The notes beneath the pieces were generated by a model. The model did no database searches. It was not told where the DNA came from and was given only the letters and a program-made list of their open reading frames with translations. Positions 1 to 64,000 of a DNA stretch of 64,000 bases are shown here, piece by piece; positions within the stretch are counted from its first letter, which is position 1, and the number at the start of each line of letters is the position of its first letter. Position numbers and translations under genes: made by a program. Source of the DNA: an uncultured Pseudomonadota bacterium (GTDB taxonomy: Bacteria; Pseudomonadota; Alphaproteobacteria; RF32; CAG-239); assembly GCA_902761535.1 (NCBI GenBank), contig CACWKS010000001.1, positions 26,177 to 90,176 of the forward strand, read 5' to 3'.

Positions 1-100
1 CCACCAACAAAACCATCATTACATCCATCAAATTGGTTATATTTATATCTGAATTCAGGCGAAATCGCTTTGAACGACGACGAAGTTGAACTCCCTGCAT
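1..100 (-). CDS. tolR: TolR/ExbD family protein, 5' part (runs off the window)
   Basis: Hand translation MQGVQLRRRSKRFRLNSDINITNLMDVMMVLLV matches the ExbD/TolR N-terminal motif (INxTxLxDVMLVLL); lies directly downstream of tolQ. Confidence 0.85.
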   Translation of the reverse strand, partial: MQGVQLRRRSKRFRLNSDINITNLMDVMMVLLV

Positions 101-102
101 AA

Positions 103-846
103 CTATTCTCCCGCCATATCGGCTCTGATTGCGCTGTCATCAATTTCGCGCGACATTATGGTTGAAAATTCCGACATAAAAGCTTCCAATTTCTTGGCAT
201 ATCTATCCAAATCCGAAGAAATCTTGTTATAAGCTACTACCGCCGGAATCGCAGCAATCAATCCGAAAGCCGTGGTGAACAATGCTTCAGCAATACCCGG
301 AGCCATTGCAGACAACGAGTTGCTCTGCGTCAAAGCAATTGCATTAAAACTGTTAATAATGCCCCAAACCGTACCGAACAATCCGACCAAAGGTGCTACC
401 GATCCGGTTGAAGCCAAAAATCCCAAATGGGTTTCCAATGAATCCAAATCCTTATCCATTGTTACCATCATCGCTTTTTCAATGCGTTGTTGTAACGACA
501 CCCCGCGCAAACCTCTATCGGTCTTAGCTTTTAAAATATTGGTACGTTTCCATTCCTTCATTGCCGCCATAAACATATTAGCCATCGGTTCATTCGGCGA
601 TGCCCCCAGAGAATCATACAATCTGTCCAACGATCCCCCGGACCAAAAACTCTCCTCAAATTTAGCGGTTTTTTGTTTTAATTGGCGCAACAATCCCATT
701 TTTTCAAAAATAATTGCCCACGACCAAACCGATGCCAAAATCAACCCGATTAACACTACTTTAGTCACGCTGTCAGCCGACCAAACCAAATCCCACATCG
801 AGCTTCCGCCTGTCTCTGTTGCATTTTCAATAACTTCCGTTTCCAT
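103..846 (-). CDS. tolQ: Tol-Pal system protein TolQ (MotA/TolQ/ExbB family)
   Basis: SVWSWAIIFEK, FWSGGSL, APLVGLFGTVWGIINSF and APGIAEALFTTAFGLIAAIPAV motifs; start placed at METEV. Confidence 0.93.
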   Translation of the reverse strand: METEVIENATETGGSSMWDLVWSADSVTKVVLIGLILASVWSWAIIFEKMGLLRQLKQKTAKFEESFWSGGSLDRLYDSLGASPNEPMANMFMAAMKEWKRTNILKAKTDRGLRGVSLQQRIEKAMMVTMDKDLDSLETHLGFLASTGSVAPLVGLFGTVWGIINSFNAIALTQSNSLSAMAPGIAEALFTTAFGLIAAIPAVVAYNKISSDLDRYAKKLEAFMSEFSTIMSREIDDSAIRADMAGE

Positions 847-1265
847 TTCTTTCACCTTTATAATCAAAATTGTAAAACCTTGTCGCCAACATAACAAAAA
901 ATCCTAAATAATCAATTAACTTTACTTAGTTTTTATAACTTTTTTATTTAGTTTCGACCAAATTTATAGTTGGAAAAACAATATGCATAAAAATATATTT
1001 TATATAACTGATGGCCAAGATTAATGTAAATTATTGTTTGAAATAGAAAATTTGGAATAATCTGTGACAACCTCAATAGAACCAACGTTTATAGAATTTA
1101 TAATAAATTAGAAGAATCTGTAAAACTTGGAAAATTATGAACAATTTACTTAATCGGCACCCTTCTGGCTCTCCTAATATTGAAATTCCTCAAACAAATA
1201 CAACAAATACATCTCCATATTATAACCGGAATCAACCAAAATCCCTATAATAAATCTTCTCAATT

Positions 1266-1297
1266 AAAAAAGCTCGACCTCACGTCGAGCTTTTTTT
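1266..1297. terminator. Rho-independent terminator after atpF (bidirectional shape)
   Basis: AAAAAAGCTCGAC-CTCAC-GTCGAGCTTTTTT inverted repeat. Confidence 0.85.
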
Positions 1298-1310
1298 CAA
1301 ACCAGAGCTG

Positions 1311-1919
1311 TTATGCCGCTTTTTCTAATTCTTTAATCGCGTCATCTATCAACTTTTCCTGCGATTTATCATCTAATTCTTTTTGCAACAGTTTCCTCAC
1401 CGTTGCCATAGTCAACTCAGCGGTTTTCACTGCCACCTCTCCGGCCGCATTCTCCTCTGCCAATGCCAAATGAGCTTTGGTTTCTTCTTCACGTTTTTTC
1501 ATATCTGCTTCCAAACGCTGCAAAGTTTCTCTCTTCAAAATCTCCACCTCATGTTCGGAACGCTTTAACATTTCAGCGGCTTCTTTTTCTGCACCACGAA
1601 ATTTACGCTCATATTCCGCCAACATTCTTTGTGCATCTTCCTTTAAATCAACCGCCTCTTTAATTCTTTGGGCAATTTGTTCACCTCGACCGCGCAATAA
1701 TCCCATAACTGCTTTGCCAACCGGGCGAGCTAACAACAAAACCACCAGCACAAAAGCCATACCGACCCAAAATTCAGCTTCCAAATAAAAAGCCTCATGT
1801 CCATGTGTACTTAATTCTTGTGCAGTATTTTCCAAAGCTGTCGCCACACTTTCCGCCGCATTTAAAACTGCATCTTGCGTAGCATCTATAATCTCTTTAT
1901 TGGGCATAACTTCATCCAT
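1311..1919 (-). CDS. atpF: F0F1 ATP synthase subunit b
   Basis: AEFWVGMAFVLVVLLL transmembrane helix followed by a coiled coil; last gene of the atpIBEF'F cluster. Confidence 0.9.
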   Translation of the reverse strand: MDEVMPNKEIIDATQDAVLNAAESVATALENTAQELSTHGHEAFYLEAEFWVGMAFVLVVLLLARPVGKAVMGLLRGRGEQIAQRIKEAVDLKEDAQRMLAEYERKFRGAEKEAAEMLKRSEHEVEILKRETLQRLEADMKKREEETKAHLALAEENAAGEVAVKTAELTMATVRKLLQKELDDKSQEKLIDDAIKELEKAA

Positions 1920-1923
1920 CTGC

Positions 1924-2409
1924 CTATTCCTTCTTCAAGCTGTCCAACACCTTTTGTGCCTTATCTAAACTAACTCCGGCAAACCCGACTTTTGCCAACA
2001 CATCAACCGCCAAAGTTGCTGCGGCATCTTCCACTTTTTGCAAAGCTTTATTTTTTGCCGCATCAATCCGTTTTTCCCCTTGTTCTATTTCAGCATTAAG
2101 TCTGGCAGCCAAATCCGATTGCTTGCGAGTAACTGTTTCATTCAACTCGTCTTTTGTTTTTTGCAATTCCATATTGGCTTTTTGACTGGCCTCGCGCACA
2201 GCCGTCTCATAACGTGTTATTCCTTCTTCGACTCGCTTTTTCAGCTCAGTTGCTTTGGCTAATTCGCCGTCAATTTTTTCTTTACGCAAATTAATCATCT
2301 CCGCAGTCTTAGGAATAATGAATTTACTCATTATAAACAACAAAGTAAAAAAACAAATCGTCAACCAAAAAAACTGCGACGGAAAAACACTAAAATCTAA
2401 CTGTGGCAT
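1924..2409 (-). CDS. F0F1 ATP synthase subunit b'
   Basis: MPQLDFSVFPSQFFWL signature of alphaproteobacterial b'. Confidence 0.92.
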   Translation of the reverse strand: MPQLDFSVFPSQFFWLTICFFTLLFIMSKFIIPKTAEMINLRKEKIDGELAKATELKKRVEEGITRYETAVREASQKANMELQKTKDELNETVTRKQSDLAARLNAEIEQGEKRIDAAKNKALQKVEDAAATLAVDVLAKVGFAGVSLDKAQKVLDSLKKE

Positions 2410-2511
2410 ACCTCAAACCCCAATCACCAATTTTGCCTTACCAATGCGGAAACTCAAAAAAGAAGCTATCGAGTTTCCGCTTATGATAAGGATTATCAAT
2501 AAATATATTAA

Positions 2512-2733
2512 CTAGTTGCCGGTTAACATAACCAAAGCAATAACCAAAGCATACAAAGCAATGGCTTCTACGGCGGCAAATCCGGCCCAACCGTAAATAT
2601 CAACGTCCTTCTTAACTTGAGGATTGCGACCAACGGTCGAAATAATAGTTGTCCAAACTTGTGACACACCCCAAGCAGCAACAGTCATTGATAAAGCGCA
2701 CAATCCGGCACCGATATAAGCTAATGGTTCCAT
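2512..2733 (-). CDS. atpE: F0F1 ATP synthase subunit c
   Basis: 73-aa two-helix hairpin with IGAGL, GRNP loop and conserved Glu in AAVEAIALY; operon position. Confidence 0.92.
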   Translation of the reverse strand: MEPLAYIGAGLCALSMTVAAWGVSQVWTTIISTVGRNPQVKKDVDIYGWAGFAAVEAIALYALVIALVMLTGN

Positions 2734-2782
2734 AATTTTAATCCTTTCATTTAATCAAATAAGTTTCGTATCCATAATTATA

Positions 2783-3505
2783 TTAGTGTTCATGAATTGC
2801 ATCACCGAGGTAAATACAACTCAGCACTGTATAAATAAAGGCTTGCAGCAAAGAGATAAAAATCTCAAAGCATATAATCGCGCTGTCAAACAACAACGGG
2901 ACCGCCCCTAATACCCCCAGCCCGACAATGAAGCCGGCGATAATCTTCAACATAATATGACCGACTGTCATATTAGCAACCAAACGCACTGTCAAGCTGA
3001 ACGGCTTTGACAGAAACGAAATCATCTCAATCGGCACAATCAGCGGTGCCAAAGCAAGCGGTATACCTCTCGGCAAAAATGTTCGCAACCAACCGATTCT
3101 TTTCTTTTTTATACCGATACAAATATTAAACAATAAAGCAATAATCGATAAACATCCGACCGCAGTTAAATGTGACGTAAAAGTAAATGCATACGGAAAC
3201 AACCCCAAAACATTACCGAAGGCAACAAAAGTAAATACCGTGAAAATAAACGGAAAATATTTTAATCCTTCAACTCCGACATTTTCACGCAACAGATTAT
3301 GCACAAACTCATACATCCCTTCCACTAAAGATTGAGCAGCATTAGGCACCAACGTTCTTTTACGCAAACACAATCCGAACATAAACGTACAAGCAACCAC
3401 CGCAATCACCATAAATAGCGACGAATTGGTAAACGACACATCAACATCACCGATTTTTATCGGCATAAGCGTCTTTATTTCAAATTGTTCCATCGGATTT
3501 GACAT
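2783..3505 (-). CDS. atpB: F0F1 ATP synthase subunit a
   Basis: PMEQFEI, FTNSSLFM, PIEMISFLSKPFSLTVRLVANMTVGH and LQAFIYTVL motifs. Confidence 0.96.
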   Translation of the reverse strand: MSNPMEQFEIKTLMPIKIGDVDVSFTNSSLFMVIAVVACTFMFGLCLRKRTLVPNAAQSLVEGMYEFVHNLLRENVGVEGLKYFPFIFTVFTFVAFGNVLGLFPYAFTFTSHLTAVGCLSIIALLFNICIGIKKKRIGWLRTFLPRGIPLALAPLIVPIEMISFLSKPFSLTVRLVANMTVGHIMLKIIAGFIVGLGVLGAVPLLFDSAIICFEIFISLLQAFIYTVLSCIYLGDAIHEH

Positions 3506-3517
3506 AAATCCCAACTC

Positions 3518-3820
3518 CTATTTTTTATTTTCTTCTGCTTTGGCCAAGCGATACACATTCAAAATTCCGGCCGCTCCGCCAAAAATTAAAAAAACAATCA
3601 AACACCACGGCTTTGTTCCAAACCAACTATCCAAAACATAACCTAATGCCGCCCCCACAATCACCGCTGATAACAAATCGGCACAGATTCTTAAACCGAT
3701 TCGCGATGCTCGTGTCTTGTCGGAATCGCTTTTACTTTCATGCCGTAAACTAGCCTCTTTAGCTTTCAACTCGGCAATTTTTCTATCCAACAATTCGACA
3801 TCTTTTGGCATTTTTATCAT
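3518..3820 (-). CDS. atpI: AtpZ/AtpI family ATP synthase accessory protein
   Basis: DLLSAVIVGAALGYVLDSWFGTKPW motif; first gene of the F0 operon. Confidence 0.88.
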   Translation of the reverse strand: MIKMPKDVELLDRKIAELKAKEASLRHESKSDSDKTRASRIGLRICADLLSAVIVGAALGYVLDSWFGTKPWCLIVFLIFGGAAGILNVYRLAKAEENKK

Positions 3821-3881
3821 GAGAGAGAGCCTACAACACTATTTATTAATCAGTTATTAAAAAAATCAATTATTCCACAGA

Positions 3882-4604
3882 CTAATTATAAATAGCACTT
3901 AAATGCTTATCTATAATTTTTTTCATATCTTCAAACGAGCGACTTCCAGCGATAGCCTCATTACCCTTACTTGAAGACACAATAAATGTTGGGGTACCTT
4001 GAATTCCCAACTTATCCAAACCGGCCTTTCTGTCCCCCAATATCCGTGCAGCCGTTTTATCATCTTTCAAGCAAATTGCAGCCTTTTCGGCACCTACTCC
4101 GCTCCAAGCGGCCAACTTTTTTAATTCTTTTTGCGGATCAAAAGACATCATCCAATCGCGTTGTTTTTTAAATAACAGCCCCGCAAAATCAAAATATTTA
4201 TCCTCGCCCACGCATTCAGCCAACAGAGCCGCATCCATCGAATTTTTATCCAAAGGCAAAGGTACAAACACTATTCTTACCGCTCCGTTATCGACATATT
4301 CTCTGATAATTTCCGGCAAAACTTCCAAATGCGTATCGGCACAATGTGAACATCCGAAAGAAGAATATTCATAAACAGTAACTTTTGCATTCCGATTGCC
4401 TAAAATATGATCACTCGGAAAAGCAAAATTAGCCGGTATATCCTTTTTTACAGCCTCTTCTTCCGCAGCATAAGCCTTTCTCAAAACAAAACCCTGTTGC
4501 TCATCAAACTCAAATCCTTTTGATGATAAATAAAAAGATGCCGCTAATAAAAAAACAACTCCGCCGGCAACCCAAGCACTGACTTTTTTTATAAAACTTT
4601 CCAT
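3882..4604 (-). CDS. DsbA-family thioredoxin-fold protein, membrane anchored
   Basis: LGNRNAKVTVYEYSSFGCSHCA (CxxC) and cis-Pro motif IQGTPTF. Confidence 0.9.
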   Translation of the reverse strand: MESFIKKVSAWVAGGVVFLLAASFYLSSKGFEFDEQQGFVLRKAYAAEEEAVKKDIPANFAFPSDHILGNRNAKVTVYEYSSFGCSHCADTHLEVLPEIIREYVDNGAVRIVFVPLPLDKNSMDAALLAECVGEDKYFDFAGLLFKKQRDWMMSFDPQKELKKLAAWSGVGAEKAAICLKDDKTAARILGDRKAGLDKLGIQGTPTFIVSSSKGNEAIAGSRSFEDMKKIIDKHLSAIYN

Positions 4605-4608
4605 TTTT

Positions 4609-5133
4609 CTATCCGTTCTTCTTATTATTCGCCACAATTGCACGTCCTAATTTTTCTAAAGTTGCGCGCAATTCTTGATTATTAATTCCTTTTAACTGTT
4701 GCCTAATATAATTTTCTTCTTCCTCGCTAACAAGTTTTTTTTCAGAGTTATCACTAGATAAAGACAATTCTTTCGCTATTTGCAGATTCTGCATTATTTT
4801 CAAACGCTCAACTGCCTCATAGCCGAAAAAAACATTCACCTTACTTAATACAATCTTTGATTTTTGTTGCAATTCCAACGCCAATGCACCGCTTGCCGCC
4901 TCGATATATAACACTCCTCCTTTACGCTCGTCTTTCTTAAAATCTATCCTTATCGGCTTAGTTAATTTTGCTAACTCTTCTCCGACAATCTCACCCCAAT
5001 TAGCTATTACATCAGCTTCAACAAAAGCTTTTCTGCCTAATATTTTGCGCGCAAAAACACCCACGACTGCATCCATACTGCACAAATCGCCGCATCTGCG
5101 TTCCGAACTTACGATTTCTTTTTCATTTTTCAT
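4609..5133 (-). CDS. DUF721/DciA-family protein
   Basis: WGEIVGEELA...ALELQ...KVNVFFGYEAVERLKIMQ; position upstream of dsbA is typical of Alphaproteobacteria. Confidence 0.8.
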   Translation of the reverse strand: MKNEKEIVSSERRCGDLCSMDAVVGVFARKILGRKAFVEADVIANWGEIVGEELAKLTKPIRIDFKKDERKGGVLYIEAASGALALELQQKSKIVLSKVNVFFGYEAVERLKIMQNLQIAKELSLSSDNSEKKLVSEEEENYIRQQLKGINNQELRATLEKLGRAIVANNKKNG

Positions 5134-5180
5134 AATGATTCAATTTGTAACAAACTCTATTCACAAGCGCAAGGCTTTTA

Positions 5181-5210
5181 TTGACTCTTTACTCTTATCG
5201 CGAATATAAT
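5181..5210 (+). promoter_or_regulatory. Putative sigma70 promoter for fliO-fliP
   Basis: TTGACT-N18-TATAAT, followed by a GAGGA RBS before ATG 5237. Confidence 0.5.
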
Positions 5211-5236
5211 TCTTTCACAACTGCGAGGAACTATCA

Positions 5237-5524
5237 ATGGAAAACGGACAAATCATAACGGCAATTTTAGGTTTAATATTTGTACTTGGTTTAGCTCTTA
5301 TAACCATTGCCATACTAAAATGGTTGCAAACTAAAGGAGCCGATTTTTGTTTATGCAAAAAAATTAAAAACACCAAACATATCAATATAATTGAACAACG
5401 CCGCCTTGATACTCGCAATTCAATAGTTTTACTGGAAAACGACGGTAATCGTTACTTATTATTGGTCGGAGCCGATTCGTCGATTATCATCGACCAAACC
5501 AAAGTGAAAGGTTCTGCCAAATGA
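5237..5524 (+). CDS. fliO: FliO/MopB-like flagellar export protein
   Basis: One N-terminal TM helix, then IIEQRRLDTRNSIVLLENDGNRYLLLVG (FliO-like); overlaps the fliP start. Confidence 0.7.
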   Translation: MENGQIITAILGLIFVLGLALITIAILKWLQTKGADFCLCKKIKNTKHINIIEQRRLDTRNSIVLLENDGNRYLLLVGADSSIIIDQTKVKGSAK

Positions 5525-6264
5525 TAAAAAAACTTTTCCCGATATTATTTTTATTAGTTGCCGGATTCTTTATTTGTGATTTGGCTTGTGCTCAGACTAT
5601 CAGCCTTAACATTGATGATGCCTCAACCGGTTCGGCAACTGCCCGTATTTTCAGCGTATTGGCCCTTATTACCGTATTGTCTTTGGCTCCGTCAATTGTC
5701 ATCATGATGACATCGTTCACCAGATTGATAGTTGTATTTTCGCTCACTCGTTCCGCTCTGGCCACCAATGCCACTCCTCCCAATATGGTTCTCATTTCAT
5801 TAGCTTTTTTCATGACAATATTTATTATGTCGCCTACTTTTGAAAAATCATGGGAAGAAGGCATCAGGCCGGTAATTGATGAAAAAATGGAGCTGTCCGA
5901 AGGTTTGGAAAAAGCAGCCCTTCCTTTAAAAGAATTTATGATAAACAACACTCGTGAAAAAGACTTAATGTTATTCAATGACTTATCTTCCCCCGAAGAT
6001 AAGGTTGAAAAAATTGAAGAAGCACCGCTTAAAATAACCATTCCCGCATTTATGATCAGCGAACTGCGCCGTGCTTTTGAAATAGGTTTCTTAATTTACC
6101 TGCCGTTTTTGATAATAGATATGGTGGTCGCTTCCGTCCTCATGTCTATGGGTATGATGATGCTGCCGCCCAGCGTAATTTCCTTACCGTTTAAGGTTAT
6201 TTTCTTTGTACTTATTGACGGATGGTATATGCTGGCCGGCTCGCTGATCAACAGCTTCCACTAA
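5521..6264 (+). CDS. fliP: Type III export gate protein FliP
   Basis: LSLAPSIVIMMTSFTRL, PPNMVL, PAFMISELRRAFEIGFLIYLPFLIIDMVVASVLMSMGMMMLPP and LPFKVIFFVLIDGW. Confidence 0.95.
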   Translation: MIKKLFPILFLLVAGFFICDLACAQTISLNIDDASTGSATARIFSVLALITVLSLAPSIVIMMTSFTRLIVVFSLTRSALATNATPPNMVLISLAFFMTIFIMSPTFEKSWEEGIRPVIDEKMELSEGLEKAALPLKEFMINNTREKDLMLFNDLSSPEDKVEKIEEAPLKITIPAFMISELRRAFEIGFLIYLPFLIIDMVVASVLMSMGMMMLPPSVISLPFKVIFFVLIDGWYMLAGSLINSFH

Positions 6265-6266
6265 CT

Positions 6267-7097
6267 TTACAGCAATTCACCATGCATTGCTCTTAATCTT
6301 TTTATTCTGTCTTGCGTCGAAGGGTGAGTGCTGAATAATCTCGCCAACCCCGGAATACCGCTGAATGGATTTACTATAAACATATGTGAGGTTTGCGAAG
6401 TAGCATTAGCCAATAAATTTCCTTTTGACGCATCCTCCAGTTTTTGCAAAGCTGATGCCAGCCATTCCGGATGTCTGGTCAAACGAGCAGCTCCCTCATC
6501 AGCCTTATATTCACGCTCGCGCGAAATTGACATTTGAATAATTACCGCTGCAATCGGCATTAATAAAACAGCCAAAGCCCCGTTTCCGCGGTGCTGACCG
6601 CCGCTGTTACCAACTCTGGCAAAATTTGCTAAATTGGCTATTGCTCCGGCAAAAGTCGCCGCTATCGTACCGGTCAGAATATCATAATGTCGAATATGGC
6701 TCATTTCATGCGCCAACACTCCCTCAATCTCTTTCTCTGACAACATTTTCAACAAACCTTGCGTTGCCGCAACTGCCGCATGCTTGGGATTACGGCCGGT
6801 TGCAAAAGCATTCGGCACATCTTCCGGAATAATATAAACTTTCGGCATCGGTAAATTAGCATTATAAGCCAAACGCTGCACTATCTGATAAAATCGCGGA
6901 CCTTGTTCCGGTAAAACTTCCACGGCCTTATATTGCCGCAATACCAATTTATCACTAAAAAAATAACTGAAAAAATTAAGTCCTAAACCGGCAAACAAAG
7001 CCATTTTCATACCTTGTTCTCCGCCAATCATATTACCGAAAAACATAAAGATAAGCACTAATACTGTCATTAAAATAAATGTCTTGCTTCTTCCCAT
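6267..7097 (-). CDS. htpX: Zinc metalloprotease HtpX (M48)
   Basis: PNAFATGRNP, HEMSH zinc motif, ISREREYKAD, FSTHP. Confidence 0.93.
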   Translation of the reverse strand: MGRSKTFILMTVLVLIFMFFGNMIGGEQGMKMALFAGLGLNFFSYFFSDKLVLRQYKAVEVLPEQGPRFYQIVQRLAYNANLPMPKVYIIPEDVPNAFATGRNPKHAAVAATQGLLKMLSEKEIEGVLAHEMSHIRHYDILTGTIAATFAGAIANLANFARVGNSGGQHRGNGALAVLLMPIAAVIIQMSISREREYKADEGAARLTRHPEWLASALQKLEDASKGNLLANATSQTSHMFIVNPFSGIPGLARLFSTHPSTQDRIKRLRAMHGELL

Positions 7098-7099
7098 TT

Positions 7100-7789
7100 T
7101 TATTTAGTCCTCTTAATCAAATCTTTAACAACTTCTCCGGCCATAATCAATCCTGCCGCTGCCGGCGTAAATGAGGTTGAACCTACAACCTCGCTTCCGT
7201 TTTTATGCGGTGATTCTTTAGAATAAACCACCTTCACATTATCAATTCCGCGTTTACGTAATTCCTTACGCATAACTGCCGCCAATGGACAAACGCTGGT
7301 CTGATAAATATCTGCAACTTCAAATGCTGCAGGATTAACCTTATTACCGGCTCCCATTGCTGATATTATTGCTACTTTAGCGCGTTTTGCCGCTTCAATC
7401 AAGCAGATTTTTCCACTTATCGTATCAATAGCATCAACAATATAATCATATTTTGCTACCTCAAATTGCTCTGCTGTTTCCGGTAAATAACGCATTTTAT
7501 AAACCGTCACTTTGCAATCAGGATTAATATCGGCGATTCTCTGGGCCGCCACTTCAACTTTATATTGCCCGAGTGTCGAATGAAAAGCATAAAGCTGGCG
7601 ATTAAGATTGGTTATTTCAAATTTATCGCTGTCAACTAAATCAATTGCCCCGATACCGCTGCGTGCTAATGCTTCCACCGCATAACTGCCAACTCCGCCT
7701 ACCCCGAACACTGCCACATGCGACAACTTCAGCTTTCTTAAAGCCTCTGTTCCGAAAATCAACTCACTGCGCGAAAATTGGTCTGCCAT
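7100..7789 (-). CDS. tcdA: tRNA threonylcarbamoyladenosine dehydratase (ThiF family)
   Basis: VAVFGVGGVGSY, TNLNRQ, DAID, SAMGAGNK, CPLAAVMRKELRKRG. Confidence 0.88.
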   Translation of the reverse strand: MADQFSRSELIFGTEALRKLKLSHVAVFGVGGVGSYAVEALARSGIGAIDLVDSDKFEITNLNRQLYAFHSTLGQYKVEVAAQRIADINPDCKVTVYKMRYLPETAEQFEVAKYDYIVDAIDTISGKICLIEAAKRAKVAIISAMGAGNKVNPAAFEVADIYQTSVCPLAAVMRKELRKRGIDNVKVVYSKESPHKNGSEVVGSTSFTPAAAGLIMAGEVVKDLIKRTK

Positions 7790-7911
7790 CTTATTTTCCT
7801 TATAAATCGACAATAATTATTATGGCAATTTTAATCGCTTGGCAAGAAAAATATCATCAACCCGATTGTTTTTACCTCTACCGTCATTATTTAAATTCAC
7901 CGGAGGTAAAA

Positions 7912-8403
7912 ATGCTGGTCAACGACAAAATGCAACAAAATTACGAATATTTTTATACCGCCCGCGAAGGTGAGGATTTTGCCTCTGATTTCACTCCTGA
8001 TTTGACTCCGCCGCAAATGCTGGCCTTGGGTGTTTTTGAAGGACACTATCTCAATGATTGCAAAAAAGAATTTCCTCATCAATGGTTCAAAAATGCCAAA
8101 TTATCCTTGCCTCAAGCCTGTGCCGAAATTAATTATTTTAAAATAAAGTCACGTATGTCATTATCCGAATGGAGACGGCGCGGTTGGATTATCGGTCCCG
8201 ACCCGCGAGGATGGTTTCAATGGTATTGCCGCTACTATATGGGACGCCGTATCCCTGAAATTGATGCTTGGCAAATCAAACGCTGGCGTGCCTTCAAACG
8301 GCACTATATCCAAGTTAAGAAAAATTGCCCGATTCTGGACTTTGATTGTCGCCGTCGTCAACGTCAAGCCTTACTGCAATGGGCTTATAATCCGCTGTTT
8401 TAA
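7912..8403 (+). CDS. Conserved hypothetical protein (GWFQWYCRYYMGRR motif)
   Basis: GGAGG RBS before ATG 7912; protein-like Trp/Arg-rich motifs. Confidence 0.8.
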   Translation: MLVNDKMQQNYEYFYTAREGEDFASDFTPDLTPPQMLALGVFEGHYLNDCKKEFPHQWFKNAKLSLPQACAEINYFKIKSRMSLSEWRRRGWIIGPDPRGWFQWYCRYYMGRRIPEIDAWQIKRWRAFKRHYIQVKKNCPILDFDCRRRQRQALLQWAYNPLF

Positions 8404-8418
8404 TTTTAGGAGAATCAA

Positions 8419-8985
8419 ATGAAATTACTTTATATTAATACCTGTGTTCGCAAAGAATCCCGCACCAAAATCCTGGCCGACTATTTGGTGGACAAGCTGA
8501 ATGCCGAAGTCAAACAAGTTGACGTTCCGACTTTAGATCTCAAACCGTTGGATGAATATATGCTGAATGTACGCACTCAATGGGTTGAACAAAAACAATT
8601 TGATGATGCCCTGTTTGACCTGGCAAAAGATTTTGCCTCCGCCGATATAATTGTCATCGCCGCCCCTTATTGGGATTTATCTTTCCCGACTTGGCTCAAA
8701 CTTTATATCGAACATATCAATATAATCGGTTTGCTTTTCAACTTCTCGCCCCAAGGCGATATAATTCCGTTATGCCGTGCTCAAAAACTTTATTATGTCA
8801 CCACCAAAGGCGGTTATAATGATGATAATTTCGGATTTGAATATATCAAAAATCTGGCGCAAAATTTCTATGGCATCACAGATGTAAATCTCATCAAAGC
8901 CGAAGGTCTGGATATTTACGGAACCGATATATCGAAAAAAATAATTCAAGCCCGCCGCGACATTGATGAATTACTCCTCGCTTAA
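8419..8985 (+). CDS. Flavodoxin-fold NAD(P)H-dependent oxidoreductase (AzoR/AcpD-like)
   Basis: INTCVRKESRT, DIIVIAAPYWDLSFPTWLKLYIE, YVTTKGG, AEGLD. Confidence 0.85.
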   Translation: MKLLYINTCVRKESRTKILADYLVDKLNAEVKQVDVPTLDLKPLDEYMLNVRTQWVEQKQFDDALFDLAKDFASADIIVIAAPYWDLSFPTWLKLYIEHINIIGLLFNFSPQGDIIPLCRAQKLYYVTTKGGYNDDNFGFEYIKNLAQNFYGITDVNLIKAEGLDIYGTDISKKIIQARRDIDELLLA

Positions 8986-8990
8986 AACCC

Positions 8991-9032
8991 AACCCCGTCA
9001 TTCATCCTCAGCCGAATAACGGGGTTATTTTT
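8991..9032 (+). terminator. Putative Rho-independent terminator
   Basis: AACCCCGTCATTC / GAATAACGGGGTT stem followed by a T-rich tract. Confidence 0.6.
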
Positions 9033-9120
9033 ATTCTTAAATTCAACGAATCCTTGACAATAAAATCTACACTCTGTTAAACTTTTGACAAATGTTTTAC
9101 CACTAAAAAAGGAGACTGCC

Positions 9121-9594
9121 ATGCGACCAACCTGGGATGAATATTTTTTAGAAGTTATGCATGCGTTGCAAAAACGCTCAACTTGTGACCGCGGACAATG
9201 CGCTTGTGTGATTGTTAAAAATAACCAAATTTTGTGTACCGGTTATGCCGGAGCACCATCCGGTCTTCCCCATTGTGACGATGTCGGGCACTTAATCCGT
9301 GCCTCTTACGAAGCAGACGGCAAATTGCATGACCATTGTATTCGCACCGTTCACGCTGAACAAAACGCCATTTGTCAGGCCGCTAAACGCGGAGTCGCTA
9401 TTGACGGAGCTACTATTTATGTAGGAATGACACCTTGTCGCACCTGTGCCATGCTTTTAATATCTTCCGGAATTAAGAAAGTTATCGCCGAAAACAAATA
9501 CCATGCCGGACAGGAATCTGAAGAAATGTTCGCCCAAGCAGGTGTAGAGTTGGTTTTTGTTAACGACAGTGTTCTTGAATATACTAAAAAATAA
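9121..9594 (+). CDS. dCMP deaminase family protein (ComEB-like)
   Basis: RPTWDEYF, HAEQNAI and TPCRTCA zinc-deaminase motifs; GGAG RBS. Confidence 0.9.
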   Translation: MRPTWDEYFLEVMHALQKRSTCDRGQCACVIVKNNQILCTGYAGAPSGLPHCDDVGHLIRASYEADGKLHDHCIRTVHAEQNAICQAAKRGVAIDGATIYVGMTPCRTCAMLLISSGIKKVIAENKYHAGQESEEMFAQAGVELVFVNDSVLEYTKK

Positions 9595-9595
9595 A

Positions 9596-9629
9596 AAAAG
9601 CGGCTAAGTATTTCTGCTTAACCGCTTTT
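9596..9629. terminator. Bidirectional terminator between the deaminase gene and tsf
   Basis: AAAAGCGG...CCGCTTTT inverted repeat between convergent genes. Confidence 0.7.
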
Positions 9630-9645
9630 ATTCTGCATAATTCGC

Positions 9646-10572
9646 TTATTTATTCAATTGAGCTGCAACTTCAGCTGCAAAATCTTCTTCTTTCTTTTGC
9701 AAACCTTCACCCAATTTGAAACGAACATAATTGGTCAATTTAATTTCAGCACCCAATTCTTTTTCGGCATCAGCAATAACTTGCTTAACTTTCTTATCCG
9801 GATCCATAATATAGGCTTGTTCTTCCAAAACAACTTCGTCATAAAACTTGCGAACGCGACCTTCAACCATTTTTTCAATAATGTTTTCCGGTTTACCCGA
9901 AGCTTTAGCTTGTTCGGCAAAAATTGACTTTTCATGTTCAACCGCTGCCGGATCAACCGATGCAATATTCAAAGCAATCGGAGCCGTAGCCGCAATATGC
10001 ATGGCAATATGTTTGCCCAATTCTAACAATTTAGCTTTATCAGCCTTTGACTCTAAAGCAACCAAAACACCGATTTTACCCAAATTTTCACCGCAACAAT
10101 TGTGCAAATACGAAGCAACAACACCTTCATTAACCTGAATCATTGCCGCACGACGCAAATTCATATTTTCGCCGATCTTTGCAATCATATCGGTCAAACG
10201 TTCTTCAAAAGTCTTGTTGCACTTCGGGCAATGAAAAGTTTTCATATCACAAACTTCACCGGCAGCCATCAAAGCAACTTTAGCCGCATCGGCAACATAT
10301 TCTTGGAAAATCTCATTTTTAGCAACGAAGTCCGTTTCTGAGTTAACTTCAGCTATCGCTCCCTTATTTCCTTCAACATAAATCGAAACCAAACCCTCGG
10401 CAGCAATACGACTGGCCTTTTTGGCGGCAGTAGCCAAACCTTTTTTTCTTAACCAGTCAACAGCTTCTTCAAAATTGCCGTTGGTTTCAACCAAGGCTTT
10501 TTTACAATCAAGCATACCTGCACTGGTAGCTTCTCTCAACTCTTTAACTAAAGCAGCAGTAATTTCTGTCAT
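9646..10572 (-). CDS. tsf: Translation elongation factor Ts
   Basis: ITAALVKELRE, EVNSETDFVAKN, RFKLGEGLQKKEEDFAAEV; downstream of rpsB. Confidence 0.98.
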   Translation of the reverse strand: MTEITAALVKELREATSAGMLDCKKALVETNGNFEEAVDWLRKKGLATAAKKASRIAAEGLVSIYVEGNKGAIAEVNSETDFVAKNEIFQEYVADAAKVALMAAGEVCDMKTFHCPKCNKTFEERLTDMIAKIGENMNLRRAAMIQVNEGVVASYLHNCCGENLGKIGVLVALESKADKAKLLELGKHIAMHIAATAPIALNIASVDPAAVEHEKSIFAEQAKASGKPENIIEKMVEGRVRKFYDEVVLEEQAYIMDPDKKVKQVIADAEKELGAEIKLTNYVRFKLGEGLQKKEEDFAAEVAAQLNK

Positions 10573-10660
10573 CTTTTATAAACCCTTAAAAATATTTAAT
10601 TTCAAAAAAGGGCGGCGCAGTATATCAACACCGCCCTCATTCGCTCAAATAGCCTGAAAA

Positions 10661-11479
10661 TTATTCAGCTTTTTCTTTCTTTTCGGCTGTTTTTTTAGGT
10701 GCTCTTTTGCGCGGAGCTTTAGGAGCATCTTTCTTTTCAGCGGCTATTTCTTCAACCATTTCCTCAACCTTGACACCTTGAGCGGCAATCTGAGCTTGCA
10801 TACCATCCAATACCGAAGCTGAAATCATCTCGGAATAGAACTGAATGGCTCTGATTGCATCATCATTACCGGGAACCGGCAAATCAACTGCCTCGGGATC
10901 AGAGTTGGTATCACAAATACCGATAACCGGAATTCCCAACTTTTTAGCTTCTTTAATCGCCAAAGATTCTTTGCAGGTATCGATAACAAACAACAAATCC
11001 GGTTGACCGCCCATATTCATGATGCCGCCCAATTCCAGATTCAATTTTTCCTGTTCTTTTCTCATACCTTGCAATTCTTTTTTGGTATATCCGGCCAAGT
11101 CACCTTTTTCAAACATTTCGTTCAATTTTACCAAACGGGTAATTGACTTGTGAACTGTTTTCCAGTTGGTCAACATACCGCCCAACCAACGTTGGTTAAC
11201 ATAATATTGACCGCAACGCTCGGCATTTTCTTTAATAATGTCTTGAGCTTGGCGCTTGGTTGCAACAAACAAAACTTTACCGCCTTGAGCTGCAATCTCT
11301 TTGGTTGTAGCCATTGCCTGATACAGCATCGGATAAGTTTTTTGCAAATCAATAATGTGAATATTATCTCTTTTGCCATAAATATAAGCCGCCATTTTCG
11401 GATTCCAACGACGAGCGTGGTGACCGAAGTGAACGCCGGCTTCAATCATCTGGCGCAAAGTAAATGTAGGAAGAGTCAT
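10661..11479 (-). CDS. rpsB: 30S ribosomal protein S2
   Basis: AGVHFGH, WNPKM, RWLGGMLTNW, PGNDDAIRAI. Confidence 0.99.
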   Translation of the reverse strand: MTLPTFTLRQMIEAGVHFGHHARRWNPKMAAYIYGKRDNIHIIDLQKTYPMLYQAMATTKEIAAQGGKVLFVATKRQAQDIIKENAERCGQYYVNQRWLGGMLTNWKTVHKSITRLVKLNEMFEKGDLAGYTKKELQGMRKEQEKLNLELGGIMNMGGQPDLLFVIDTCKESLAIKEAKKLGIPVIGICDTNSDPEAVDLPVPGNDDAIRAIQFYSEMISASVLDGMQAQIAAQGVKVEEMVEEIAAEKKDAPKAPRKRAPKKTAEKKEKAE

Positions 11480-11601
11480 ATTTTTATATCCTTCTTTTTT
11501 CGGTTAAACCTCCGCGGATCCTGCCAAAACTTGAAAGTTCCAAGCACCGAAACGAAACTAAAAATCAAAATTTTCAATCCCGCTAAAAATCCGCGTGTGA
11601 A
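11480..11601 (-). promoter_or_regulatory. rpsB 5' leader (S2 autoregulatory element)
   Basis: Minus strand reads CACACGCGGAT...TTCGGTGC...ATCCGCGGAGGTTTAACC, the conserved rpsB-leader pattern with pairing GCGGAT/ATCCGC. Confidence 0.7.
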
Positions 11602-11790
11602 TTAATGTTAACGAAAATCGTTTTATCGATTCTCAGACGCTTTTTAAACATATCTTCACAAAATTGCAAGCATTTTTTCACAAATTTTTACTTTATTTAA
11701 CAAAATATTCCTGTTGCAAAAAAACTTATTGACTCCGATAATAAACGATATAATAACTAAACTTGAAAAATTCGAAAACAGAGGTGTCAA

Positions 11791-12756
11791 ATGAATAGTA
11801 TTCTCGTAACTGGTGGGACTGGATTTTTAGGCTCTAACTTATGTCATCGACTTATTAGTAACGGTGACAAGGTTATTTGTATTGACAACAATTATACCGG
11901 AAGATTACAAAACATCGCTGATTTATTAAATAATCCTAATTTTCGTTTTATTGAGCATGATGTTTGTTCACCCCTTTCTATCAACGACACTAAAATAGAC
12001 CAAATATACAACCTGGCATGTCCTGCATCGCCTCCGGCTTACCAAGGTTCTCATTCTATTCAAACTACCAAAACTTGCGTGCTCGGTGCAATTAATATGT
12101 TGGATTTGGCTAAAAAACACCATGCCGCTATTTTGCAAACATCCACATCGGAAATCTATGGCAATCCTTTAATTCACCCCCAACCCGAGACCTATCTCGG
12201 AAATGTCAATCCGATTGGAATTCGTTCTTGTTACGATGAAGGAAAACGTTGTGCGGAAAGCCTGTTTTTTGATTATCATCGCCATGAGGGTGTCAACATA
12301 AAAGTTGTACGCATTTTTAACACCTACGGACCAAACATGGATCCTCATGATGGTCGAGTCGTTTCCAATTTTATTTGTCAGGCCCTAAGCGGACAAGATT
12401 TAACTATTTACGGTCAAGGTAATCAAACTCGTTCATTCTGCTATGTTGATGACCTCATTGAAGGTTTGATTCGCATGATGAATTCGCCCAAAGATTTTAC
12501 CGGTCCTGTCAACTTAGGCAATCCCGGAGAATTCACCATCAAAGAATTGGCACAAAAAGTAATCGCTAAAATCGGCGGTTCTTCCCAAATAGTATACCGC
12601 GATTTACCTGCTGACGATCCTTGTCTGCGTCGTCCCGACATTACTTTAGCTAAAACTAAATTAGGTTGGGAACCGAAAATAAAACTTGATGAAGGACTCG
12701 ATAAAACCATAGCTTATTTTGAAACACAAATTAATTTATTTAAGAAGGCAATTTAA
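11791..12756 (+). CDS. uxs: UDP-glucuronate decarboxylase (UDP-xylose synthase)
   Basis: [48 protein letters not shown]. Confidence 0.92.
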
Positions 12757-12757
12757 A

Positions 12758-14095
12758 ATGAAAGTAGCAATTATCGGAACCGGATATGTCGGACTCCCCA
12801 CCGGAGTAGGTTTGGCTGAATTAGGAAACGAAGTAACCTGTATTGATCGCGATCCGCAAAAAATCGCCGCCTTAAATTCCGGCAAAATCACTCTTTACGA
12901 AGATGGACTGGAAGAGCTTTTTCACAAAAACACCGCCGCCGGAAGAATCAAATTTACCACTTCTATGAAAGAAGGCATTGAAACTGCCGATTTAGTTATA
13001 ATTGCCGTCGGTACACCACCGCATCCGGTGACTAAAGAAGCAGATATGAAATATATTCATGCAGCTGCAACCGAGTTAGCCGAATATTTACAAGGATATA
13101 CCGTTGTTGCAACCAAATCGACCGTTCCGGTCGGTACCGGCGATGATATCGAAGCCCTTATCAGCAAAAAAAATCCTTTTGCCGATTTTGATGTTGTTTC
13201 TTTGCCGGAATTTTTGCGTGAAGGTTTTGCAGTTTATGACTTTTTTCACCCCGATCGCATTGTTGTGGGTGCAAATACTGAAAAAGCCCGCAATGTAATC
13301 AAAGAGCTCTATCAACCGTTCGCTGGCAAAACCAACATGCTGTTTGTCAAACGTCGTTCAAGCGAAACCATAAAATATGCCTCTAACGCTTTTTTAGCAA
13401 TCAAGATTCATTATATAAACGAAATGGCTGACTTTTGCGAAAAAACCGGTGCCGATATTACCGAAGTAGCCCAAGGTATGGGGTTAGATACCCGCATCGG
13501 CAATCGTTTCTTAAATCCCGGACCGGGTTATGGTGGAAGTTGTTTTCCTAAAGATACTATGGCTATGTCTTATATGGCACGCCAAAACGATGTGGAAATG
13601 ACCTTAATTAATGCGGCCATTGCCGGCAACACCAAACGCAAACAGCAAATGGCCGAACGGATTCTCAATGCGGTTAAAGATATTCCTAATCCCAAAATAG
13701 CTGTATTGGGCTTAGCTTTCAAAGACGGAACCGATGACTGCCGCGAGAGTCCGGCTATGGATATTGTTTACAATCTGCTTGAACATAAAGCCGACATCAC
13801 CGCTTATGATCCTAAAGCTATGGGCACTGCTTGCCGCCTTTTAGGCGACAAAATCAGCTATGCCGATGATATGTACGCATGTTTGAAAGATGCTGATGTC
13901 TTAGCGATTTTGACCGAATGGGGCGAATTCAAGAGTCTGGATTTAACCCGTGCCGGACTTTTAATGCGTCACAAAAACATTGTTGACTGCCGCAATTTGC
14001 TAAATATCGAATCAGCACTTGCCAACGGTTTCAAATATCAAGGAATTGGCAAAAAGATTGAGAACAAAGAAAAACTGTTGCGGGAGGTTGCATGA
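12758..14095 (+). CDS. ugd: UDP-glucose 6-dehydrogenase
   Basis: IGTGYVGL, KSTVPVGT, PEFLREG, KYASNAFLA, GYGGSCFPKD. Confidence 0.95.
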   Translation: MKVAIIGTGYVGLPTGVGLAELGNEVTCIDRDPQKIAALNSGKITLYEDGLEELFHKNTAAGRIKFTTSMKEGIETADLVIIAVGTPPHPVTKEADMKYIHAAATELAEYLQGYTVVATKSTVPVGTGDDIEALISKKNPFADFDVVSLPEFLREGFAVYDFFHPDRIVVGANTEKARNVIKELYQPFAGKTNMLFVKRRSSETIKYASNAFLAIKIHYINEMADFCEKTGADITEVAQGMGLDTRIGNRFLNPGPGYGGSCFPKDTMAMSYMARQNDVEMTLINAAIAGNTKRKQQMAERILNAVKDIPNPKIAVLGLAFKDGTDDCRESPAMDIVYNLLEHKADITAYDPKAMGTACRLLGDKISYADDMYACLKDADVLAILTEWGEFKSLDLTRAGLLMRHKNIVDCRNLLNIESALANGFKYQGIGKKIENKEKLLREVA

Positions 14096-15060
14096 TTTTA
14101 GTTATGGGCGGTGCCGGCTACATCGGCTCTCATACTGTTCGCCACCTGCTTGATCAAGGCTATGAAGTTATAGTCGCGGACAATTTATATTATGGCCATC
14201 GCGAAGCTGTTGACGAACGTGCCGCTTTTATCTATACAGATCTTATGGACTTACTATCTCTTGATAAGTTGTTCACTTTTTATCCGATTGATGCTGTTAT
14301 CCATTTTGCTGCCTTTGCTTATGTCGGAGAAAGTGTAGCTGAACCTGAAAAATACTATTACAACAACGTCATCGGCACGACTAATCTGCTTCATACAATG
14401 TTGGCACATAATGTTAAAAAGATTGTTTTTTCCAGCACCTGTGCCACCTATGGCGAGCCGCAATATACCCCGATTGACGAAAAACATCCGCAAAATCCGA
14501 TTAATCCTTACGGACGAACCAAATTGATGATTGAGCAAATTTTTGCTGATTATGAACGTGCTTATGGACTGCAACATATTGCTTTACGTTATTTTAATGC
14601 GGCCGGCTGTTCTCAAGACGGTAAAATCGGCGAAAGTCACACGCCGGAAACACATTTAATTCCGCTGGTATTACAAGCTATCCTCGGCAAACGCAACTTA
14701 ATTCAAGTTTTCGGCACTGACTATAATACTCCTGACGGCACTTGTATCCGTGACTACATCCATGTTGAAGATTTAGCTGTGGCTCATCGTCTGGCTCTGG
14801 AAAAACTGGGGACTTATAACGGTTGTATTAATCTTGGCACCGGTATCGGCACTTCGGTCAAAGAGATTATTACCGCAGCCGAACAAGTCAGCGGCAAAAA
14901 ATGCCCCGTGGAATATGCCCCTCGCCGTGCCGGCGATCCGGCTCGTCTTTTTGCCGACAACACTAAAGCTAAAGAAATTTTAGGCTGGCAACCTCAATAC
15001 ACTGATATTAAAGACATCATCTCAACCGCTTGGAATTGGGAACTTAAAAGGAGATATTGA
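14092..15060 (+). CDS. galE: UDP-glucose 4-epimerase family (GalE)
   Basis: GGAGYIGSH, HFAAFAYVGESV, NPYGRTK, LRYFNAAG, TPDGTCIRDYIHV. Confidence 0.92.
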   Translation: MILVMGGAGYIGSHTVRHLLDQGYEVIVADNLYYGHREAVDERAAFIYTDLMDLLSLDKLFTFYPIDAVIHFAAFAYVGESVAEPEKYYYNNVIGTTNLLHTMLAHNVKKIVFSSTCATYGEPQYTPIDEKHPQNPINPYGRTKLMIEQIFADYERAYGLQHIALRYFNAAGCSQDGKIGESHTPETHLIPLVLQAILGKRNLIQVFGTDYNTPDGTCIRDYIHVEDLAVAHRLALEKLGTYNGCINLGTGIGTSVKEIITAAEQVSGKKCPVEYAPRRAGDPARLFADNTKAKEILGWQPQYTDIKDIISTAWNWELKRRY

Positions 15061-16175
15061 TGCGCAAAGTAACAAACCTCATTGTTGGTTGTGGATTATC
15101 CGGTGTTGTCTTGGCAGAACGTTTGGCCTCGCAAAAGCATGAAGAAGTTTTGATTATCGACCGACGTAATCATATCGGCGGCAATGTCTATGATTACAAG
15201 GATAAAGAAACCGGTATTACGGTTCACCAATATGGACCCCATGTTTTTCACACTAACAACAAAGAAGTATGGGACTATTTAAGCAACTTTACCGAATGGC
15301 ATCGTTTTATGTATCGTGTTAAGGCTGTAATTGACGGAATTGAGGTTAATATTCCCTTTAACCTTGACAGTTTGCATAAAGTTTTTCCGCAATCACTTGC
15401 CAACAAATTAGAAACCAAACTTCTGAAAAAATTCGGTTTTAACCAAAAAGTGCCGATTCTGCAACTTCGCCAATCAAACGACTCAGATCTTGAATTTTTA
15501 GCACAATACATATATGAAAAAGTTTTTTTAGGTTATACGATTAAACAGTGGGGTGTTAAACCCGAAGATTTAGACGCCTCAGTTAGTGGGCGCGTTCCGG
15601 TATATATCAGCCGTGACGACCGTTATTTTCAAGATCGTTATCAAGCACTTCCGCTTAATGGTTACACTGCAATGATTAAAAACATTCTCAACAATCCGTT
15701 GATTAAAGTTGAGCTGAACACGGATTTTGCTTCGATTCGCAACAATATTGAATATGATCGCCTATTTTTTAGCGGAGCAATTGATGAGTATTTTAATTAT
15801 GAATTAGGCAAATTGCCTTACCGCAGTTTAGATATAATGTTCAAAATTCACAATTGTAATTACTTACAATCCGGACCGCAAATCAACTATCCTGAAAATT
15901 ATGACTACACCCGCTCGGTGGAATATAAATATTATCTTGATGAAAAATCTGATAAAACCATTGTTTCTTATGAATATCCATACTCCTATGAAGAAGGAAA
16001 GCATGAACGTTATTATCCGATTCCGGATAAAGCTAATCAAGATTTGTATGACCGCTATGTTGCAAAAGCTAAAGAATTAAAAAATGTTTGGTTTGTCGGT
16101 CGTTTGGGCGATTACAAGTATTATAACATGGACCAAACAGTTTCAAGAGCATTAGAATTGTTTAAGGAGATTTAA
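15060..16175 (+). CDS. glf: UDP-galactopyranose mutase
   Basis: VGCGLSG, HIGGNVYD, YGPHVFHT, RYYP, GRLGDYKYYNMD. Confidence 0.95.
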   Translation: MRKVTNLIVGCGLSGVVLAERLASQKHEEVLIIDRRNHIGGNVYDYKDKETGITVHQYGPHVFHTNNKEVWDYLSNFTEWHRFMYRVKAVIDGIEVNIPFNLDSLHKVFPQSLANKLETKLLKKFGFNQKVPILQLRQSNDSDLEFLAQYIYEKVFLGYTIKQWGVKPEDLDASVSGRVPVYISRDDRYFQDRYQALPLNGYTAMIKNILNNPLIKVELNTDFASIRNNIEYDRLFFSGAIDEYFNYELGKLPYRSLDIMFKIHNCNYLQSGPQINYPENYDYTRSVEYKYYLDEKSDKTIVSYEYPYSYEEGKHERYYPIPDKANQDLYDRYVAKAKELKNVWFVGRLGDYKYYNMDQTVSRALELFKEI

Positions 16176-16178
16176 ATA

Positions 16179-18011
16179 ATGACAAGAGAACCCAAAGTTT
16201 CTGTTATCGTTCCGATTTACAAGGTTGAAAAATTTATACATAAAGCAATAGACTCTATTTTAAATCAAACTTTGAAAGATATTGAAATTATTTTAGTTGA
16301 TGATGGCTCGCCGGACAATTGCGGTAAAATCTGTGATGAATACGCCCAAAAAGATTCTCGCATCAAAGTAATACATCAAAAAAATGGCGGGCTAGGTAAT
16401 GCATACAACAACGGAATTAAAGCCGCATCAGGAGAATACATAGGTTTTGTTGAACCTGACGATTGGATCGAACCGGAAATGTATGAAAAATTATATGCTA
16501 ATACAAACCATAATAAGTGCGATATTGTAAAATGTTTTTACACTAGTATTTTAGAAAATGGCGAAAAAAGATTGGAAAAAAATTTTTACGATACAGACTG
16601 TAATAAATTTATTAGTGGTAGAGGAAATTGTCCTAACTTAATCGAAAAGCACGTTTCTCATTGGTCTGCAATATATAATAAATATTTTCTAAATAAAAAT
16701 AAAATTTTATTTAATGAAACGCCAGGAGCTGCATCTCAGGATTTTGGTTTTATATTAAAATGTTATGCTTATGCAGAAACTGTATATATTATTCCGTCTT
16801 CTTACATTAATTATAGACTTTTTTCTGGTAATCACAATATTGAACATTTAAATAAAAATATGCTACAAGAATGTATTCTTACTTGTAATTTTTTATTAAA
16901 TGATAAGAATATACCATCAATAGTTTGGGAAAATATATATAAGCGTATTGCTATGCGCCTAGTTACAGAAAAGACTTTTTCTTTTACTCAAATTTGTAAT
17001 CTAAAAAAGATATTAAGAAAAATAGAAAAACTACAGACATATAAATTTTTTTCTGAAAAGGATAAAAAAATAGTAACAAAATTTATTAGTAAAAAAATTA
17101 TTAATATAGTATATATTCTTCAAAATGAATATACTGTATACTTTTTAAATATCCCAGTATTTAAGAAAAAAATTGAACCTAATAAAACTAAAAAATATTT
17201 TCTGGGAATACCTTATAAAACCTGCAAACAAAAGAATAATAAAATCAAAAAATATTTTTTAGGCATAAAATATAAAACTAAAAATATCCCATCAACTGTT
17301 CAAGATATAGTAGTAGAAAATACCCGTTTGTTGCACATTATAAGTCAAGCCAATATTGTTCAGGCAACACATCAAAAAACTTTTTCTTCATATAAAAACA
17401 AATATAAAGATAGAGAAGTTGTTTTAGTGGCATCAGGACCAACAAACGCTAAATACAAGCCGATAAAAAATGCTGTTCATGTTGGGGTTAATAGAAGTTT
17501 TTTAAAAGACAATATTTTATTAGATTATCTTTTTATTCAAGATAAAAGAGCTTTTAATGATGGTTACAAAGATAAAATAATTAACTATAAAGGTAATAAT
17601 TGTAAAAAATTTTTTGGAATATCAAATGAAAAACACACAGACTGGATTATTCCCGAAAGTTGGAGTATTAAAGCTAATGCCGTTAGATACTATACAGATT
17701 TAGGATATAATAGCAAATTTGCATATGATTTGACATCTCAGCACCTTGGAGATTTTGCCTCTGTTGTTTTTGCCGCTTTGCAATTTATATTATGGACTTC
17801 CCCTAAGAAGATTTATCTGGTAGGTTGTGATTGTACAAATGATCCATATGCATATGACAAGACAAAAACAACAGATTTAATTCCTGATCGCAATATTGAA
17901 AATTTTAAAAAATTTAAGCAATTTAAAACGATGTACTATCCTGAAACTGAAATCATTTCTATCAATCCAATAGGTTTGAAAGGATTATTTACTGATGAAT
18001 ATACAGAATAA
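16179..18011 (+). CDS. GT2 glycosyltransferase fused to a C-terminal DUF115/GT42-like domain
   Basis: N-terminal VSVIVPIYKVE...VDDGSPD...FVEPDDW; C-terminal VVLVASGPT...GVNR...KKIYLVGCD. Confidence 0.8.
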   Translation: MTREPKVSVIVPIYKVEKFIHKAIDSILNQTLKDIEIILVDDGSPDNCGKICDEYAQKDSRIKVIHQKNGGLGNAYNNGIKAASGEYIGFVEPDDWIEPEMYEKLYANTNHNKCDIVKCFYTSILENGEKRLEKNFYDTDCNKFISGRGNCPNLIEKHVSHWSAIYNKYFLNKNKILFNETPGAASQDFGFILKCYAYAETVYIIPSSYINYRLFSGNHNIEHLNKNMLQECILTCNFLLNDKNIPSIVWENIYKRIAMRLVTEKTFSFTQICNLKKILRKIEKLQTYKFFSEKDKKIVTKFISKKIINIVYILQNEYTVYFLNIPVFKKKIEPNKTKKYFLGIPYKTCKQKNNKIKKYFLGIKYKTKNIPSTVQDIVVENTRLLHIISQANIVQATHQKTFSSYKNKYKDREVVLVASGPTNAKYKPIKNAVHVGVNRSFLKDNILLDYLFIQDKRAFNDGYKDKIINYKGNNCKKFFGISNEKHTDWIIPESWSIKANAVRYYTDLGYNSKFAYDLTSQHLGDFASVVFAALQFILWTSPKKIYLVGCDCTNDPYAYDKTKTTDLIPDRNIENFKKFKQFKTMYYPETEIISINPIGLKGLFTDEYTE

Positions 18012-19083
18012 AAAAAATGCATTATTAATAATGGCTGCAACCGGAAACTATTTATTTTCCGTAGGCAATGTACTCTTGGGCTTAAAAAAACATTCTCCGA
18101 ATATGTTTGACGATGTTGTTATCTATACCGACGAGACAGCTACAGAACAAGATAAACAAACTATTCAGAGAATTTATCCTGTTACATTTAAGATATACGA
18201 TTATCAAATTCCAAATAAAGTAGATCGTGAACGCTTAAAACATTATTCAAATATGTGTTATGCACGTTTTGAAGCGTTGGCACATTTAGATAAATATCAT
18301 AAAGTTTTTTGGTTTGATACAGATTTTTTGATTACCGGAGATATTTCAGGATTGCTTGAATATGGTAAAACCGGAATTTCCATGTCAATTGATTTGGATC
18401 CCTACCCTGAAGGGCATGGTGTTCATATGTTTTTTGTTAAGAATGTTCCAGGATATGATATGATGGCAGAAGCTTATGCTTCAGGTTTAATTATTTTCAC
18501 GGACAAATTAAAAGAGCCTTTGAAATTAAGAGAATACCTCTATAAACAATTGGATAAATATTCGTCATACATCAAATATGCCGAGCAGGGTATTTTGCAA
18601 CTAATGATTGAGGATTTTAAGCTTAAGGTGGATATGTTTCCCAAACTTATTTATCATGCTTTTCCTTTTGAGGACAAATCAAAGGCTCGTTTGATTCACC
18701 TATTAGGAAAATCAAAACCATGGCAATACTACACCGGTTCAGCCTATAAAGAATGGTATGAAAACCATAAAAAATGGATAGAACTTGGCGGAGATGAAGC
18801 CTATACTTTCAAAAAATTAATACAAAGTCACCCAGAGGCGTTTTATGGGGAAGATCGATACCAAAATATACTATTAATGAATATGTTATCTCGTAAATCA
18901 GAAAATTCATTGATAAACAATGTGGTAGAAATAATAAACTACAAACGTAATAAACGTAAACTTTTGAGATATAAGATCCTTTCAAATCTCACTTTCGGTA
19001 AAACTCGCGCTCACTATATACGCAAGAAAAAAGATCTGAAAGCTAAACTTAAAGCCGTAAAGCAATTTTTAAAAGGAAAATAA
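17995..19083 (+). CDS. GT8-like glycosyltransferase
   Basis: YARF, WFDTD (DxD), ASG, EQGILQ, IHLLGKSKPW. Confidence 0.8.
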   Translation: MNIQNKKNALLIMAATGNYLFSVGNVLLGLKKHSPNMFDDVVIYTDETATEQDKQTIQRIYPVTFKIYDYQIPNKVDRERLKHYSNMCYARFEALAHLDKYHKVFWFDTDFLITGDISGLLEYGKTGISMSIDLDPYPEGHGVHMFFVKNVPGYDMMAEAYASGLIIFTDKLKEPLKLREYLYKQLDKYSSYIKYAEQGILQLMIEDFKLKVDMFPKLIYHAFPFEDKSKARLIHLLGKSKPWQYYTGSAYKEWYENHKKWIELGGDEAYTFKKLIQSHPEAFYGEDRYQNILLMNMLSRKSENSLINNVVEIINYKRNKRKLLRYKILSNLTFGKTRAHYIRKKKDLKAKLKAVKQFLKGK

Positions 19084-20040
19084 ATGGCAAAATCCCTGAA
19101 AATTCTCGTTTGTTACCATAAACCGGCATATTTAATTAAAGATGATATTTTTATCCCAATTCATTTGGGCAGAATCTTGGCAACTCAAGCAAGTAAAGAT
19201 GGTAAAATGAGTCAAGAAGATTACCAATGGATGTTGGATAATATGATTGGCGATGACACCGGTGATAATATTTCTGAATTAAATCGCCTATTTAATGAAA
19301 TGAGTGCTGTTTATTGGGCTTGGAAAAACTATGATAAATTAGGGAATCCTGATTATATTGGCATAAATCATTATCGTCGTTTTTTCAATTTTCCTTGCCT
19401 AATATCTGACAACAAAATATGTTTTGAACATAACGAATTATATGAGGCCATTTCACAAGCGGACATCATTTGTGATAAATTCTTTAGTTATGACAAAGGT
19501 CTCTACCAGCATTACCTTGACCATAAAAATTGGGGATTTAATCAAATATTTTTCGATGAAGTTCTTAAAATTTTATCTTCAGATAAAAATTATGCCAAAT
19601 TTCAACACGCGTTTACAAATAATCAAACAGGCCCCTTATTTAACTGTTTTATCATGCCGAGAGAAGTCTTCTTTGATTATTGCAAATGGATTTTTCCTGT
19701 AATTTTTGAACTTTACCAAAGATTCAAAGATTTTCCGTATGAAGAAAAAGAAAAACGAAACATAGCTTGGATGAGCGAAAGATTAACTTGTGCTTATATA
19801 TACTGTTGTAGCGAAAAATATAAAATAAAACAAATACCATTGGCCAAAATTGATACCAAAATTATTTTTCAAAATAACATTATTCGCGATGTTGTTAATT
19901 ACAAAAAAAATAAACTTAACTATTTCAGATGCCGCTTGCTTGCTAATCTCACTTTCGGCAAAACTCGGGCTCATTATAAACGCAAGAAAAAAGAGTTAAA
20001 AATTAAACTAAAATACGTAAAACAATTTTTGAAAGACTAA
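19084..20040 (+). CDS. DUF4422 (GT111-like) glycosyltransferase, probable furanosyltransferase
   Basis: KILVCYHKP, PIHLGR, DDTGDNISELN, YWAWKN, YIGINHYRR, SERL. Confidence 0.85.
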   Translation: MAKSLKILVCYHKPAYLIKDDIFIPIHLGRILATQASKDGKMSQEDYQWMLDNMIGDDTGDNISELNRLFNEMSAVYWAWKNYDKLGNPDYIGINHYRRFFNFPCLISDNKICFEHNELYEAISQADIICDKFFSYDKGLYQHYLDHKNWGFNQIFFDEVLKILSSDKNYAKFQHAFTNNQTGPLFNCFIMPREVFFDYCKWIFPVIFELYQRFKDFPYEEKEKRNIAWMSERLTCAYIYCCSEKYKIKQIPLAKIDTKIIFQNNIIRDVVNYKKNKLNYFRCRLLANLTFGKTRAHYKRKKKELKIKLKYVKQFLKD

Positions 20041-20043
20041 CTT

Positions 20044-21177
20044 ATGTCCCGACAACTGCAAATCTTCAACAATTCCGCAAATCCGCCTTTACCGGCTTTT
20101 TCTAAAAATAATGTTCCGATTATTTTCAGTTCAAACAATAATTATGCAGCTTATTTGGCGGTATGCTTAAAATCTCTCATCGCCAATTCTTCTTCTCAAA
20201 ATAATTATGATATTTGGATATTAGAAGATAATATAAGCGATGAGAACAAGCAAAAAATTTCAGCAATGCAAACTTCTAATATATCCATTCGGTTTCTTAA
20301 TATAAATTTTTTATTATCTAACCTTGATCAATATAATTTCGCAATTCACGGACATTTTAGTATTGCCGCCTATTTCAGACTGTTTATTCCTCGGATATTT
20401 TATAAATACACTAAAGTATTATACCTTGATTGCGATATTGTTATTCAGAATGATATAGCTAAACTATATTACATCGATTTAGGTACAAATTATATTGCTG
20501 CCGTCAAGGATACTACCATACAATCACATTTATATAAATCACAACTTGATAAATCATCTTATCCTGACTATTTTACCCAGACGCTCGAAATGCAAAATCC
20601 TCAGGATTATTTTAATTCAGGTATAATGATTATGAACATTCAAAAACTTGCTGCTTTTGATATGGAAATCAAATGTTTAAAAGCTTTACAACGAATTACT
20701 CCTTTATATGTTGATCAATGCATCTTAAATAATGTACTGCAAGGTCATGTAAAATTTCTTGAAACCGCTTGGAATACCCAATGGCATTTGCCGATATTTG
20801 ATACTGACTTTCAAAAGCATTTGGACGATGACATTGCCGCTGACTACCTTTCAGCTTACACAAACCCGCATATCTTGCATTATACCTCAAATATCAAACC
20901 ATGGAATTATCCTCAACACCCGATGGCTGATCTTTGGTGGCATTATGCTCGTCAAACTCCTTTTTATGAAGAAATAATTTATAAAAATGCTTGCACAAAT
21001 ATCTCATCTAAAGAATTAATGCGTAATATTTTTTATTACCGAAAAAATCGGCTCAAATATTTCATATATCGCTTGCTTGCTATTTTTACCTTCGGTAAAA
21101 CTCGCACTCGCTACAAACGCAAGAAAAAAGAATTAAAAGTTAAGCTAAAATCAGTTAACCAATTTTTGAAAGGCTGA
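20044..21177 (+). CDS. GT8 glycosyltransferase
   Basis: YFRLFIP, YLDCD, YFNSG, DQCILN, ILHYTSNIKPW, WWHYARQTPFYE. Confidence 0.9.
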   Translation: MSRQLQIFNNSANPPLPAFSKNNVPIIFSSNNNYAAYLAVCLKSLIANSSSQNNYDIWILEDNISDENKQKISAMQTSNISIRFLNINFLLSNLDQYNFAIHGHFSIAAYFRLFIPRIFYKYTKVLYLDCDIVIQNDIAKLYYIDLGTNYIAAVKDTTIQSHLYKSQLDKSSYPDYFTQTLEMQNPQDYFNSGIMIMNIQKLAAFDMEIKCLKALQRITPLYVDQCILNNVLQGHVKFLETAWNTQWHLPIFDTDFQKHLDDDIAADYLSAYTNPHILHYTSNIKPWNYPQHPMADLWWHYARQTPFYEEIIYKNACTNISSKELMRNIFYYRKNRLKYFIYRLLAIFTFGKTRTRYKRKKKELKVKLKSVNQFLKG

Positions 21178-21180
21178 TGT

Positions 21181-22194
21181 ATGTCTCAAATTTCCATCAT
21201 CATACCGGTCTATAATGCCGAAAAATATTTGCCAAAATGTTTGGACAGTATTATCAATCAAACCTTCAAAGATATTGAAATCATTTGTGTCAATGATGGC
21301 TCAACTGATGATTCTCTTAACATTCTTAATGACTATACCGCTAAAGATTGTCGTATTAAAGTGTTTTCCCAAGCCAACGCCGGTCCGGCCAAAGCTCGAA
21401 ATATCGGCTTAACTAATTCGCAAAGTGAATTTATTATGTTTTGCGATGCTGACGACACCTATGAGCCGGATATGTGCAAAATTATGTTGGATACAATCAC
21501 CGCAAACCAAGCCGATTGTGCCATGTGCAATAGTAATATTATTTCACAAAATGATCGAACTTATAGCGATGTTTATTTTAATCCTCCGCTTAAGGGATTA
21601 ATAAATAAAAAGTTACATAAAATAAACGTTGTTTTATGGAACAAAATCTTCAGGAAATCCATCATTGATAAATATAATATCACTTTTCCCGATGGTTTTC
21701 TTCATGATGACGATTGTTTTTGGTATAAATACGCTCTTTGCTCTCGTAACATTTATATAACTACCGACAAACTCTATAACTACGTTATCCATTCTAACTC
21801 AATTATTGATAATTATAATAATCATAAACAGGCAAACTATTTCGACCGTTTTTATATTACTAAAAACCTTTTGGAATTCGCTAAAAAGCATCAATTTTTC
21901 ACTAAAAATCAAAAAGCCTTAAATACAATTTATCTTGGCGAGATTAACGATATTGCCGAATTTGCCGATTTATCCCTCATTGCTTCCGAAATTCAAGCTG
22001 TCAATGCTGAATATGGTTTCAATACTATCTTTACTCAAGATAATCACATTATTAGTTATAGCAGCCTATCCTCTATGCGGTTAAAATATTACCTATATCA
22101 AATCTTAGCCAGTCTCAGCTTTGGGCACCTTCACAAACGCCTTGATGATCGTCGTAAGAAATATAAAGAACTTCTTAAAAATATAAAATTTTAA
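21181..22194 (+). CDS. GT2 glycosyltransferase
   Basis: ISIIIPVYNAEKYL, VNDGSTD, ARNIGL, FCDADD, WNKIFR. Confidence 0.9.
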   Translation: MSQISIIIPVYNAEKYLPKCLDSIINQTFKDIEIICVNDGSTDDSLNILNDYTAKDCRIKVFSQANAGPAKARNIGLTNSQSEFIMFCDADDTYEPDMCKIMLDTITANQADCAMCNSNIISQNDRTYSDVYFNPPLKGLINKKLHKINVVLWNKIFRKSIIDKYNITFPDGFLHDDDCFWYKYALCSRNIYITTDKLYNYVIHSNSIIDNYNNHKQANYFDRFYITKNLLEFAKKHQFFTKNQKALNTIYLGEINDIAEFADLSLIASEIQAVNAEYGFNTIFTQDNHIISYSSLSSMRLKYYLYQILASLSFGHLHKRLDDRRKKYKELLKNIKF

Positions 22195-22199
22195 TGCAG

Positions 22200-22249
22200 A
22201 AAGACAGGTCTTAAACCTGTCTTTCCTTAAATTGGTGGAGCTAAGGAGG
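22200..22249 (-). repeat. Direct repeat of the tRNA-Ala 3' end plus terminator (copy of 22455-22504)
   Basis: AAAGACAGGTCTTAAACCTGTCTTT and TGGTGGAGCTAAGGAGG each recur exactly 255 bp downstream. Confidence 0.92.
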
Positions 22250-22436
22250 GATTGCAGAGCAAAAACAATCCGGTGAATTGTTTTTGCCGAAATCTGTAGC
22301 AGTTGTTAGCAAGCGAAAAGCGACAGCGCCATGAGCGAGCGTTACAACTGGCTTGACCGAAGCGAAGTAAGGGCGCGCTCTCAAAGCGCACCCTTACGCA
22401 GCAAGACCGAACTCCTGAAAGGAGCTCGATCCTCCT
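22233..22436 (-). other. Structured tRNA-linked element (multi-hairpin, ending in the tRNA 3' sequence ...CTCCACCA)
   Basis: Four hairpins enclosed by AGGAGGAT/ATCCCTCCT pairing; GC-rich relative to the flanks. Confidence 0.6.
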
Positions 22437-22450
22437 CTATTTTTCTCAAC

Positions 22451-22482
22451 AAAAAAAGACAGGTCTTAAACCTGTCTTTTTT
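22451..22482 (-). terminator. Terminator downstream of tRNA-Ala
   Basis: AAAAAAGACAGG-TCTTAAA-CCTGTCTTTTTT. Confidence 0.85.
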
Positions 22483-22487
22483 CTAAT

Positions 22488-22563
<76 letters not shown>

Positions 22564-22700
22564 GTTAACACCAAATCTGCGCTCACCATACTCATAATTT
22601 TCGCCCTTGTCAAGTAAAAAACATCTTGCCAAATTAAGTTTTTTAAATATAATTACCCCAATTTTTTATATTTAATTAATTATTAACAAAAATTTTCAAC

Positions 22701-23375
22701 ATGAAAACAAATGTGATTTTAGTTCCACTGTTTGGAATTCCCGGAAGCGGTAAAGGAACGATTATTTCGACACTCAAAAAATTATCAGCGACCAACGCCG
22801 ATATCCAAGTTGTAAGTGTCGAGATGGGTAGTCATTTCCGCAAACTGGCCCAAGACGACGAATGCATCCGACAAATCGTAGATAGTGGTAATTTACTCTC
22901 TGATTCTACGGCAAATGAGACATTCCAAAAGCTTATCCAAGAAGTTGCTGCCAATGTCTTGTTCGGGCAAGAGCTGAAAAACAAGGTAGTTATTTTGATC
23001 GACGGCTATCCGCGCGCCAAGAACCAAGGGGAAAATTTCTTAGCCTTCATCAGAAGCAAAAATCTCGAAGTCGCCCCCGTGTTCCTGGAATTGGATGAGG
23101 AAATCAGCATTCAACGTTCTCGGATAAGAAGAATTTGTCCTCAATGCGGAGCTACATTCTCTATCAAAGAGCACACAACGTGCCCTAAGTGCCAAAAAAA
23201 AGGACGCCGACGCCCCGACGACCATTCCATGGCACACCGTATTGCGGTATTTAATGACGAAACTTTGCCTGTAATAAAAGAGGCACGCCAAAGCTTTCAA
23301 CACCAAATTTCGGTCGAAAGCAACGATCTCCGCACTGCCGCCTTGGAAATATGGGCATTTTTTCAAAACCTCTAA
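22701..23375 (+). CDS. Adenylate kinase family nucleoside monophosphate kinase (divergent)
   Basis: P-loop GIPGSGKGT, LIDGYPR, zinc LID RRICPQC...CPKC, RPDD. Confidence 0.82.
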   Translation: MKTNVILVPLFGIPGSGKGTIISTLKKLSATNADIQVVSVEMGSHFRKLAQDDECIRQIVDSGNLLSDSTANETFQKLIQEVAANVLFGQELKNKVVILIDGYPRAKNQGENFLAFIRSKNLEVAPVFLELDEEISIQRSRIRRICPQCGATFSIKEHTTCPKCQKKGRRRPDDHSMAHRIAVFNDETLPVIKEARQSFQHQISVESNDLRTAALEIWAFFQNL

Positions 23376-23415
23376 AAACAAAAGCCCCGACCACAAGATC
23401 CGGGCTTTTGTTTTT
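23374..23415. terminator. Bidirectional terminator
   Basis: AAAAACAAAAGCCC...GGGCTTTTGTTTTT between convergent genes. Confidence 0.75.
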
Positions 23416-23886
23416 TTAAGAATCTGACGGATAGCGTTTGTGGTGACCGGTTTTACACTCCATAGCCCAAGACATCAACAATTCTTGCTCTTTTGTTCCT
23501 TCGTCGGTCTGTTCCGCCATAATCTTAAAACCGTTATTTTTATAAAAACGCAAAGCATCTTTATTCTTAGCAAATACTTTTAATGTTAATTCCGGATAAA
23601 TATTCTTAACATAATTCATCAATTTTGAACCGATTCTTTGCTTTTGATATTTCGGATCAACAAACAATGCTCCTACATATCTGTCATCTATCGTACTTAT
23701 AAAACCTTTAATTTGATGTTTATCTTCAAACACATAACTCTCGGTATTCGGTAAATAATACTTACGCACCGACGGCAACATTTTCTGCCAATATTCTCCG
23801 GACACAAAACTATGTGCTTGTTTGGAACCTTCCAACCAAATCGCTAATATTTTCTCAATATCTGCCTCTTGATATTTTCTAATCAT
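23416..23886 (-). CDS. GNAT family N-acetyltransferase (YiaC/YjaB-like)
   Basis: IWLEGSKQAHSFV, ALFVDPKYQKQRIGSKL, NKDALRFYKNNGF. Confidence 0.88.
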   Translation of the reverse strand: MIRKYQEADIEKILAIWLEGSKQAHSFVSGEYWQKMLPSVRKYYLPNTESYVFEDKHQIKGFISTIDDRYVGALFVDPKYQKQRIGSKLMNYVKNIYPELTLKVFAKNKDALRFYKNNGFKIMAEQTDEGTKEQELLMSWAMECKTGHHKRYPSDS

Positions 23887-24827
23887 CTGTGTTTTTTCCT
23901 TAAAGATATTCTTTTCAACCTGCGTTCCATAAACAAACGCCTGGCTCTGCGATATACCACTATCGATTTTGCATGGCTTTTCAATATAATATTAAATTCT
24001 CTCATTGTTAGAATTACACCCCAGGTCACCAAAATCGATCCTACCATAATTTGCCAATTTACATCATCATCAAACATTATCACTCCGGCAGCAATACCGA
24101 AAATAATACGCAATGTACTGAATGGTGCAATCTTATTAACACCATTTACCGCAATCAACCTCTGCCACATAAACATCGCAATTGTCAAAGCAACGACCTC
24201 AAATGCCATCGGCCAACCGGCAATTCCCCAATCAATATTTGCCAATTCACGATAATCATAATGCTCATAAAAAATCGAACCTGTTGCCGTAAAAGGCAAA
24301 GCAAACAAATAAGAATACGCCGCAAAAACCGGCACTGATATATGTTTGGTATCCTTAAATACAATCTGACAAATTCCCCAAAAAATACGAGAAAGCAAAA
24401 TCAACGCTACTCCGACAAAACTCATTTGCGGAATTCCCATTATCACCGCCACACCTATAAATGACAGCATAATCGATAATGATTGCTTAAAGTTAATACG
24501 TTCTTTTGCCCAAATACAAGCCATAATCACCGAAATCGGTCCCTCGGTCTGTAACAATAGTGAACAAGCTGATGGTGATAAATCACGATATGCTTCATAA
24601 ATTAATAAATTAGTAATTACATTGGATGTTAATGCCACAATAAACATCTGTTTCAATTCATGTTTGTATGGACGCGCAAAAGGCAAAAATATTGCAGCAG
24701 TAATGGCATAACGAATAGTTAAAAACGTATATGGAGGAATTTCCTGTAACCCCAACTTACTTATCGCAGGATTAACACCCCAAATAAATACGACCAATAA
24801 CGCACCTAAAACTGCCGAAAGTTTCAT
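23883..24827 (-). CDS. EamA/DMT family transporter
   Basis: LVVFIWGVN...KLGLQEIPP...RY and about 10 hydrophobic segments; start placed at MKLSAV. Confidence 0.85.
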   Translation of the reverse strand: MKLSAVLGALLVVFIWGVNPAISKLGLQEIPPYTFLTIRYAITAAIFLPFARPYKHELKQMFIVALTSNVITNLLIYEAYRDLSPSACSLLLQTEGPISVIMACIWAKERINFKQSLSIMLSFIGVAVIMGIPQMSFVGVALILLSRIFWGICQIVFKDTKHISVPVFAAYSYLFALPFTATGSIFYEHYDYRELANIDWGIAGWPMAFEVVALTIAMFMWQRLIAVNGVNKIAPFSTLRIIFGIAAGVIMFDDDVNWQIMVGSILVTWGVILTMREFNIILKSHAKSIVVYRRARRLFMERRLKRISLRKKHR

Positions 24828-24837
24828 CTGATTTTCC

Positions 24838-26826
24838 TTATATATCCAATTCTCCGGCAAATTTTGCCCGTTCAATAATAAATCTGAAACGTTGCTCCGG
24901 ATCTTTTCCCATCAATCTCTCAACCTGCCGGCGCGTAGCAAAATCTTCCGCTCGGCCTTCTTCGGTAACTGTTGAAGGAATCAAAACCCTCAAAAGCATT
25001 CGGTTCTTTTTATCCATTGTCGTTTCTTTCAGTTGTTGCGAACTCATTTCACCCAACCCTTTGAAACGACTTATATCCGGTTTCTGATTGCCTTTAACTG
25101 CTTTTGCTAAAATTTTATCTTTATCCTCATCATCTAATGCATAATAGTTCTTTCCTCCCACTGCAATTTTATACAACGGCGGAGTAGCAATAAACAAATG
25201 CCCGTTAGCAATCAATTGCGGCATATGCTGATAAAAGAAAGTCATTAACAATGAAGCGATATGTGCTCCGTCAACATCAGCATCAGTCATGATAATTATT
25301 TTTTCATACCTTAAATTTTCTTCTTTATAATTATCTTTGGTACCGCATCCCAAAGCCTCAATCATATCCTTTATTTCTTGGTTTTGTGTAATTTTTTCGA
25401 TTGACGCACTTGCCACATTCAATATCTTACCCCGCAAAGGCAAAATGGCTTGTGTCTGTCTGTCTCTGCCCTGTTTTGCCGAGCCTCCGGCCGAATCCCC
25501 CTCGACGATGAATATCTCGGTATTTTCTGCCGCCGTTTGTGAACAATCTGCCAATTTTCCGGGCAACCGTAATCTCTTAGTCGGGCTCTTGCGAATTTTT
25601 TCCTTTTCTTCTTTCTTCTTTTTTCTCAATTCTGCCCTGTCAATCGCATATTCCAATAATACAGAAGCATTTTCCAAATCCGATGAAAGCCAATGATCAA
25701 AAGAATCTTTAACTGCCGTTTCCACTAATCTGACAGCTTTTGCCGAAGTTAATTTATCTTTGGTTTGTCCTTGAAATTGAGGATCACGAATAAAAACTGA
25801 CAACATTATTGCTGCATCACTCAAAAAATCCTCTGCAGTCAAATTTGCTGCCTTTTTATTATTAATCATTTCACCGAATTCTTTGAGCCCTTTTAACAAA
25901 GCCGATTTAAAACCGGTTTCATGCGTCCCTCCGAATGGTGTAATAACTGTATTGCAGTAAGAATAACAAAATCCGTTCTGATCTTCCGGCCAGGTAATCG
26001 CCCACTCAATCTTACCTTCATCATTATCCAAAGGTGCTTCACCGCAAAACGGCATTCTGTTTATTATCGCTTTTGCTCCTACCGAATAATTCAAAAAATC
26101 CAACAATCCGTTAGGAAAACACAACTCGGCCTCAAGCGGAATATTATCTTCTTCACTTACTAATTCCGCTGCACATTTCCAAAATATTTTAATGCCCTTA
26201 AATAAAAAGGCTTTTGAACGAGCCATGCGAAAAATACGAGCCGGCTGCAACAATGACATTTCACCGAAAATTTCTCTGTCCGGTTTAAAAGTAATTGAAG
26301 TGCCGCGACGATTAATGACCGGCTCAACCAACTCCAAATCTCCTAAGGGCTTGCCTCTGGCATAGCACTGACGATAAAGCTTTTTATCCCTTGCAACCTC
26401 AATCACTAAACTCTCCGATAGTGCATTTACCACCGACAATCCTACACCATGCAATCCACCTGATACTTTATAAACATTCCCGCCGAACTTGCCGCCGGAG
26501 TGCAATGTTGTCAAAATAACCTCTAACGCTGACTTATCCGGATATTTAGGATGTCTGTCCACCGGTATTCCGCGACCATTATCAATAATAGTAACCGAAT
26601 AGTCTGCATTCATTATCACATCAATACGATCAGCAAATCCGGCTACCGCCTCGTCCATTGAATTATCCAGTATCTCCGCTACCAAATGATGTAAAGCTGT
26701 TTCATCAACACCGCCTATATACATCCCCGGACGATGCCTTACCGGCTCCAATCCCTCTAAAACATCAATAGATTCAGCGTCATAAGTTTGGGAAAGCCCC
26801 TTATTCGCATCAAACAAATCTGCCAT
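24838..26826 (-). CDS. parE: DNA topoisomerase IV subunit B
   Basis: VLEGLEPVRHRPGMYIG, EILDNSMDE, SGGLHGVG, EGDSAGGSAKQ, PLRGKILN, MTDADVDGAHI; alphaproteobacterial ParE-type sequence. Confidence 0.92.
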   Translation of the reverse strand: MADLFDANKGLSQTYDAESIDVLEGLEPVRHRPGMYIGGVDETALHHLVAEILDNSMDEAVAGFADRIDVIMNADYSVTIIDNGRGIPVDRHPKYPDKSALEVILTTLHSGGKFGGNVYKVSGGLHGVGLSVVNALSESLVIEVARDKKLYRQCYARGKPLGDLELVEPVINRRGTSITFKPDREIFGEMSLLQPARIFRMARSKAFLFKGIKIFWKCAAELVSEEDNIPLEAELCFPNGLLDFLNYSVGAKAIINRMPFCGEAPLDNDEGKIEWAITWPEDQNGFCYSYCNTVITPFGGTHETGFKSALLKGLKEFGEMINNKKAANLTAEDFLSDAAIMLSVFIRDPQFQGQTKDKLTSAKAVRLVETAVKDSFDHWLSSDLENASVLLEYAIDRAELRKKKKEEKEKIRKSPTKRLRLPGKLADCSQTAAENTEIFIVEGDSAGGSAKQGRDRQTQAILPLRGKILNVASASIEKITQNQEIKDMIEALGCGTKDNYKEENLRYEKIIIMTDADVDGAHIASLLMTFFYQHMPQLIANGHLFIATPPLYKIAVGGKNYYALDDEDKDKILAKAVKGNQKPDISRFKGLGEMSSQQLKETTMDKKNRMLLRVLIPSTVTEEGRAEDFATRRQVERLMGKDPEQRFRFIIERAKFAGELDI

Positions 26827-26930
26827 TTTGAAACCAATTCCTTTCTCTTTGGCTAGAAAATAAAACAAAACTTACTTTTTAACAAGCGGATTTTTCTAAA
26901 CTTCAACAAATCTTTATCAAAATCTGATAA

Positions 26931-28013
26931 TTACTCTTTACGTTTTCTCACAACAATTGAATTACCGGCATCCTCTTGAGCTTTTCTCACTGCCGTAATA
27001 GTATGCTCTATCAGTTCTTTAGCCGTCCGCGACACATCTGGAAAAACACTACACCCCACTGAATATTTTAATTCATGTCGCATAAAATTATCATTAACCC
27101 CGTCATCTAACACCTCTTTTATCCTTCGCAGGTAATAATCAAGTTCAAACTCATCTTTTAAATTGCTCAACAAAATCCAAAAATGATACTTTAAACCTTT
27201 TGAAACTGTAACTGTTTTGGGCAAATTAAACACCAAATTATCCGCCAATCGCTTTATAGCAGCATCTTCAAAATTAATTTTTCTTAAATCTTTAATGTTA
27301 TCAATATTAATAGCTAAAACAGCCACTCTGTTGGCTAAAACCGTTTTATTTGCTTCCCGTACAGCCAATATTGCCATTTGCAAACGATCTTCAAACAAAA
27401 AGAAACATGGTAATCCGGTAACTTCATCATATAATCCGCCATTATTATTAGTTGTCTTGCTTTGTATTTTTTCACCAACCAAAATAAACGAGAAATGCTC
27501 AATATCCGACAAATAAATAGCTTTCAAATTCAACTCTTGTATTTTCCCGTCTTTGTAATTAAACCTTATTTTTAATACTTTATGAGATGTTAACATTTCT
27601 CCTATATTATTAGCCAACAAATTCCAATCTTCTTTATAAACCATTTCCAGAAATTTGTGCTGTAATACACTAGCTGATGAGGTAATATTCATCAGTTTCT
27701 GAGCCGTTTTATTCACATAAACAAGCAGATCATCTTGAACAATAAATATCGGATAATTAGCATCGTCAAACACAGTACTTATAATATCCGATAACTTAAC
27801 ATCTAATGTATACCACCCTTCTTCTTGCCGTTTAACCGCATCTTCCGCATCTTGAATTTCTTCACTTTTTTGAGATAAAGTCTCTAATTCAGACAAATTT
27901 ACATTATATTTTTCAGCTTCATTCAATACAGATAAATCAACGGAGGAAGGCCTTCTATTCGCATATGCCCCCTCTAAAAAATCAGTCATATCTTTTTTAA
28001 CTGCTTCAACCAT
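26931..28013 (-). CDS. PAS plus degenerate GGDEF domain protein
   Basis: PAS-like YVNKTAQKLM...MVYKED; YDEVTGLP..FEDRL, INIDNIK, SVGCSVFP; KGLKYHF where GGDEF is expected. Confidence 0.75.
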   Translation of the reverse strand: MVEAVKKDMTDFLEGAYANRRPSSVDLSVLNEAEKYNVNLSELETLSQKSEEIQDAEDAVKRQEEGWYTLDVKLSDIISTVFDDANYPIFIVQDDLLVYVNKTAQKLMNITSSASVLQHKFLEMVYKEDWNLLANNIGEMLTSHKVLKIRFNYKDGKIQELNLKAIYLSDIEHFSFILVGEKIQSKTTNNNGGLYDEVTGLPCFFLFEDRLQMAILAVREANKTVLANRVAVLAINIDNIKDLRKINFEDAAIKRLADNLVFNLPKTVTVSKGLKYHFWILLSNLKDEFELDYYLRRIKEVLDDGVNDNFMRHELKYSVGCSVFPDVSRTAKELIEHTITAVRKAQEDAGNSIVVRKRKE

Positions 28014-28139
28014 CTGTAACTACCCGCTCGTTTGTATTAAAATATATTTTTATCATTTTCATAAAAAAAATTTGCATTTTATTAACAATATAATGATAAA
28101 CAATACTTATTTGATGAACCTCTATCGAAAGAATATCGC

Positions 28140-30152
28140 ATGACCGATGATGATGAAGAAAAAGATGAAAAAGAAAAAATAAACGATGAACAACCTGTGC
28201 AAAATACAAATGCAGATAGCATTTTGCTAAAGGAACGCTTTGAAATAAATCTCACTCACCCTATGCCTGAATTTAACTGCAATGGTGCATCGGCATTCGA
28301 AGCAATTGATAAAACGAATCCGAGCAGAGCTTTATTTGCTTTAATTTGCTTGGATGAACTCCCTCGTTTATCTTATCTTCCTTATATGAAATCAATTGAT
28401 TCCCCCTTTATACTTAAATTAGTTGAATATGGACATGTTGAATTCAATAATTTCGAAACCATCGCCTTAATTTATAATCGCCCTAAAGGACCGAGAGCCG
28501 ATAAATTTCTTGAAATATCCGACCCAATGAGTGGAGAAATTTTCCGCTCATTAACCTTATCACTTTTATCGGCTTGTGACGTTCTCAAGACTTTCGGGCT
28601 CACTCATCGAGCTATTCGCCTGGATAATGTATATTTTACCGATTCCTCTCGTAAAGAACTCATGCTCGGTGACTGTCTTGCATCATTTCCTTCTTACCAC
28701 CAACCCTTAATTTATGAAACCATCGAAAATTCCTTATGCCCGCCGCAATCTCGCGGCAACGGTATAATCGATCATGACATATATGCATGCGGCGTTGTCC
28801 TCTTAGAATTAGTACTAAATCACGACATAAAATCCGAACTTTCACCAGGAGAAATGGTCCGCCAAAAATTAAAAAATTCATCTTTTAATTTTTTATCCAA
28901 TAATGAAAAAATCCCTGCACGTATCAGTACGGTATTGCACTGTCTTCTGGATGATAACAGCGAAAAAAGAAACGATTATAATACAATTCTCAACTATTTT
29001 GACGGCAAAAGTGCTAATTTGATGCCAGAAACCAATGATCGTTCCAATAAAGCACTGGTAATCAATGGTGAAAAATGCTATACACGTAAAAGTGCCGCAT
29101 TATCAATATTAAACAATCCAGATTTTGGACTTGAAGTCATTCAAAGCGGCAAAATACTTGAATGGGTTAAAAGCGGATTAGAAAACGAAAAACTTCACGC
29201 CAAACTGCAAAACGTTATAACTTCGGAAAAAGACAATCCCGATAAATCAAACCTTTTAGCAAAAATCTGCATATATCTTGACAGCAACCTGCCTCTCAAA
29301 TGCGACGATACTTATCTGTTTCCGGGTGGCATAGCTAAAACTATTTTTTATAACAAAAAAAATAATATACCCTTAACTTATTTGCAAAATTTAATTTCTT
29401 CAGATATCATCAAATTATGGTACCAAGAACAACCTTATTTGCGCGCCCCCAGCAACGCCAGTGAATTCGGCATGTATCTTATGCGCAATGACTATGGCTA
29501 TGGTTTTGAACGCATTATGTACGACTTTGACGAAGATCTTCCCTGCATAAGTCCTTTATTAGGTAATTTTTTCGTTAACAATACTTCGCGTTTGCTTGCT
29601 GCACTTAACAATAATCACTCTAATTTTTCGACTACCCCTTTTGATAAAAGTATTATCGCTTATCTGCGTTGCAAAATGGGTAAAAAGATTGATGGGATTA
29701 TTGTTGACATTAATGCTAATCAGGATGCTATCAAAATCGGAGCAATAATCCGCCTGTATGCCACCATCCAAAACAAACAAGGCCCTTCCCAGTTGATCAA
29801 CCTTACTCAATGGTTGGCAAATGCGGCAAAGTCGGTAATTCAAAGCTACCATAACATAAAATATCAAAAATATCTTGAACAAGAAATAATTAAAATATCC
29901 AAAAGCGGCAAAATAATGGATTTGGTAGATATTCTTGAAAATGAAGAGGCGCGCACTCGTGATCGCAATGATTTTGCCGAAGCCCTCAAAACAGTTAATT
30001 TCCTGATTGCCGAAAAAAATAAAATTCTCAGCGGCGATTCCAAAATTGATGATGAAGCTCGCGAATTAGCACTGCGTTTCTCTTCCATTCTCTCTGTTTT
30101 AACCATGCTCAGCACTTTTGTGTTCAGCCTAATCTACTGGATGATAAAATAA
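28140..30152 (+). CDS. Ser/Thr protein kinase-like protein (probable pseudokinase), C-terminal TM
   Basis: THRAIRLDNVYF (catalytic-loop-like), LGDCL, DIYACGVVLLEL; hydrophobic C-terminus. Confidence 0.7.
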   Translation: MTDDDEEKDEKEKINDEQPVQNTNADSILLKERFEINLTHPMPEFNCNGASAFEAIDKTNPSRALFALICLDELPRLSYLPYMKSIDSPFILKLVEYGHVEFNNFETIALIYNRPKGPRADKFLEISDPMSGEIFRSLTLSLLSACDVLKTFGLTHRAIRLDNVYFTDSSRKELMLGDCLASFPSYHQPLIYETIENSLCPPQSRGNGIIDHDIYACGVVLLELVLNHDIKSELSPGEMVRQKLKNSSFNFLSNNEKIPARISTVLHCLLDDNSEKRNDYNTILNYFDGKSANLMPETNDRSNKALVINGEKCYTRKSAALSILNNPDFGLEVIQSGKILEWVKSGLENEKLHAKLQNVITSEKDNPDKSNLLAKICIYLDSNLPLKCDDTYLFPGGIAKTIFYNKKNNIPLTYLQNLISSDIIKLWYQEQPYLRAPSNASEFGMYLMRNDYGYGFERIMYDFDEDLPCISPLLGNFFVNNTSRLLAALNNNHSNFSTTPFDKSIIAYLRCKMGKKIDGIIVDINANQDAIKIGAIIRLYATIQNKQGPSQLINLTQWLANAAKSVIQSYHNIKYQKYLEQEIIKISKSGKIMDLVDILENEEARTRDRNDFAEALKTVNFLIAEKNKILSGDSKIDDEARELALRFSSILSVLTMLSTFVFSLIYWMIK

Positions 30153-30631
30153 TGAAAGCTCCTCAACCTCTTAATTCCAAAAATAACAAAGTTGGCACAT
30201 CTAAAATCAACTCTTTTCAAAAATTTTTGATTTCTTTAGGGTTAATGATTGTGGCATTTACTGTTCTACCAGTTGTTGTAGTGCTGTTTATCGGTTTTCT
30301 CCCCACTCTGACAGCCGTAGTTACTGATACTAAAAATATTAACAAAATAACCACTATAGGCTGCCTTAACATGTCCGGTCTGATTGTCTGTCTCCATCAC
30401 ATTTTTATACAACTGGCCTCCGGTGCACCTTTTGCAATTCGTAACAATATAACCAATATTATAATCATGCTGGGTGCTGCCGCTATAGGTGCAATGCTTT
30501 ACTATGTTTTGCCTGATTTGTTTGCCTTTATATTTAAAAATTCTGCCCAGCATCGCCTCAAAACCATCAATCACCGTCTTAATAAATATGCTGAAAACTG
30601 GAGTAATATTTTACCCGAAGAACACCAATAG
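30152..30631 (+). CDS. Hypothetical membrane protein
   Basis: Several hydrophobic helices; start overlaps the kinase-like gene's stop. Confidence 0.75.
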   Translation: MKAPQPLNSKNNKVGTSKINSFQKFLISLGLMIVAFTVLPVVVVLFIGFLPTLTAVVTDTKNINKITTIGCLNMSGLIVCLHHIFIQLASGAPFAIRNNITNIIIMLGAAAIGAMLYYVLPDLFAFIFKNSAQHRLKTINHRLNKYAENWSNILPEEHQ

Positions 30632-30632
30632 C

Positions 30633-31610
30633 CTATTTCAACCCTTGCAACACTTTTTGCAATTGTTGCAAATCATCAGGTAATTCGCTCTCAAAATACA
30701 TTTTCTCTCCGCTTATCGGATGAACAAAACCCAAGCTCTGAGCATGCAAAGCCTGACGCGGAAACTCATTCAAATATTTTTTTACATCATCGGCAATTTT
30801 CTTATCATTTATTTTTTTAGACTTCGTATAAACTTTATCGCCGAGAAGATTATTCCCTTTTGAAGCTAAATGCACTCTTATCTGATGAGTGCGTCCTGTC
30901 TCCAAATTACATTTTACTTTAGCTGCCAAACCGCCGTAATTTTCAACAACCTGATAATGTGTAACGGCTCTTTTACCGTTACGCTGTACGATTGCCATTT
31001 TTTTTCTGTCATACGGACTGCGCCCGATATCACCTTCAATCACTCCGTTCAAAGGAGCCGGCACTCCGTAACAAAAAGCATAATAAGTTCGGTCAATCGA
31101 ATGTTCGGCAAATTGTTCACACAACAACCGATGGGCGTTATCATTTTTTGCCACCACCAACAATCCTGAAGTCTCCTTATCAATCCGATGAACAATCCCC
31201 GGACGCTTAACTCCTCCTATACCGGACAAATCATGACACCAAAACAACAAAGCATTCACCAAAGTCCCTTTACTCACTCCTGCCGCAGGGTGCACCACCA
31301 TTCCTGCCGGTTTATTAACCACAATAATTGCCTCATCTTGATAAACAATCTCCAGCGGAATATCCTCCGGCTGAGGTAAAGCATCTTCCGCTTCCGGCAA
31401 AGTTATTGCAAAAGATTCGCCTTCTTTCACCTTATAAGCATTATCGGCAATCGTCACATCATCACAAACCACATTTCCGCCTTCAATCAGCTTTTGCAGA
31501 CGTGAACGCGACATATCGGCAAGACATTCGCTCAAAAACTTATCAATTCTCACTCCCTTAAAATCTTTGTTAACTATCGGAGTGATATAAACATCATCAA
31601 TCTGTGTCAT
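30633..31610 (-). CDS. rluD: 23S rRNA pseudouridine synthase RluD
   Basis: S4 domain; NKPAGMVVHP, RPGIVHRIDKETSG, LETGRTHQIRVH, RQALHA. Confidence 0.93.
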   Translation of the reverse strand: MTQIDDVYITPIVNKDFKGVRIDKFLSECLADMSRSRLQKLIEGGNVVCDDVTIADNAYKVKEGESFAITLPEAEDALPQPEDIPLEIVYQDEAIIVVNKPAGMVVHPAAGVSKGTLVNALLFWCHDLSGIGGVKRPGIVHRIDKETSGLLVVAKNDNAHRLLCEQFAEHSIDRTYYAFCYGVPAPLNGVIEGDIGRSPYDRKKMAIVQRNGKRAVTHYQVVENYGGLAAKVKCNLETGRTHQIRVHLASKGNNLLGDKVYTKSKKINDKKIADDVKKYLNEFPRQALHAQSLGFVHPISGEKMYFESELPDDLQQLQKVLQGLK

Positions 31611-31690
31611 AACTTATTTTTTAGTTGTTTTAATCCAATCAACAACTTATAATAAACCAAAAATATAAACTTGCAAGAGAGGTTTTTTCC

Positions 31691-31975
31691 ATGAACAAAC
31701 TCAGAATTGTCAAAGCAATCGTATTTTTACTGACTTTTCTAATTATTTTCGGCATGATACTGGCCGGTTATACCATTTACAAAAAGGTTCAACACCCTTC
31801 TTCACAACAAAATTTAACTATAAGCTTAAATCAACCGAACGGCAGCCGTATCAGTGATATAAAAACTTCTAATGATGCATTATACATCTTAATCACCGGA
31901 GGCCGCCAACCCGACCGCATAGTTACGGTCCGTTCATCTGACTTATCTGTCGGTGCCACCATCAATTTACAATAA
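31691..31975 (+). CDS. Small hypothetical single-TM protein
   Basis: GAGG RBS; N-terminal TM helix plus short beta-rich domain; divergent from rluD. Confidence 0.75.
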   Translation: MNKLRIVKAIVFLLTFLIIFGMILAGYTIYKKVQHPSSQQNLTISLNQPNGSRISDIKTSNDALYILITGGRQPDRIVTVRSSDLSVGATINLQ

Positions 31976-31986
31976 GGAAACCTGCC

Positions 31987-32940
31987 ATGTCTGATAACAA
32001 AGATTTTGACGCACTTCTCGACGAATTCATCAAAAAACAACTTGAGGATTCTGAAGACACTTTGGCTGAACTTGACGATACCGCATCTAAAAAAAGATTA
32101 TCTCATCATCAAGATGAAAATCCTTTTGATGATAACGACCAAACTGATCTCGATGAAGAAACTGATGATGACGATGAAAATGACGAAAGCAATCAAGATG
32201 ATGAAGATGACTTTGATTTATCTTCCATCCCCGATATTGATCCTGATGAAGCCAAACTTCAAGAAGAAGAAAAACGCCTGTTTACGGCTTATAAGGAGCT
32301 CATCAAATCGGCAAGCAATTGTGCTCGCGAACATCAAGTCGAAGTTCCCGAATTTTATTTTTCGGCAGCTGAGCTTCTGCCGCGTTTTCGCCCATATCGC
32401 ACAGACAACCTTAAAGGTGACATAGCAACTTGTTGGGATATTCTTATTGCAACCGAAGCCGAAAAACTCGCCGGACTGCCGGTTAATGCCAGTGACGAAC
32501 AAATTTTGGATTTTGCCGAAAAAATTTCTGCTCCTAATTTGCAACTTTCCCTGATTTCTTATGTCGAAACTTTAATTGAAATTGATGCTTGCGAAACCGC
32601 CTATAACTTACGCAAAGTAAAATATCAAAAACACAAAATCGAAAAAGAACTTTATGAAGAAAAACAACGTCTTAATGAAAAAAAACGCCTTTATGTTCAG
32701 GCCATAAAAGATCACCGCTTTCCGGTTGATGCCGACCGCTTGGTCACCAATTTTTTCAAAACAGCCGCCAAAGATCCGGCTAATGCCGAAAAAATATTGG
32801 AAAACAATCCGGCAACCTTTGCTCCGATTCAGGTTGATAAAATTCCCAATCGCTTTTTCGGATTAATCAAAGCCGGTCCCGAAGACGGCAAAATAGTCAA
32901 TAAAAAACTCGGAAAATTTTTAATTAAATTGAAAAAATAA
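31987..32940 (+). CDS. Hypothetical protein with acidic N-terminus and possible C-terminal BID-like domain
   Basis: 317-aa ORF with AAGGA RBS; Asp/Glu tract, coiled coil, basic C-terminus. Confidence 0.75.
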   Translation: MSDNKDFDALLDEFIKKQLEDSEDTLAELDDTASKKRLSHHQDENPFDDNDQTDLDEETDDDDENDESNQDDEDDFDLSSIPDIDPDEAKLQEEEKRLFTAYKELIKSASNCAREHQVEVPEFYFSAAELLPRFRPYRTDNLKGDIATCWDILIATEAEKLAGLPVNASDEQILDFAEKISAPNLQLSLISYVETLIEIDACETAYNLRKVKYQKHKIEKELYEEKQRLNEKKRLYVQAIKDHRFPVDADRLVTNFFKTAAKDPANAEKILENNPATFAPIQVDKIPNRFFGLIKAGPEDGKIVNKKLGKFLIKLKK

Positions 32941-32958
32941 TTTATTGACAAAAAGTAC

Positions 32959-32987
32959 TGGACAAAAAACAAAATATCTGCTACAAT
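32959..32987 (+). promoter_or_regulatory. Putative sigma70 promoter (extended -10)
   Basis: TGGACA-N17-TACAAT with TG just before the -10 box; GGGAGG RBS before ATG 33018. Confidence 0.55.
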
Positions 32988-33017
32988 AGCTGTAATTAGA
33001 GATTTTAGAGGGAGGAC

Positions 33018-34667
33018 ATGATGAGTACAACAGATGAGATTAGACGCAATATTGAAGAACAACGCCAAGAATATATTACTCGAGAAGAACGCCCAACACA
33101 AAGAAAGGATTATATTGCTCCTACCATAACGATTAGGACAGAAACATCCAATGATGATGCAAATAAGTTACCTCCTACACCTCTTGAAATCAACGAGAAC
33201 AATCCCGGTGGTTTGACTATTCATGAACATACACCGGAAAACAAGCAAACGAATAATGCTCTCCCCGGCAAAGATAATACTGCCACAATTAAAAAAGGCG
33301 ATGAACCGCTTGATCTCGGACATTATGATGATGATAAAATTAAAATGTCTGATGGCGACATTATCGACTATATGATGAAAGAATGGATACAAGCCGGAAT
33401 AGCTTGGTGTCTTGACAAGACCAGCGGACTTGGCGGTGCAATCCTTTATAATGCCAGCCGTACAGTCGGTAAAGGTACCAATAAGGTTGTGCGAAGAACT
33501 AAAGAATTTGCCAAATCAGCAGCATCCTCTGTCCGCGACTCTATAGATCCGTTAAATGATAATATGGCGGATATGCTTCAAGATCACCTTAATACTGTTA
33601 ATGAATTGTCAGCCGCACCTCAGCCGCTCAACAATTTTATACGTAACGTTGCTACCGGATCAATCCGACTGGAAGGCAACACCTATAAATATCTTGATAA
33701 AGAAAAACAGAAATGGATTGAATCCAAATATACTTTAGATGATATACCTAAGCAACAATATGAATTTGTCATGGCTACCGCCAAAGAAACCATCATTGCT
33801 GATGCCTATCAATACGCTTATCAGGAACTTCCTGAAAATGAAAAAGAAGGTTATGATTTCAAAAAATTTAAAGATACTTATAGCAAAGTCTATGACTTGT
33901 CGATTAAACAATCTCAAAATAAAACTCTCGGCATAGAATTTCCTCAAGGATCAGGACAATACCTTCCTGATAAAGAACAACAAATCCTGAATAATAACCA
34001 ACCTATCAAACGGGCAATTGCTGATGCTTTCAATAATTTTAATAAACCCGACGGCAGGTGTGAGCAAATAACTCAACTTTCCCTTGAAAAGGCCAAACTT
34101 AACTCAGAAGCTAAGTTATTTGCTGAATATTATGCACAATATGCCATTAATAACGATAATATCAAAAATCCCGGCCAACGTGCTTCTACCCGTAAATTAT
34201 CTAAAAAGCAACTTATCAACCTGAAAGAAGAATCTCGTGCTTATGCCACCAAGATGTTTTGGCAATTCCAACAGGCTCGTATTGATGGTAAAGAAGTTCC
34301 GTCAAATAAAAAATTGATTGAACTGGCTAAAAACCAATGTGAAAACGCCAAAACAACATTGACGGAAAACGTTATCTATAATCAATACTATAATCCTGAA
34401 AATGTTAAAAAAGCAGACCGAGTCAATCAAAGTCCCGAAATGACTTTACCCGAAACATTTGTCGGCTATTATAAAATAATTGATAACAGAGCAAGTGAAC
34501 TGGATGTTTTAGCTAAAGAAGAGACAGCTCTTGGAAGAAGTTTAGAGGGTATAGATAAACAAAGAAGTAGAATTGGCAGGTTAAGAGTAACTGTCAACCA
34601 AGCCACAAGTGCACAACAAGGCACATTGCCGATACCCCACCCCAACCAAGGGCACGGATCTCGTTAA
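33018..34667 (+). CDS. Hypothetical protein (549 aa, no recognised domain)
   Basis: Long ORF with a strong RBS and promoter-like element. Confidence 0.8.
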   Translation: MMSTTDEIRRNIEEQRQEYITREERPTQRKDYIAPTITIRTETSNDDANKLPPTPLEINENNPGGLTIHEHTPENKQTNNALPGKDNTATIKKGDEPLDLGHYDDDKIKMSDGDIIDYMMKEWIQAGIAWCLDKTSGLGGAILYNASRTVGKGTNKVVRRTKEFAKSAASSVRDSIDPLNDNMADMLQDHLNTVNELSAAPQPLNNFIRNVATGSIRLEGNTYKYLDKEKQKWIESKYTLDDIPKQQYEFVMATAKETIIADAYQYAYQELPENEKEGYDFKKFKDTYSKVYDLSIKQSQNKTLGIEFPQGSGQYLPDKEQQILNNNQPIKRAIADAFNNFNKPDGRCEQITQLSLEKAKLNSEAKLFAEYYAQYAINNDNIKNPGQRASTRKLSKKQLINLKEESRAYATKMFWQFQQARIDGKEVPSNKKLIELAKNQCENAKTTLTENVIYNQYYNPENVKKADRVNQSPEMTLPETFVGYYKIIDNRASELDVLAKEETALGRSLEGIDKQRSRIGRLRVTVNQATSAQQGTLPIPHPNQGHGSR

Positions 34668-34676
34668 GGAACACTA

Positions 34677-35147
34677 ATGAGAAAAATTTTACGCCTTATT
34701 CGAGCTTTAATAATTGCTTGTGGATGGACATTTTTGTTTGTTTATCTTTTTCAAGCTTTATTCGTTTTAATTTGGAACTTTGATTTCACTTCCGATACTT
34801 CGTGGGCGATTATGCGTGAATATTGGAATCACGGCGGCATTATCAAATCAACGCTTGATATAGCATTATTTGCTGCACTGGCCTTATTACCGATATTATG
34901 GTATATCGGATTACGCAAAGCCCTTAAAGTTGACTATTTGCAGCTTATTATCTCTCCTTTTAACAGATTTCGCCGCATAGCGGCTAACAAAACTTCTACT
35001 GAACGCATTGTTATCCGTAACATCAAATCCGGAGAACAACGTGCCGACGAAATCAAAGACGAATTAAGCTCGCTTAAACCTGAAAAAACTCAAAGTGCTC
35101 AGTTTATTCGCACTGAAATAAGAGAAAAAAGATCTGATGATAAATAA
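34677..35147 (+). CDS. Hypothetical membrane protein
   Basis: Two TM helices flanking a WNFD...W...W..GG loop; AAGGA RBS. Confidence 0.78.
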   Translation: MRKILRLIRALIIACGWTFLFVYLFQALFVLIWNFDFTSDTSWAIMREYWNHGGIIKSTLDIALFAALALLPILWYIGLRKALKVDYLQLIISPFNRFRRIAANKTSTERIVIRNIKSGEQRADEIKDELSSLKPEKTQSAQFIRTEIREKRSDDK

Positions 35148-35207
35148 AATAAGTTTTTTATTAACCAATTCCGGTTACCATAACAAAAGATATTTTGGAG
35201 TCAACAA

Positions 35208-36440
35208 TTGAGGGCTGCTTTTGTGTTATTACGAATAATCGTTGTCGGAATTTTATGGAGTGTGTTGTTCATCGAAGGTATTCGTGTTATTTTGATGACC
35301 AATTGGCACTTTGATATTTTTCGCTTAACTCATTGGCAACATGCTTGGAATTTGTGGCGTTCCGGTTGGGTTATTGACGAAACCAAAGAATGGGCCTTTA
35401 TTTTGATTGTTTTAGCAGCTGTTCCCGTATGGTTAACCATTTGGGCAGCTTTAAGCATAATCAATTGGGAAACTTTATTCCAAAATCTCTGGAATTCTAT
35501 TCGCTCAATTCTTAAAAATATTATGAACAGCAATTTTAGCAAAGTATTGCCCAAAACTAATTCCGTCAAAGCCGCTCCGACCAAAAAAACCAATGTTACT
35601 CGCAGCAAAAATCCCAGTTATTCATTAGAAGAAAACACTCCCAATCTCTCTCCCGAACGACGTGCCCAGTTGACCGGTGTTCCCTATAAACCCCATGCTC
35701 CCGGCGCCAAAAACAAACCGACTCCCAAGCCGGCACCGAAAGAATTTTCTCACTCATTATTTGAGCTTAGCAATGATGATGATACTTTTGATTTCGACTT
35801 ATTTGAAGAAAGCACCCCCGAAACCAAACCGTCTTTAACTCCTGAGCCGATGGCCCCCGCACCTCGCAACAATACTGAAAAATCATCATCACCCAGAAAA
35901 CGCAACGATACTGCCGGAGAAAACAAAAATAAAAATTATCACTCTAATTCAACCTTTGAAGTATTGAAACAAAAAGGTTATGAGATTATTTCAGGCATCA
36001 CTCTTAATGATGTATACATCGACTTTGTCGGTGTTTCGCAAAATTCAATCTGCCTATGCCTTAACGACAAAGAAATCGGCGATTGGTTGGCTGATGAAGA
36101 ACGTTTCAATGATGAAGAGCCGCTTTGGTTTTCCGAGAGTTCACACCGCATATCTCCGGTTCGTAAAATTGCTATTGCCCAGACCGCTCTTAATGATAAA
36201 TTAACCTCTGCTGAATTAAAATTTAAGGTCAATGCTTACGTTATCGAACAGATCGGCAACATCATCAATGCTGAAGATATGTTTGATATATGGAAAGATT
36301 TGCATATAAATGTAACTCGCATTGACCGCGGCACTCCTAAAGAAATACCTTTGTTCGCCAAAAAGTTGGAAGATGCCGATGGTCATGTTGACAAAGCTCT
36401 TTTTGACAAGTTAAAAAAACTTTTGCGCAATAATGATTAA
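35208..36440 (+). CDS. Membrane protein with Pro-rich linker and C-terminal NERD/PD-(D/E)XK-like domain
   Basis: N-terminus paralogous to the 34677 ORF; C-terminal LKQKGYEII...IDFVGVS...W...SPVRK pattern; TTG start after GGAG. Confidence 0.65.
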   Translation: MRAAFVLLRIIVVGILWSVLFIEGIRVILMTNWHFDIFRLTHWQHAWNLWRSGWVIDETKEWAFILIVLAAVPVWLTIWAALSIINWETLFQNLWNSIRSILKNIMNSNFSKVLPKTNSVKAAPTKKTNVTRSKNPSYSLEENTPNLSPERRAQLTGVPYKPHAPGAKNKPTPKPAPKEFSHSLFELSNDDDTFDFDLFEESTPETKPSLTPEPMAPAPRNNTEKSSSPRKRNDTAGENKNKNYHSNSTFEVLKQKGYEIISGITLNDVYIDFVGVSQNSICLCLNDKEIGDWLADEERFNDEEPLWFSESSHRISPVRKIAIAQTALNDKLTSAELKFKVNAYVIEQIGNIINAEDMFDIWKDLHINVTRIDRGTPKEIPLFAKKLEDADGHVDKALFDKLKKLLRNND

Positions 36441-36451
36441 GTGAGGATATT

Positions 36452-38680
36452 ATGGCTGCTAAAGAAGGTGAGGAATGGAAAGAATATAACAGTGCGGTAC
36501 GCTGGATGTGTATAACCGCCATAATTGTCGTTTCTCTTACGATTATACTTTTCATAACGGCATTACCTTTGGCTTATTTGGTGGGAAACGGCATATCTAA
36601 GGAAACTTTTGCCGACATATCAAAATTCTTTTCACTTATCATTCATCGCAACGGCTTTTTATACAATCGTTATTGGATTTGGGCCAAACAACTGTTTAAC
36701 TATCATGGTCCGTTTTCTCTGAGCTTATGGATTCCGACCTTACCGTTTTTAACTTTGCCGATAGGCTTAATCGCCGGAATGGTCCTAAACCCTTACAAAT
36801 TTCAATCCAACGTTCATGGTTCTGCTCGTCTTGCTACCGAAAATGATATTCGCAAAATGCCGTTACTCGGATTTGACGGTTTCTGCCAAGTTGTCGGCAA
36901 ATTCAACGGCAAAATGTTATTACTGAAAGAAACTTTATCAACCTTATGTTGCGCTCCTCCGGGTACCGGTAAAACTGCCGGAGTGGTTATTCCGACTATT
37001 TTTCACTCGCCCAAACTGAGTATTATCGTCAACGACCCTAAACCGGAATTATGTTATTCCACTTCCGGTGCTCGTGCCAAAGTCGGCCCCGTTTTCATTA
37101 TCAATTGGGGTATGGAAGATGAGCCCGAAAAAGGCATTTATTACCCGTCATGGAATCCGCTTTCCCCGACTGCCATTCCCGCCCCCGGACCGGCTCGTGA
37201 TATGTATGTCGATTCTATGTGTAAGGTTTTGGTCGAAGATCCTAAAGGTAATGCTGATCCTCACTGGTCAAACACCGGTCGTGCCGCCCTTACCGGTTTT
37301 ATCAATTTTATCGTTTGCAAATGTGAAAAAGCTCGCGCCAATGACTATTTTATCGGTCGTATTTATGAAGGCAAACTTGATGAAGCTGATAAAAAGACAC
37401 TTGAAAATCACTATATGGAGATGAACGATCCGCAAGCCGCCCGCGCCTTGCAAAACTTACGTGAAGGATCACTCAATATTGACAATTATGTTCCGATTGG
37501 TTCATGGGCCTTACTCCCTGAACGTTGGATTGGGCACGAAGCTTGTATTGCCATGATTTTGGAATGGATTACCGAAGCTCAAATCAAGCAATCCCAAGAC
37601 ATCAAACGGCGCATGGACGAAGGTGATCAAATGGCTGCTATGGCTGACCCCATGCGCGACCTTTTGGAAGAAGCTATTGAAGAAGCACGTAAATTCGGCT
37701 ATTCTCAACGTGCTATCATCGAATTGAGCCAACTCAGCTCCATGCCGGATAAAGAACGCGGTTCGGTTATGTCAACCGCATTTGCCGGAATCGGTATATT
37801 CAAAAACGCTGCCGTAGTTGCACGCACAAGTTTTTCTGATTTAACCTTTAAGGATTTGCGTGGCATGAAAGATCCTGTTACCGGTGAAATGAAACCTATC
37901 TCGGTTTACCTGTCGGTAAACCAAGTTGATGCTCGTGCCCTAAGCGTTATTTCCGGCATTTTCATCGACTTAATGTCATCATACCTTATCGCCAATCCGC
38001 CCAACTTTGTTAATTCTACCGATGGTAAAATGGGACCTTATTCTGCATTGTTTGTCTTGGACGAGTTCCCGACCATGCCTAAACTGAAAGCCGTTATTGA
38101 CGGACCGGCAGTCGGACGTGGTCAAAAGGTATCATATTTATTAATCGGTCAAGATTTAGGACAAATCTCCGGTAAATACGGCAAAGATGATTTGGAAACG
38201 GTTATTTCTACCACCGCTTGCAAAGTAATTCTTTCGCAAAACAACGAGCAAACCGCCCAGCGTTTCTCTAAAATGATTGGCAACAAAACCGTGCAAACCA
38301 CTTCATTTTCCAAAAACGAGGGTTTATCTTTTTCCAAAGGATCTAATCCTTTTGCTAAAAACGTCAGCTATCAATTACAAGGTGTTTCGGCCGTATCTGC
38401 AACTCAACTGCTGAGTTTACCGATGTTAAAACAAGTTGTATTGATGCAAGGATCTATCGATCGCCCGATTATGGCCGATTCGCCTCGTTGGTATCTTGAT
38501 TCCAAAATGAAAGCTTTGGCTAAATTGCCTCCGGCACCTAATGTCCCTGATTGGATTGTTGCTCAACGTGATGATACAAACGACGATATGCTCGCCAAAC
38601 TGGGGATAGATTACGATCCTAATGCGGACGAAAGTCAATACGAAGAATTTGAAAATGAGGAAAATGAACAAGCACAATAA
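36452..38680 (+). CDS. virD4: Type IV secretion coupling protein VirD4/TraG family
   Basis: Two N-terminal TMs, HGSARLA, Walker A APPGTGKTAGVVIP, NDPKPEL, WNPL, Walker B LFVLDEFP, GRGQ...QDLGQI...YG. Confidence 0.92.
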   Translation: MAAKEGEEWKEYNSAVRWMCITAIIVVSLTIILFITALPLAYLVGNGISKETFADISKFFSLIIHRNGFLYNRYWIWAKQLFNYHGPFSLSLWIPTLPFLTLPIGLIAGMVLNPYKFQSNVHGSARLATENDIRKMPLLGFDGFCQVVGKFNGKMLLLKETLSTLCCAPPGTGKTAGVVIPTIFHSPKLSIIVNDPKPELCYSTSGARAKVGPVFIINWGMEDEPEKGIYYPSWNPLSPTAIPAPGPARDMYVDSMCKVLVEDPKGNADPHWSNTGRAALTGFINFIVCKCEKARANDYFIGRIYEGKLDEADKKTLENHYMEMNDPQAARALQNLREGSLNIDNYVPIGSWALLPERWIGHEACIAMILEWITEAQIKQSQDIKRRMDEGDQMAAMADPMRDLLEEAIEEARKFGYSQRAIIELSQLSSMPDKERGSVMSTAFAGIGIFKNAAVVARTSFSDLTFKDLRGMKDPVTGEMKPISVYLSVNQVDARALSVISGIFIDLMSSYLIANPPNFVNSTDGKMGPYSALFVLDEFPTMPKLKAVIDGPAVGRGQKVSYLLIGQDLGQISGKYGKDDLETVISTTACKVILSQNNEQTAQRFSKMIGNKTVQTTSFSKNEGLSFSKGSNPFAKNVSYQLQGVSAVSATQLLSLPMLKQVVLMQGSIDRPIMADSPRWYLDSKMKALAKLPPAPNVPDWIVAQRDDTNDDMLAKLGIDYDPNADESQYEEFENEENEQAQ

Positions 38681-38683
38681 TTT

Positions 38684-38875
38684 TTATTGTGCTTGATTTT
38701 TATCGTCTTTGTTAACTTCAGATAACTCGGCTAAATCATCCTCATCAATTTCCTGTGCTTCAAAGGAATATTTTTCATTAAACCAATTTCCCAAATCTAT
38801 ATCTGCACATCGCTTGGAACAAAAGGGACGATATTTCATATCCTCAAATTCTTTTTTACAAATTGGACATTTCAT
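38684..38875 (-). CDS. yacG: DNA gyrase inhibitor YacG
   Basis: CPIC...[16 protein letters not shown]. Confidence 0.93.
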
Positions 38876-40023
38876 CGTTCAACCTTTCCCAAACCCTGAC
38901 AAACTTCACATTCTTTCATCAATATTGCACTCAACGAAGGACGACGGCGACTACGCAACACTTCAACATTTCCTCCTCGTGTCAAACCCAACACCCGTGA
39001 TTTGGCAAAGTCTCCACGCAACCCTTGCTCCAATATATCCATTGTGTTTTTCAAAAATTTAAACTCGGCAAAACCGGCAAAATCAATCACTATTTTACCG
39101 GACAGATTACGTAAAATAATTTGTTTGGCAATCTCTGTTGCAGCTTCATTATTCAAACGTCCTAAACTGCCTTGTTCCAAACTATTACCGCTGTCTACAT
39201 CAATTGCTGTTAATGCTTTTGTTTCTTCAATAAATATTCTTCCGCCGCCGGGTAATTTAACTTCCCTTTGCAAAGCCGCTTCTATTTGCTCATCTATACC
39301 ATAAGTCTTAAACGGATCAACATCATACTCAACATCAATACTGTTTTGCCACTCCTGCTCGGTAATATGATTATTTACCACCAATTTAGTCAATGCGGAT
39401 TTATTCCGCATAATCATTTCTTCCAAACCGCAATCTTTTGCAAACAATAACATCGGGGCTTTAGTATTTTTTGCCTTTTCCATAATACCGGCAAACAAAT
39501 TTTTCAGTTCTGTAATTTCCTTACTTATATCATCATTTCCGGCATCTGCTGCATTAGTACGTACAATCCAACCGCCCTCTTCTCCGGTTTGTTTATCGAC
39601 TAAATTATATAAACTTTCACACTTTTCATCATTTGTAATTCTTTGCGAAATATCAACTCCGCTTCCATACGGACAAAACACCAAATTATTGCCTGCCAAT
39701 TGTAAAAATCTTGCACCTTTAGCACTTTTCTCCGCATGAGCTTCTTGCACAATCTGAAGCACAATATCCTGTCCTTCGCTGGCATCCAAATCTTCCAGCT
39801 CTTTTTCTTGGGCATTAATAAATACTTCGCCGTTACCAATATTAACAAAATAACTCTTTTTACCATTGGCTGTAGCAATTTTTTTTACTATTCTTCCTAA
39901 ATAAATATTGCCCTCATTAACCTTATTTTCATCATAAAAAATCACCTCACGCAAAATTCCTTTTTGCAATCCGGCAATTTTTTTCAAACCATTTTTTTCT
40001 TCGCAAACAATAACATCTGACAT
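38872..40023 (-). CDS. rng: Ribonuclease E/G family protein
   Basis: GNIYLGRI S1-like region, [35 protein letters not shown]; maf-rng-yacG order. Confidence 0.82.
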
Positions 40024-40024
40024 T

Positions 40025-40594
40025 TTATTTAACTCCGGCACCTATCAATAAATTACGAGCTTCATACAACGGCAACCCGACCACTCCGCTATACGAACCG
40101 ATTAACTGCTCCACAAAACCTCCCATAAGTCCTTCTATACGATACCCAGCACATCCTTGCCATTCGTGAGAGGCAACATATTCATCAATTTCTTTTTGAG
40201 ATAATCTCTTCATTTTTATCTTATTAACATTTAAGCGCAAAGCCGTCTTACCTGCACTGTCAATCACGCATACCCCGGTCAAAACTCTGTGCGTCCTGCC
40301 GGAAAGCATAGTCATAACTTCTCGCTGTTCATCATCTGACTTGGCCTTTTGAATTATGCGTCTGCCGACCACAATTACCGTATCCGACGCCAATACAACC
40401 CTTTTAGGATTATTTTTTGCAACATTCAATGCCTTTTCTCGTGCCATTCTTTTAACATATTGACTGGGTCGTTCCCCTTTGGCCGGAGTTTCATCAATAT
40501 CAGCAGGCATAATATCTCGCGGTTCATATCCAATCTGCAACAACAAATTTTTTCGTTGCGGCGATTGTGAAGCCAAAATAAAATCTTTTATCAT
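40025..40594 (-). CDS. maf: Maf family nucleoside triphosphate pyrophosphatase
   Basis: ILASQSPQRKNLL, ASDTVI, LSGRTHRVLTG, GSYSGVVGLPL. Confidence 0.92.
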   Translation of the reverse strand: MIKDFILASQSPQRKNLLLQIGYEPRDIMPADIDETPAKGERPSQYVKRMAREKALNVAKNNPKRVVLASDTVIVVGRRIIQKAKSDDEQREVMTMLSGRTHRVLTGVCVIDSAGKTALRLNVNKIKMKRLSQKEIDEYVASHEWQGCAGYRIEGLMGGFVEQLIGSYSGVVGLPLYEARNLLIGAGVK

Positions 40595-40650
40595 AGCTGT
40601 TCCATTTAAAATAAAAAAGGGCTCAGTTTGACAACCAAACCCTTAATCTT

Positions 40651-41085
40651 CTAGCTTGCAAAAGCATCATCGTCATAAGTTTTTTCCATACGCTCATGAC
40701 GCTCCTGAGCTTCAATCGATAAAGTAGTTACCGGTCTTGCTTCCAAACGCTCTATTCCGATAGGTTCGCCGGTCTCTTCACAATACCCATACGACCCATC
40801 TTCTATTCTACGTAAGGCATCATCAATTTTAGAAATTAATTTACGAATTCTGTCACGTGTACGCAACTCCAATGCCTTATCCGTCTCCAACGAAGCTCTG
40901 TCAATCTCATCCGGTTGATTCAATCCGCCCTGTTTTAATTCATCAAGTGTATCCATAGATTGATCAATCAGCGACTTTTTCCAATTTAACAACTTCTGGC
41001 GAAAATACTCCAGCTGAAATTCATTCATATAATCTTCTTTCTTCGAAGGCTTATAATCAGGGGGCAACACAACTACGTTTTCCAT
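40651..41085 (-). CDS. dksA: RNA polymerase-binding protein DksA
   Basis: YMNEFQLEYFR, PDEIDRASLE, ELRTRDR, YGYCEETGEPIG..RLEARP. Confidence 0.96.
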   Translation of the reverse strand: MENVVVLPPDYKPSKKEDYMNEFQLEYFRQKLLNWKKSLIDQSMDTLDELKQGGLNQPDEIDRASLETDKALELRTRDRIRKLISKIDDALRRIEDGSYGYCEETGEPIGIERLEARPVTTLSIEAQERHERMEKTYDDDAFAS

Positions 41086-41193
41086 GAGCTAACTCCTATA
41101 ATCAGTCAATTTTATTCAAGATATACCAACTAAATAATTTTTCAAGCAAAATAACTTTTTTTCCTCGAAAATCTAAATGGTTAATCACTACAG

Positions 41194-43629
41194 TTATTTA
41201 CCTAAGCACCCCTTTGTTTCACGAGCATAACGAGCATAACATTTGTAAAAATGCTCCAAACTCTGTTGCACTTCATAATTGACTGTTTTTTTAGGATAAA
41301 CCCCATGTTTATTAACTGTTCCTGCTTTAACTCCGGTCAAAATTTCAATTCCGTCATCTACCGTATCAACAGCATAAATATTGAATTTTCCTTCTTCAAC
41401 AGCCTGAACCACATCTTCACGCAACATCAAATCTGCCACATTTGTTCTGGGAATTATTACCCCATGTTCACCTGTCAATCCCTGATGCTGACATACATCA
41501 AAAAATCCTTCAATTTTTTCATTTACCCCGCCGATCGGCTGTATTTCACCGAATTGGTTAATTGAACCGGTAACCGCAATATTTTGTTTAATCGGAATTC
41601 CGGTAATGGCCGAAATCAAACAATAATACTCTGTTGACGACGCACTATCACCATCAACCCCACCGTAAGACTGTTCAAAAACTATTGATGCACTTAAAGA
41701 CAGCGGACAATATTTAGCAAATCGATTCGCTAACAAACTTTCCAAAATCAGCACACCTTTACTGTGTATCGGCCCGCTCATCTCTACTTCACGTTCAATA
41801 TTAACAAATTCGCCTTTGCCTATTCTCACCTGAGCCGTAATGCGAGAGGGCTTACCGAAACTGTAACGCGAAAAATTATAAACAACCAATCCGTTAATTT
41901 GTCCGACTTTTCTCCCCTTCACATCAATCAGAATTGTACCCTTGTCAATCTGTTCCAACATCATTTCTTTAATGCGACCATTACGATACAATTTTGCATT
42001 TATTGCCTGATCTATATGATTCTTACCGATATGATTTGATTTAGATTTTCTTGCCCAATAATCGGCTTCTCGCAACAAATCGCCTATCGATGCTATATGA
42101 GCGGTAAGTTTTTCCGAGCTTTCAGCTAATCTTGAAGCATATTCAATAACTTTTGCTACTGCTTGTTTATTAAGTGATCTCAATTTCTTTTTCTTTGATA
42201 ACGAACCGATTAACTTAGCATACTCCACCTCATTTTCTTTAGTTCTATCCATCAAAATATCAAAATCTGCTTCAACTTTGAAAAAGTCCAAAAATTCCGG
42301 ATCTCTTTCACTTAATAACTCATACAATTCGGCATCACCCGTCAATATAATCTTGACATCCAACGGTATTGGCTGAGGATCTAATGAAATAGTAGTAAAA
42401 GAAGTCTCTTCGCTAGGAGCCTCAATTTTTATTTGTTTTGAAGCAATTGCCCGTTTTAACGATTCCCAAGCAAACGGCTGCAACAACAATTTTCGTGCAT
42501 CAACCAGTAAAAATCCTCCGTTTGCCTCATGCAAAGCACCTGCCTTAATTAAGGTAAAATCAGTTAACAACGCACCATATTGCTGTATTCTCTCAACTTT
42601 TCCCACCAAATTTCCTTGTGTAGGATGATCCAAATGAATAATCGGAGCACCTGAATCCGGCTCGTTTTTGACAATTACATTAACCTTAAACTTTGCATAT
42701 TTATCTTCTTCCGGTTGTTTCATTCTCGACAACAAGGCCGACAAAGGATCTTCTCCTTCAGCCGAAACATTGCTTTCAGCTTCAGGCAAAAACTCATCTC
42801 CGTTATCTAAAATATATTTTTGAATTTGTCTTAAAAACTCATTAGCTTGTCGATGTCCTTTATATTTTGCATGCAACTCATCAATCGGGCCTTTAACTGT
42901 TTCCTTCAAAAACTTGGTTCTTAAATTATTAATCTCATCACGTTGTTTATCTTCCCAAGCCGGTAAATCTTGCGCCGAATTTTCAATTTCGGCCTGCATT
43001 TGATTCAAATCTTCAATCAGCTGTTTTTTCTCTTCTTCCGGCAAACTGTCAAAAGCTTCCGGACTCAACACCTCACCGTTCTTTACCGGAGCAACAACCA
43101 ATCCGACCGGCATATGCAATAAGGATACACTTTTGCCTTTAGCTTTCTTCTGCAGCATTTTAATATATTTTTCTTTTGACTGCTTAAATTTTTCTTTAAT
43201 AATATTAACACCGGCATTGTATTCTTCACTTTCACAAATAGCCGAAATCGAAGCTGACAAATTTTCAATTAATTTATCAATATCTTTAGCAAAATCAGTC
43301 GCCGTTCCAGCCGGAAAAGATAATGCCAAAGGCTTATAAGGCTCATCAAAATTATAAACATAAGCCCAATCATCAGGAGTTTTACGCTGTTTTGCCTCTT
43401 GTGCCAAAACTCTTTTAACCAAAGAACTTTTTCCTGTACCCTCCGGTCCCAAACAAAACAAATTATACCCTTTTGATTGAATATTCACACCTAATTCCAC
43501 CGCGGCTAATGCTCTGTTCTGCCCTAAAGAAGACAAACGTTCTTCCAATTCGGCAGTTGATACAAAAGAAAACTTTTGCGGATCACACTTTTTATAAAGT
43601 TGGCTTGGTTTTAATTTTGTTATGGTCAT
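41194..43629 (-). CDS. Lon-like ATP-dependent protease (LonB/LonC-type, S16)
   Basis: GQNRA, GPEGTGK, GALHEANGG, catalytic DGDSASS and GGVNEKIEGF. Confidence 0.88.
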   Translation of the reverse strand: MTITKLKPSQLYKKCDPQKFSFVSTAELEERLSSLGQNRALAAVELGVNIQSKGYNLFCLGPEGTGKSSLVKRVLAQEAKQRKTPDDWAYVYNFDEPYKPLALSFPAGTATDFAKDIDKLIENLSASISAICESEEYNAGVNIIKEKFKQSKEKYIKMLQKKAKGKSVSLLHMPVGLVVAPVKNGEVLSPEAFDSLPEEEKKQLIEDLNQMQAEIENSAQDLPAWEDKQRDEINNLRTKFLKETVKGPIDELHAKYKGHRQANEFLRQIQKYILDNGDEFLPEAESNVSAEGEDPLSALLSRMKQPEEDKYAKFKVNVIVKNEPDSGAPIIHLDHPTQGNLVGKVERIQQYGALLTDFTLIKAGALHEANGGFLLVDARKLLLQPFAWESLKRAIASKQIKIEAPSEETSFTTISLDPQPIPLDVKIILTGDAELYELLSERDPEFLDFFKVEADFDILMDRTKENEVEYAKLIGSLSKKKKLRSLNKQAVAKVIEYASRLAESSEKLTAHIASIGDLLREADYWARKSKSNHIGKNHIDQAINAKLYRNGRIKEMMLEQIDKGTILIDVKGRKVGQINGLVVYNFSRYSFGKPSRITAQVRIGKGEFVNIEREVEMSGPIHSKGVLILESLLANRFAKYCPLSLSASIVFEQSYGGVDGDSASSTEYYCLISAITGIPIKQNIAVTGSINQFGEIQPIGGVNEKIEGFFDVCQHQGLTGEHGVIIPRTNVADLMLREDVVQAVEEGKFNIYAVDTVDDGIEILTGVKAGTVNKHGVYPKKTVNYEVQQSLEHFYKCYARYARETKGCLGK

Positions 43630-43720
43630 AGTAAAAACCCCTATACAATAAAATCTTTTTTCGTTATTATCTTATCATAAACAATCAAAAACTAATTTTA
43701 GGTAAATAAACTCGATTCTC

Positions 43721-44794
43721 ATGCAATATTTTATCGTTATATTTTGGTTATTGCTTACTTTAATTCCGGCACTGATATTTATCTGTCGAGCCGTTTCCTT
43801 TCGCCGAAACTTTATACTCAAAACTATTACAGATATGGCTATTAACCAAAAACTTTTTTCCACTCTCACTTTACAAAAAGTGACATCTTATATATTTAAA
43901 CAATCTTCTCCGTTAAAAAAACAATTGATCCAAGATATTTTACAAAAAAATATATCCTCTTTGCAAAAACATCTTCACGATCCCGATTTAAAAAAACAAT
44001 TTCGTTTGCTGTTTCAAAATAAAAATACTTTTCCTAAAAATTCTTCTCCGTTGTATGCATTGTTATCGGCTAATGCTTTTATCAACGAACATCAATATGA
44101 TAAAGCATATCAAATTCTCTCTCAAATTAATCAAAACAAACCGTCTTCCGCTTTAGCCGGCTTATATCTTTTAACCGAAGCAAAACTGGCTTATCTGGAA
44201 GGTGATTTACTGAATTCGTCATCTTGGATTAATCAAGCTGTTCCTTTGTTTAAGAAAAATAAAATGTTTTACGAGGTAGCCGAAGCTTATCTCCTTTTAG
44301 GAAAAATTTATCAAAGTGCCGACTTTCAAGATAGCGCCGAACTGATATTCCGAGATGCTCTTAAAATATTTGAAAAACTGCATTGTTATGATGGTTGTAC
44401 ACAAACTCTTTGCTCTTTAGGCATTATCACAGCATCACAACAACGTTGGGAAGAAGCACGCCAATTCTTTAATAAAGCTACCCAATTTTCCCTTAAACTA
44501 ACGAATACTTCTCTGTTTACAAAAATCCAATGTTACCAAGCTTTATTGGATGTATGCTTAAACAATCATCATAATGCCTTGTCCATTCTCAATAATATTA
44601 AAATCAATAACAACGATATCGAAATACTCGCTTTATACAATGATATATACGCCCAAACTCATTTTGCTCTCCAAAATTATCCCTTTGCTCACCAATTTGC
44701 CGTTAAAGCACATCAACTGTATACTGCCTGCAACTATCAACAATCAGCCCGAGAAATATCGTTACTAATAAATAAAATCGAAAATATCAAATAA
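43721..44794 (+). CDS. TPR-repeat protein with N-terminal TM
   Basis: AEAYLLLGKIY...FRDALKIF and TLCSLGII...EEARQFF TPR-like helices. Confidence 0.7.
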   Translation: MQYFIVIFWLLLTLIPALIFICRAVSFRRNFILKTITDMAINQKLFSTLTLQKVTSYIFKQSSPLKKQLIQDILQKNISSLQKHLHDPDLKKQFRLLFQNKNTFPKNSSPLYALLSANAFINEHQYDKAYQILSQINQNKPSSALAGLYLLTEAKLAYLEGDLLNSSSWINQAVPLFKKNKMFYEVAEAYLLLGKIYQSADFQDSAELIFRDALKIFEKLHCYDGCTQTLCSLGIITASQQRWEEARQFFNKATQFSLKLTNTSLFTKIQCYQALLDVCLNNHHNALSILNNIKINNNDIEILALYNDIYAQTHFALQNYPFAHQFAVKAHQLYTACNYQQSAREISLLINKIENIK

Positions 44795-44795
44795 A

Positions 44796-45518
44796 TTACA
44801 AAATACTATAATCAATCACCGTTTCAATGTCAGCCTCGGATTTTGTTATACGAGCAACCCCTACATTATTATAACCTAATATATAAAAACTCGAAACCTG
44901 CAAAAACTTATTAAAGACCAATCGATTCTTAACTGACAATCCGGAAATATCAATAAAATCTCGAAATTCTTTTGCCCATGCCGGCATCTCAAAATTACCC
45001 AAAACGACCAATTCAACTTCTTGTTTCATTAAAAAATTATTCAAACTCTGAAAAACCAACGAACGTTTACTTTTATCCACCAAACTTAAATCTACTTTAA
45101 CAACCATGATCGGAGCCTCTTCATTAACCACCGCATATTCGGCAAATGAAGTTTGGCCCAACATTAAAACTCCTTTTGACAGAGGTTTGTTATACTTAAC
45201 TATGTTATCATAACTTATATTTATCTGATAATCACCCTTTACTGTATCGGAAAAGAATATATTGGCAGACATTGCCAATAAGACATAATTAACCACCAAA
45301 ACAATTCCTAAAAACAAACTGACTACAATTTTTTTAGCAATTACGGCCCCTATAAACAATATCCAGCTTATACAGTAAAAATGAAACAAATTAAGCCCGC
45401 AAATACTAAATTCTGAATTTAACAACAAAGCCCCTGTCACCAACGCCATAAATACCGTTGCCGATATAAAGAAAATCCTCTCACGTAATCTATATTTTTT
45501 CTGACTAAGGTAACCCAT
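44796..45518 (-). CDS. Hypothetical membrane protein, possibly a degenerate endonuclease/exonuclease/phosphatase family member
   Basis: Three N-terminal TMs; VVLGNFEMPAW resembles the EEP motif GDFNxxPW. Confidence 0.55.
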   Translation of the reverse strand: MGYLSQKKYRLRERIFFISATVFMALVTGALLLNSEFSICGLNLFHFYCISWILFIGAVIAKKIVVSLFLGIVLVVNYVLLAMSANIFFSDTVKGDYQINISYDNIVKYNKPLSKGVLMLGQTSFAEYAVVNEEAPIMVVKVDLSLVDKSKRSLVFQSLNNFLMKQEVELVVLGNFEMPAWAKEFRDFIDISGLSVKNRLVFNKFLQVSSFYILGYNNVGVARITKSEADIETVIDYSIL

Positions 45519-45601
45519 TGTTAATTTGTTTGCATTAATTTAAATTATACAATATAGTCACAGTATAAAGTAAAAAATGATTTTGTAAATGGGTTAGAAT
45601 A

Positions 45602-46960
45602 ATGTTGGAACAAATTTTATCCTGTAAGTTTGTAACTAAAGCCTTTGCAATTTTGTCGGCTGTGCTTAATTATTTGCATATCAACATATCTGAACTTAAC
45701 AATGTAAAATTATTGGCTCTTGTACTTATAATTTCAGCCTTAATCATTTTTGTTTTTCTTATCCTCATTATCATTTTAAATAATATACTACATTTATTCA
45801 ATCACAATAAATCTGTTTCCTCAAATACCTCATCTACAGCTTCTTCCGATTCGCCATTTACTGCCGAAGAACAAGAAGAATTAGAACTCGAATTACAAAA
45901 AGAGCTTGAAATTGCCCTGGCTCAACGCAACGAACTTGAACAAAAACAAAAACAAAAACGTAAACAACAAACAAATGATAAGCTTTCACGCCAAGCAGAA
46001 AATAAAACCAACGTCATTGAAATTGATAAAAAAGAAAATGATAACAATCTCACCCCCGCTCTGTCGACTAAACATTATTCGACAGATATTGATTTTGATT
46101 GGCAAAAACAAAAAAACTTAGTTGAAGAAACATTTCCTCAAATTGACAACTCTCTGTTGTCATATAAACAACAAGCATCAAAATTATCCTCTCTCACCGG
46201 ACTTGTCATAGACATGTTCGGAAGAGATATTGACGAGCAAAAAATTGCCCAAACCTTAAATTATAAAACAAAAGGATTAAGCAGTGAAAATGACATCTTA
46301 AAATTTATTAATGCTATTAAATATTTCATAATATTGTGCCAAAATAATAAATTTGCTCAAATAGGCAATTCTTCTGACTTTCCTGATGAAAAGCAAACGC
46401 TCTACCATCTTGCCAACAATGACAATTCCCTTGCTTTAATTCTTTTGGAAAAATTAATTGATAAAACTATCGACAAAGCAACTAATGCATCTGAAAGTAA
46501 AAAGAAACAAATTCTTTCCGAAACATCCGACCACGCATGTTGTTTAGGCACATTAGCCGAACCATCTGATTTACTACTATCCACATCAATCTATGAAATG
46601 GCTGTTGAATTAAATCCCAATAATGCCACAGCATGGAGCCGCTTGGGAGATGTCTATCGCGTGTCCAATTCAGAATCTAAAGCTATTTGGGCTTATCAGA
46701 ATGCATATTCTTTTGCCGATTCCGAAATAAATCCGGCCGAACTTGCAAATGCCAGTCAAAGTATATCCGGCTACCTTTATAATCAGGGCAATACCCTGCA
46801 AGCAGCCAAAATGCACAATATAGCAAAACAATATTATGATTCTCTTGCTATCAACAAAAGTTTTAATAATCAAGAAATTGAAGCTCTGAAAATTATAGAA
46901 AATAACCATTTGCAAAATATCCCCGACACTATAAACAAGCTTTTGCAACGGGAACGATAA
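45602..46960 (+). CDS. Membrane-anchored TPR protein
   Basis: TM helix, coiled coil, YEMAVELNPNNATAWSRLGDVY TPR. Confidence 0.75.
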   Translation: MLEQILSCKFVTKAFAILSAVLNYLHINISELNNVKLLALVLIISALIIFVFLILIIILNNILHLFNHNKSVSSNTSSTASSDSPFTAEEQEELELELQKELEIALAQRNELEQKQKQKRKQQTNDKLSRQAENKTNVIEIDKKENDNNLTPALSTKHYSTDIDFDWQKQKNLVEETFPQIDNSLLSYKQQASKLSSLTGLVIDMFGRDIDEQKIAQTLNYKTKGLSSENDILKFINAIKYFIILCQNNKFAQIGNSSDFPDEKQTLYHLANNDNSLALILLEKLIDKTIDKATNASESKKKQILSETSDHACCLGTLAEPSDLLLSTSIYEMAVELNPNNATAWSRLGDVYRVSNSESKAIWAYQNAYSFADSEINPAELANASQSISGYLYNQGNTLQAAKMHNIAKQYYDSLAINKSFNNQEIEALKIIENNHLQNIPDTINKLLQRER

Positions 46961-46965
46961 TCAAA

Positions 46966-48009
46966 TTAAAATCTGACTGCTTTTACTTGCTTCGCCGCAG
47001 CACTGACTAAAGTCAACACCAAATAACTCAATACGTCTTCAGTTGGTAAATCAGTAGTTTTACAATCTTTTTCTGCATTATATAATAAATATGATGCGTC
47101 AAATAAACGTTCTCTAGTCCACCCTTTTATTTGGCTCTCTGCCATATCATACCGATAAAACAATTTTCTTGATAAAGTTTTTTTAACTGCATCAGTTGCC
47201 GATAAGCCTTGTTCAACTAAACTTTTTGCCTCCAACAGCATATTTATATGTCTTGACAGACTTCTTATAATTTTTACTTCTTCAATACCCTCACCCAGCA
47301 TATATTGTACTATCTTCAAAGCCTGAACCTTCAAACCGGAAAAGACACTAAAACACAAATCATCAACCAAACTCGCCGATGCATCATATATAACTTTGCG
47401 TACGTCATCCACTTCAAAATGTCTGCTGTTTCCGACATAAGTAACCAACTTGTCAATTTCATTCGAATTAAATTTACGATCGTTTGACATCATCGAACAC
47501 AATAATTCGAAAGCTTCTTGCGAATAAGTTAACTTGTTTTCGGCCAACATCTGTTTAATTGATAAAACTAAATCTTTTCCTCTGTCATCATAACATGCCA
47601 TTGCTGCCAAAAAAGATTCGCCATTGAAATAACTGACTAATGTGCTGTGAGTATTCAAATTTTCACAGCCTCTGATTAGCAGTAAACTGTTCGACTTGCT
47701 TGTCTCGATAAATCCTTGCAATACTTTAGCCAAATCATCAGTACCGTTTTTCAAAATCACTACTCGACGACCAACCATCAAAGATTGTGCACTATATTCA
47801 CTGATTAAGGCTCCGACATCGCCCTTAATCTCTTCCCAGTCTAATTCTGCAATTGCAAACGGATCTTGTAAATTTTCACTCACTGTTTTAGCAAACTTCT
47901 GCATATATTCGCTGATCAAACCCTCATTTGAACCATAAAATAACACTGCCTTAATATTCAAATCAGGACGTTTGCAGTAATTATCGGCTTGTACGGTCTT
48001 AAATATCAT
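46966..48009 (-). CDS. holA: DNA polymerase III subunit delta
   Basis: VLFYGSNEGLI, QSLMVGRRVV, EIDKLVTY; downstream of leuS-lptE. Confidence 0.85.
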   Translation of the reverse strand: MIFKTVQADNYCKRPDLNIKAVLFYGSNEGLISEYMQKFAKTVSENLQDPFAIAELDWEEIKGDVGALISEYSAQSLMVGRRVVILKNGTDDLAKVLQGFIETSKSNSLLLIRGCENLNTHSTLVSYFNGESFLAAMACYDDRGKDLVLSIKQMLAENKLTYSQEAFELLCSMMSNDRKFNSNEIDKLVTYVGNSRHFEVDDVRKVIYDASASLVDDLCFSVFSGLKVQALKIVQYMLGEGIEEVKIIRSLSRHINMLLEAKSLVEQGLSATDAVKKTLSRKLFYRYDMAESQIKGWTRERLFDASYLLYNAEKDCKTTDLPTEDVLSYLVLTLVSAAAKQVKAVRF

Positions 48010-48542
48010 CTATCCCCACCGAACCGCGTATGAAAATATGCACCTAATCTGAGAACTATATCATCTGCAACAATTTTAGCCGCATCGTTTTCGGCTTTTT
48101 TCTGAGACATTGTAGTAGAATAAGGATCAGACAAAATATCATAACTTACAAAAGCCATGGAATCACCTTTTATCAGTTCCTCTGAACCTTCATACAATCT
48201 GTAACCTATTTTATACTTAATACGCTCGTTAGTTGCCGTAACATCATCACGCATCGCTTGCTGCGTAACATTACGCGACAACACTTCAACAACCAACCTG
48301 TATTTCGGATTCTGCGGAATTCCTTTAGGCGTCAACAAATCCAACAAATGATTTCGCATCTGTTGCCCGAAACGATCTTTAATTGCCGCAACCTTAATTT
48401 GCGCCATTTCAGTAGTGATTGATGTATCAAACTGATCATTAAAATACCAACCGGAAGTCGTACTTCGTTGCACATATAACGGCTGAAACCCGCATGAACA
48501 AAGCATTATACAAACTGCCAATATCTTAAAAAATCTCATCAA
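48006..48542 (-). CDS. lptE: LPS assembly lipoprotein LptE
   Basis: Lipobox LCSC followed by GFQPLY; lies between leuS and holA. Confidence 0.85.
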   Translation of the reverse strand: MMRFFKILAVCIMLCSCGFQPLYVQRSTTSGWYFNDQFDTSITTEMAQIKVAAIKDRFGQQMRNHLLDLLTPKGIPQNPKYRLVVEVLSRNVTQQAMRDDVTATNERIKYKIGYRLYEGSEELIKGDSMAFVSYDILSDPYSTTMSQKKAENDAAKIVADDIVLRLGAYFHTRFGGDR

Positions 48543-48551
48543 TCGTACTCC

Positions 48552-51011
48552 CTATGCAACAATATTAACAATTTTGTTAGGAACAACAATAACTTTTTTA
48601 ATTTCTTTTCCTGCTAAATTACGCTTAATATTATCCAACTCCAAAGCTGATTTTTCGACTTCAGCCTTATCGGCATCCTTAGGCATTTCCATTGTTGCCC
48701 TGACTTTACCGCATATCTGCACCGCATAAGTAACAGTATTATTTTCAGCCAATTTTGCATCTCCTTGTGGCCAAGTCTCTTTAACAATCAAGCCTTCATA
48801 TCCCAATCTTGCCCACATTTCTTCCGCTAAATGAGGAGTAAACGGAGCTATCAATTTCAACAAAGTAGCATATAAAGTCTGACCTATTTTTTCTTTTGCC
48901 GAAAGATAATTAACATAACTCATCAAAGATGAAACTGCCGTATTAAATTTCATTTGATCGATTCGCTCGGTTACTTCCAATATACAAGCATGCATCGCTC
49001 GCAAATCAGCTTGTGATAAAGGAGCTTCTTCATCTTGGCAAACTTTTTTGAATAAATTGTATATTCTGCCCACAAAGCGATAAACCCCCATCAAACTTTC
49101 TTCCGACCACATTGCGGTCTGTTCAAACGGACCTATAAACATCTCGTAAAGTCTGAAACTGTCTGCACCGTAATTTTCAACAATCTCATCCGGATTAACC
49201 ACATTTCCGCGTGATTTTGACATCTTTTCACCATTCGATGCCAAAATCATACCATGCGATGTTCTTTTATTATACGGCTCTTTGGTTGGAACATATCCGC
49301 AATCATACAAAAATTTGTGCCAAAAACGCGAATATAATAAGTGTAACGTAGTATGCTCCATACCGCCGTTATACCAATCCACATTCATCCAATAATCCAA
49401 GGCTTCTTTGGAAGCAAATTCCTTATCATTATGTGGATCACAATAACGCAGAAAATACCAAGACGATCCCGCCCAATTAGGCATAACATCCGTCTCTCTT
49501 CTGGCATGTCCTCCACATTTCGGACATGTAGTATTAACCCACTCTGTCGCTTTTGCCAAAGGTGAATCCCCTTCATCATTAGGCAAATAATCTTTCACCT
49601 CAGGTAATCTGAGCGGCAAATCTTTTTCATCCAATGGTTGCCATCCGCATTTTTCACAATAAACCATCGGAATAGGCTCTCCCCAATAGCGTTGACGCGA
49701 GAAGATCCAATCACGCAATTTAAAGTTAATTTTAGAATTACCAAAACCATGCTCAACCGCATAATCTATAGCCTTACGCATGGCATCATCTTTATTTAAG
49801 CCGTTTAAGAAACCGGAATTTATATGGTCTCCGTCTTCTTCCCAAGCTTTTTCGGAAATATCACCGCCGGATAATACCTGAATAATCGGTAAATTAAATT
49901 TCTTAGCAAAATCATAGTCTCGCTGATCATGAGCCGGAACCGCCATAATTGCCCCTGTTCCGTATCCGGTTAAAACATAATCTGATATAAACACCGGAAT
50001 CATCGCCCCGTTAAACGGATTCTCTGCTTTAATTCCTTTCAATTCAACCCCGGTCTTTTCCTCACTTATTGACCTTTGCAATTCTGATTTTTTCGCTGTC
50101 TCATCAACATAAGCTTTTACTTCCGCTTGGTTTTCAAATCGATCCATATACTTTGCAACAAAAGGATGTTCCGGAGCTAATACCATATAAGTAACCCCGA
50201 AAACCGTATCCGGCCTTGTCGTAAATACTTTAAGTTTATCGTCCCCAAACTTGAAATCCAGTTCGGCACCTTCCGAACGTCCGATCCAATTAATCTGCTG
50301 AGCCTTAACTCTATCAATAAAATTCAAATCTTCCAAATCATCAATCAAACGATCCGCATATTTAGTAATAGCAACAATCCATTGTTCCTTTTCTTTGCGC
50401 ACTACCGGAGCACCGCATCTTTCACAACAACCATTAACCACTTCTTCGTTAGCCAACCCTACTTTACAAGAAGGGCACCAGTTAATTGCCATCTTCCCTT
50501 TATAGGCTAATCCTTTCTTATACAACTGAATAAACATCCACTGTGTCCATTTATAATACTCCGGATCACACGTAGAAACACATCTGTCCCAATCAAAAGA
50601 CAAACCTATCATTTTCAACTGTCTGGTAAAGTTTTCAATATTAGCTTTAGTCGAAATCGCCGGATGAATCCCCGTTTTTATGGCATAATTCTCTGCCGGA
50701 AGTCCGAAGGCATCAAACCCGATAGGATACAACACATTAAAACCCTGCATTCTTTTCTTTCGAGATATCACATCTAATGCCGTATATGAACGAGGATGAC
50801 CGACATGCAACCCTGCCCCTGACGGATAAGGAAATTCAACTAATGCATAAAACTTCTTCTTGCTCTTATCAATATCCACATGATAAGCCTTCTCATCTTC
50901 CCAAATTTCCTGCCACTTTTTTTCTATCGACTTAAAGTTATATCTGTCTTCAATCTTCCAAGTCTGTTGCCATTCCTCAAACGAGGCTTTTCCGTTATAT
51001 CTTTTATTCAT
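48552..51011 (-). CDS. leuS: Leucine--tRNA ligase
   Basis: FPYPSGAGLHVGH (HIGH), editing-domain FTTRPDT and GTGAIMAVPAHDQRD, KMSKS; start placed at MNKRY. Confidence 0.97.
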   Translation of the reverse strand: MNKRYNGKASFEEWQQTWKIEDRYNFKSIEKKWQEIWEDEKAYHVDIDKSKKKFYALVEFPYPSGAGLHVGHPRSYTALDVISRKKRMQGFNVLYPIGFDAFGLPAENYAIKTGIHPAISTKANIENFTRQLKMIGLSFDWDRCVSTCDPEYYKWTQWMFIQLYKKGLAYKGKMAINWCPSCKVGLANEEVVNGCCERCGAPVVRKEKEQWIVAITKYADRLIDDLEDLNFIDRVKAQQINWIGRSEGAELDFKFGDDKLKVFTTRPDTVFGVTYMVLAPEHPFVAKYMDRFENQAEVKAYVDETAKKSELQRSISEEKTGVELKGIKAENPFNGAMIPVFISDYVLTGYGTGAIMAVPAHDQRDYDFAKKFNLPIIQVLSGGDISEKAWEEDGDHINSGFLNGLNKDDAMRKAIDYAVEHGFGNSKINFKLRDWIFSRQRYWGEPIPMVYCEKCGWQPLDEKDLPLRLPEVKDYLPNDEGDSPLAKATEWVNTTCPKCGGHARRETDVMPNWAGSSWYFLRYCDPHNDKEFASKEALDYWMNVDWYNGGMEHTTLHLLYSRFWHKFLYDCGYVPTKEPYNKRTSHGMILASNGEKMSKSRGNVVNPDEIVENYGADSFRLYEMFIGPFEQTAMWSEESLMGVYRFVGRIYNLFKKVCQDEEAPLSQADLRAMHACILEVTERIDQMKFNTAVSSLMSYVNYLSAKEKIGQTLYATLLKLIAPFTPHLAEEMWARLGYEGLIVKETWPQGDAKLAENNTVTYAVQICGKVRATMEMPKDADKAEVEKSALELDNIKRNLAGKEIKKVIVVPNKIVNIVA

Positions 51012-51157
51012 TTTCCTAAACCATATTAAAAATTTACAATTGCACACAAAATATCCCAATTTATTATATTTGACAAGATACATTTTTAAATCTTGTAATT
51101 ACTTGCGAATTTGTTTAATATTTTTAAGTATTCAACCTCTCGTAAGAACATATTGAT

Positions 51158-52414
51158 ATGACCGATTCTCGATATATAGCCCTACAAATTTTTGCTCAAA
51201 CCCTGACTGAACAACAACCTATAACTCTACCTGACAATCTCAATGAAAAAGACATTGCCTTTGTAAAAATGCTGCTGTTTACTGCATTACGCCATTTACC
51301 CTATATTCAAAAAACAATTAAAAAAAACACTTCGAGCAATTCACGAATTCGCCCCTACGCCAAATATGCCTTATTTTTAGGAGCAACCGAACTTATTTAT
51401 ATGTCATCTCCCGCCTATGCCATAATCAATTCTTATGTTAATCTTGTTAAAAAAAATACCAATCAGTATGCTGCCGGTTTTGTTAACGCTGTACTACGCA
51501 AAATCGAACTTACCAAAAACATTATCATTGCTGAAGATTCCGGTGAATTTTTTTCTGATAATTTTCGCTCAATGCTGCGAAAAAGCTATTCTGCTCAAAC
51601 CGTAGCTTCGATAGAAAAAGCCTGCCTGTCTGAACCGCTTTTAGATATCACCGTCAAAGATAAAAACTCACCAATATGCTCTTTAGGTAAAATACTTCCC
51701 TTAGGCACTTTACGCATACCTAACAAAGGAAAAATTTCCGATTTACCGGATTATCGATTCGGTACATGGTGGGTGCAGGATTTCTCCTCCGCATTACCGG
51801 TAAAAATGCTTGATAATATCCGTAACAAATCTGTTTTAGATCTTTGTGCCGCCCCCGGAGGCAAAACCGCACAGCTTTTATCTGCCGGTGCTAAAGTAAC
51901 TGCCGTTGACATATCCGCTGCTCGCTTGCAAACCTTACGACAAAATCTTCAAAGACTTCACTTAACTGCTGAAAATATTATTTGTGCTGATGCACTTGAT
52001 TATCTTAATCAAACTTCCGAAAAATTCGACATAGTCCTGCTTGATGCTCCATGTTCGGCAACCGGCACCTTGCGGCGCCACCCCGAAATAGCCCATTTCA
52101 AAACATCTGAAGACGTTTTACGTCAAAGTTCCCTTCAACAAAAACTACTTGAAGCATCTTTGCCGATAATAGCCCCCCAAGGTTATCTGCTATATTGCAC
52201 CTGTTCACTTTGTCCCGAAGAAGGAGAATTGCAAATTAACAACTTTATCAAAAAAAATCCCGATAAAATTTGCCCGATTAATCTAACCGAGCGTCTCCCC
52301 GATGAACTAAAATTTCTTGCCGATTCGCAAGGTTTCATTCGTATATTGCCCCACCTGATGAAAGATTATGGTTATACCGACGGCTTCTTTATAGCTTTAC
52401 TTAAAATCCTATAA
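51158..52414 (+). CDS. rsmB: RsmB/NOP family rRNA (cytosine-C5) methyltransferase with NusB-like N-terminus
   Basis: WWVQD, LDLCAAPGGKT, DAPCSATGTLRRHPE, YCTCS, DGFF. Confidence 0.88.
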   Translation: MTDSRYIALQIFAQTLTEQQPITLPDNLNEKDIAFVKMLLFTALRHLPYIQKTIKKNTSSNSRIRPYAKYALFLGATELIYMSSPAYAIINSYVNLVKKNTNQYAAGFVNAVLRKIELTKNIIIAEDSGEFFSDNFRSMLRKSYSAQTVASIEKACLSEPLLDITVKDKNSPICSLGKILPLGTLRIPNKGKISDLPDYRFGTWWVQDFSSALPVKMLDNIRNKSVLDLCAAPGGKTAQLLSAGAKVTAVDISAARLQTLRQNLQRLHLTAENIICADALDYLNQTSEKFDIVLLDAPCSATGTLRRHPEIAHFKTSEDVLRQSSLQQKLLEASLPIIAPQGYLLYCTCSLCPEEGELQINNFIKKNPDKICPINLTERLPDELKFLADSQGFIRILPHLMKDYGYTDGFFIALLKIL

Positions 52415-52513
52415 TAAAATTTGGAATAACCTCGTAATCTGACTTGAAGTAAAAAAGCTTATCATTTATATTGACGATGATATTAGATCAAACAATTCAA
52501 TTTGAGCATAAAT

Positions 52514-53578
52514 ATGGATACGCTTATACTGAATATCGGCATTTCTTTTTTAATCGGCATACTTCTTTCGGTATTGCTTCATGTGTATTTTTTTAAGACT
52601 TCCATCAACGAATTGTTTATGTCTTCAATTAGTGCTGTTACCATAGCATCTGTAATCGGAATTACTACTGTATCGCTGTTGTTTTGGAACGATGATGATT
52701 TTGTAGCCGATATATCGTTAAAGAAATATCTAATTCCACTCGCAGGAAGTTTAATTATCCTTTTTGCTGCTTTTTCCTTAAATTTATTTACAACCATAAT
52801 AATTTCGCTGTTTGTTGCAATATTCAGCATATATTATACCGGCATTATAATTGATTTTCCTTATGATTTGCCAGGCTGGACCAATACTGTTTTAACTATA
52901 ATTTTATTATGGTTATTCACATGCAGTTTTTATTGCCTCTCCGGATTAACTCCTTTTCCTCAATCTCAAGGATTATGCGTGGCTATCGGATTTATAATTT
53001 TAACAGCGTTGCATACTGCTCCGGCTATTATAGGTTATTCTGCCGCTTTGTTATGCGGAATTTTGACTGTAGCCTTTGTTCGTAGCAAATATCAACCCTT
53101 CAATCATATCAGTACCCCTGTGCTGGGATATATAATAGCTTGGTTTGGACTGATGTCCTATCAAGAACATCTTTTACCTTGCTTTATAACTTTTTCCATG
53201 TATGGAGTCATGGAATGTTTAATCGCTGTTTTTCGTAGAATCATATCTTTTCCCAAAATTCAAAACGTTATTTACAATACAAGCTTATATCGTGCATATG
53301 AAGAAAGTGGCTCCTCTCATCTTGTAACTCGCTTCATATGGAGTACCGACACCATGCTGATAATTTTAGGAGTATTTCAAATAAACAGCTCCAATACTTT
53401 TTCTTTACCTGTATTTGCCGCTATCCTCTGTATATGGCAACAGTATCGCATTTTGAATTGGCAACAACCGGAACTAAGCCTGAAAGAAGCGGGAAAAGAA
53501 ACTATTACCTCTATAAGAAAATCCCTCAACATATTATTCAAAAATTCTGACGATAACAAACACACGGATGACAAGTGA
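52514..53578 (+). CDS. Polytopic membrane protein, degenerate MraY/WecA (Glycos_transf_4)-like
   Basis: About 10 TM helices whose spacing resembles MraY/WecA, but the catalytic Asp motifs are absent. Confidence 0.5.
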   Translation: MDTLILNIGISFLIGILLSVLLHVYFFKTSINELFMSSISAVTIASVIGITTVSLLFWNDDDFVADISLKKYLIPLAGSLIILFAAFSLNLFTTIIISLFVAIFSIYYTGIIIDFPYDLPGWTNTVLTIILLWLFTCSFYCLSGLTPFPQSQGLCVAIGFIILTALHTAPAIIGYSAALLCGILTVAFVRSKYQPFNHISTPVLGYIIAWFGLMSYQEHLLPCFITFSMYGVMECLIAVFRRIISFPKIQNVIYNTSLYRAYEESGSSHLVTRFIWSTDTMLIILGVFQINSSNTFSLPVFAAILCIWQQYRILNWQQPELSLKEAGKETITSIRKSLNILFKNSDDNKHTDDK

Positions 53579-54939
53579 TGTCTATAATAAATTTTCTTAA
53601 AAATACTTTTTTATCACCGCTTAATATTGAAGAAGCCAACGATGCTTTTTCAGACAATGCCTTCAATATAAGTTATCGTTGTCTTGTTATTGAATTTGCT
53701 GAAACTATTGAAAATTCTTCAGGGGAAATATTAACAGCACTTTTGCGAACTCAAAAAAATCTTAGTGTCAATTATTTCAACGAACCGTTCAATAAAAATT
53801 TTTTATCTCTCGAGGGCCGCACTTTTTTTGATTTTATTGATAAAGGTCAAACTATTTTAGATAAAACCAATTCAGACGTTCTTATTTGGGGGTGTCGTGA
53901 AGGAGATCAAATACGTTTGAATTTCCAAACTGCTGAACAATACGAACAAAACAGTTCCTCTTTTTTGAGTTTATTGGACAGCTTATACCTCCCGGCATCA
54001 ATATTTGATAATGTTAACAATTTTCCATCTTCAATCCTGCATATTATTGTAGGAAGCATAATAATGGCTGCTCCTGCTCATACCAAACAACAAATTGTTC
54101 AACAAAAATTCTTACTAAAACGCATCATTGATCAACTCTCTCATAACGATTCTTCTAAATTATTGCAAGTTGAATATCTGCCTTATGTTATGAATTTTTT
54201 ATCCTTAATTTACCTTACTTATTGCCGCAATTCTACTGATGAAAAAGATTTTAAAATTGTCAATAAACTTTTAAATAGTGCAATAAGCCACCAAGATTTA
54301 ATTAAAAACCCCATGCACCTCGGTTGCATCTATAGTCATTTTGGACAATTACATCGTTTAGCTGCTCAAACTAATTCAAATCATATTGCTAAACATTATA
54401 AAGCGGCAATAGCCAACTATCAATTAGCTCAAAAATATATCGGTAAATATACTTATCCGTATAACTATGGTTTTATCTCATACCAGATGTCTAATTTATT
54501 GTATGATTATTGGCGTCAAATCAACGATATTCAAATATTGCGCGATTCGGTATTTAACCTTCGTGAAGCCGAAAAAATATTCACCTATGCCGTATTTCCG
54601 GAATTTTGGGCTGAAATTGAAGGTTTACTGGGGCAGAGAATGAGTGTTTTAGGTTTTCAATCACATAACAACGCTATTGCTGAATTAGCTATCACAGCCT
54701 ACAAAAATCAACAAAAAATCATCACCGAAAAACGTGATCCTTTTCATTGGGCCACCATTCAAGAAAACATCGGCAATATATACTATAAACTTGGCAGAAG
54801 CAATCAAGATAGTGACTTATTAGAGGAAAGCTTGGAATATTTCCACGATGCCCTCTATATATTTGAAAATATGGATTTGGAAGAAAATACTAAACGTGTT
54901 GCCACCAGTATAACCAAAACTTCTGATTTATTGCCCTAG
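53575..54939 (+). CDS. TPR-like repeat protein
   Basis: PEFWAEIEGLLG and PFHWATIQENIGNIY repeats of the 'PxxWAxxQxNLG' type. Confidence 0.7.
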   Translation: MMSIINFLKNTFLSPLNIEEANDAFSDNAFNISYRCLVIEFAETIENSSGEILTALLRTQKNLSVNYFNEPFNKNFLSLEGRTFFDFIDKGQTILDKTNSDVLIWGCREGDQIRLNFQTAEQYEQNSSSFLSLLDSLYLPASIFDNVNNFPSSILHIIVGSIIMAAPAHTKQQIVQQKFLLKRIIDQLSHNDSSKLLQVEYLPYVMNFLSLIYLTYCRNSTDEKDFKIVNKLLNSAISHQDLIKNPMHLGCIYSHFGQLHRLAAQTNSNHIAKHYKAAIANYQLAQKYIGKYTYPYNYGFISYQMSNLLYDYWRQINDIQILRDSVFNLREAEKIFTYAVFPEFWAEIEGLLGQRMSVLGFQSHNNAIAELAITAYKNQQKIITEKRDPFHWATIQENIGNIYYKLGRSNQDSDLLEESLEYFHDALYIFENMDLEENTKRVATSITKTSDLLP

Positions 54940-54945
54940 ATTAAT

Positions 54946-55491
54946 TTACCTTTCCCTTCCGCTGCGTGAACCTCTTTCCATCATACGCTGCCTTTGTCTT
55001 GTTAATTCACGTTCCTTTTGGCGGTTCTCTCGTTCTTTTTGTTCATCCGGCGTCTCTCGATGATTCATCTTTGCTTCGCGCAAAGCCATTAATCGCTTTA
55101 TCAAATCTTTTTGTGAAACACCATTGGTTGCTCCTTTCAAAAAATCCATTATATTATCAGGAGTCAACAACGCCTCAAAATCCACACTTTTTAACATTTC
55201 ATCACTGGCTATAATTTCGTTTAATTCTACAGCCAAAGCTTCATCCCAATCATCATCGTCATCATCATCCGATGTAATAATTTTCAACAATGATTCCTTA
55301 AATAACTTGTTTACTAATTTCATAAAATTACGAGGTGTAACACTTCCGTTAGCCGAAGCCTGCATCAACGAAAATAACAACAAATTTTTAACATACTTTT
55401 TCTGTCGACTGGAAAGTTTTAAGTTTCCTCTAATACCTTCTTTTGCCGCCATTAAAACTTCTTTACGTTCTTTTTCAAAATTATAAGCCAT
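54946..55491 (-). CDS. Hypothetical protein with Arg-rich C-terminal tail
   Basis: Start overlaps the rppH stop; D7 tract; ends ERELTRQRQRMMERGSRSGRER. Confidence 0.75.
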   Translation of the reverse strand: MAYNFEKERKEVLMAAKEGIRGNLKLSSRQKKYVKNLLLFSLMQASANGSVTPRNFMKLVNKLFKESLLKIITSDDDDDDDWDEALAVELNEIIASDEMLKSVDFEALLTPDNIMDFLKGATNGVSQKDLIKRLMALREAKMNHRETPDEQKERENRQKERELTRQRQRMMERGSRSGRER

Positions 55492-55966
55492 TTGTTTTTC
55501 CTTGTAAATAATCAATGATTATTGGATAAAAAAAATCAACTACTTTCCTGTATACATCTTTCTTAAAATCAACAATTAAATCCGGAGCTACCTTTATATC
55601 ATCCCAACGATAATTTCTAAACTCTATTTCCTGAGGATTCACCTTAAAATTAATTTCCTCATTACTGCCCGTAAAATAAAACAAAACCCAGTCTTGTTCC
55701 TGTCCTTTAAAAGGGAGCTTAAAATCAGCCGGAAAATCATAACGTAAACTATTAGGCATTTGTGCAACTGATTTTATCAATTTTATACCGGTTTCTTCAT
55801 ATAATTCTCTTTCAGCTGCAGCCTCAATACTTTCTCCTTCCTCAATACCTCCTTGAGGAAACTGCCAGCTATCTTCAACTTGATCATTACGTGCGCATAA
55901 CAAAACTTTGCCTTCTCCATTAAATACAACAACTCCGACATTTTTCCTATAACCAAGCTCAACCAT
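55481..55966 (-). CDS. rppH: RNA pyrophosphohydrolase (Nudix)
   Basis: YRKNVG, WQFPQGGIEEGE..AAERELYEETG, FKGQEQDW, FKKDVY. Confidence 0.92.
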   Translation of the reverse strand: MVELGYRKNVGVVVFNGEGKVLLCARNDQVEDSWQFPQGGIEEGESIEAAAERELYEETGIKLIKSVAQMPNSLRYDFPADFKLPFKGQEQDWVLFYFTGSNEEINFKVNPQEIEFRNYRWDDIKVAPDLIVDFKKDVYRKVVDFFYPIIIDYLQGKTNGL

Positions 55967-55968
55967 CT

Positions 55969-57147
55969 TTATTCAACCACCAAATTTGAAACCGGAACCA
56001 ATGCAAAAGGTTTTGTAATTCCCTTTGTTTTTGCTTCTTCATAGGATAATTGAGGAGAAAAAGTCTCAATCCACTTATTTATACGCATAACTATCAAAGG
56101 CTTTTCATCAGTCACAATCAATACCTGCCCTTTGTCGAAAGCAATATTTTCTGCCTTCTTCAATTGTTCATCTATCTCATCACTGGACATATCTTTACTT
56201 ATAAACAAATCAGCCTTTCTTCTGGCTAAACCATCAACTTTAATTGAATTAATTATATCCGAAGATGTAGCATCAACCATTAACAAACCTCTGTCCCTGA
56301 TCTCTTCAAGCAAATCAATTATTATTCCATTATTATCTTCTTCAATCAGGCCATCTCTTATAACAACACCGCCTATCGGTTCTGATTTGGAAATTACTTT
56401 ATAAAATCTCGAAAAAACTTCATCTTTATCCAAATTAAAATTAAGAGCCGCCGGACCAGTATCTTCATGGGTAAAATCGCTCGAAGCCAATAAGACATCC
56501 ATGTAAGTTTCATGACCTTTCTGTCTGGCTACACTTATATTTGCTTGTTCATTTGTCATATAAGGATGAAAACTCATTGATAATTCCGGCTGAAAAGATG
56601 CGGCAATTTTACTGATAGCTTCACTGTCAAACCCTAAATTTCCAACAACAATTGCCACTTTCTTAAAATTAGGTAACACACTTACCATATATCCATACTC
56701 AATCCAAGGTTTATGTCCTTCATGTCCAAATTTTGGCAATGTTAACCCGTCTTCGGTAACTTCAATCATATCCGGAAGAGCAGCAATATTTTTCATTTGT
56801 ATAGGAAAATTTTTACTTTCTAACTTTGCTATGCTTGGAACATTATTAATCAAATCTTCTAAAGAAAATTCTTTTTCTTCTTCCGAATTTGCAATATGCT
56901 CCTCTTCAACATTGTCTTCGGAAACATCGTTGCCGCTTTTTTGGGAAGATACCTCAACTTTATCAGGCAAAGTTAGAACATATGCCGGAGATTTATTATC
57001 CTTATCAAACATCAAACGATCAATTTTAGAAAGATACACCGGCTCACTTTTTTCTTGAGCAAACCAATAGCCAATAGCCAAAACCAGTATTGCAATTCCT
57101 AAAATTGCAATAACCAGTTTATCATATCTTTCTAAATTTCTTGCCAT
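55969..57147 (-). CDS. Divergent polysaccharide deacetylase family protein
   Basis: VAIVVGNLG, SFHPY, ARQKGHE, DTGP, RGLLMVD; ctpA-DPD-rppH order. Confidence 0.78.
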   Translation of the reverse strand: MARNLERYDKLVIAILGIAILVLAIGYWFAQEKSEPVYLSKIDRLMFDKDNKSPAYVLTLPDKVEVSSQKSGNDVSEDNVEEEHIANSEEEKEFSLEDLINNVPSIAKLESKNFPIQMKNIAALPDMIEVTEDGLTLPKFGHEGHKPWIEYGYMVSVLPNFKKVAIVVGNLGFDSEAISKIAASFQPELSMSFHPYMTNEQANISVARQKGHETYMDVLLASSDFTHEDTGPAALNFNLDKDEVFSRFYKVISKSEPIGGVVIRDGLIEEDNNGIIIDLLEEIRDRGLLMVDATSSDIINSIKVDGLARRKADLFISKDMSSDEIDEQLKKAENIAFDKGQVLIVTDEKPLIVMRINKWIETFSPQLSYEEAKTKGITKPFALVPVSNLVVE

Positions 57148-57155
57148 AATTTATC

Positions 57156-58448
57156 CTATTTTGCCGGAACATAAACATTAAGCGCTTTAACCAAATCAAC
57201 CGCTCTTAATAATTGATAATCTTTACGCCAATCCTGATCTTCTTCTTTAGTATTTTTATCTTTTTTATCATTTTTAATTGTTTCATTCTTCAAAGCATTT
57301 TTATACTCAGCTTCACTAAATCCGTATTCATCAGCAAACTCTTCCAATTTTGCCGGATGAACAACGACATCCGGTTCAATACCCGTAGCTTGAATTGAAC
57401 GTCCTGAAGGTGTATAATAACGAGCCGTCGTAACTCTCATTGCCCCATATTGTCCTAATGGAATCACTGTTTGAACACTTCCCTTACCAAAAGATTTTTC
57501 ACCCAAAACTACCGCTCGTTTATGATCCTGCAACGCTCCGGCAACAATTTCCGAAGCAGATGCGGATCCGTTATTAATCAAAACAACTATCGGCAAACCG
57601 TTTGTTATATCTTTACCTTTAGCCGAATAACGCAACGTTTCTTCTTCATTACGAGCTCGGGTTGAAACTACTTCACCTTTATCCAAAAACAAACTTGAAA
57701 CAGCTACGGCCTGGTCAAGCAATCCCCCGGGATTATTACGCACATCTAAAACCAATCCTTTAAGATTACCCTCACTGTTCTTTACTGCTTTCTTATATGC
57801 TTTCTCAATATCTTCTGCAACATCTTCGGAAAAAGAACCTACCCGCACATACAAAACATTTTCATCTTTAATTTCGCTTTTAACCGACTGAGTTTTAATT
57901 TCTTCTCTTTTCAAAACCACATCAAACGGCTTTTCGTTAGCTCTGCGTATCGTCAATTTAACCTTTGTCCCCGGTTTACCACGCATTTTATCTACAGCTT
58001 CATTCAGAGTCATGCCGATAATTGTCTCACCGTCAATATTAGTAACATAATCCCCCGGTTTTAATCCGGCTCGATATGCCGGTGTATCATCAATCGGCGA
58101 AACAATCTTAACCACACCTTGCTCCATGGTAATTTCTATCCCCAAACCGCCGAACTTACCCGAAGTCTGCTCATTCATATACTTAAAATCTTTTTCATCT
58201 AAATAGCTGGAATGAGGATCCAATGAGGTCAACATACCGTTGATAGCAGCCTCAATTAATTTCTTATCGGAAACTTCTTCAACATAAGCTGCTTTGGTAC
58301 GTTCCATAACTTCACCAAACAAATTAAGCAGCTCATAAATATTAGCTTCCTTATCCATTGTCTCGGACTTTGCCCACCCCGCCTGCACCGGCAAAATCGC
58401 AACAAACAACACAGCTAACAACCATTTCTTTAACATTTCAAACCTCAT
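57156..58448 (-). CDS. ctpA: Carboxy-terminal processing protease (S41)
   Basis: LDPHS, FGGLGIE PDZ, DVRNNPGGLL, SASASEIVAGALQD, FGKGSVQ. Confidence 0.93.
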   Translation of the reverse strand: MRFEMLKKWLLAVLFVAILPVQAGWAKSETMDKEANIYELLNLFGEVMERTKAAYVEEVSDKKLIEAAINGMLTSLDPHSSYLDEKDFKYMNEQTSGKFGGLGIEITMEQGVVKIVSPIDDTPAYRAGLKPGDYVTNIDGETIIGMTLNEAVDKMRGKPGTKVKLTIRRANEKPFDVVLKREEIKTQSVKSEIKDENVLYVRVGSFSEDVAEDIEKAYKKAVKNSEGNLKGLVLDVRNNPGGLLDQAVAVSSLFLDKGEVVSTRARNEEETLRYSAKGKDITNGLPIVVLINNGSASASEIVAGALQDHKRAVVLGEKSFGKGSVQTVIPLGQYGAMRVTTARYYTPSGRSIQATGIEPDVVVHPAKLEEFADEYGFSEAEYKNALKNETIKNDKKDKNTKEEDQDWRKDYQLLRAVDLVKALNVYVPAK

Positions 58449-58451
58449 ATT

Positions 58452-59648
58452 CTAAATTTTAAACCACGCAGCCGGATTAATCGGCTGATTATTCTTACGA
58501 ATTTCAATATATAACTTAGCCTCACCGCTTTCTGGCATTTTACCTATCGGTTCTCCGGCTAATAATATTTGTCCGGTTTCCACATCTATACTGCCTAAAC
58601 CTGACAACAAAGATAAATACCCTCCGTCATGTTCCACAATAATCATATCCCCATAGCTTCTAAACGGACCGGCAAAAGCAACCACTCCGTCAAACGGAGA
58701 AATTACTTGAGCTCCTGACCGCGTAGCTACCGTTAATCCCTTGCTAAAAACTCCCTGATTTTGCTGATCACCGTAATGCGAAACAATATTTCCCCTTGCC
58801 GGTAACGGCAAACTTCCTTTTGCCTTTGCAAAACCACTTGCTATATTAGTTATAGAATCTTGCTTTGATTTAATCAAGTCAGCAGATTGTTTTTCCTCTA
58901 GTTTTCTTTTTTCAATTCTCTGTTGACGTTGTTTTTCTATTTTTTGTAACAGCTCTTTCAAATCACGAGCCTGTTCCGCTAGCTTATTCATATTTCTACG
59001 AGCTTGTTCACTCTTTTTTTCCACCTTACTTTTCAGCGAAGCCTTTGCTTGAGCCAGTTTTTTCATACGATTATGTTCATTTTGCATATTTTTTTTCTGC
59101 TTGCTTATTTCGGCAATTTGCTTTTCCACCCTAGACTTCTTTAAACTAACTTCGGAAAAATAATCTCTTATTTGTTGAGCACTTTCTTCCAAAAAAGGAA
59201 CCGCTTCTCGCAACACCATTGCACTCCTGATAATATCAACCGGCGACAATGGTTGAACCAATAACGATTCTGTAGGTTTCATCGCCAAATTTTGCAATGC
59301 CGACAGCGTCTTTACCAAGTTACCGTTTTCTCTGCCAAAAGATTTTTGACTGTCTTCTAAATCCCGTTGTAATATTTCCAACTGTTTTTCCATTCTTGAC
59401 AATTTATCTTCACTGTTTTGAATGGCTCTTGCCGTCGAAATCATTTCTTTATTTACTTTATCAAGTTCTTGTCCTATAGAATCAGCCTGTTTTTGCAATT
59501 TTTGATGTTCTGCACTTTGTTGCTCAACTTGAGCTTCCACTCTTTTCAAATCGGCACTGGACACAGTTCCTGCCTTTGCGATATCATCAATAAAAATACC
59601 GCAAATAACCAAAACTATACCGATAACAAAAGCTCTGCAGTCCATCAA
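58452..59648 (-). CDS. envC: Murein hydrolase activator EnvC (coiled coil plus M23/LytM domain)
   Basis: Long coiled coil; VAFAGPFRSYG, LYIEIRK...PINPAAW. Confidence 0.85.
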   Translation of the reverse strand: MMDCRAFVIGIVLVICGIFIDDIAKAGTVSSADLKRVEAQVEQQSAEHQKLQKQADSIGQELDKVNKEMISTARAIQNSEDKLSRMEKQLEILQRDLEDSQKSFGRENGNLVKTLSALQNLAMKPTESLLVQPLSPVDIIRSAMVLREAVPFLEESAQQIRDYFSEVSLKKSRVEKQIAEISKQKKNMQNEHNRMKKLAQAKASLKSKVEKKSEQARRNMNKLAEQARDLKELLQKIEKQRQQRIEKRKLEEKQSADLIKSKQDSITNIASGFAKAKGSLPLPARGNIVSHYGDQQNQGVFSKGLTVATRSGAQVISPFDGVVAFAGPFRSYGDMIIVEHDGGYLSLLSGLGSIDVETGQILLAGEPIGKMPESGEAKLYIEIRKNNQPINPAAWFKI

Positions 59649-61181
59649 CTATCTTTCCAACAAAGACTCACCTGTCATTTCTTTAGGTTGTCTGATTCCC
59701 AAAAGTTCAAGCATTGTCGGAGCCACATCGGCCAAACATCCGTCTTTCAGCTTTTTCACGCCGCTTTTATCATTAACCAGCACGATTTGCACTTTTCCGA
59801 CCGTATGTGCCGTATAAGGTTCGCCGGTATTTTCATCAACCATTTTTTCCACATTGCCGTGATCAGCCGTTACCAATAAAACACCGCCGACTTTTTCGAT
59901 TGCCTCAACAACTTTTCCCAAACATTCATCGACTGCTGCCACAGCTTTCAATGCTGCATTCATAATACCGGTATGTCCGACCATATCCCCATTGGCAAAA
60001 TTGCAAATTATCATATCAAATTCTTGATTATTAATAGCTTTCTCTAAATGTTCGGTAACTTCATAAACGCTCATTTCCGGCTTTAAATCATAAGTTGCTA
60101 CTTTCGGTGAGGGCACCAAAATTCTCTGTTCGCCGTCAAATTCTCTCTCTTCTCCGCCATTAAAGAAAAAGGTAACATGGGCATATTTTTCGGTTTCGGC
60201 AATACGCAACTGTGTCAATCCTGCCTCTGAAACCACTTCACCCAATATATTGGTTAATTGCTCCGGCGGAAAGATTGTCTGCATAAATCTTTGATGATCA
60301 ACCGAATATTCCGTCATACCGACACAAGCCGATAATTGAAAAGTTTTTTGCCTTGTAAAACAATTAAAGTCCTTATCTCCTAAAGCGTACAGAATCTCTC
60401 TGGCTCGATCTGCTCTGAAATTTGCCATCAATACGGCATCACCGTCTTCGATTCCTTTATAATCACCAATCACACACGGAACAATAAATTCATCGGTCAC
60501 CTCTTTGGCATAAGATGCCTTAATTGCCTCGTCAGGCTTAGCAAATCTTTCACCCTGTGCCAAAGCAATCGCATTATATGCCTTTTCGATTCTGTCCCAA
60601 CGTTTATCTCTGTCCATTGCATAATATCTTCCGGAAACCGTCACGATTCTGACATTCTTCAATCCTGAAATATCTTTCTCAAATTGTGCCACATAACCTT
60701 CACCTGACATCGGAGGAGTATCACGTCCGTCAGTAAACGCATGAACAGCAACCTTAACCCCTGCATCTGACAAGATTTTTGCCAAAGCCGCTATATGGCT
60801 CTGCATTGAATGAACCCCGCCCGGTGACATCAACCCCATCAAATGACAAGTTTTGTCTTTAACCTTCACTTTGGCAATCAAGTCTTGCAAAACTTCATTT
60901 TTAGCCAAACTGCCGTCTTTAATACTCATATCAATCTTTGGCAAATCCTGCATAACCACTCTGCCGGCACCCAAATTGGTATGCCCGACCTCCGAATTTC
61001 CCATTTGCCCGTCCGGCAATCCGACAGCCAAACCTGAAGTTTCAACAAACCCGTGCGGATAAGTTCTCAACAATTTATGCCAATTAGGTGTATTTCCGTT
61101 TTCAATCGCATTATCTGCGGTAACCTTTTCACGGTAACCCCAACCGTCCAAAATCAGCAACATAACCGGTTTTTGTTTCAT
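59649..61181 (-). CDS. gpmI: 2,3-bisphosphoglycerate-independent phosphoglycerate mutase
   Basis: LILDGWG, GQMGNSEVGH, DGRDTPP, GRYYAMDRD, AETEKYAHVT, DMVGHTG, TADHGN. Confidence 0.97.
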   Translation of the reverse strand: MKQKPVMLLILDGWGYREKVTADNAIENGNTPNWHKLLRTYPHGFVETSGLAVGLPDGQMGNSEVGHTNLGAGRVVMQDLPKIDMSIKDGSLAKNEVLQDLIAKVKVKDKTCHLMGLMSPGGVHSMQSHIAALAKILSDAGVKVAVHAFTDGRDTPPMSGEGYVAQFEKDISGLKNVRIVTVSGRYYAMDRDKRWDRIEKAYNAIALAQGERFAKPDEAIKASYAKEVTDEFIVPCVIGDYKGIEDGDAVLMANFRADRAREILYALGDKDFNCFTRQKTFQLSACVGMTEYSVDHQRFMQTIFPPEQLTNILGEVVSEAGLTQLRIAETEKYAHVTFFFNGGEEREFDGEQRILVPSPKVATYDLKPEMSVYEVTEHLEKAINNQEFDMIICNFANGDMVGHTGIMNAALKAVAAVDECLGKVVEAIEKVGGVLLVTADHGNVEKMVDENTGEPYTAHTVGKVQIVLVNDKSGVKKLKDGCLADVAPTMLELLGIRQPKEMTGESLLER

Positions 61182-61263
61182 TTTTTTATTCCTTATCAAA
61201 CTTAAAATTTCAAAATTGAACCCATTATATATAATATTTTTCAAACCAAAAGCACTATTTTAT

Positions 61264-63054
61264 CTATCTGCGCATAATTTCTTGCCATATTTTGGCCGGC
61301 AACCCCGAACCGTAAACCCCTTTCATCGGTGAATTATCATCATTTCCGACCCAAACCGCAGCCACCAGCTCATCATCAAATCCCACAAACCAAGCATCGC
61401 GATTGTCTTGTGATGTTCCGGTTTTGCCGAATGTTTCTCTGCCGATTCGCACAAATCTTCCTGTACCGGTTTTAACCACTTCACGCATCAGTTTTTTCAT
61501 CACAACCACCGCTTCTTCGCTGATAAGCCGCAAATCTTTCTCCGGCATACGCTGATACAATTGATATCCGCTGTTAGTATAAATTTCTTCCACCATATAT
61601 GGCCAAACCGCATATCCTCCGTTAGCAATTACCGCATAAGCCGCCGCCATATCAACCACTTTAACTGCCGACGTTCCCAAAGCAATTGACAAATCATTAT
61701 TGATTTTTGTGGTGATTCCCAGCTTTTTAGCTGTTTTTCTTACATTTCCGATTCCCACCTTTTGTGCCAAATTAACCGCGGCCAAATTAAGCGATTGTGC
61801 AAAAGCAAACCTTGATGTCACCTCGCCGTAATATTTTTTATCATGATTCTCCGGCTTCCACCCTTTAATGTTAATCGGCTTATCTTCCACCATATCTTTT
61901 GCGGTCATTCCTCTTTCGGCGGCCGTTAAATAAACAAAAGTCTTAAAAGCCGACCCCGGTTGCCGCAACGCTAAAGTTGCACGATTAAATTGGCTCTTGG
62001 CATAAGACACTCCGCCAACCATTGCCTTTATTGCTCCGGTCTTATCCATAACTACTACTGCACCTTGGCTGACATTTTTATCTTTTGCCTCGGCAATAAA
62101 TTTCTGCAACACTTCCGAAGCTTTTTCCTGCAGATTCTGATCCAAAGTAGTCATTGCATACACATCTTCTTGCGGTTCACCGATTCTCGCCAGCACTTCT
62201 GCATATGCCGCATCGGCAAAATACAATCCGTTCTGCACTCTTGCCGGTTTTTCTTGTCCTATGGGTAACCTTAATGCCTGATTATACCCTTTTTCATCTA
62301 ACAAATTTTGTTCACGCAAAATTCCCAAAACCACCTTAGCACGCTCAATAGCTTTTTGTTTTGACGCAATCGGATTATAGCGTGACGGAGCTTTTAACAT
62401 TCCTGCCAAAATTGCCCCTTCCAAAATATTCAAATCCTCCGAATTTTTTTGAAAATAACGATTCGAGGCCGCCTCGATTCCATAGGCACCGTTACCGAAA
62501 TAAACTCTGTTTAAATATAATGATAAAATCTGTTCTTTGGTAAATTTATGCTCCAACCACAACGCCAACAACAATTCCTGAACTTTGCGCGTAATGGTTT
62601 TCTGATTGGTTAAAAACAAATTTTTAGCCACTTGTTGTGTTATTGTCGAACCTCCTTGCGCATATCGCCCCGCAAAGGCATTTACTATCATAGCCCGGCC
62701 AAACGATATCAAATCAAATCCCCAATGCTTATAAAATCTCCTGTCTTCGGTATAAACAATTGCATCAGTCACATGTCTTGGCAAATCTTTTGCCCTGATA
62801 ATTTCCGAATAAACAGCCCCATACGAGTGAATCTCATTGCCGTTTGAAGCAATCAAAGTAGTTGCCGGCAATCTGGTACGATTCACCGCCTGTCCTATAT
62901 CCGGCATAGTATAAATACACCAACCTATATAAGCCGCAGCTACCAAAATCAGCGCCAACATCATACTCAAAACAATTTTTAATTTACGATGTTTGTTTTT
63001 GCGACCGGATTTCCGTTTAGTTGCCGTTTTTTTTGTTTTTTTTGCTTTAACCAC
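61264..63054 (-). CDS. Class A penicillin-binding protein (PBP1A family)
   Basis: EDRRFY, QGGSTITQQVAKNL, RQPGSAFK (SxxK), SLN, GKTGT. Confidence 0.93.
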   Translation of the reverse strand: MVKAKKTKKTATKRKSGRKNKHRKLKIVLSMMLALILVAAAYIGWCIYTMPDIGQAVNRTRLPATTLIASNGNEIHSYGAVYSEIIRAKDLPRHVTDAIVYTEDRRFYKHWGFDLISFGRAMIVNAFAGRYAQGGSTITQQVAKNLFLTNQKTITRKVQELLLALWLEHKFTKEQILSLYLNRVYFGNGAYGIEAASNRYFQKNSEDLNILEGAILAGMLKAPSRYNPIASKQKAIERAKVVLGILREQNLLDEKGYNQALRLPIGQEKPARVQNGLYFADAAYAEVLARIGEPQEDVYAMTTLDQNLQEKASEVLQKFIAEAKDKNVSQGAVVVMDKTGAIKAMVGGVSYAKSQFNRATLALRQPGSAFKTFVYLTAAERGMTAKDMVEDKPINIKGWKPENHDKKYYGEVTSRFAFAQSLNLAAVNLAQKVGIGNVRKTAKKLGITTKINNDLSIALGTSAVKVVDMAAAYAVIANGGYAVWPYMVEEIYTNSGYQLYQRMPEKDLRLISEEAVVVMKKLMREVVKTGTGRFVRIGRETFGKTGTSQDNRDAWFVGFDDELVAAVWVGNDDNSPMKGVYGSGLPAKIWQEIMRR

Positions 63055-63288
63055 GATTCTTTTCCTTTTCTACTCCGATTATATCAGTCAATTTATTAAA
63101 GAACCTTTTATCTTTTTTCTCAAACTGCAACCAACTTGCCACTCGAGTAATTTTCTTGCCGCTATATCCTTGTCTTTATTGCTAAAAACACTAAAAAAGT
63201 GATCAATTTAAACCAACATTTAACCTGTCACCCCTGAGCCGATTGAAACAAAACGATCAAATATGTCATGCCTCAATCGAAATATAAA

Positions 63289-63634
63289 ATGTCACCCCTG
63301 AGCAACTGAAAGTTGCGAATAAGGGGTCTACGAATTTGTCCTTCCCCTTGCAAGCAAGGGGATAAGAGGGGATAAAATACTTCCTTTTTTTGCTTTATTA
63401 AAAAAAATAATTCGAAGATGCCTAACTCCGTTCGCTATCGCTCTCTCCGGGCATGACATTTTTTTATGTCACCCCTGAACAACTGAAAGTTGCGAATAAG
63501 GGGTCTTCGAATTTGCCCTTCCCCTTGCAAGCAAGGGGATAAGAGGGGATAAAATACTTCCTTTTTTGCTTTATTTAAAAAAATAATTCAAAGATGCCTA
63601 ACTCCACTCACTTCGTTCGTTACGGGCATGACAT
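63289..63634. repeat. Two tandem ~171-bp palindromic repeat units (63289-63459 and 63466-63634; period 177)
   Basis: Near-identical copies starting ATGTCACCCCTGA and ending GGGCATGACAT, with internal hairpins. Confidence 0.92.
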
Positions 63635-63681
63635 TAATATTTTTAAGGGTTTGGGATTTATGAGCCACAACTATTCAGGGT

Positions 63682-63926
63682 TTGGGCGAAGCAGATTTAA
63701 GAATAAATATCAGGTTCGGACTTGAGAGGACAAACGAAAAAGTTTTAGAGTTTTGTATCAGCCACAATCGGCATATTCCGCCGCATGTTTGAGCAAGCGC
63801 ATAAGGTCGCTTGCGAGTTCGGCGGGGCTGTGAAAAAACTCTAAAACCGCTTGTCCGACCAGTCCGATGGTTTTTGCGCTACTTTTGACCATTCAAAAGT
63901 AGCTAAAGATTCTCTGCTTCGCCCAA
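63682..63926. repeat. ~245-bp nested palindromic element (MITE-like)
   Basis: 14-bp terminal inverted repeat TTGGGCGAAGCAGA/TCTGCTTCGCCCAA; inner IR GTTTTAGAGTTTT/AAAACTCTAAAAC. Confidence 0.7.
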
Positions 63927-64000
63927 CGGCTTTTGGTTACTTTTGTCCGCACAAAAGTAACATAAATCACAGTCCGACGTTTTTTGGTTACTTTTTGTTG

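Follow-up and report, generated by a model that had tools for sequence, protein, structure and literature searches.

A conserved VirD4 locus in uncultured gut and rumen Alphaproteobacteria, a candidate coupling module of a scattered type IV secretion system

Type IV coupling proteins (T4CPs) act together with auxiliary subunits, as described in PMC12857230. In the Legionella Dot/Icm system, which secretes proteins without a relaxase, the T4CP DotL has the dedicated partners DotM, DotN, DotY, DotZ and IcmS/W, and DotM combines a membrane anchor with a cytoplasmic domain that binds substrate. The T4CP Cag-beta needs a private partner, the chaperone CagF, for its cargo (PMC12857230). Gillespie et al. 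2009 (PMC2653234) present the rvh type IV secretion system (T4SS) of Rickettsia as a P-type system that is encoded in the chromosome and inherited vertically, in small host-associated alphaproteobacterial genomes. Its genes are spread over an archipelago of islets, with a duplicated VirB8 and several enlarged VirB6-like genes; that account found no relaxase partner, and it places virD4 in line with virB8-virB11 in islet C. Among plasmids, the Erythrobacter aureus megaplasmid NZ_CP031358.1 encodes the closest T4CP of the collection searched (33% identity, 97% query coverage). Its P-type set VirB4, B8, B9, B10, B11 and D4 is contiguous, and VirD4 follows VirB11 directly, without an annotated gene in between. 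In Helicobacter pylori, the VirB10 homologue CagY owes its giant size to long repeats at the N-terminus, and the Cag genes form one island.

We analysed a virD4 locus in a 64-kb window (the whole stretch of DNA under study). The genome shares the listed features of rvh except the last, since its virD4 lies about 180 kb away from the channel genes and has four private genes. It further differs from rvh in that VirB4 and VirB9 were each detected in a single copy, that VirB10 is a giant of 1811 aa, that three VirB2 genes stand in tandem, and that the genes g2 to g5 match no Pfam or NCBIfam family. Like DotM, g5 has a membrane anchor and a cytoplasmic domain, but the latter has an alpha/beta nuclease-like fold. 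As proposed below, VirD4 would have dedicated partners like DotL and Cag-beta, and would serve protein secretion without a relaxase as in Dot/Icm. The likeness to Dot/Icm does not extend to the sequences: g2 to g5 lack Pfam and NCBIfam matches, g2 and g5 match no solved chain, and VirD4 is of type IVA (VirB/D4-like) with a short acidic C-tail in place of DotL's long docking tail. The P-type set is the same as on the Erythrobacter megaplasmid, whereas VirD4 stands apart from the VirB genes, is paired with g5 and is fixed in the chromosome. VirB10 is enlarged and repeat-bearing as in the Cag system; its repeats are beta-flower repeats, with no sequence relation implied, and the genes lie at scattered sites instead of one island.

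The locus and its genes

Between rluD and yacG there are six co-oriented genes ending in virD4 (Table 1). Since their orthologues stand in the same order in 10/10 same-genus genomes, the six ORFs are real genes and did not arise by chance. The preliminary description had reported this arrangement, the 3-bp gap between virD4 and yacG, a composition like that of the host backbone and the lack of mobile-element features, and all of this was confirmed; the gap separates the two stop codons, which end at 38680 and begin at 38684, respectively. The GC content was 0.37-0.46 in 1-kb windows over 31-39 kb, compared with 0.36-0.41 for the contigs. The flanking ORFs scanned contained no integrase, relaxase or VirB family, and the repeat scan returned no flanking repeats beyond chance-level matches of 16-22 nt. 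There was no tRNA near the locus, the sole one of the window being at 22488. The hairpin at the right end spans the stop codons of the convergent virD4 and yacG genes and is a shared terminator-like site.

Table 1. Features of the virD4 locus and its flanks, with positions in the window
Feature	Position	Strand	Remarks
rluD (23S rRNA pseudouridine synthase)	30633-31610	-	left backbone flank, divergent from g1; TIGR00005 298.4 bits, PF00849
g1, 94 aa, single TM, DUF6476-like	31691-31975	+	backbone; PF20082 22.3 bits, slightly below the cut-off of 24
g2, 317 aa	31987-32940	+	candidate adaptor or substrate
promoter-like site between g2 and g3 (77-bp gap)	32959-32987	+	consensus scan only: 10/12 matches, extended TG
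g3, 549 aa	33018-34667	+	candidate substrate or variable partner
g4, 156 aa, two-TM module and short charged tail	34677-35147	+	paralogous to the g5 N-terminus
g5, 410-aa membrane protein	35208-36440	+	candidate auxiliary subunit of VirD4
virD4, 742-aa T4CP, intact	36452-38680	+	PF02534 193.1 bits (cut-off 20.1)
palindromic hairpin, inverted repeat with 12-pair stem	38669-38695		terminator score on both strands
yacG	38684-38875	-	right backbone flank; PF03884 69.1 bits; followed by rng, maf, dksA

Of the assignments in the preliminary description, that of g1 to the module had to be corrected, and that of g2 as a possible BID-like protein found no support. In a class-wide search, a DUF6476 gene adjoined rluD in 12/12 loci (ten from other alphaproteobacterial families, one from G009 and one from the present genome, G000). 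The g1 gene is backbone and lies outside the T4SS module. Because it is the DUF6476 gene that normally accompanies rluD, the specific block consists of g2 to g5 and virD4.

VirD4 is an intact T4CP that matches the TraG-D_C and TrwB_AAD_bind profiles in addition to PF02534. The Walker A (G171-K174-T175) and Walker B (D537-E538) residues were invariant in 12 orthologues, and two hydrophobic segments at the N-terminus correspond to two TM helices. The mean column identity was 87% over 12 species of two families. Within the genus, VirD4 was 81-92% identical, compared with 60-80% for rluD and 46-66% for rng, and its dN to the nearest species was 0.059, compared with 0.129 for rluD. No other T4CP was found in this genome. 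Most genus members have a second chromosomal VirD4 paralogue, likewise amid housekeeping genes.

In the AF2 model, the g5 protein, a candidate auxiliary subunit of VirD4, starts with a two-TM anchor (residues 1-107). A disordered linker (109-246), which contains the acidic motif FDFDLF, joins the anchor to an alpha/beta domain at the C-terminus (247-410). The modelled domain has a restriction-endonuclease-like fold with a near-invariant acidic loop. Its best VIA-align matches were PD-(D/E)xK nuclease domains with Z scores of 8.7-7.3 (Can2 8bao, 8.7; VC1899 1xmx, 8.4; NucS 2vld, 8.2), all below 9 and thus in the range that the tool rates as common. Foldseek returned the same families at E about 0.03, and the look-alikes by protein-language-model features (Atlas) were NERD clusters (0.91). 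The core fold that g5 has in common with NERD (PF08378), the Can2/Card1 nuclease domains and MOBC covers residues 247-390. In contrast to these domains, g5 gave no HMM match: no Pfam family, including the nuclease and NERD models, was hit even at E<=10, and its sequence matched neither NCBIfam nor any solved chain. The classical positions D272 and D287-K288-E289 are invariant only within the order and are replaced in the homologues of other families and in other architectures, so that the g5 family as a whole lacks a conserved D...(D/E)xK. The residues conserved in the family sit in a long acidic loop after strand 3. Elsewhere, the C-terminal domain is also fused to TPR-Roc-COR-TIR and AAA+ proteins. 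The nuclease-like fold would suit a role with nucleic acids just as it would suit protein binding, and g5 may have a DNA-related role.

That two of the upstream genes encode paralogous membrane proteins, as had been noted before, was borne out. The N-terminal two-TM modules of g4 and g5 are homologous (BLASTP E 1e-07, 27% over 74 aa), and hydropathy backed the two TM segments of g4. In G080 and G043 a g5 paralogue of full length (377 and 371 aa, respectively) takes the place of g4. The g4 protein is probably a truncated g5 paralogue.

The N-terminal third of g2 is acidic and disordered, residues 90-317 form an all-helical domain, and the C-terminal tail is rich in lysine, with a net charge of +7 over the last 30 residues. 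The AF2 model had a mean pLDDT of 80.6 and exceeded 90 over most of residues 90-317. No match was found in Pfam (E<=0.01), NCBIfam or the PDB sequences, and the fold matches were generic helical bundles only, which leaves the BID-like assignment unsupported. The protein is 46-63% identical within the genus and was also found in G025 and G080; it is a candidate adaptor or substrate. The g3 protein, already described as an orphan, had no family in Pfam or NCBIfam at E<=0.01. It evolves fast, with 15-26% identity to 10 orthologues and a dN to the closest species of 0.77, compared with 0.06 for VirD4. Conservation is confined to one short motif block at about residues 104-145, and only G113, D114, I116 and G140 are invariant among the 10 orthologues. 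It is a candidate substrate or variable partner. Since neither g2 nor g3 matches a family at E<=0.01, nothing in Pfam or NCBIfam marks them as effectors.

Conservation in the order and the channel genes

VirD4 and g5 were each present in 149 of the 151 genomes sampled from the order, and these were the same 149. The other two, G013 and G088, are both 100% complete and lack both genes. The two genes were adjacent in 39/39 pairs, compared by eye and covering all 20 genera, with gaps of 17-45 bp between the matches. In genomes of other families with a VirD4 identity of >=50% and upstream DNA present, a g5 homologue stood directly upstream of VirD4 in 5/5 cases. The order rluD-g1 to g5-VirD4-yacG-rng was kept in 10/10 same-genus loci, and G025, from a different family, keeps it as far as its contig reaches. 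The synteny with rluD was seen in the 10/10 same-genus loci and also in G025 and G080. We conclude that the VirD4 module is vertically inherited and core to an order of uncultured gut and rumen Alphaproteobacteria, and that VirD4 and g5 are either retained side by side or lost as a pair.

The 1.44-Mb genome also has VirB channel genes, at five sites away from this locus. Contig C9 encodes two VirB8, a VirB9-SPOR, the 1811-aa VirB10 (TrbI 123.6 bits) and VirB11, contig C24 encodes VirB4 (TIGR00929, E 1.8e-110), and contig C14 has three tandem VirB2/TrbC genes. Four weak TrbL/VirB6 matches, all below the Pfam cut-off, lie on contigs C3 (three) and C10. The search for channel components covered VirB2 to VirB4, VirB6 and VirB8 to VirB11; VirB3 was not found. 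The relaxase search covered four profile families (PF03432, PF08751, PF03389 and PF07514; MOBC, MOBT and MOBV lie outside it) and gave no match in this 96%-complete genome. The giant VirB10 occurred in 60/61 genomes sampled and in 16/16 genera of the order, always in a frame of 1383-2332 aa; the channel is core to the order. VirD4 never adjoins channel genes in this order, and on single contigs its distance to VirB10 was about 177 kb (G004) and 181 kb (G019). G013 and G088 keep the giant VirB10 despite the absence of VirD4 and g5, which indicates that the channel can persist without the module, or that the module can work apart. The complete genome G129 has VirD4 and g5 and gave no VirB10 match.

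Taken together, what the preliminary description had proposed for this gut alphaproteobacterium stands for the chromosomally fixed and syntenic locus, for vir genes scattered as in Rickettsia, for the genome-wide lack of a relaxase from the four families and for the co-occurrence of g5 with virD4. An absence of virB genes from the genome, which would have counted against that proposal, is contradicted by the channel genes described above. The proposal does not stand for g1 in the module, and it found no support for a BID-like g2.

Possible roles of the module

We consider it moderately probable that g2, g3, g4, g5 and virD4 together form the substrate-receptor (coupling) module of a chromosomal T4SS, one that resembles rvh in its scattered genes and probably secretes protein. 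The channel would be encoded at at least five other sites, an 'archipelago' like that of the Rickettsiales rvh. The two-TM modules of g5 and, probably, of g4 would place these proteins beside VirD4 in the inner membrane. The cytoplasmic domain of g5, tethered in this way, would serve as a D4Aux-like auxiliary subunit for binding substrates or gating them, and the conserved g2, with its helical domain and lysine-rich C-tail, and the hypervariable g3 would be the nearest candidates for adaptor or cargo. As none of the four relaxase families turned up, protein is the most likely cargo. Coupling-complex subunits and effectors, as proposed in the preliminary description, may be among the neighbours of VirD4; the target cell may be host epithelium, a protist or other bacteria. 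If this is true, a VirD4 substrate-receptor ATPase has been fixed in a slowly evolving operon with new auxiliary subunits, while its channel genes are scattered.

VirD4-family genes are usually carried by mobile elements; 4986 plasmid records gave a match, and 4111 of these are typed conjugative. Strain-specific debris left behind by an integrated conjugative element or a plasmid would fit this pattern, but has almost no probability here. As VirD4 and g5 occur in the same 149 genomes and are adjacent throughout the compared pairs, the cluster is not debris. The same order at the same locus in all the same-genus genomes, the host-like composition and the lack of an integrase, a relaxase of the four families, a flanking repeat or an adjacent tRNA also speak against it, as does an identity below 34% to any plasmid T4CP. 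A different possibility starts from T4CPs being ancestrally DNA translocases. VirD4 and g5 would then be a DNA processing and translocation pair for export, uptake or chromosome mobilisation, with the membrane-tethered nuclease-fold domain of g5 as a MOBC-like non-canonical nickase in place of a HUH relaxase. The matches of g5 to Can2, VC1899 and NucS and the NERD look-alikes favour this, and MOBC relaxases are themselves described as members of the PD-(D/E)xK superfamily (PMC12857230). However, the g5 family conserves the acidic loop and not the classical positions, the fold scores are in the common range, no Pfam nuclease or NERD model was hit, and the TPR-Roc-COR-TIR and AAA+ fusions are not DNA-transfer contexts. 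We regard a DNA-handling system as unlikely.

It is also rather improbable that VirD4 and g5 have been repurposed as a stand-alone FtsK/HerA-like envelope motor that no longer serves a VirB channel. The separation of VirD4 from the channel genes throughout the order would agree with such a motor, and so would the genomes that have VirB10 without VirD4 and g5 (G013, G088) or the reverse (G129), the much stronger conservation of VirD4 than of its housekeeping neighbours rluD and rng, and the second paralogue in most genus members. Yet the same genomes retain a near-complete VirB set, and VirD4 retains the full T4CP architecture. The Rickettsia vir genes are also scattered and are nevertheless taken as one system in PMC2653234, and the closest plasmid relative of VirD4 is encoded in a canonical VirB4-VirB11-VirD4 row.

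The VirD4 locus and its flanks

The window corresponds to G000:C1:26177-90176, on contig C1 of the source genome G000. This genome (1.44 Mb in 25 contigs, 96% complete, ~38% GC) carries six plus-strand open reading frames of 94, 317, 549, 156, 410 and 742 amino acid residues, named g1 to g5 and virD4, between rluD and yacG. They are separated by gaps of 11, 77, 9, 60 and 11 bp. The row of six co-oriented genes ending in an intact virD4, which had been noticed in the preliminary description, was confirmed as a real feature. The end of virD4 and the stop of the convergent yacG are 3 bp apart. The two stops are spanned by a palindrome with a 12-bp stem, which has a terminator score on either strand. 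The composition of the block is the genome's own. Neither the block nor its surroundings contain flanking repeats, a close tRNA, or genes for an integrase, a relaxase or a VirB protein. Further downstream rng, maf and dksA are followed by a Lon-like protease. The coordinates are collected in the table.

Features of the locus in the window and related sites in other contigs and genomes
Feature	Location	Strand	Description
Low-GC stretch	window 16179-22194		five glycosyltransferase-type genes (GT2, GT8, DUF4422)
tRNA-Ala	window 22488-22563
Kinase-like gene and 159-aa gene	window 28140-30631		beside rluD
rluD	window 30633-31610	minus	upstream flank of the block
g1 to g5 and virD4	window 31691-38680	plus	six co-oriented genes
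Site of the longer TTG start of g5	window 35208-35223	plus
Palindrome	window 38669-38695		spans the virD4 and yacG stops
yacG	window 38684-38875	minus	downstream flank, convergent with virD4
C9 cluster	contig C9 of G000		715-aa gene of no known kind, VirB8 x2, VirB9 with C-terminal SPOR domain, 1100-aa beta-flower-repeat protein, 1811-aa beta-flower protein with C-terminal VirB10/TrbI (123.6 bits), VirB11 (TIGR02788, E 1.6e-40), 662-aa ORF
Giant VirB10	5741-14456 of stretch L005 (G000:C9:8000-27999)		1811 aa
VirB4	contig C24 of G000 (2.5 kb)		TIGR00929, E 1.8e-110; sole VirB4 match in G000
VirB2/TrbC x3	G000:C14:8375-9503 (stretches L147-L149)		tandem, pilin-like; two above the Pfam cut-off, one below
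VirB6-like/TrbL x3	5993-16417 of stretch L116 (G000:C3:68000-85550)		tandem; 445, 968 and 1037 aa; below the Pfam cut-off
VirB6-like/TrbL x1	contig C10 of G000		below the Pfam cut-off
Second VirD4 paralogue	6101-11439 of stretch L131 (G004:C1:412000-431999)		~780 aa; other genome of the genus
Two g2 matches	stretch L027 (G005:C5:13000-32000): tblastn 5752-6570, ORF 8655-9503		genome G005

The product of g1 matched DUF6476 with 22.3 bits, where the cut-off is 24. When this family was searched class-wide, it was directly beside rluD in all 12 loci, of which 10 came from other families and the remaining two from genome G009 and G000 itself. Since DUF6476 adjoins rluD in every one of these loci, g1 is probably an ordinary alphaproteobacterial neighbour of rluD, and its earlier assignment to the VirD4 locus was not borne out. 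This reassignment to the backbone is new here. The lineage-specific block is g2 to g5 plus virD4.

The type IV coupling protein (T4CP) encoded by the last open reading frame is intact and is the only one detected in G000. It matched the Pfam families PF02534 with 193.1 bits (cut-off 20.1), PF12696 (TraG-D_C) with 77.7 bits and PF10412 (TrwB_AAD_bind) with 66.0 bits. The Walker A residues G171-T-G-K174-T175 and the Walker B residues D537-E538 are invariant across 12 orthologues, and a simple Kyte-Doolittle scan, run without a topology predictor, gave two hydrophobic segments at 13-49 and 90-112 in the N-terminus. The best NCBIfam rows were VirD4 and TraG models, all scoring far below the equivalog cut-offs, and we therefore regard the protein as a divergent member of the family. 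No match at E<=0.001 was obtained when VirD4 was compared to the PDB with phmmer. Among the T4CPs of the plasmid collection, the closest is 33% identical. It is from a megaplasmid of Erythrobacter aureus and directly follows VirB11 in a contiguous VirB4..VirB11-VirD4 row. Because of this arrangement, the separation of virD4 from the VirB genes is a derived state here.

Most members of the genus have a second chromosomal VirD4 paralogue that is ~30% identical and located among housekeeping genes. It is preceded by a 601-aa gene of no known kind and a pentapeptide-repeat gene and followed by mgsA. The paralogue was not found in the 96% complete G000, which also lacks its usual neighbours, mgsA and the pentapeptide gene.

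Two further observations concern the flanks. Beside rluD there is a 670-aa gene whose product weakly matches a protein kinase (23.7 bits, below the cut-off), and a 159-aa gene without family. Both hold their place in the genus and in G025, a genome of another family of the order, and the kinase-like gene is also kept beside rluD in G080, from a different alphaproteobacterial family (27% identity). Towards the start of the window, the glycosyltransferase-type genes lie in a stretch with a GC content of 26-33% compared to ~38% elsewhere, which is probably a variable surface-polysaccharide cluster. It finishes close to the tRNA-Ala gene.

Conservation and inheritance of the block

The gene order kinase-like gene, 159-aa gene, rluD, g1 to g5, virD4, yacG, rng, maf and dksA is kept in 10 of 10 genomes of the same genus, compared as far as the fetched stretch or the contig reached. 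In G025 the same order was seen up to the contig end. Within the genus, VirD4 is 81-92% identical, followed by RluD with 60-80%, g5 with 49-66%, Rng with 46-66%, g2 with 46-63% and g4 with 33-57%, and g3 is only 25-35% identical over part of its length. The non-synonymous distances to the nearest species were 0.059 for VirD4, 0.129 for RluD, 0.22 for g5, 0.31 for g2 and 0.77 for g3; dN rather than dN/dS is given, as synonymous sites are saturated even against the closest species (pS 0.65-0.79). In G005, g2 matches were observed at two places ~3 kb apart, which points to either a local duplication or an insertion in the interval from g1 to g3 of that species.

A profile of g5 matched in 149 of the 151 sampled genomes of the order, representing 20 genera, and VirD4 was matched at E<=1e-150 in the same 149 genomes. 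The two exceptions are the genomes G013 and G088, both with a completeness of 100%, and they have neither gene. These counts of co-occurrence and co-loss are new here. A comparison by eye of 39 genome pairs, in which each of the 20 genera was represented, placed the g5 and VirD4 matches on the same strand with a gap of 17-45 bp every time. The co-occurrence of virD4 with its neighbour is therefore borne out for g5. When one genome of each species was scanned, relatives of g5 turned up in 379 stretches. By their record titles, the best 80 of these 379 belong to metagenome-assembled genomes of uncultured Alphaproteobacteria in gut samples of humans, primates, ruminants, rabbits, mice and chickens; the titles include 'Proteobacteria bacterium CAG:495' and 'Candidatus Scatocola faecipullorum'.

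Outside the order, six genomes from other alphaproteobacterial families have VirD4 at 50-65% identity. A g5 homologue is located directly upstream of VirD4 in all five that have upstream DNA (G080, G043, G048, G063 and G056), and in G080 the kinase-like gene, rluD, g1 and g2 are kept further upstream. VirD4 homologues at <=43% identity have no adjoining g5.

An origin of the cluster as a strain-specific remnant or debris of an integrative element or plasmid is contradicted by the results. It is present in 149 of 151 genomes of the order and keeps its order in 10 of 10 loci of the genus, and no integrase, flanking repeat, tRNA target or relaxase of the four families searched was found. We conclude that the module is core to the order and vertically inherited.

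VirB channel genes elsewhere in the genome

Genes for VirB2, VirB4, VirB8, VirB9, VirB10 and VirB11 exist in G000 at sites other than the VirD4 locus. The preliminary description had named a genome devoid of virB genes as grounds for its refutation, and G000 is not such a genome. Altogether, vir genes were found at six places, on the contigs C1, C3, C9, C10, C14 and C24. The four VirB6-like/TrbL frames of 446-1042 aa scored 20-25 bits, all below the Pfam cut-off of 25.9. VirB9 has one copy, counted in the C9 cluster only. VirB3 (PF05101) was not found at E<=0.01; this is a short protein, and the site expected for it, upstream of VirB4, falls on the edge of the 2.5-kb contig. The three tandem VirB6-like genes are preceded by a 572-aa gene of no known kind and a divergent 322-aa regulator with a double HTH of the Xre type. 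The 662-aa frame after VirB11 was considered as a decayed VirD4 and rejected, since it has no similarity to VirD4 and no family.

VirB10 was found in 60 of 61 sampled genomes of the order, always as a giant frame of 1383-2332 aa. The existence of the channel genes in the same genome and the order-wide presence of VirB10 are new here. On single contigs the distance from VirB10 to VirD4 is ~177 kb (G004) and ~181 kb (G019). In the VirB10 of G000, the TrbI domain comes after about ten beta-flower repeats (PF21785, PF21784, DUF3659), and the 1100-aa beta-flower protein encoded in front of VirB10 is paralogous. This giant repeat-bearing architecture is reminiscent of CagY of Helicobacter.

No match to the relaxase families PF03432, PF08751, PF03389 and PF07514 was obtained in the 96% complete G000. 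The XVIPCD effector domain (PF20410) was matched in none of 13 genus genomes, and the controls were likewise without a match.

The system was compared to the rvh system of the Rickettsiales as presented in PMC2653234. Like rvh, it is chromosomal, scattered and vertically inherited, and VirB8 is duplicated. Several enlarged VirB6 paralogues are a further trait of rvh, to which the four sub-threshold VirB6-like frames, three of them in tandem, may correspond; the rvh system also lacks virB5. In rvh, virB4, virB8 and virB9 are duplicated, whereas here only VirB8 was found doubled, with one VirB4 match in the 96% complete genome and one VirB9 in the C9 cluster. Moreover, the rvh virD4 is arrayed with virB8 to virB11 in islet C, whereas here VirD4 is on C1 and VirB11 on C9. 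The system thus resembles rvh and, by the features given in PMC2653234, is not a member of it. A search of the literature, supplements aside, retrieved no description of a type IV secretion system (T4SS) in bacteria of the order or of a NERD-like partner of a T4CP, and no cultured, studied member of the order was found.

The g2 to g5 proteins and the proposed receptor module

The proteins g4 and g5 have a common module with two transmembrane segments (E 1e-07). In G080 and G043 the g4 slot is taken by a full-length g5 paralogue. Because of the shared module and the paralogue in the same slot, g4 is most likely a truncated copy of g5. A weak match of g4 to PgaD (TIGR03940) was sub-threshold with 18.3 bits compared to 31.45. 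Apart from this, neither Pfam nor NCBIfam gave a family for g2 to g5 at E<=0.01, and nothing meaningful was obtained in Pfam at E<=10 for g3, g4, the N and C parts of g5 and the helical part of g2. g3 is hypervariable save for one block of ~45 residues. The model of g2 is all helices, one of them 60 residues long, with a pLDDT >90 for most of the region 90-317. An acidic disordered region precedes the helical part, and the lysine-rich C-tail has a charge of +7 over the last 30 residues. The preliminary description had proposed a BID-like protein for g2. No BID family was matched at E<=0.01, and at E<=10 only chance-level rows for Prok-TraM and PDCD9 appeared. The fold matches were generic helical bundles, with a best E of 0.26 in Foldseek and talin rod bundles at Z<=9.5 in VIA, which is under the tool's noise mark for helical proteins. 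A g2 profile found no solved chain among the PDB sequences and the Atlas search gave no usable match. The BID assignment was not supported by the family and fold searches.

For g5, an AF2 model built from 12 orthologues (mean pLDDT 62) predicts a helical hairpin of two transmembrane segments at 1-107, a disordered linker at 109-246 and an alpha/beta domain at 247-410 with a pLDDT of 45-91. The Atlas record of g5 begins at residue 6 of the form used here, and the orthologue alignments back this longer form with a TTG start. In the predicted model, the core of the C-terminal domain is alpha-beta-beta-beta-alpha-beta, of the PD-(D/E)xK type. VIA-align against the full library matched it to Can2 (8bao, Z 8.7), VC1899 (1xmx, Z 8.4), Can2 (7bdv, Z 8.4) and NucS (2vld, Z 8.2), and further to AF1548, Cdn1 and XisH. 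The top 8 rows are PD-(D/E)xK chains or matches with the same core, at Z 8.7-7.3, an rmsd of 3.0-4.5 and 95-119 residues; these fold scores are modest. Foldseek placed the same families on top with E 0.03-0.1. A language-model look-alike search with g5, independent of the structural comparisons, led to NERD clusters (score 0.91), and 25 of 30 matches had that family set. No nuclease or NERD HMM was matched by the C-terminal domain in Pfam at E<=10, and the g5 profile found no solved chain among the PDB sequences, with rows at chance level at most. The 864 clusters of g5 relatives are all unnamed and none has a Pfam domain.

Residues at the nuclease-motif positions, D272 and D287-K288-E289, are invariant within the order and replaced in the homologues of other families and in fused forms. 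What is conserved is the acidic loop WLADEE..FN.E.PLWFSE....SPV behind strand 3, together with a following INAEDM...W motif. When 1.84 billion proteins were searched with a profile of the C-terminal domain, 449 representatives were retrieved at E<=0.001, most of them of g5-like length. Nine of the 150 listed proteins, picked for odd length or domain position, were scanned for domains. Two of them (P0179 and P0190, ~1500 aa) consist of TPR, g5-type domain, Roc-COR and TIR. In four others (P0255, P0260, P0263 and P0270) the g5-type domain is N-terminal to an AAA/AAA_lid_6 ATPase, and for the other three Pfam gave no family. Eight of the nine were aligned, with P0156 left out, and all eight have the acidic loop almost unchanged. 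Since this loop is nearly identical across the fused architectures, we regard the C-terminal domain as an unnamed widespread module. Its occurrence inside TIR/Roc-COR and AAA+ proteins is new here, and by sequence its family has immune-system-like partners. To judge from the residues that are kept, the function conserved in this module is probably something other than classical nuclease catalysis.

The preliminary description had interpreted the locus as a domesticated substrate-recruitment locus of a protein-secreting T4SS around an isolated VirD4. This interpretation is largely right in outline, and its molecular details are unproven. The best-supported reading of our results is that VirD4 and g5, and also g4, make up a receptor module in the inner membrane that belongs to the scattered VirB machine. 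The identities of the components, their co-inheritance, their co-loss and their adjacency were observed directly. VirD4, g5 and also g4 would associate physically through their membrane modules, and the tethered g5 domain would bind or gate. The proteins g2 and g3 may act as adaptor or cargo. A complex prediction with full-length VirD4 and residues 240-410 of g5, run without controls, gave a score of 0.00 compared to a mark of 0.32, which is evidence in neither direction. The finding that G013 and G088 keep VirB10 without VirD4 and g5, with G129 as the reverse case, cuts against the receptor module. In principle, the arrangement is like the coupling complex of Legionella, a T4CP with auxiliaries (PMC12857230), with g5 as a candidate auxiliary coupled at the gene level only. 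The same review requires a shown physical interaction with the T4CP for the label D4Aux. The proteins g2 to g5 have no detectable sequence likeness to the Legionella auxiliaries DotM, DotN and IcmSW.

Since no relaxase of the four families searched was found, the cargo of the receptor module would be protein rather than DNA. A DNA role is a less likely alternative, because the fold of g5 is nuclease-like and the MOBC relaxases belong to the PD-(D/E)xK enzymes (PMC12857230). A more far-reaching and rather unlikely idea is that the C-terminal domain of g5 acts as a switch which senses a ligand or nucleic acid and so gates an NTPase motor. The locus would then encode a new kind of coupling complex, order-wide, essential-grade and signal-gated, with a cargo that may be nucleoprotein instead of plain protein.

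Judging from record titles, members of the order are common in gut metagenomes of humans, primates, ruminants and poultry. If the receptor module reading is true, the order carries a complete and strongly conserved T4SS with a receptor module unlike any described, and its members, whose genomes have no more than ~1.5 Mb, are candidates for direct cell-to-cell interaction, be it with the host, with protists or with other microbes. The VirD4-g5 pair, which is ancient, always adjacent and jointly lost, offers a clean natural case for a coupling protein with auxiliary subunits. The function of g5 bears on more than secretion, since its domain is also part of TIR/ROCO and AAA+ proteins of an immune-like type.
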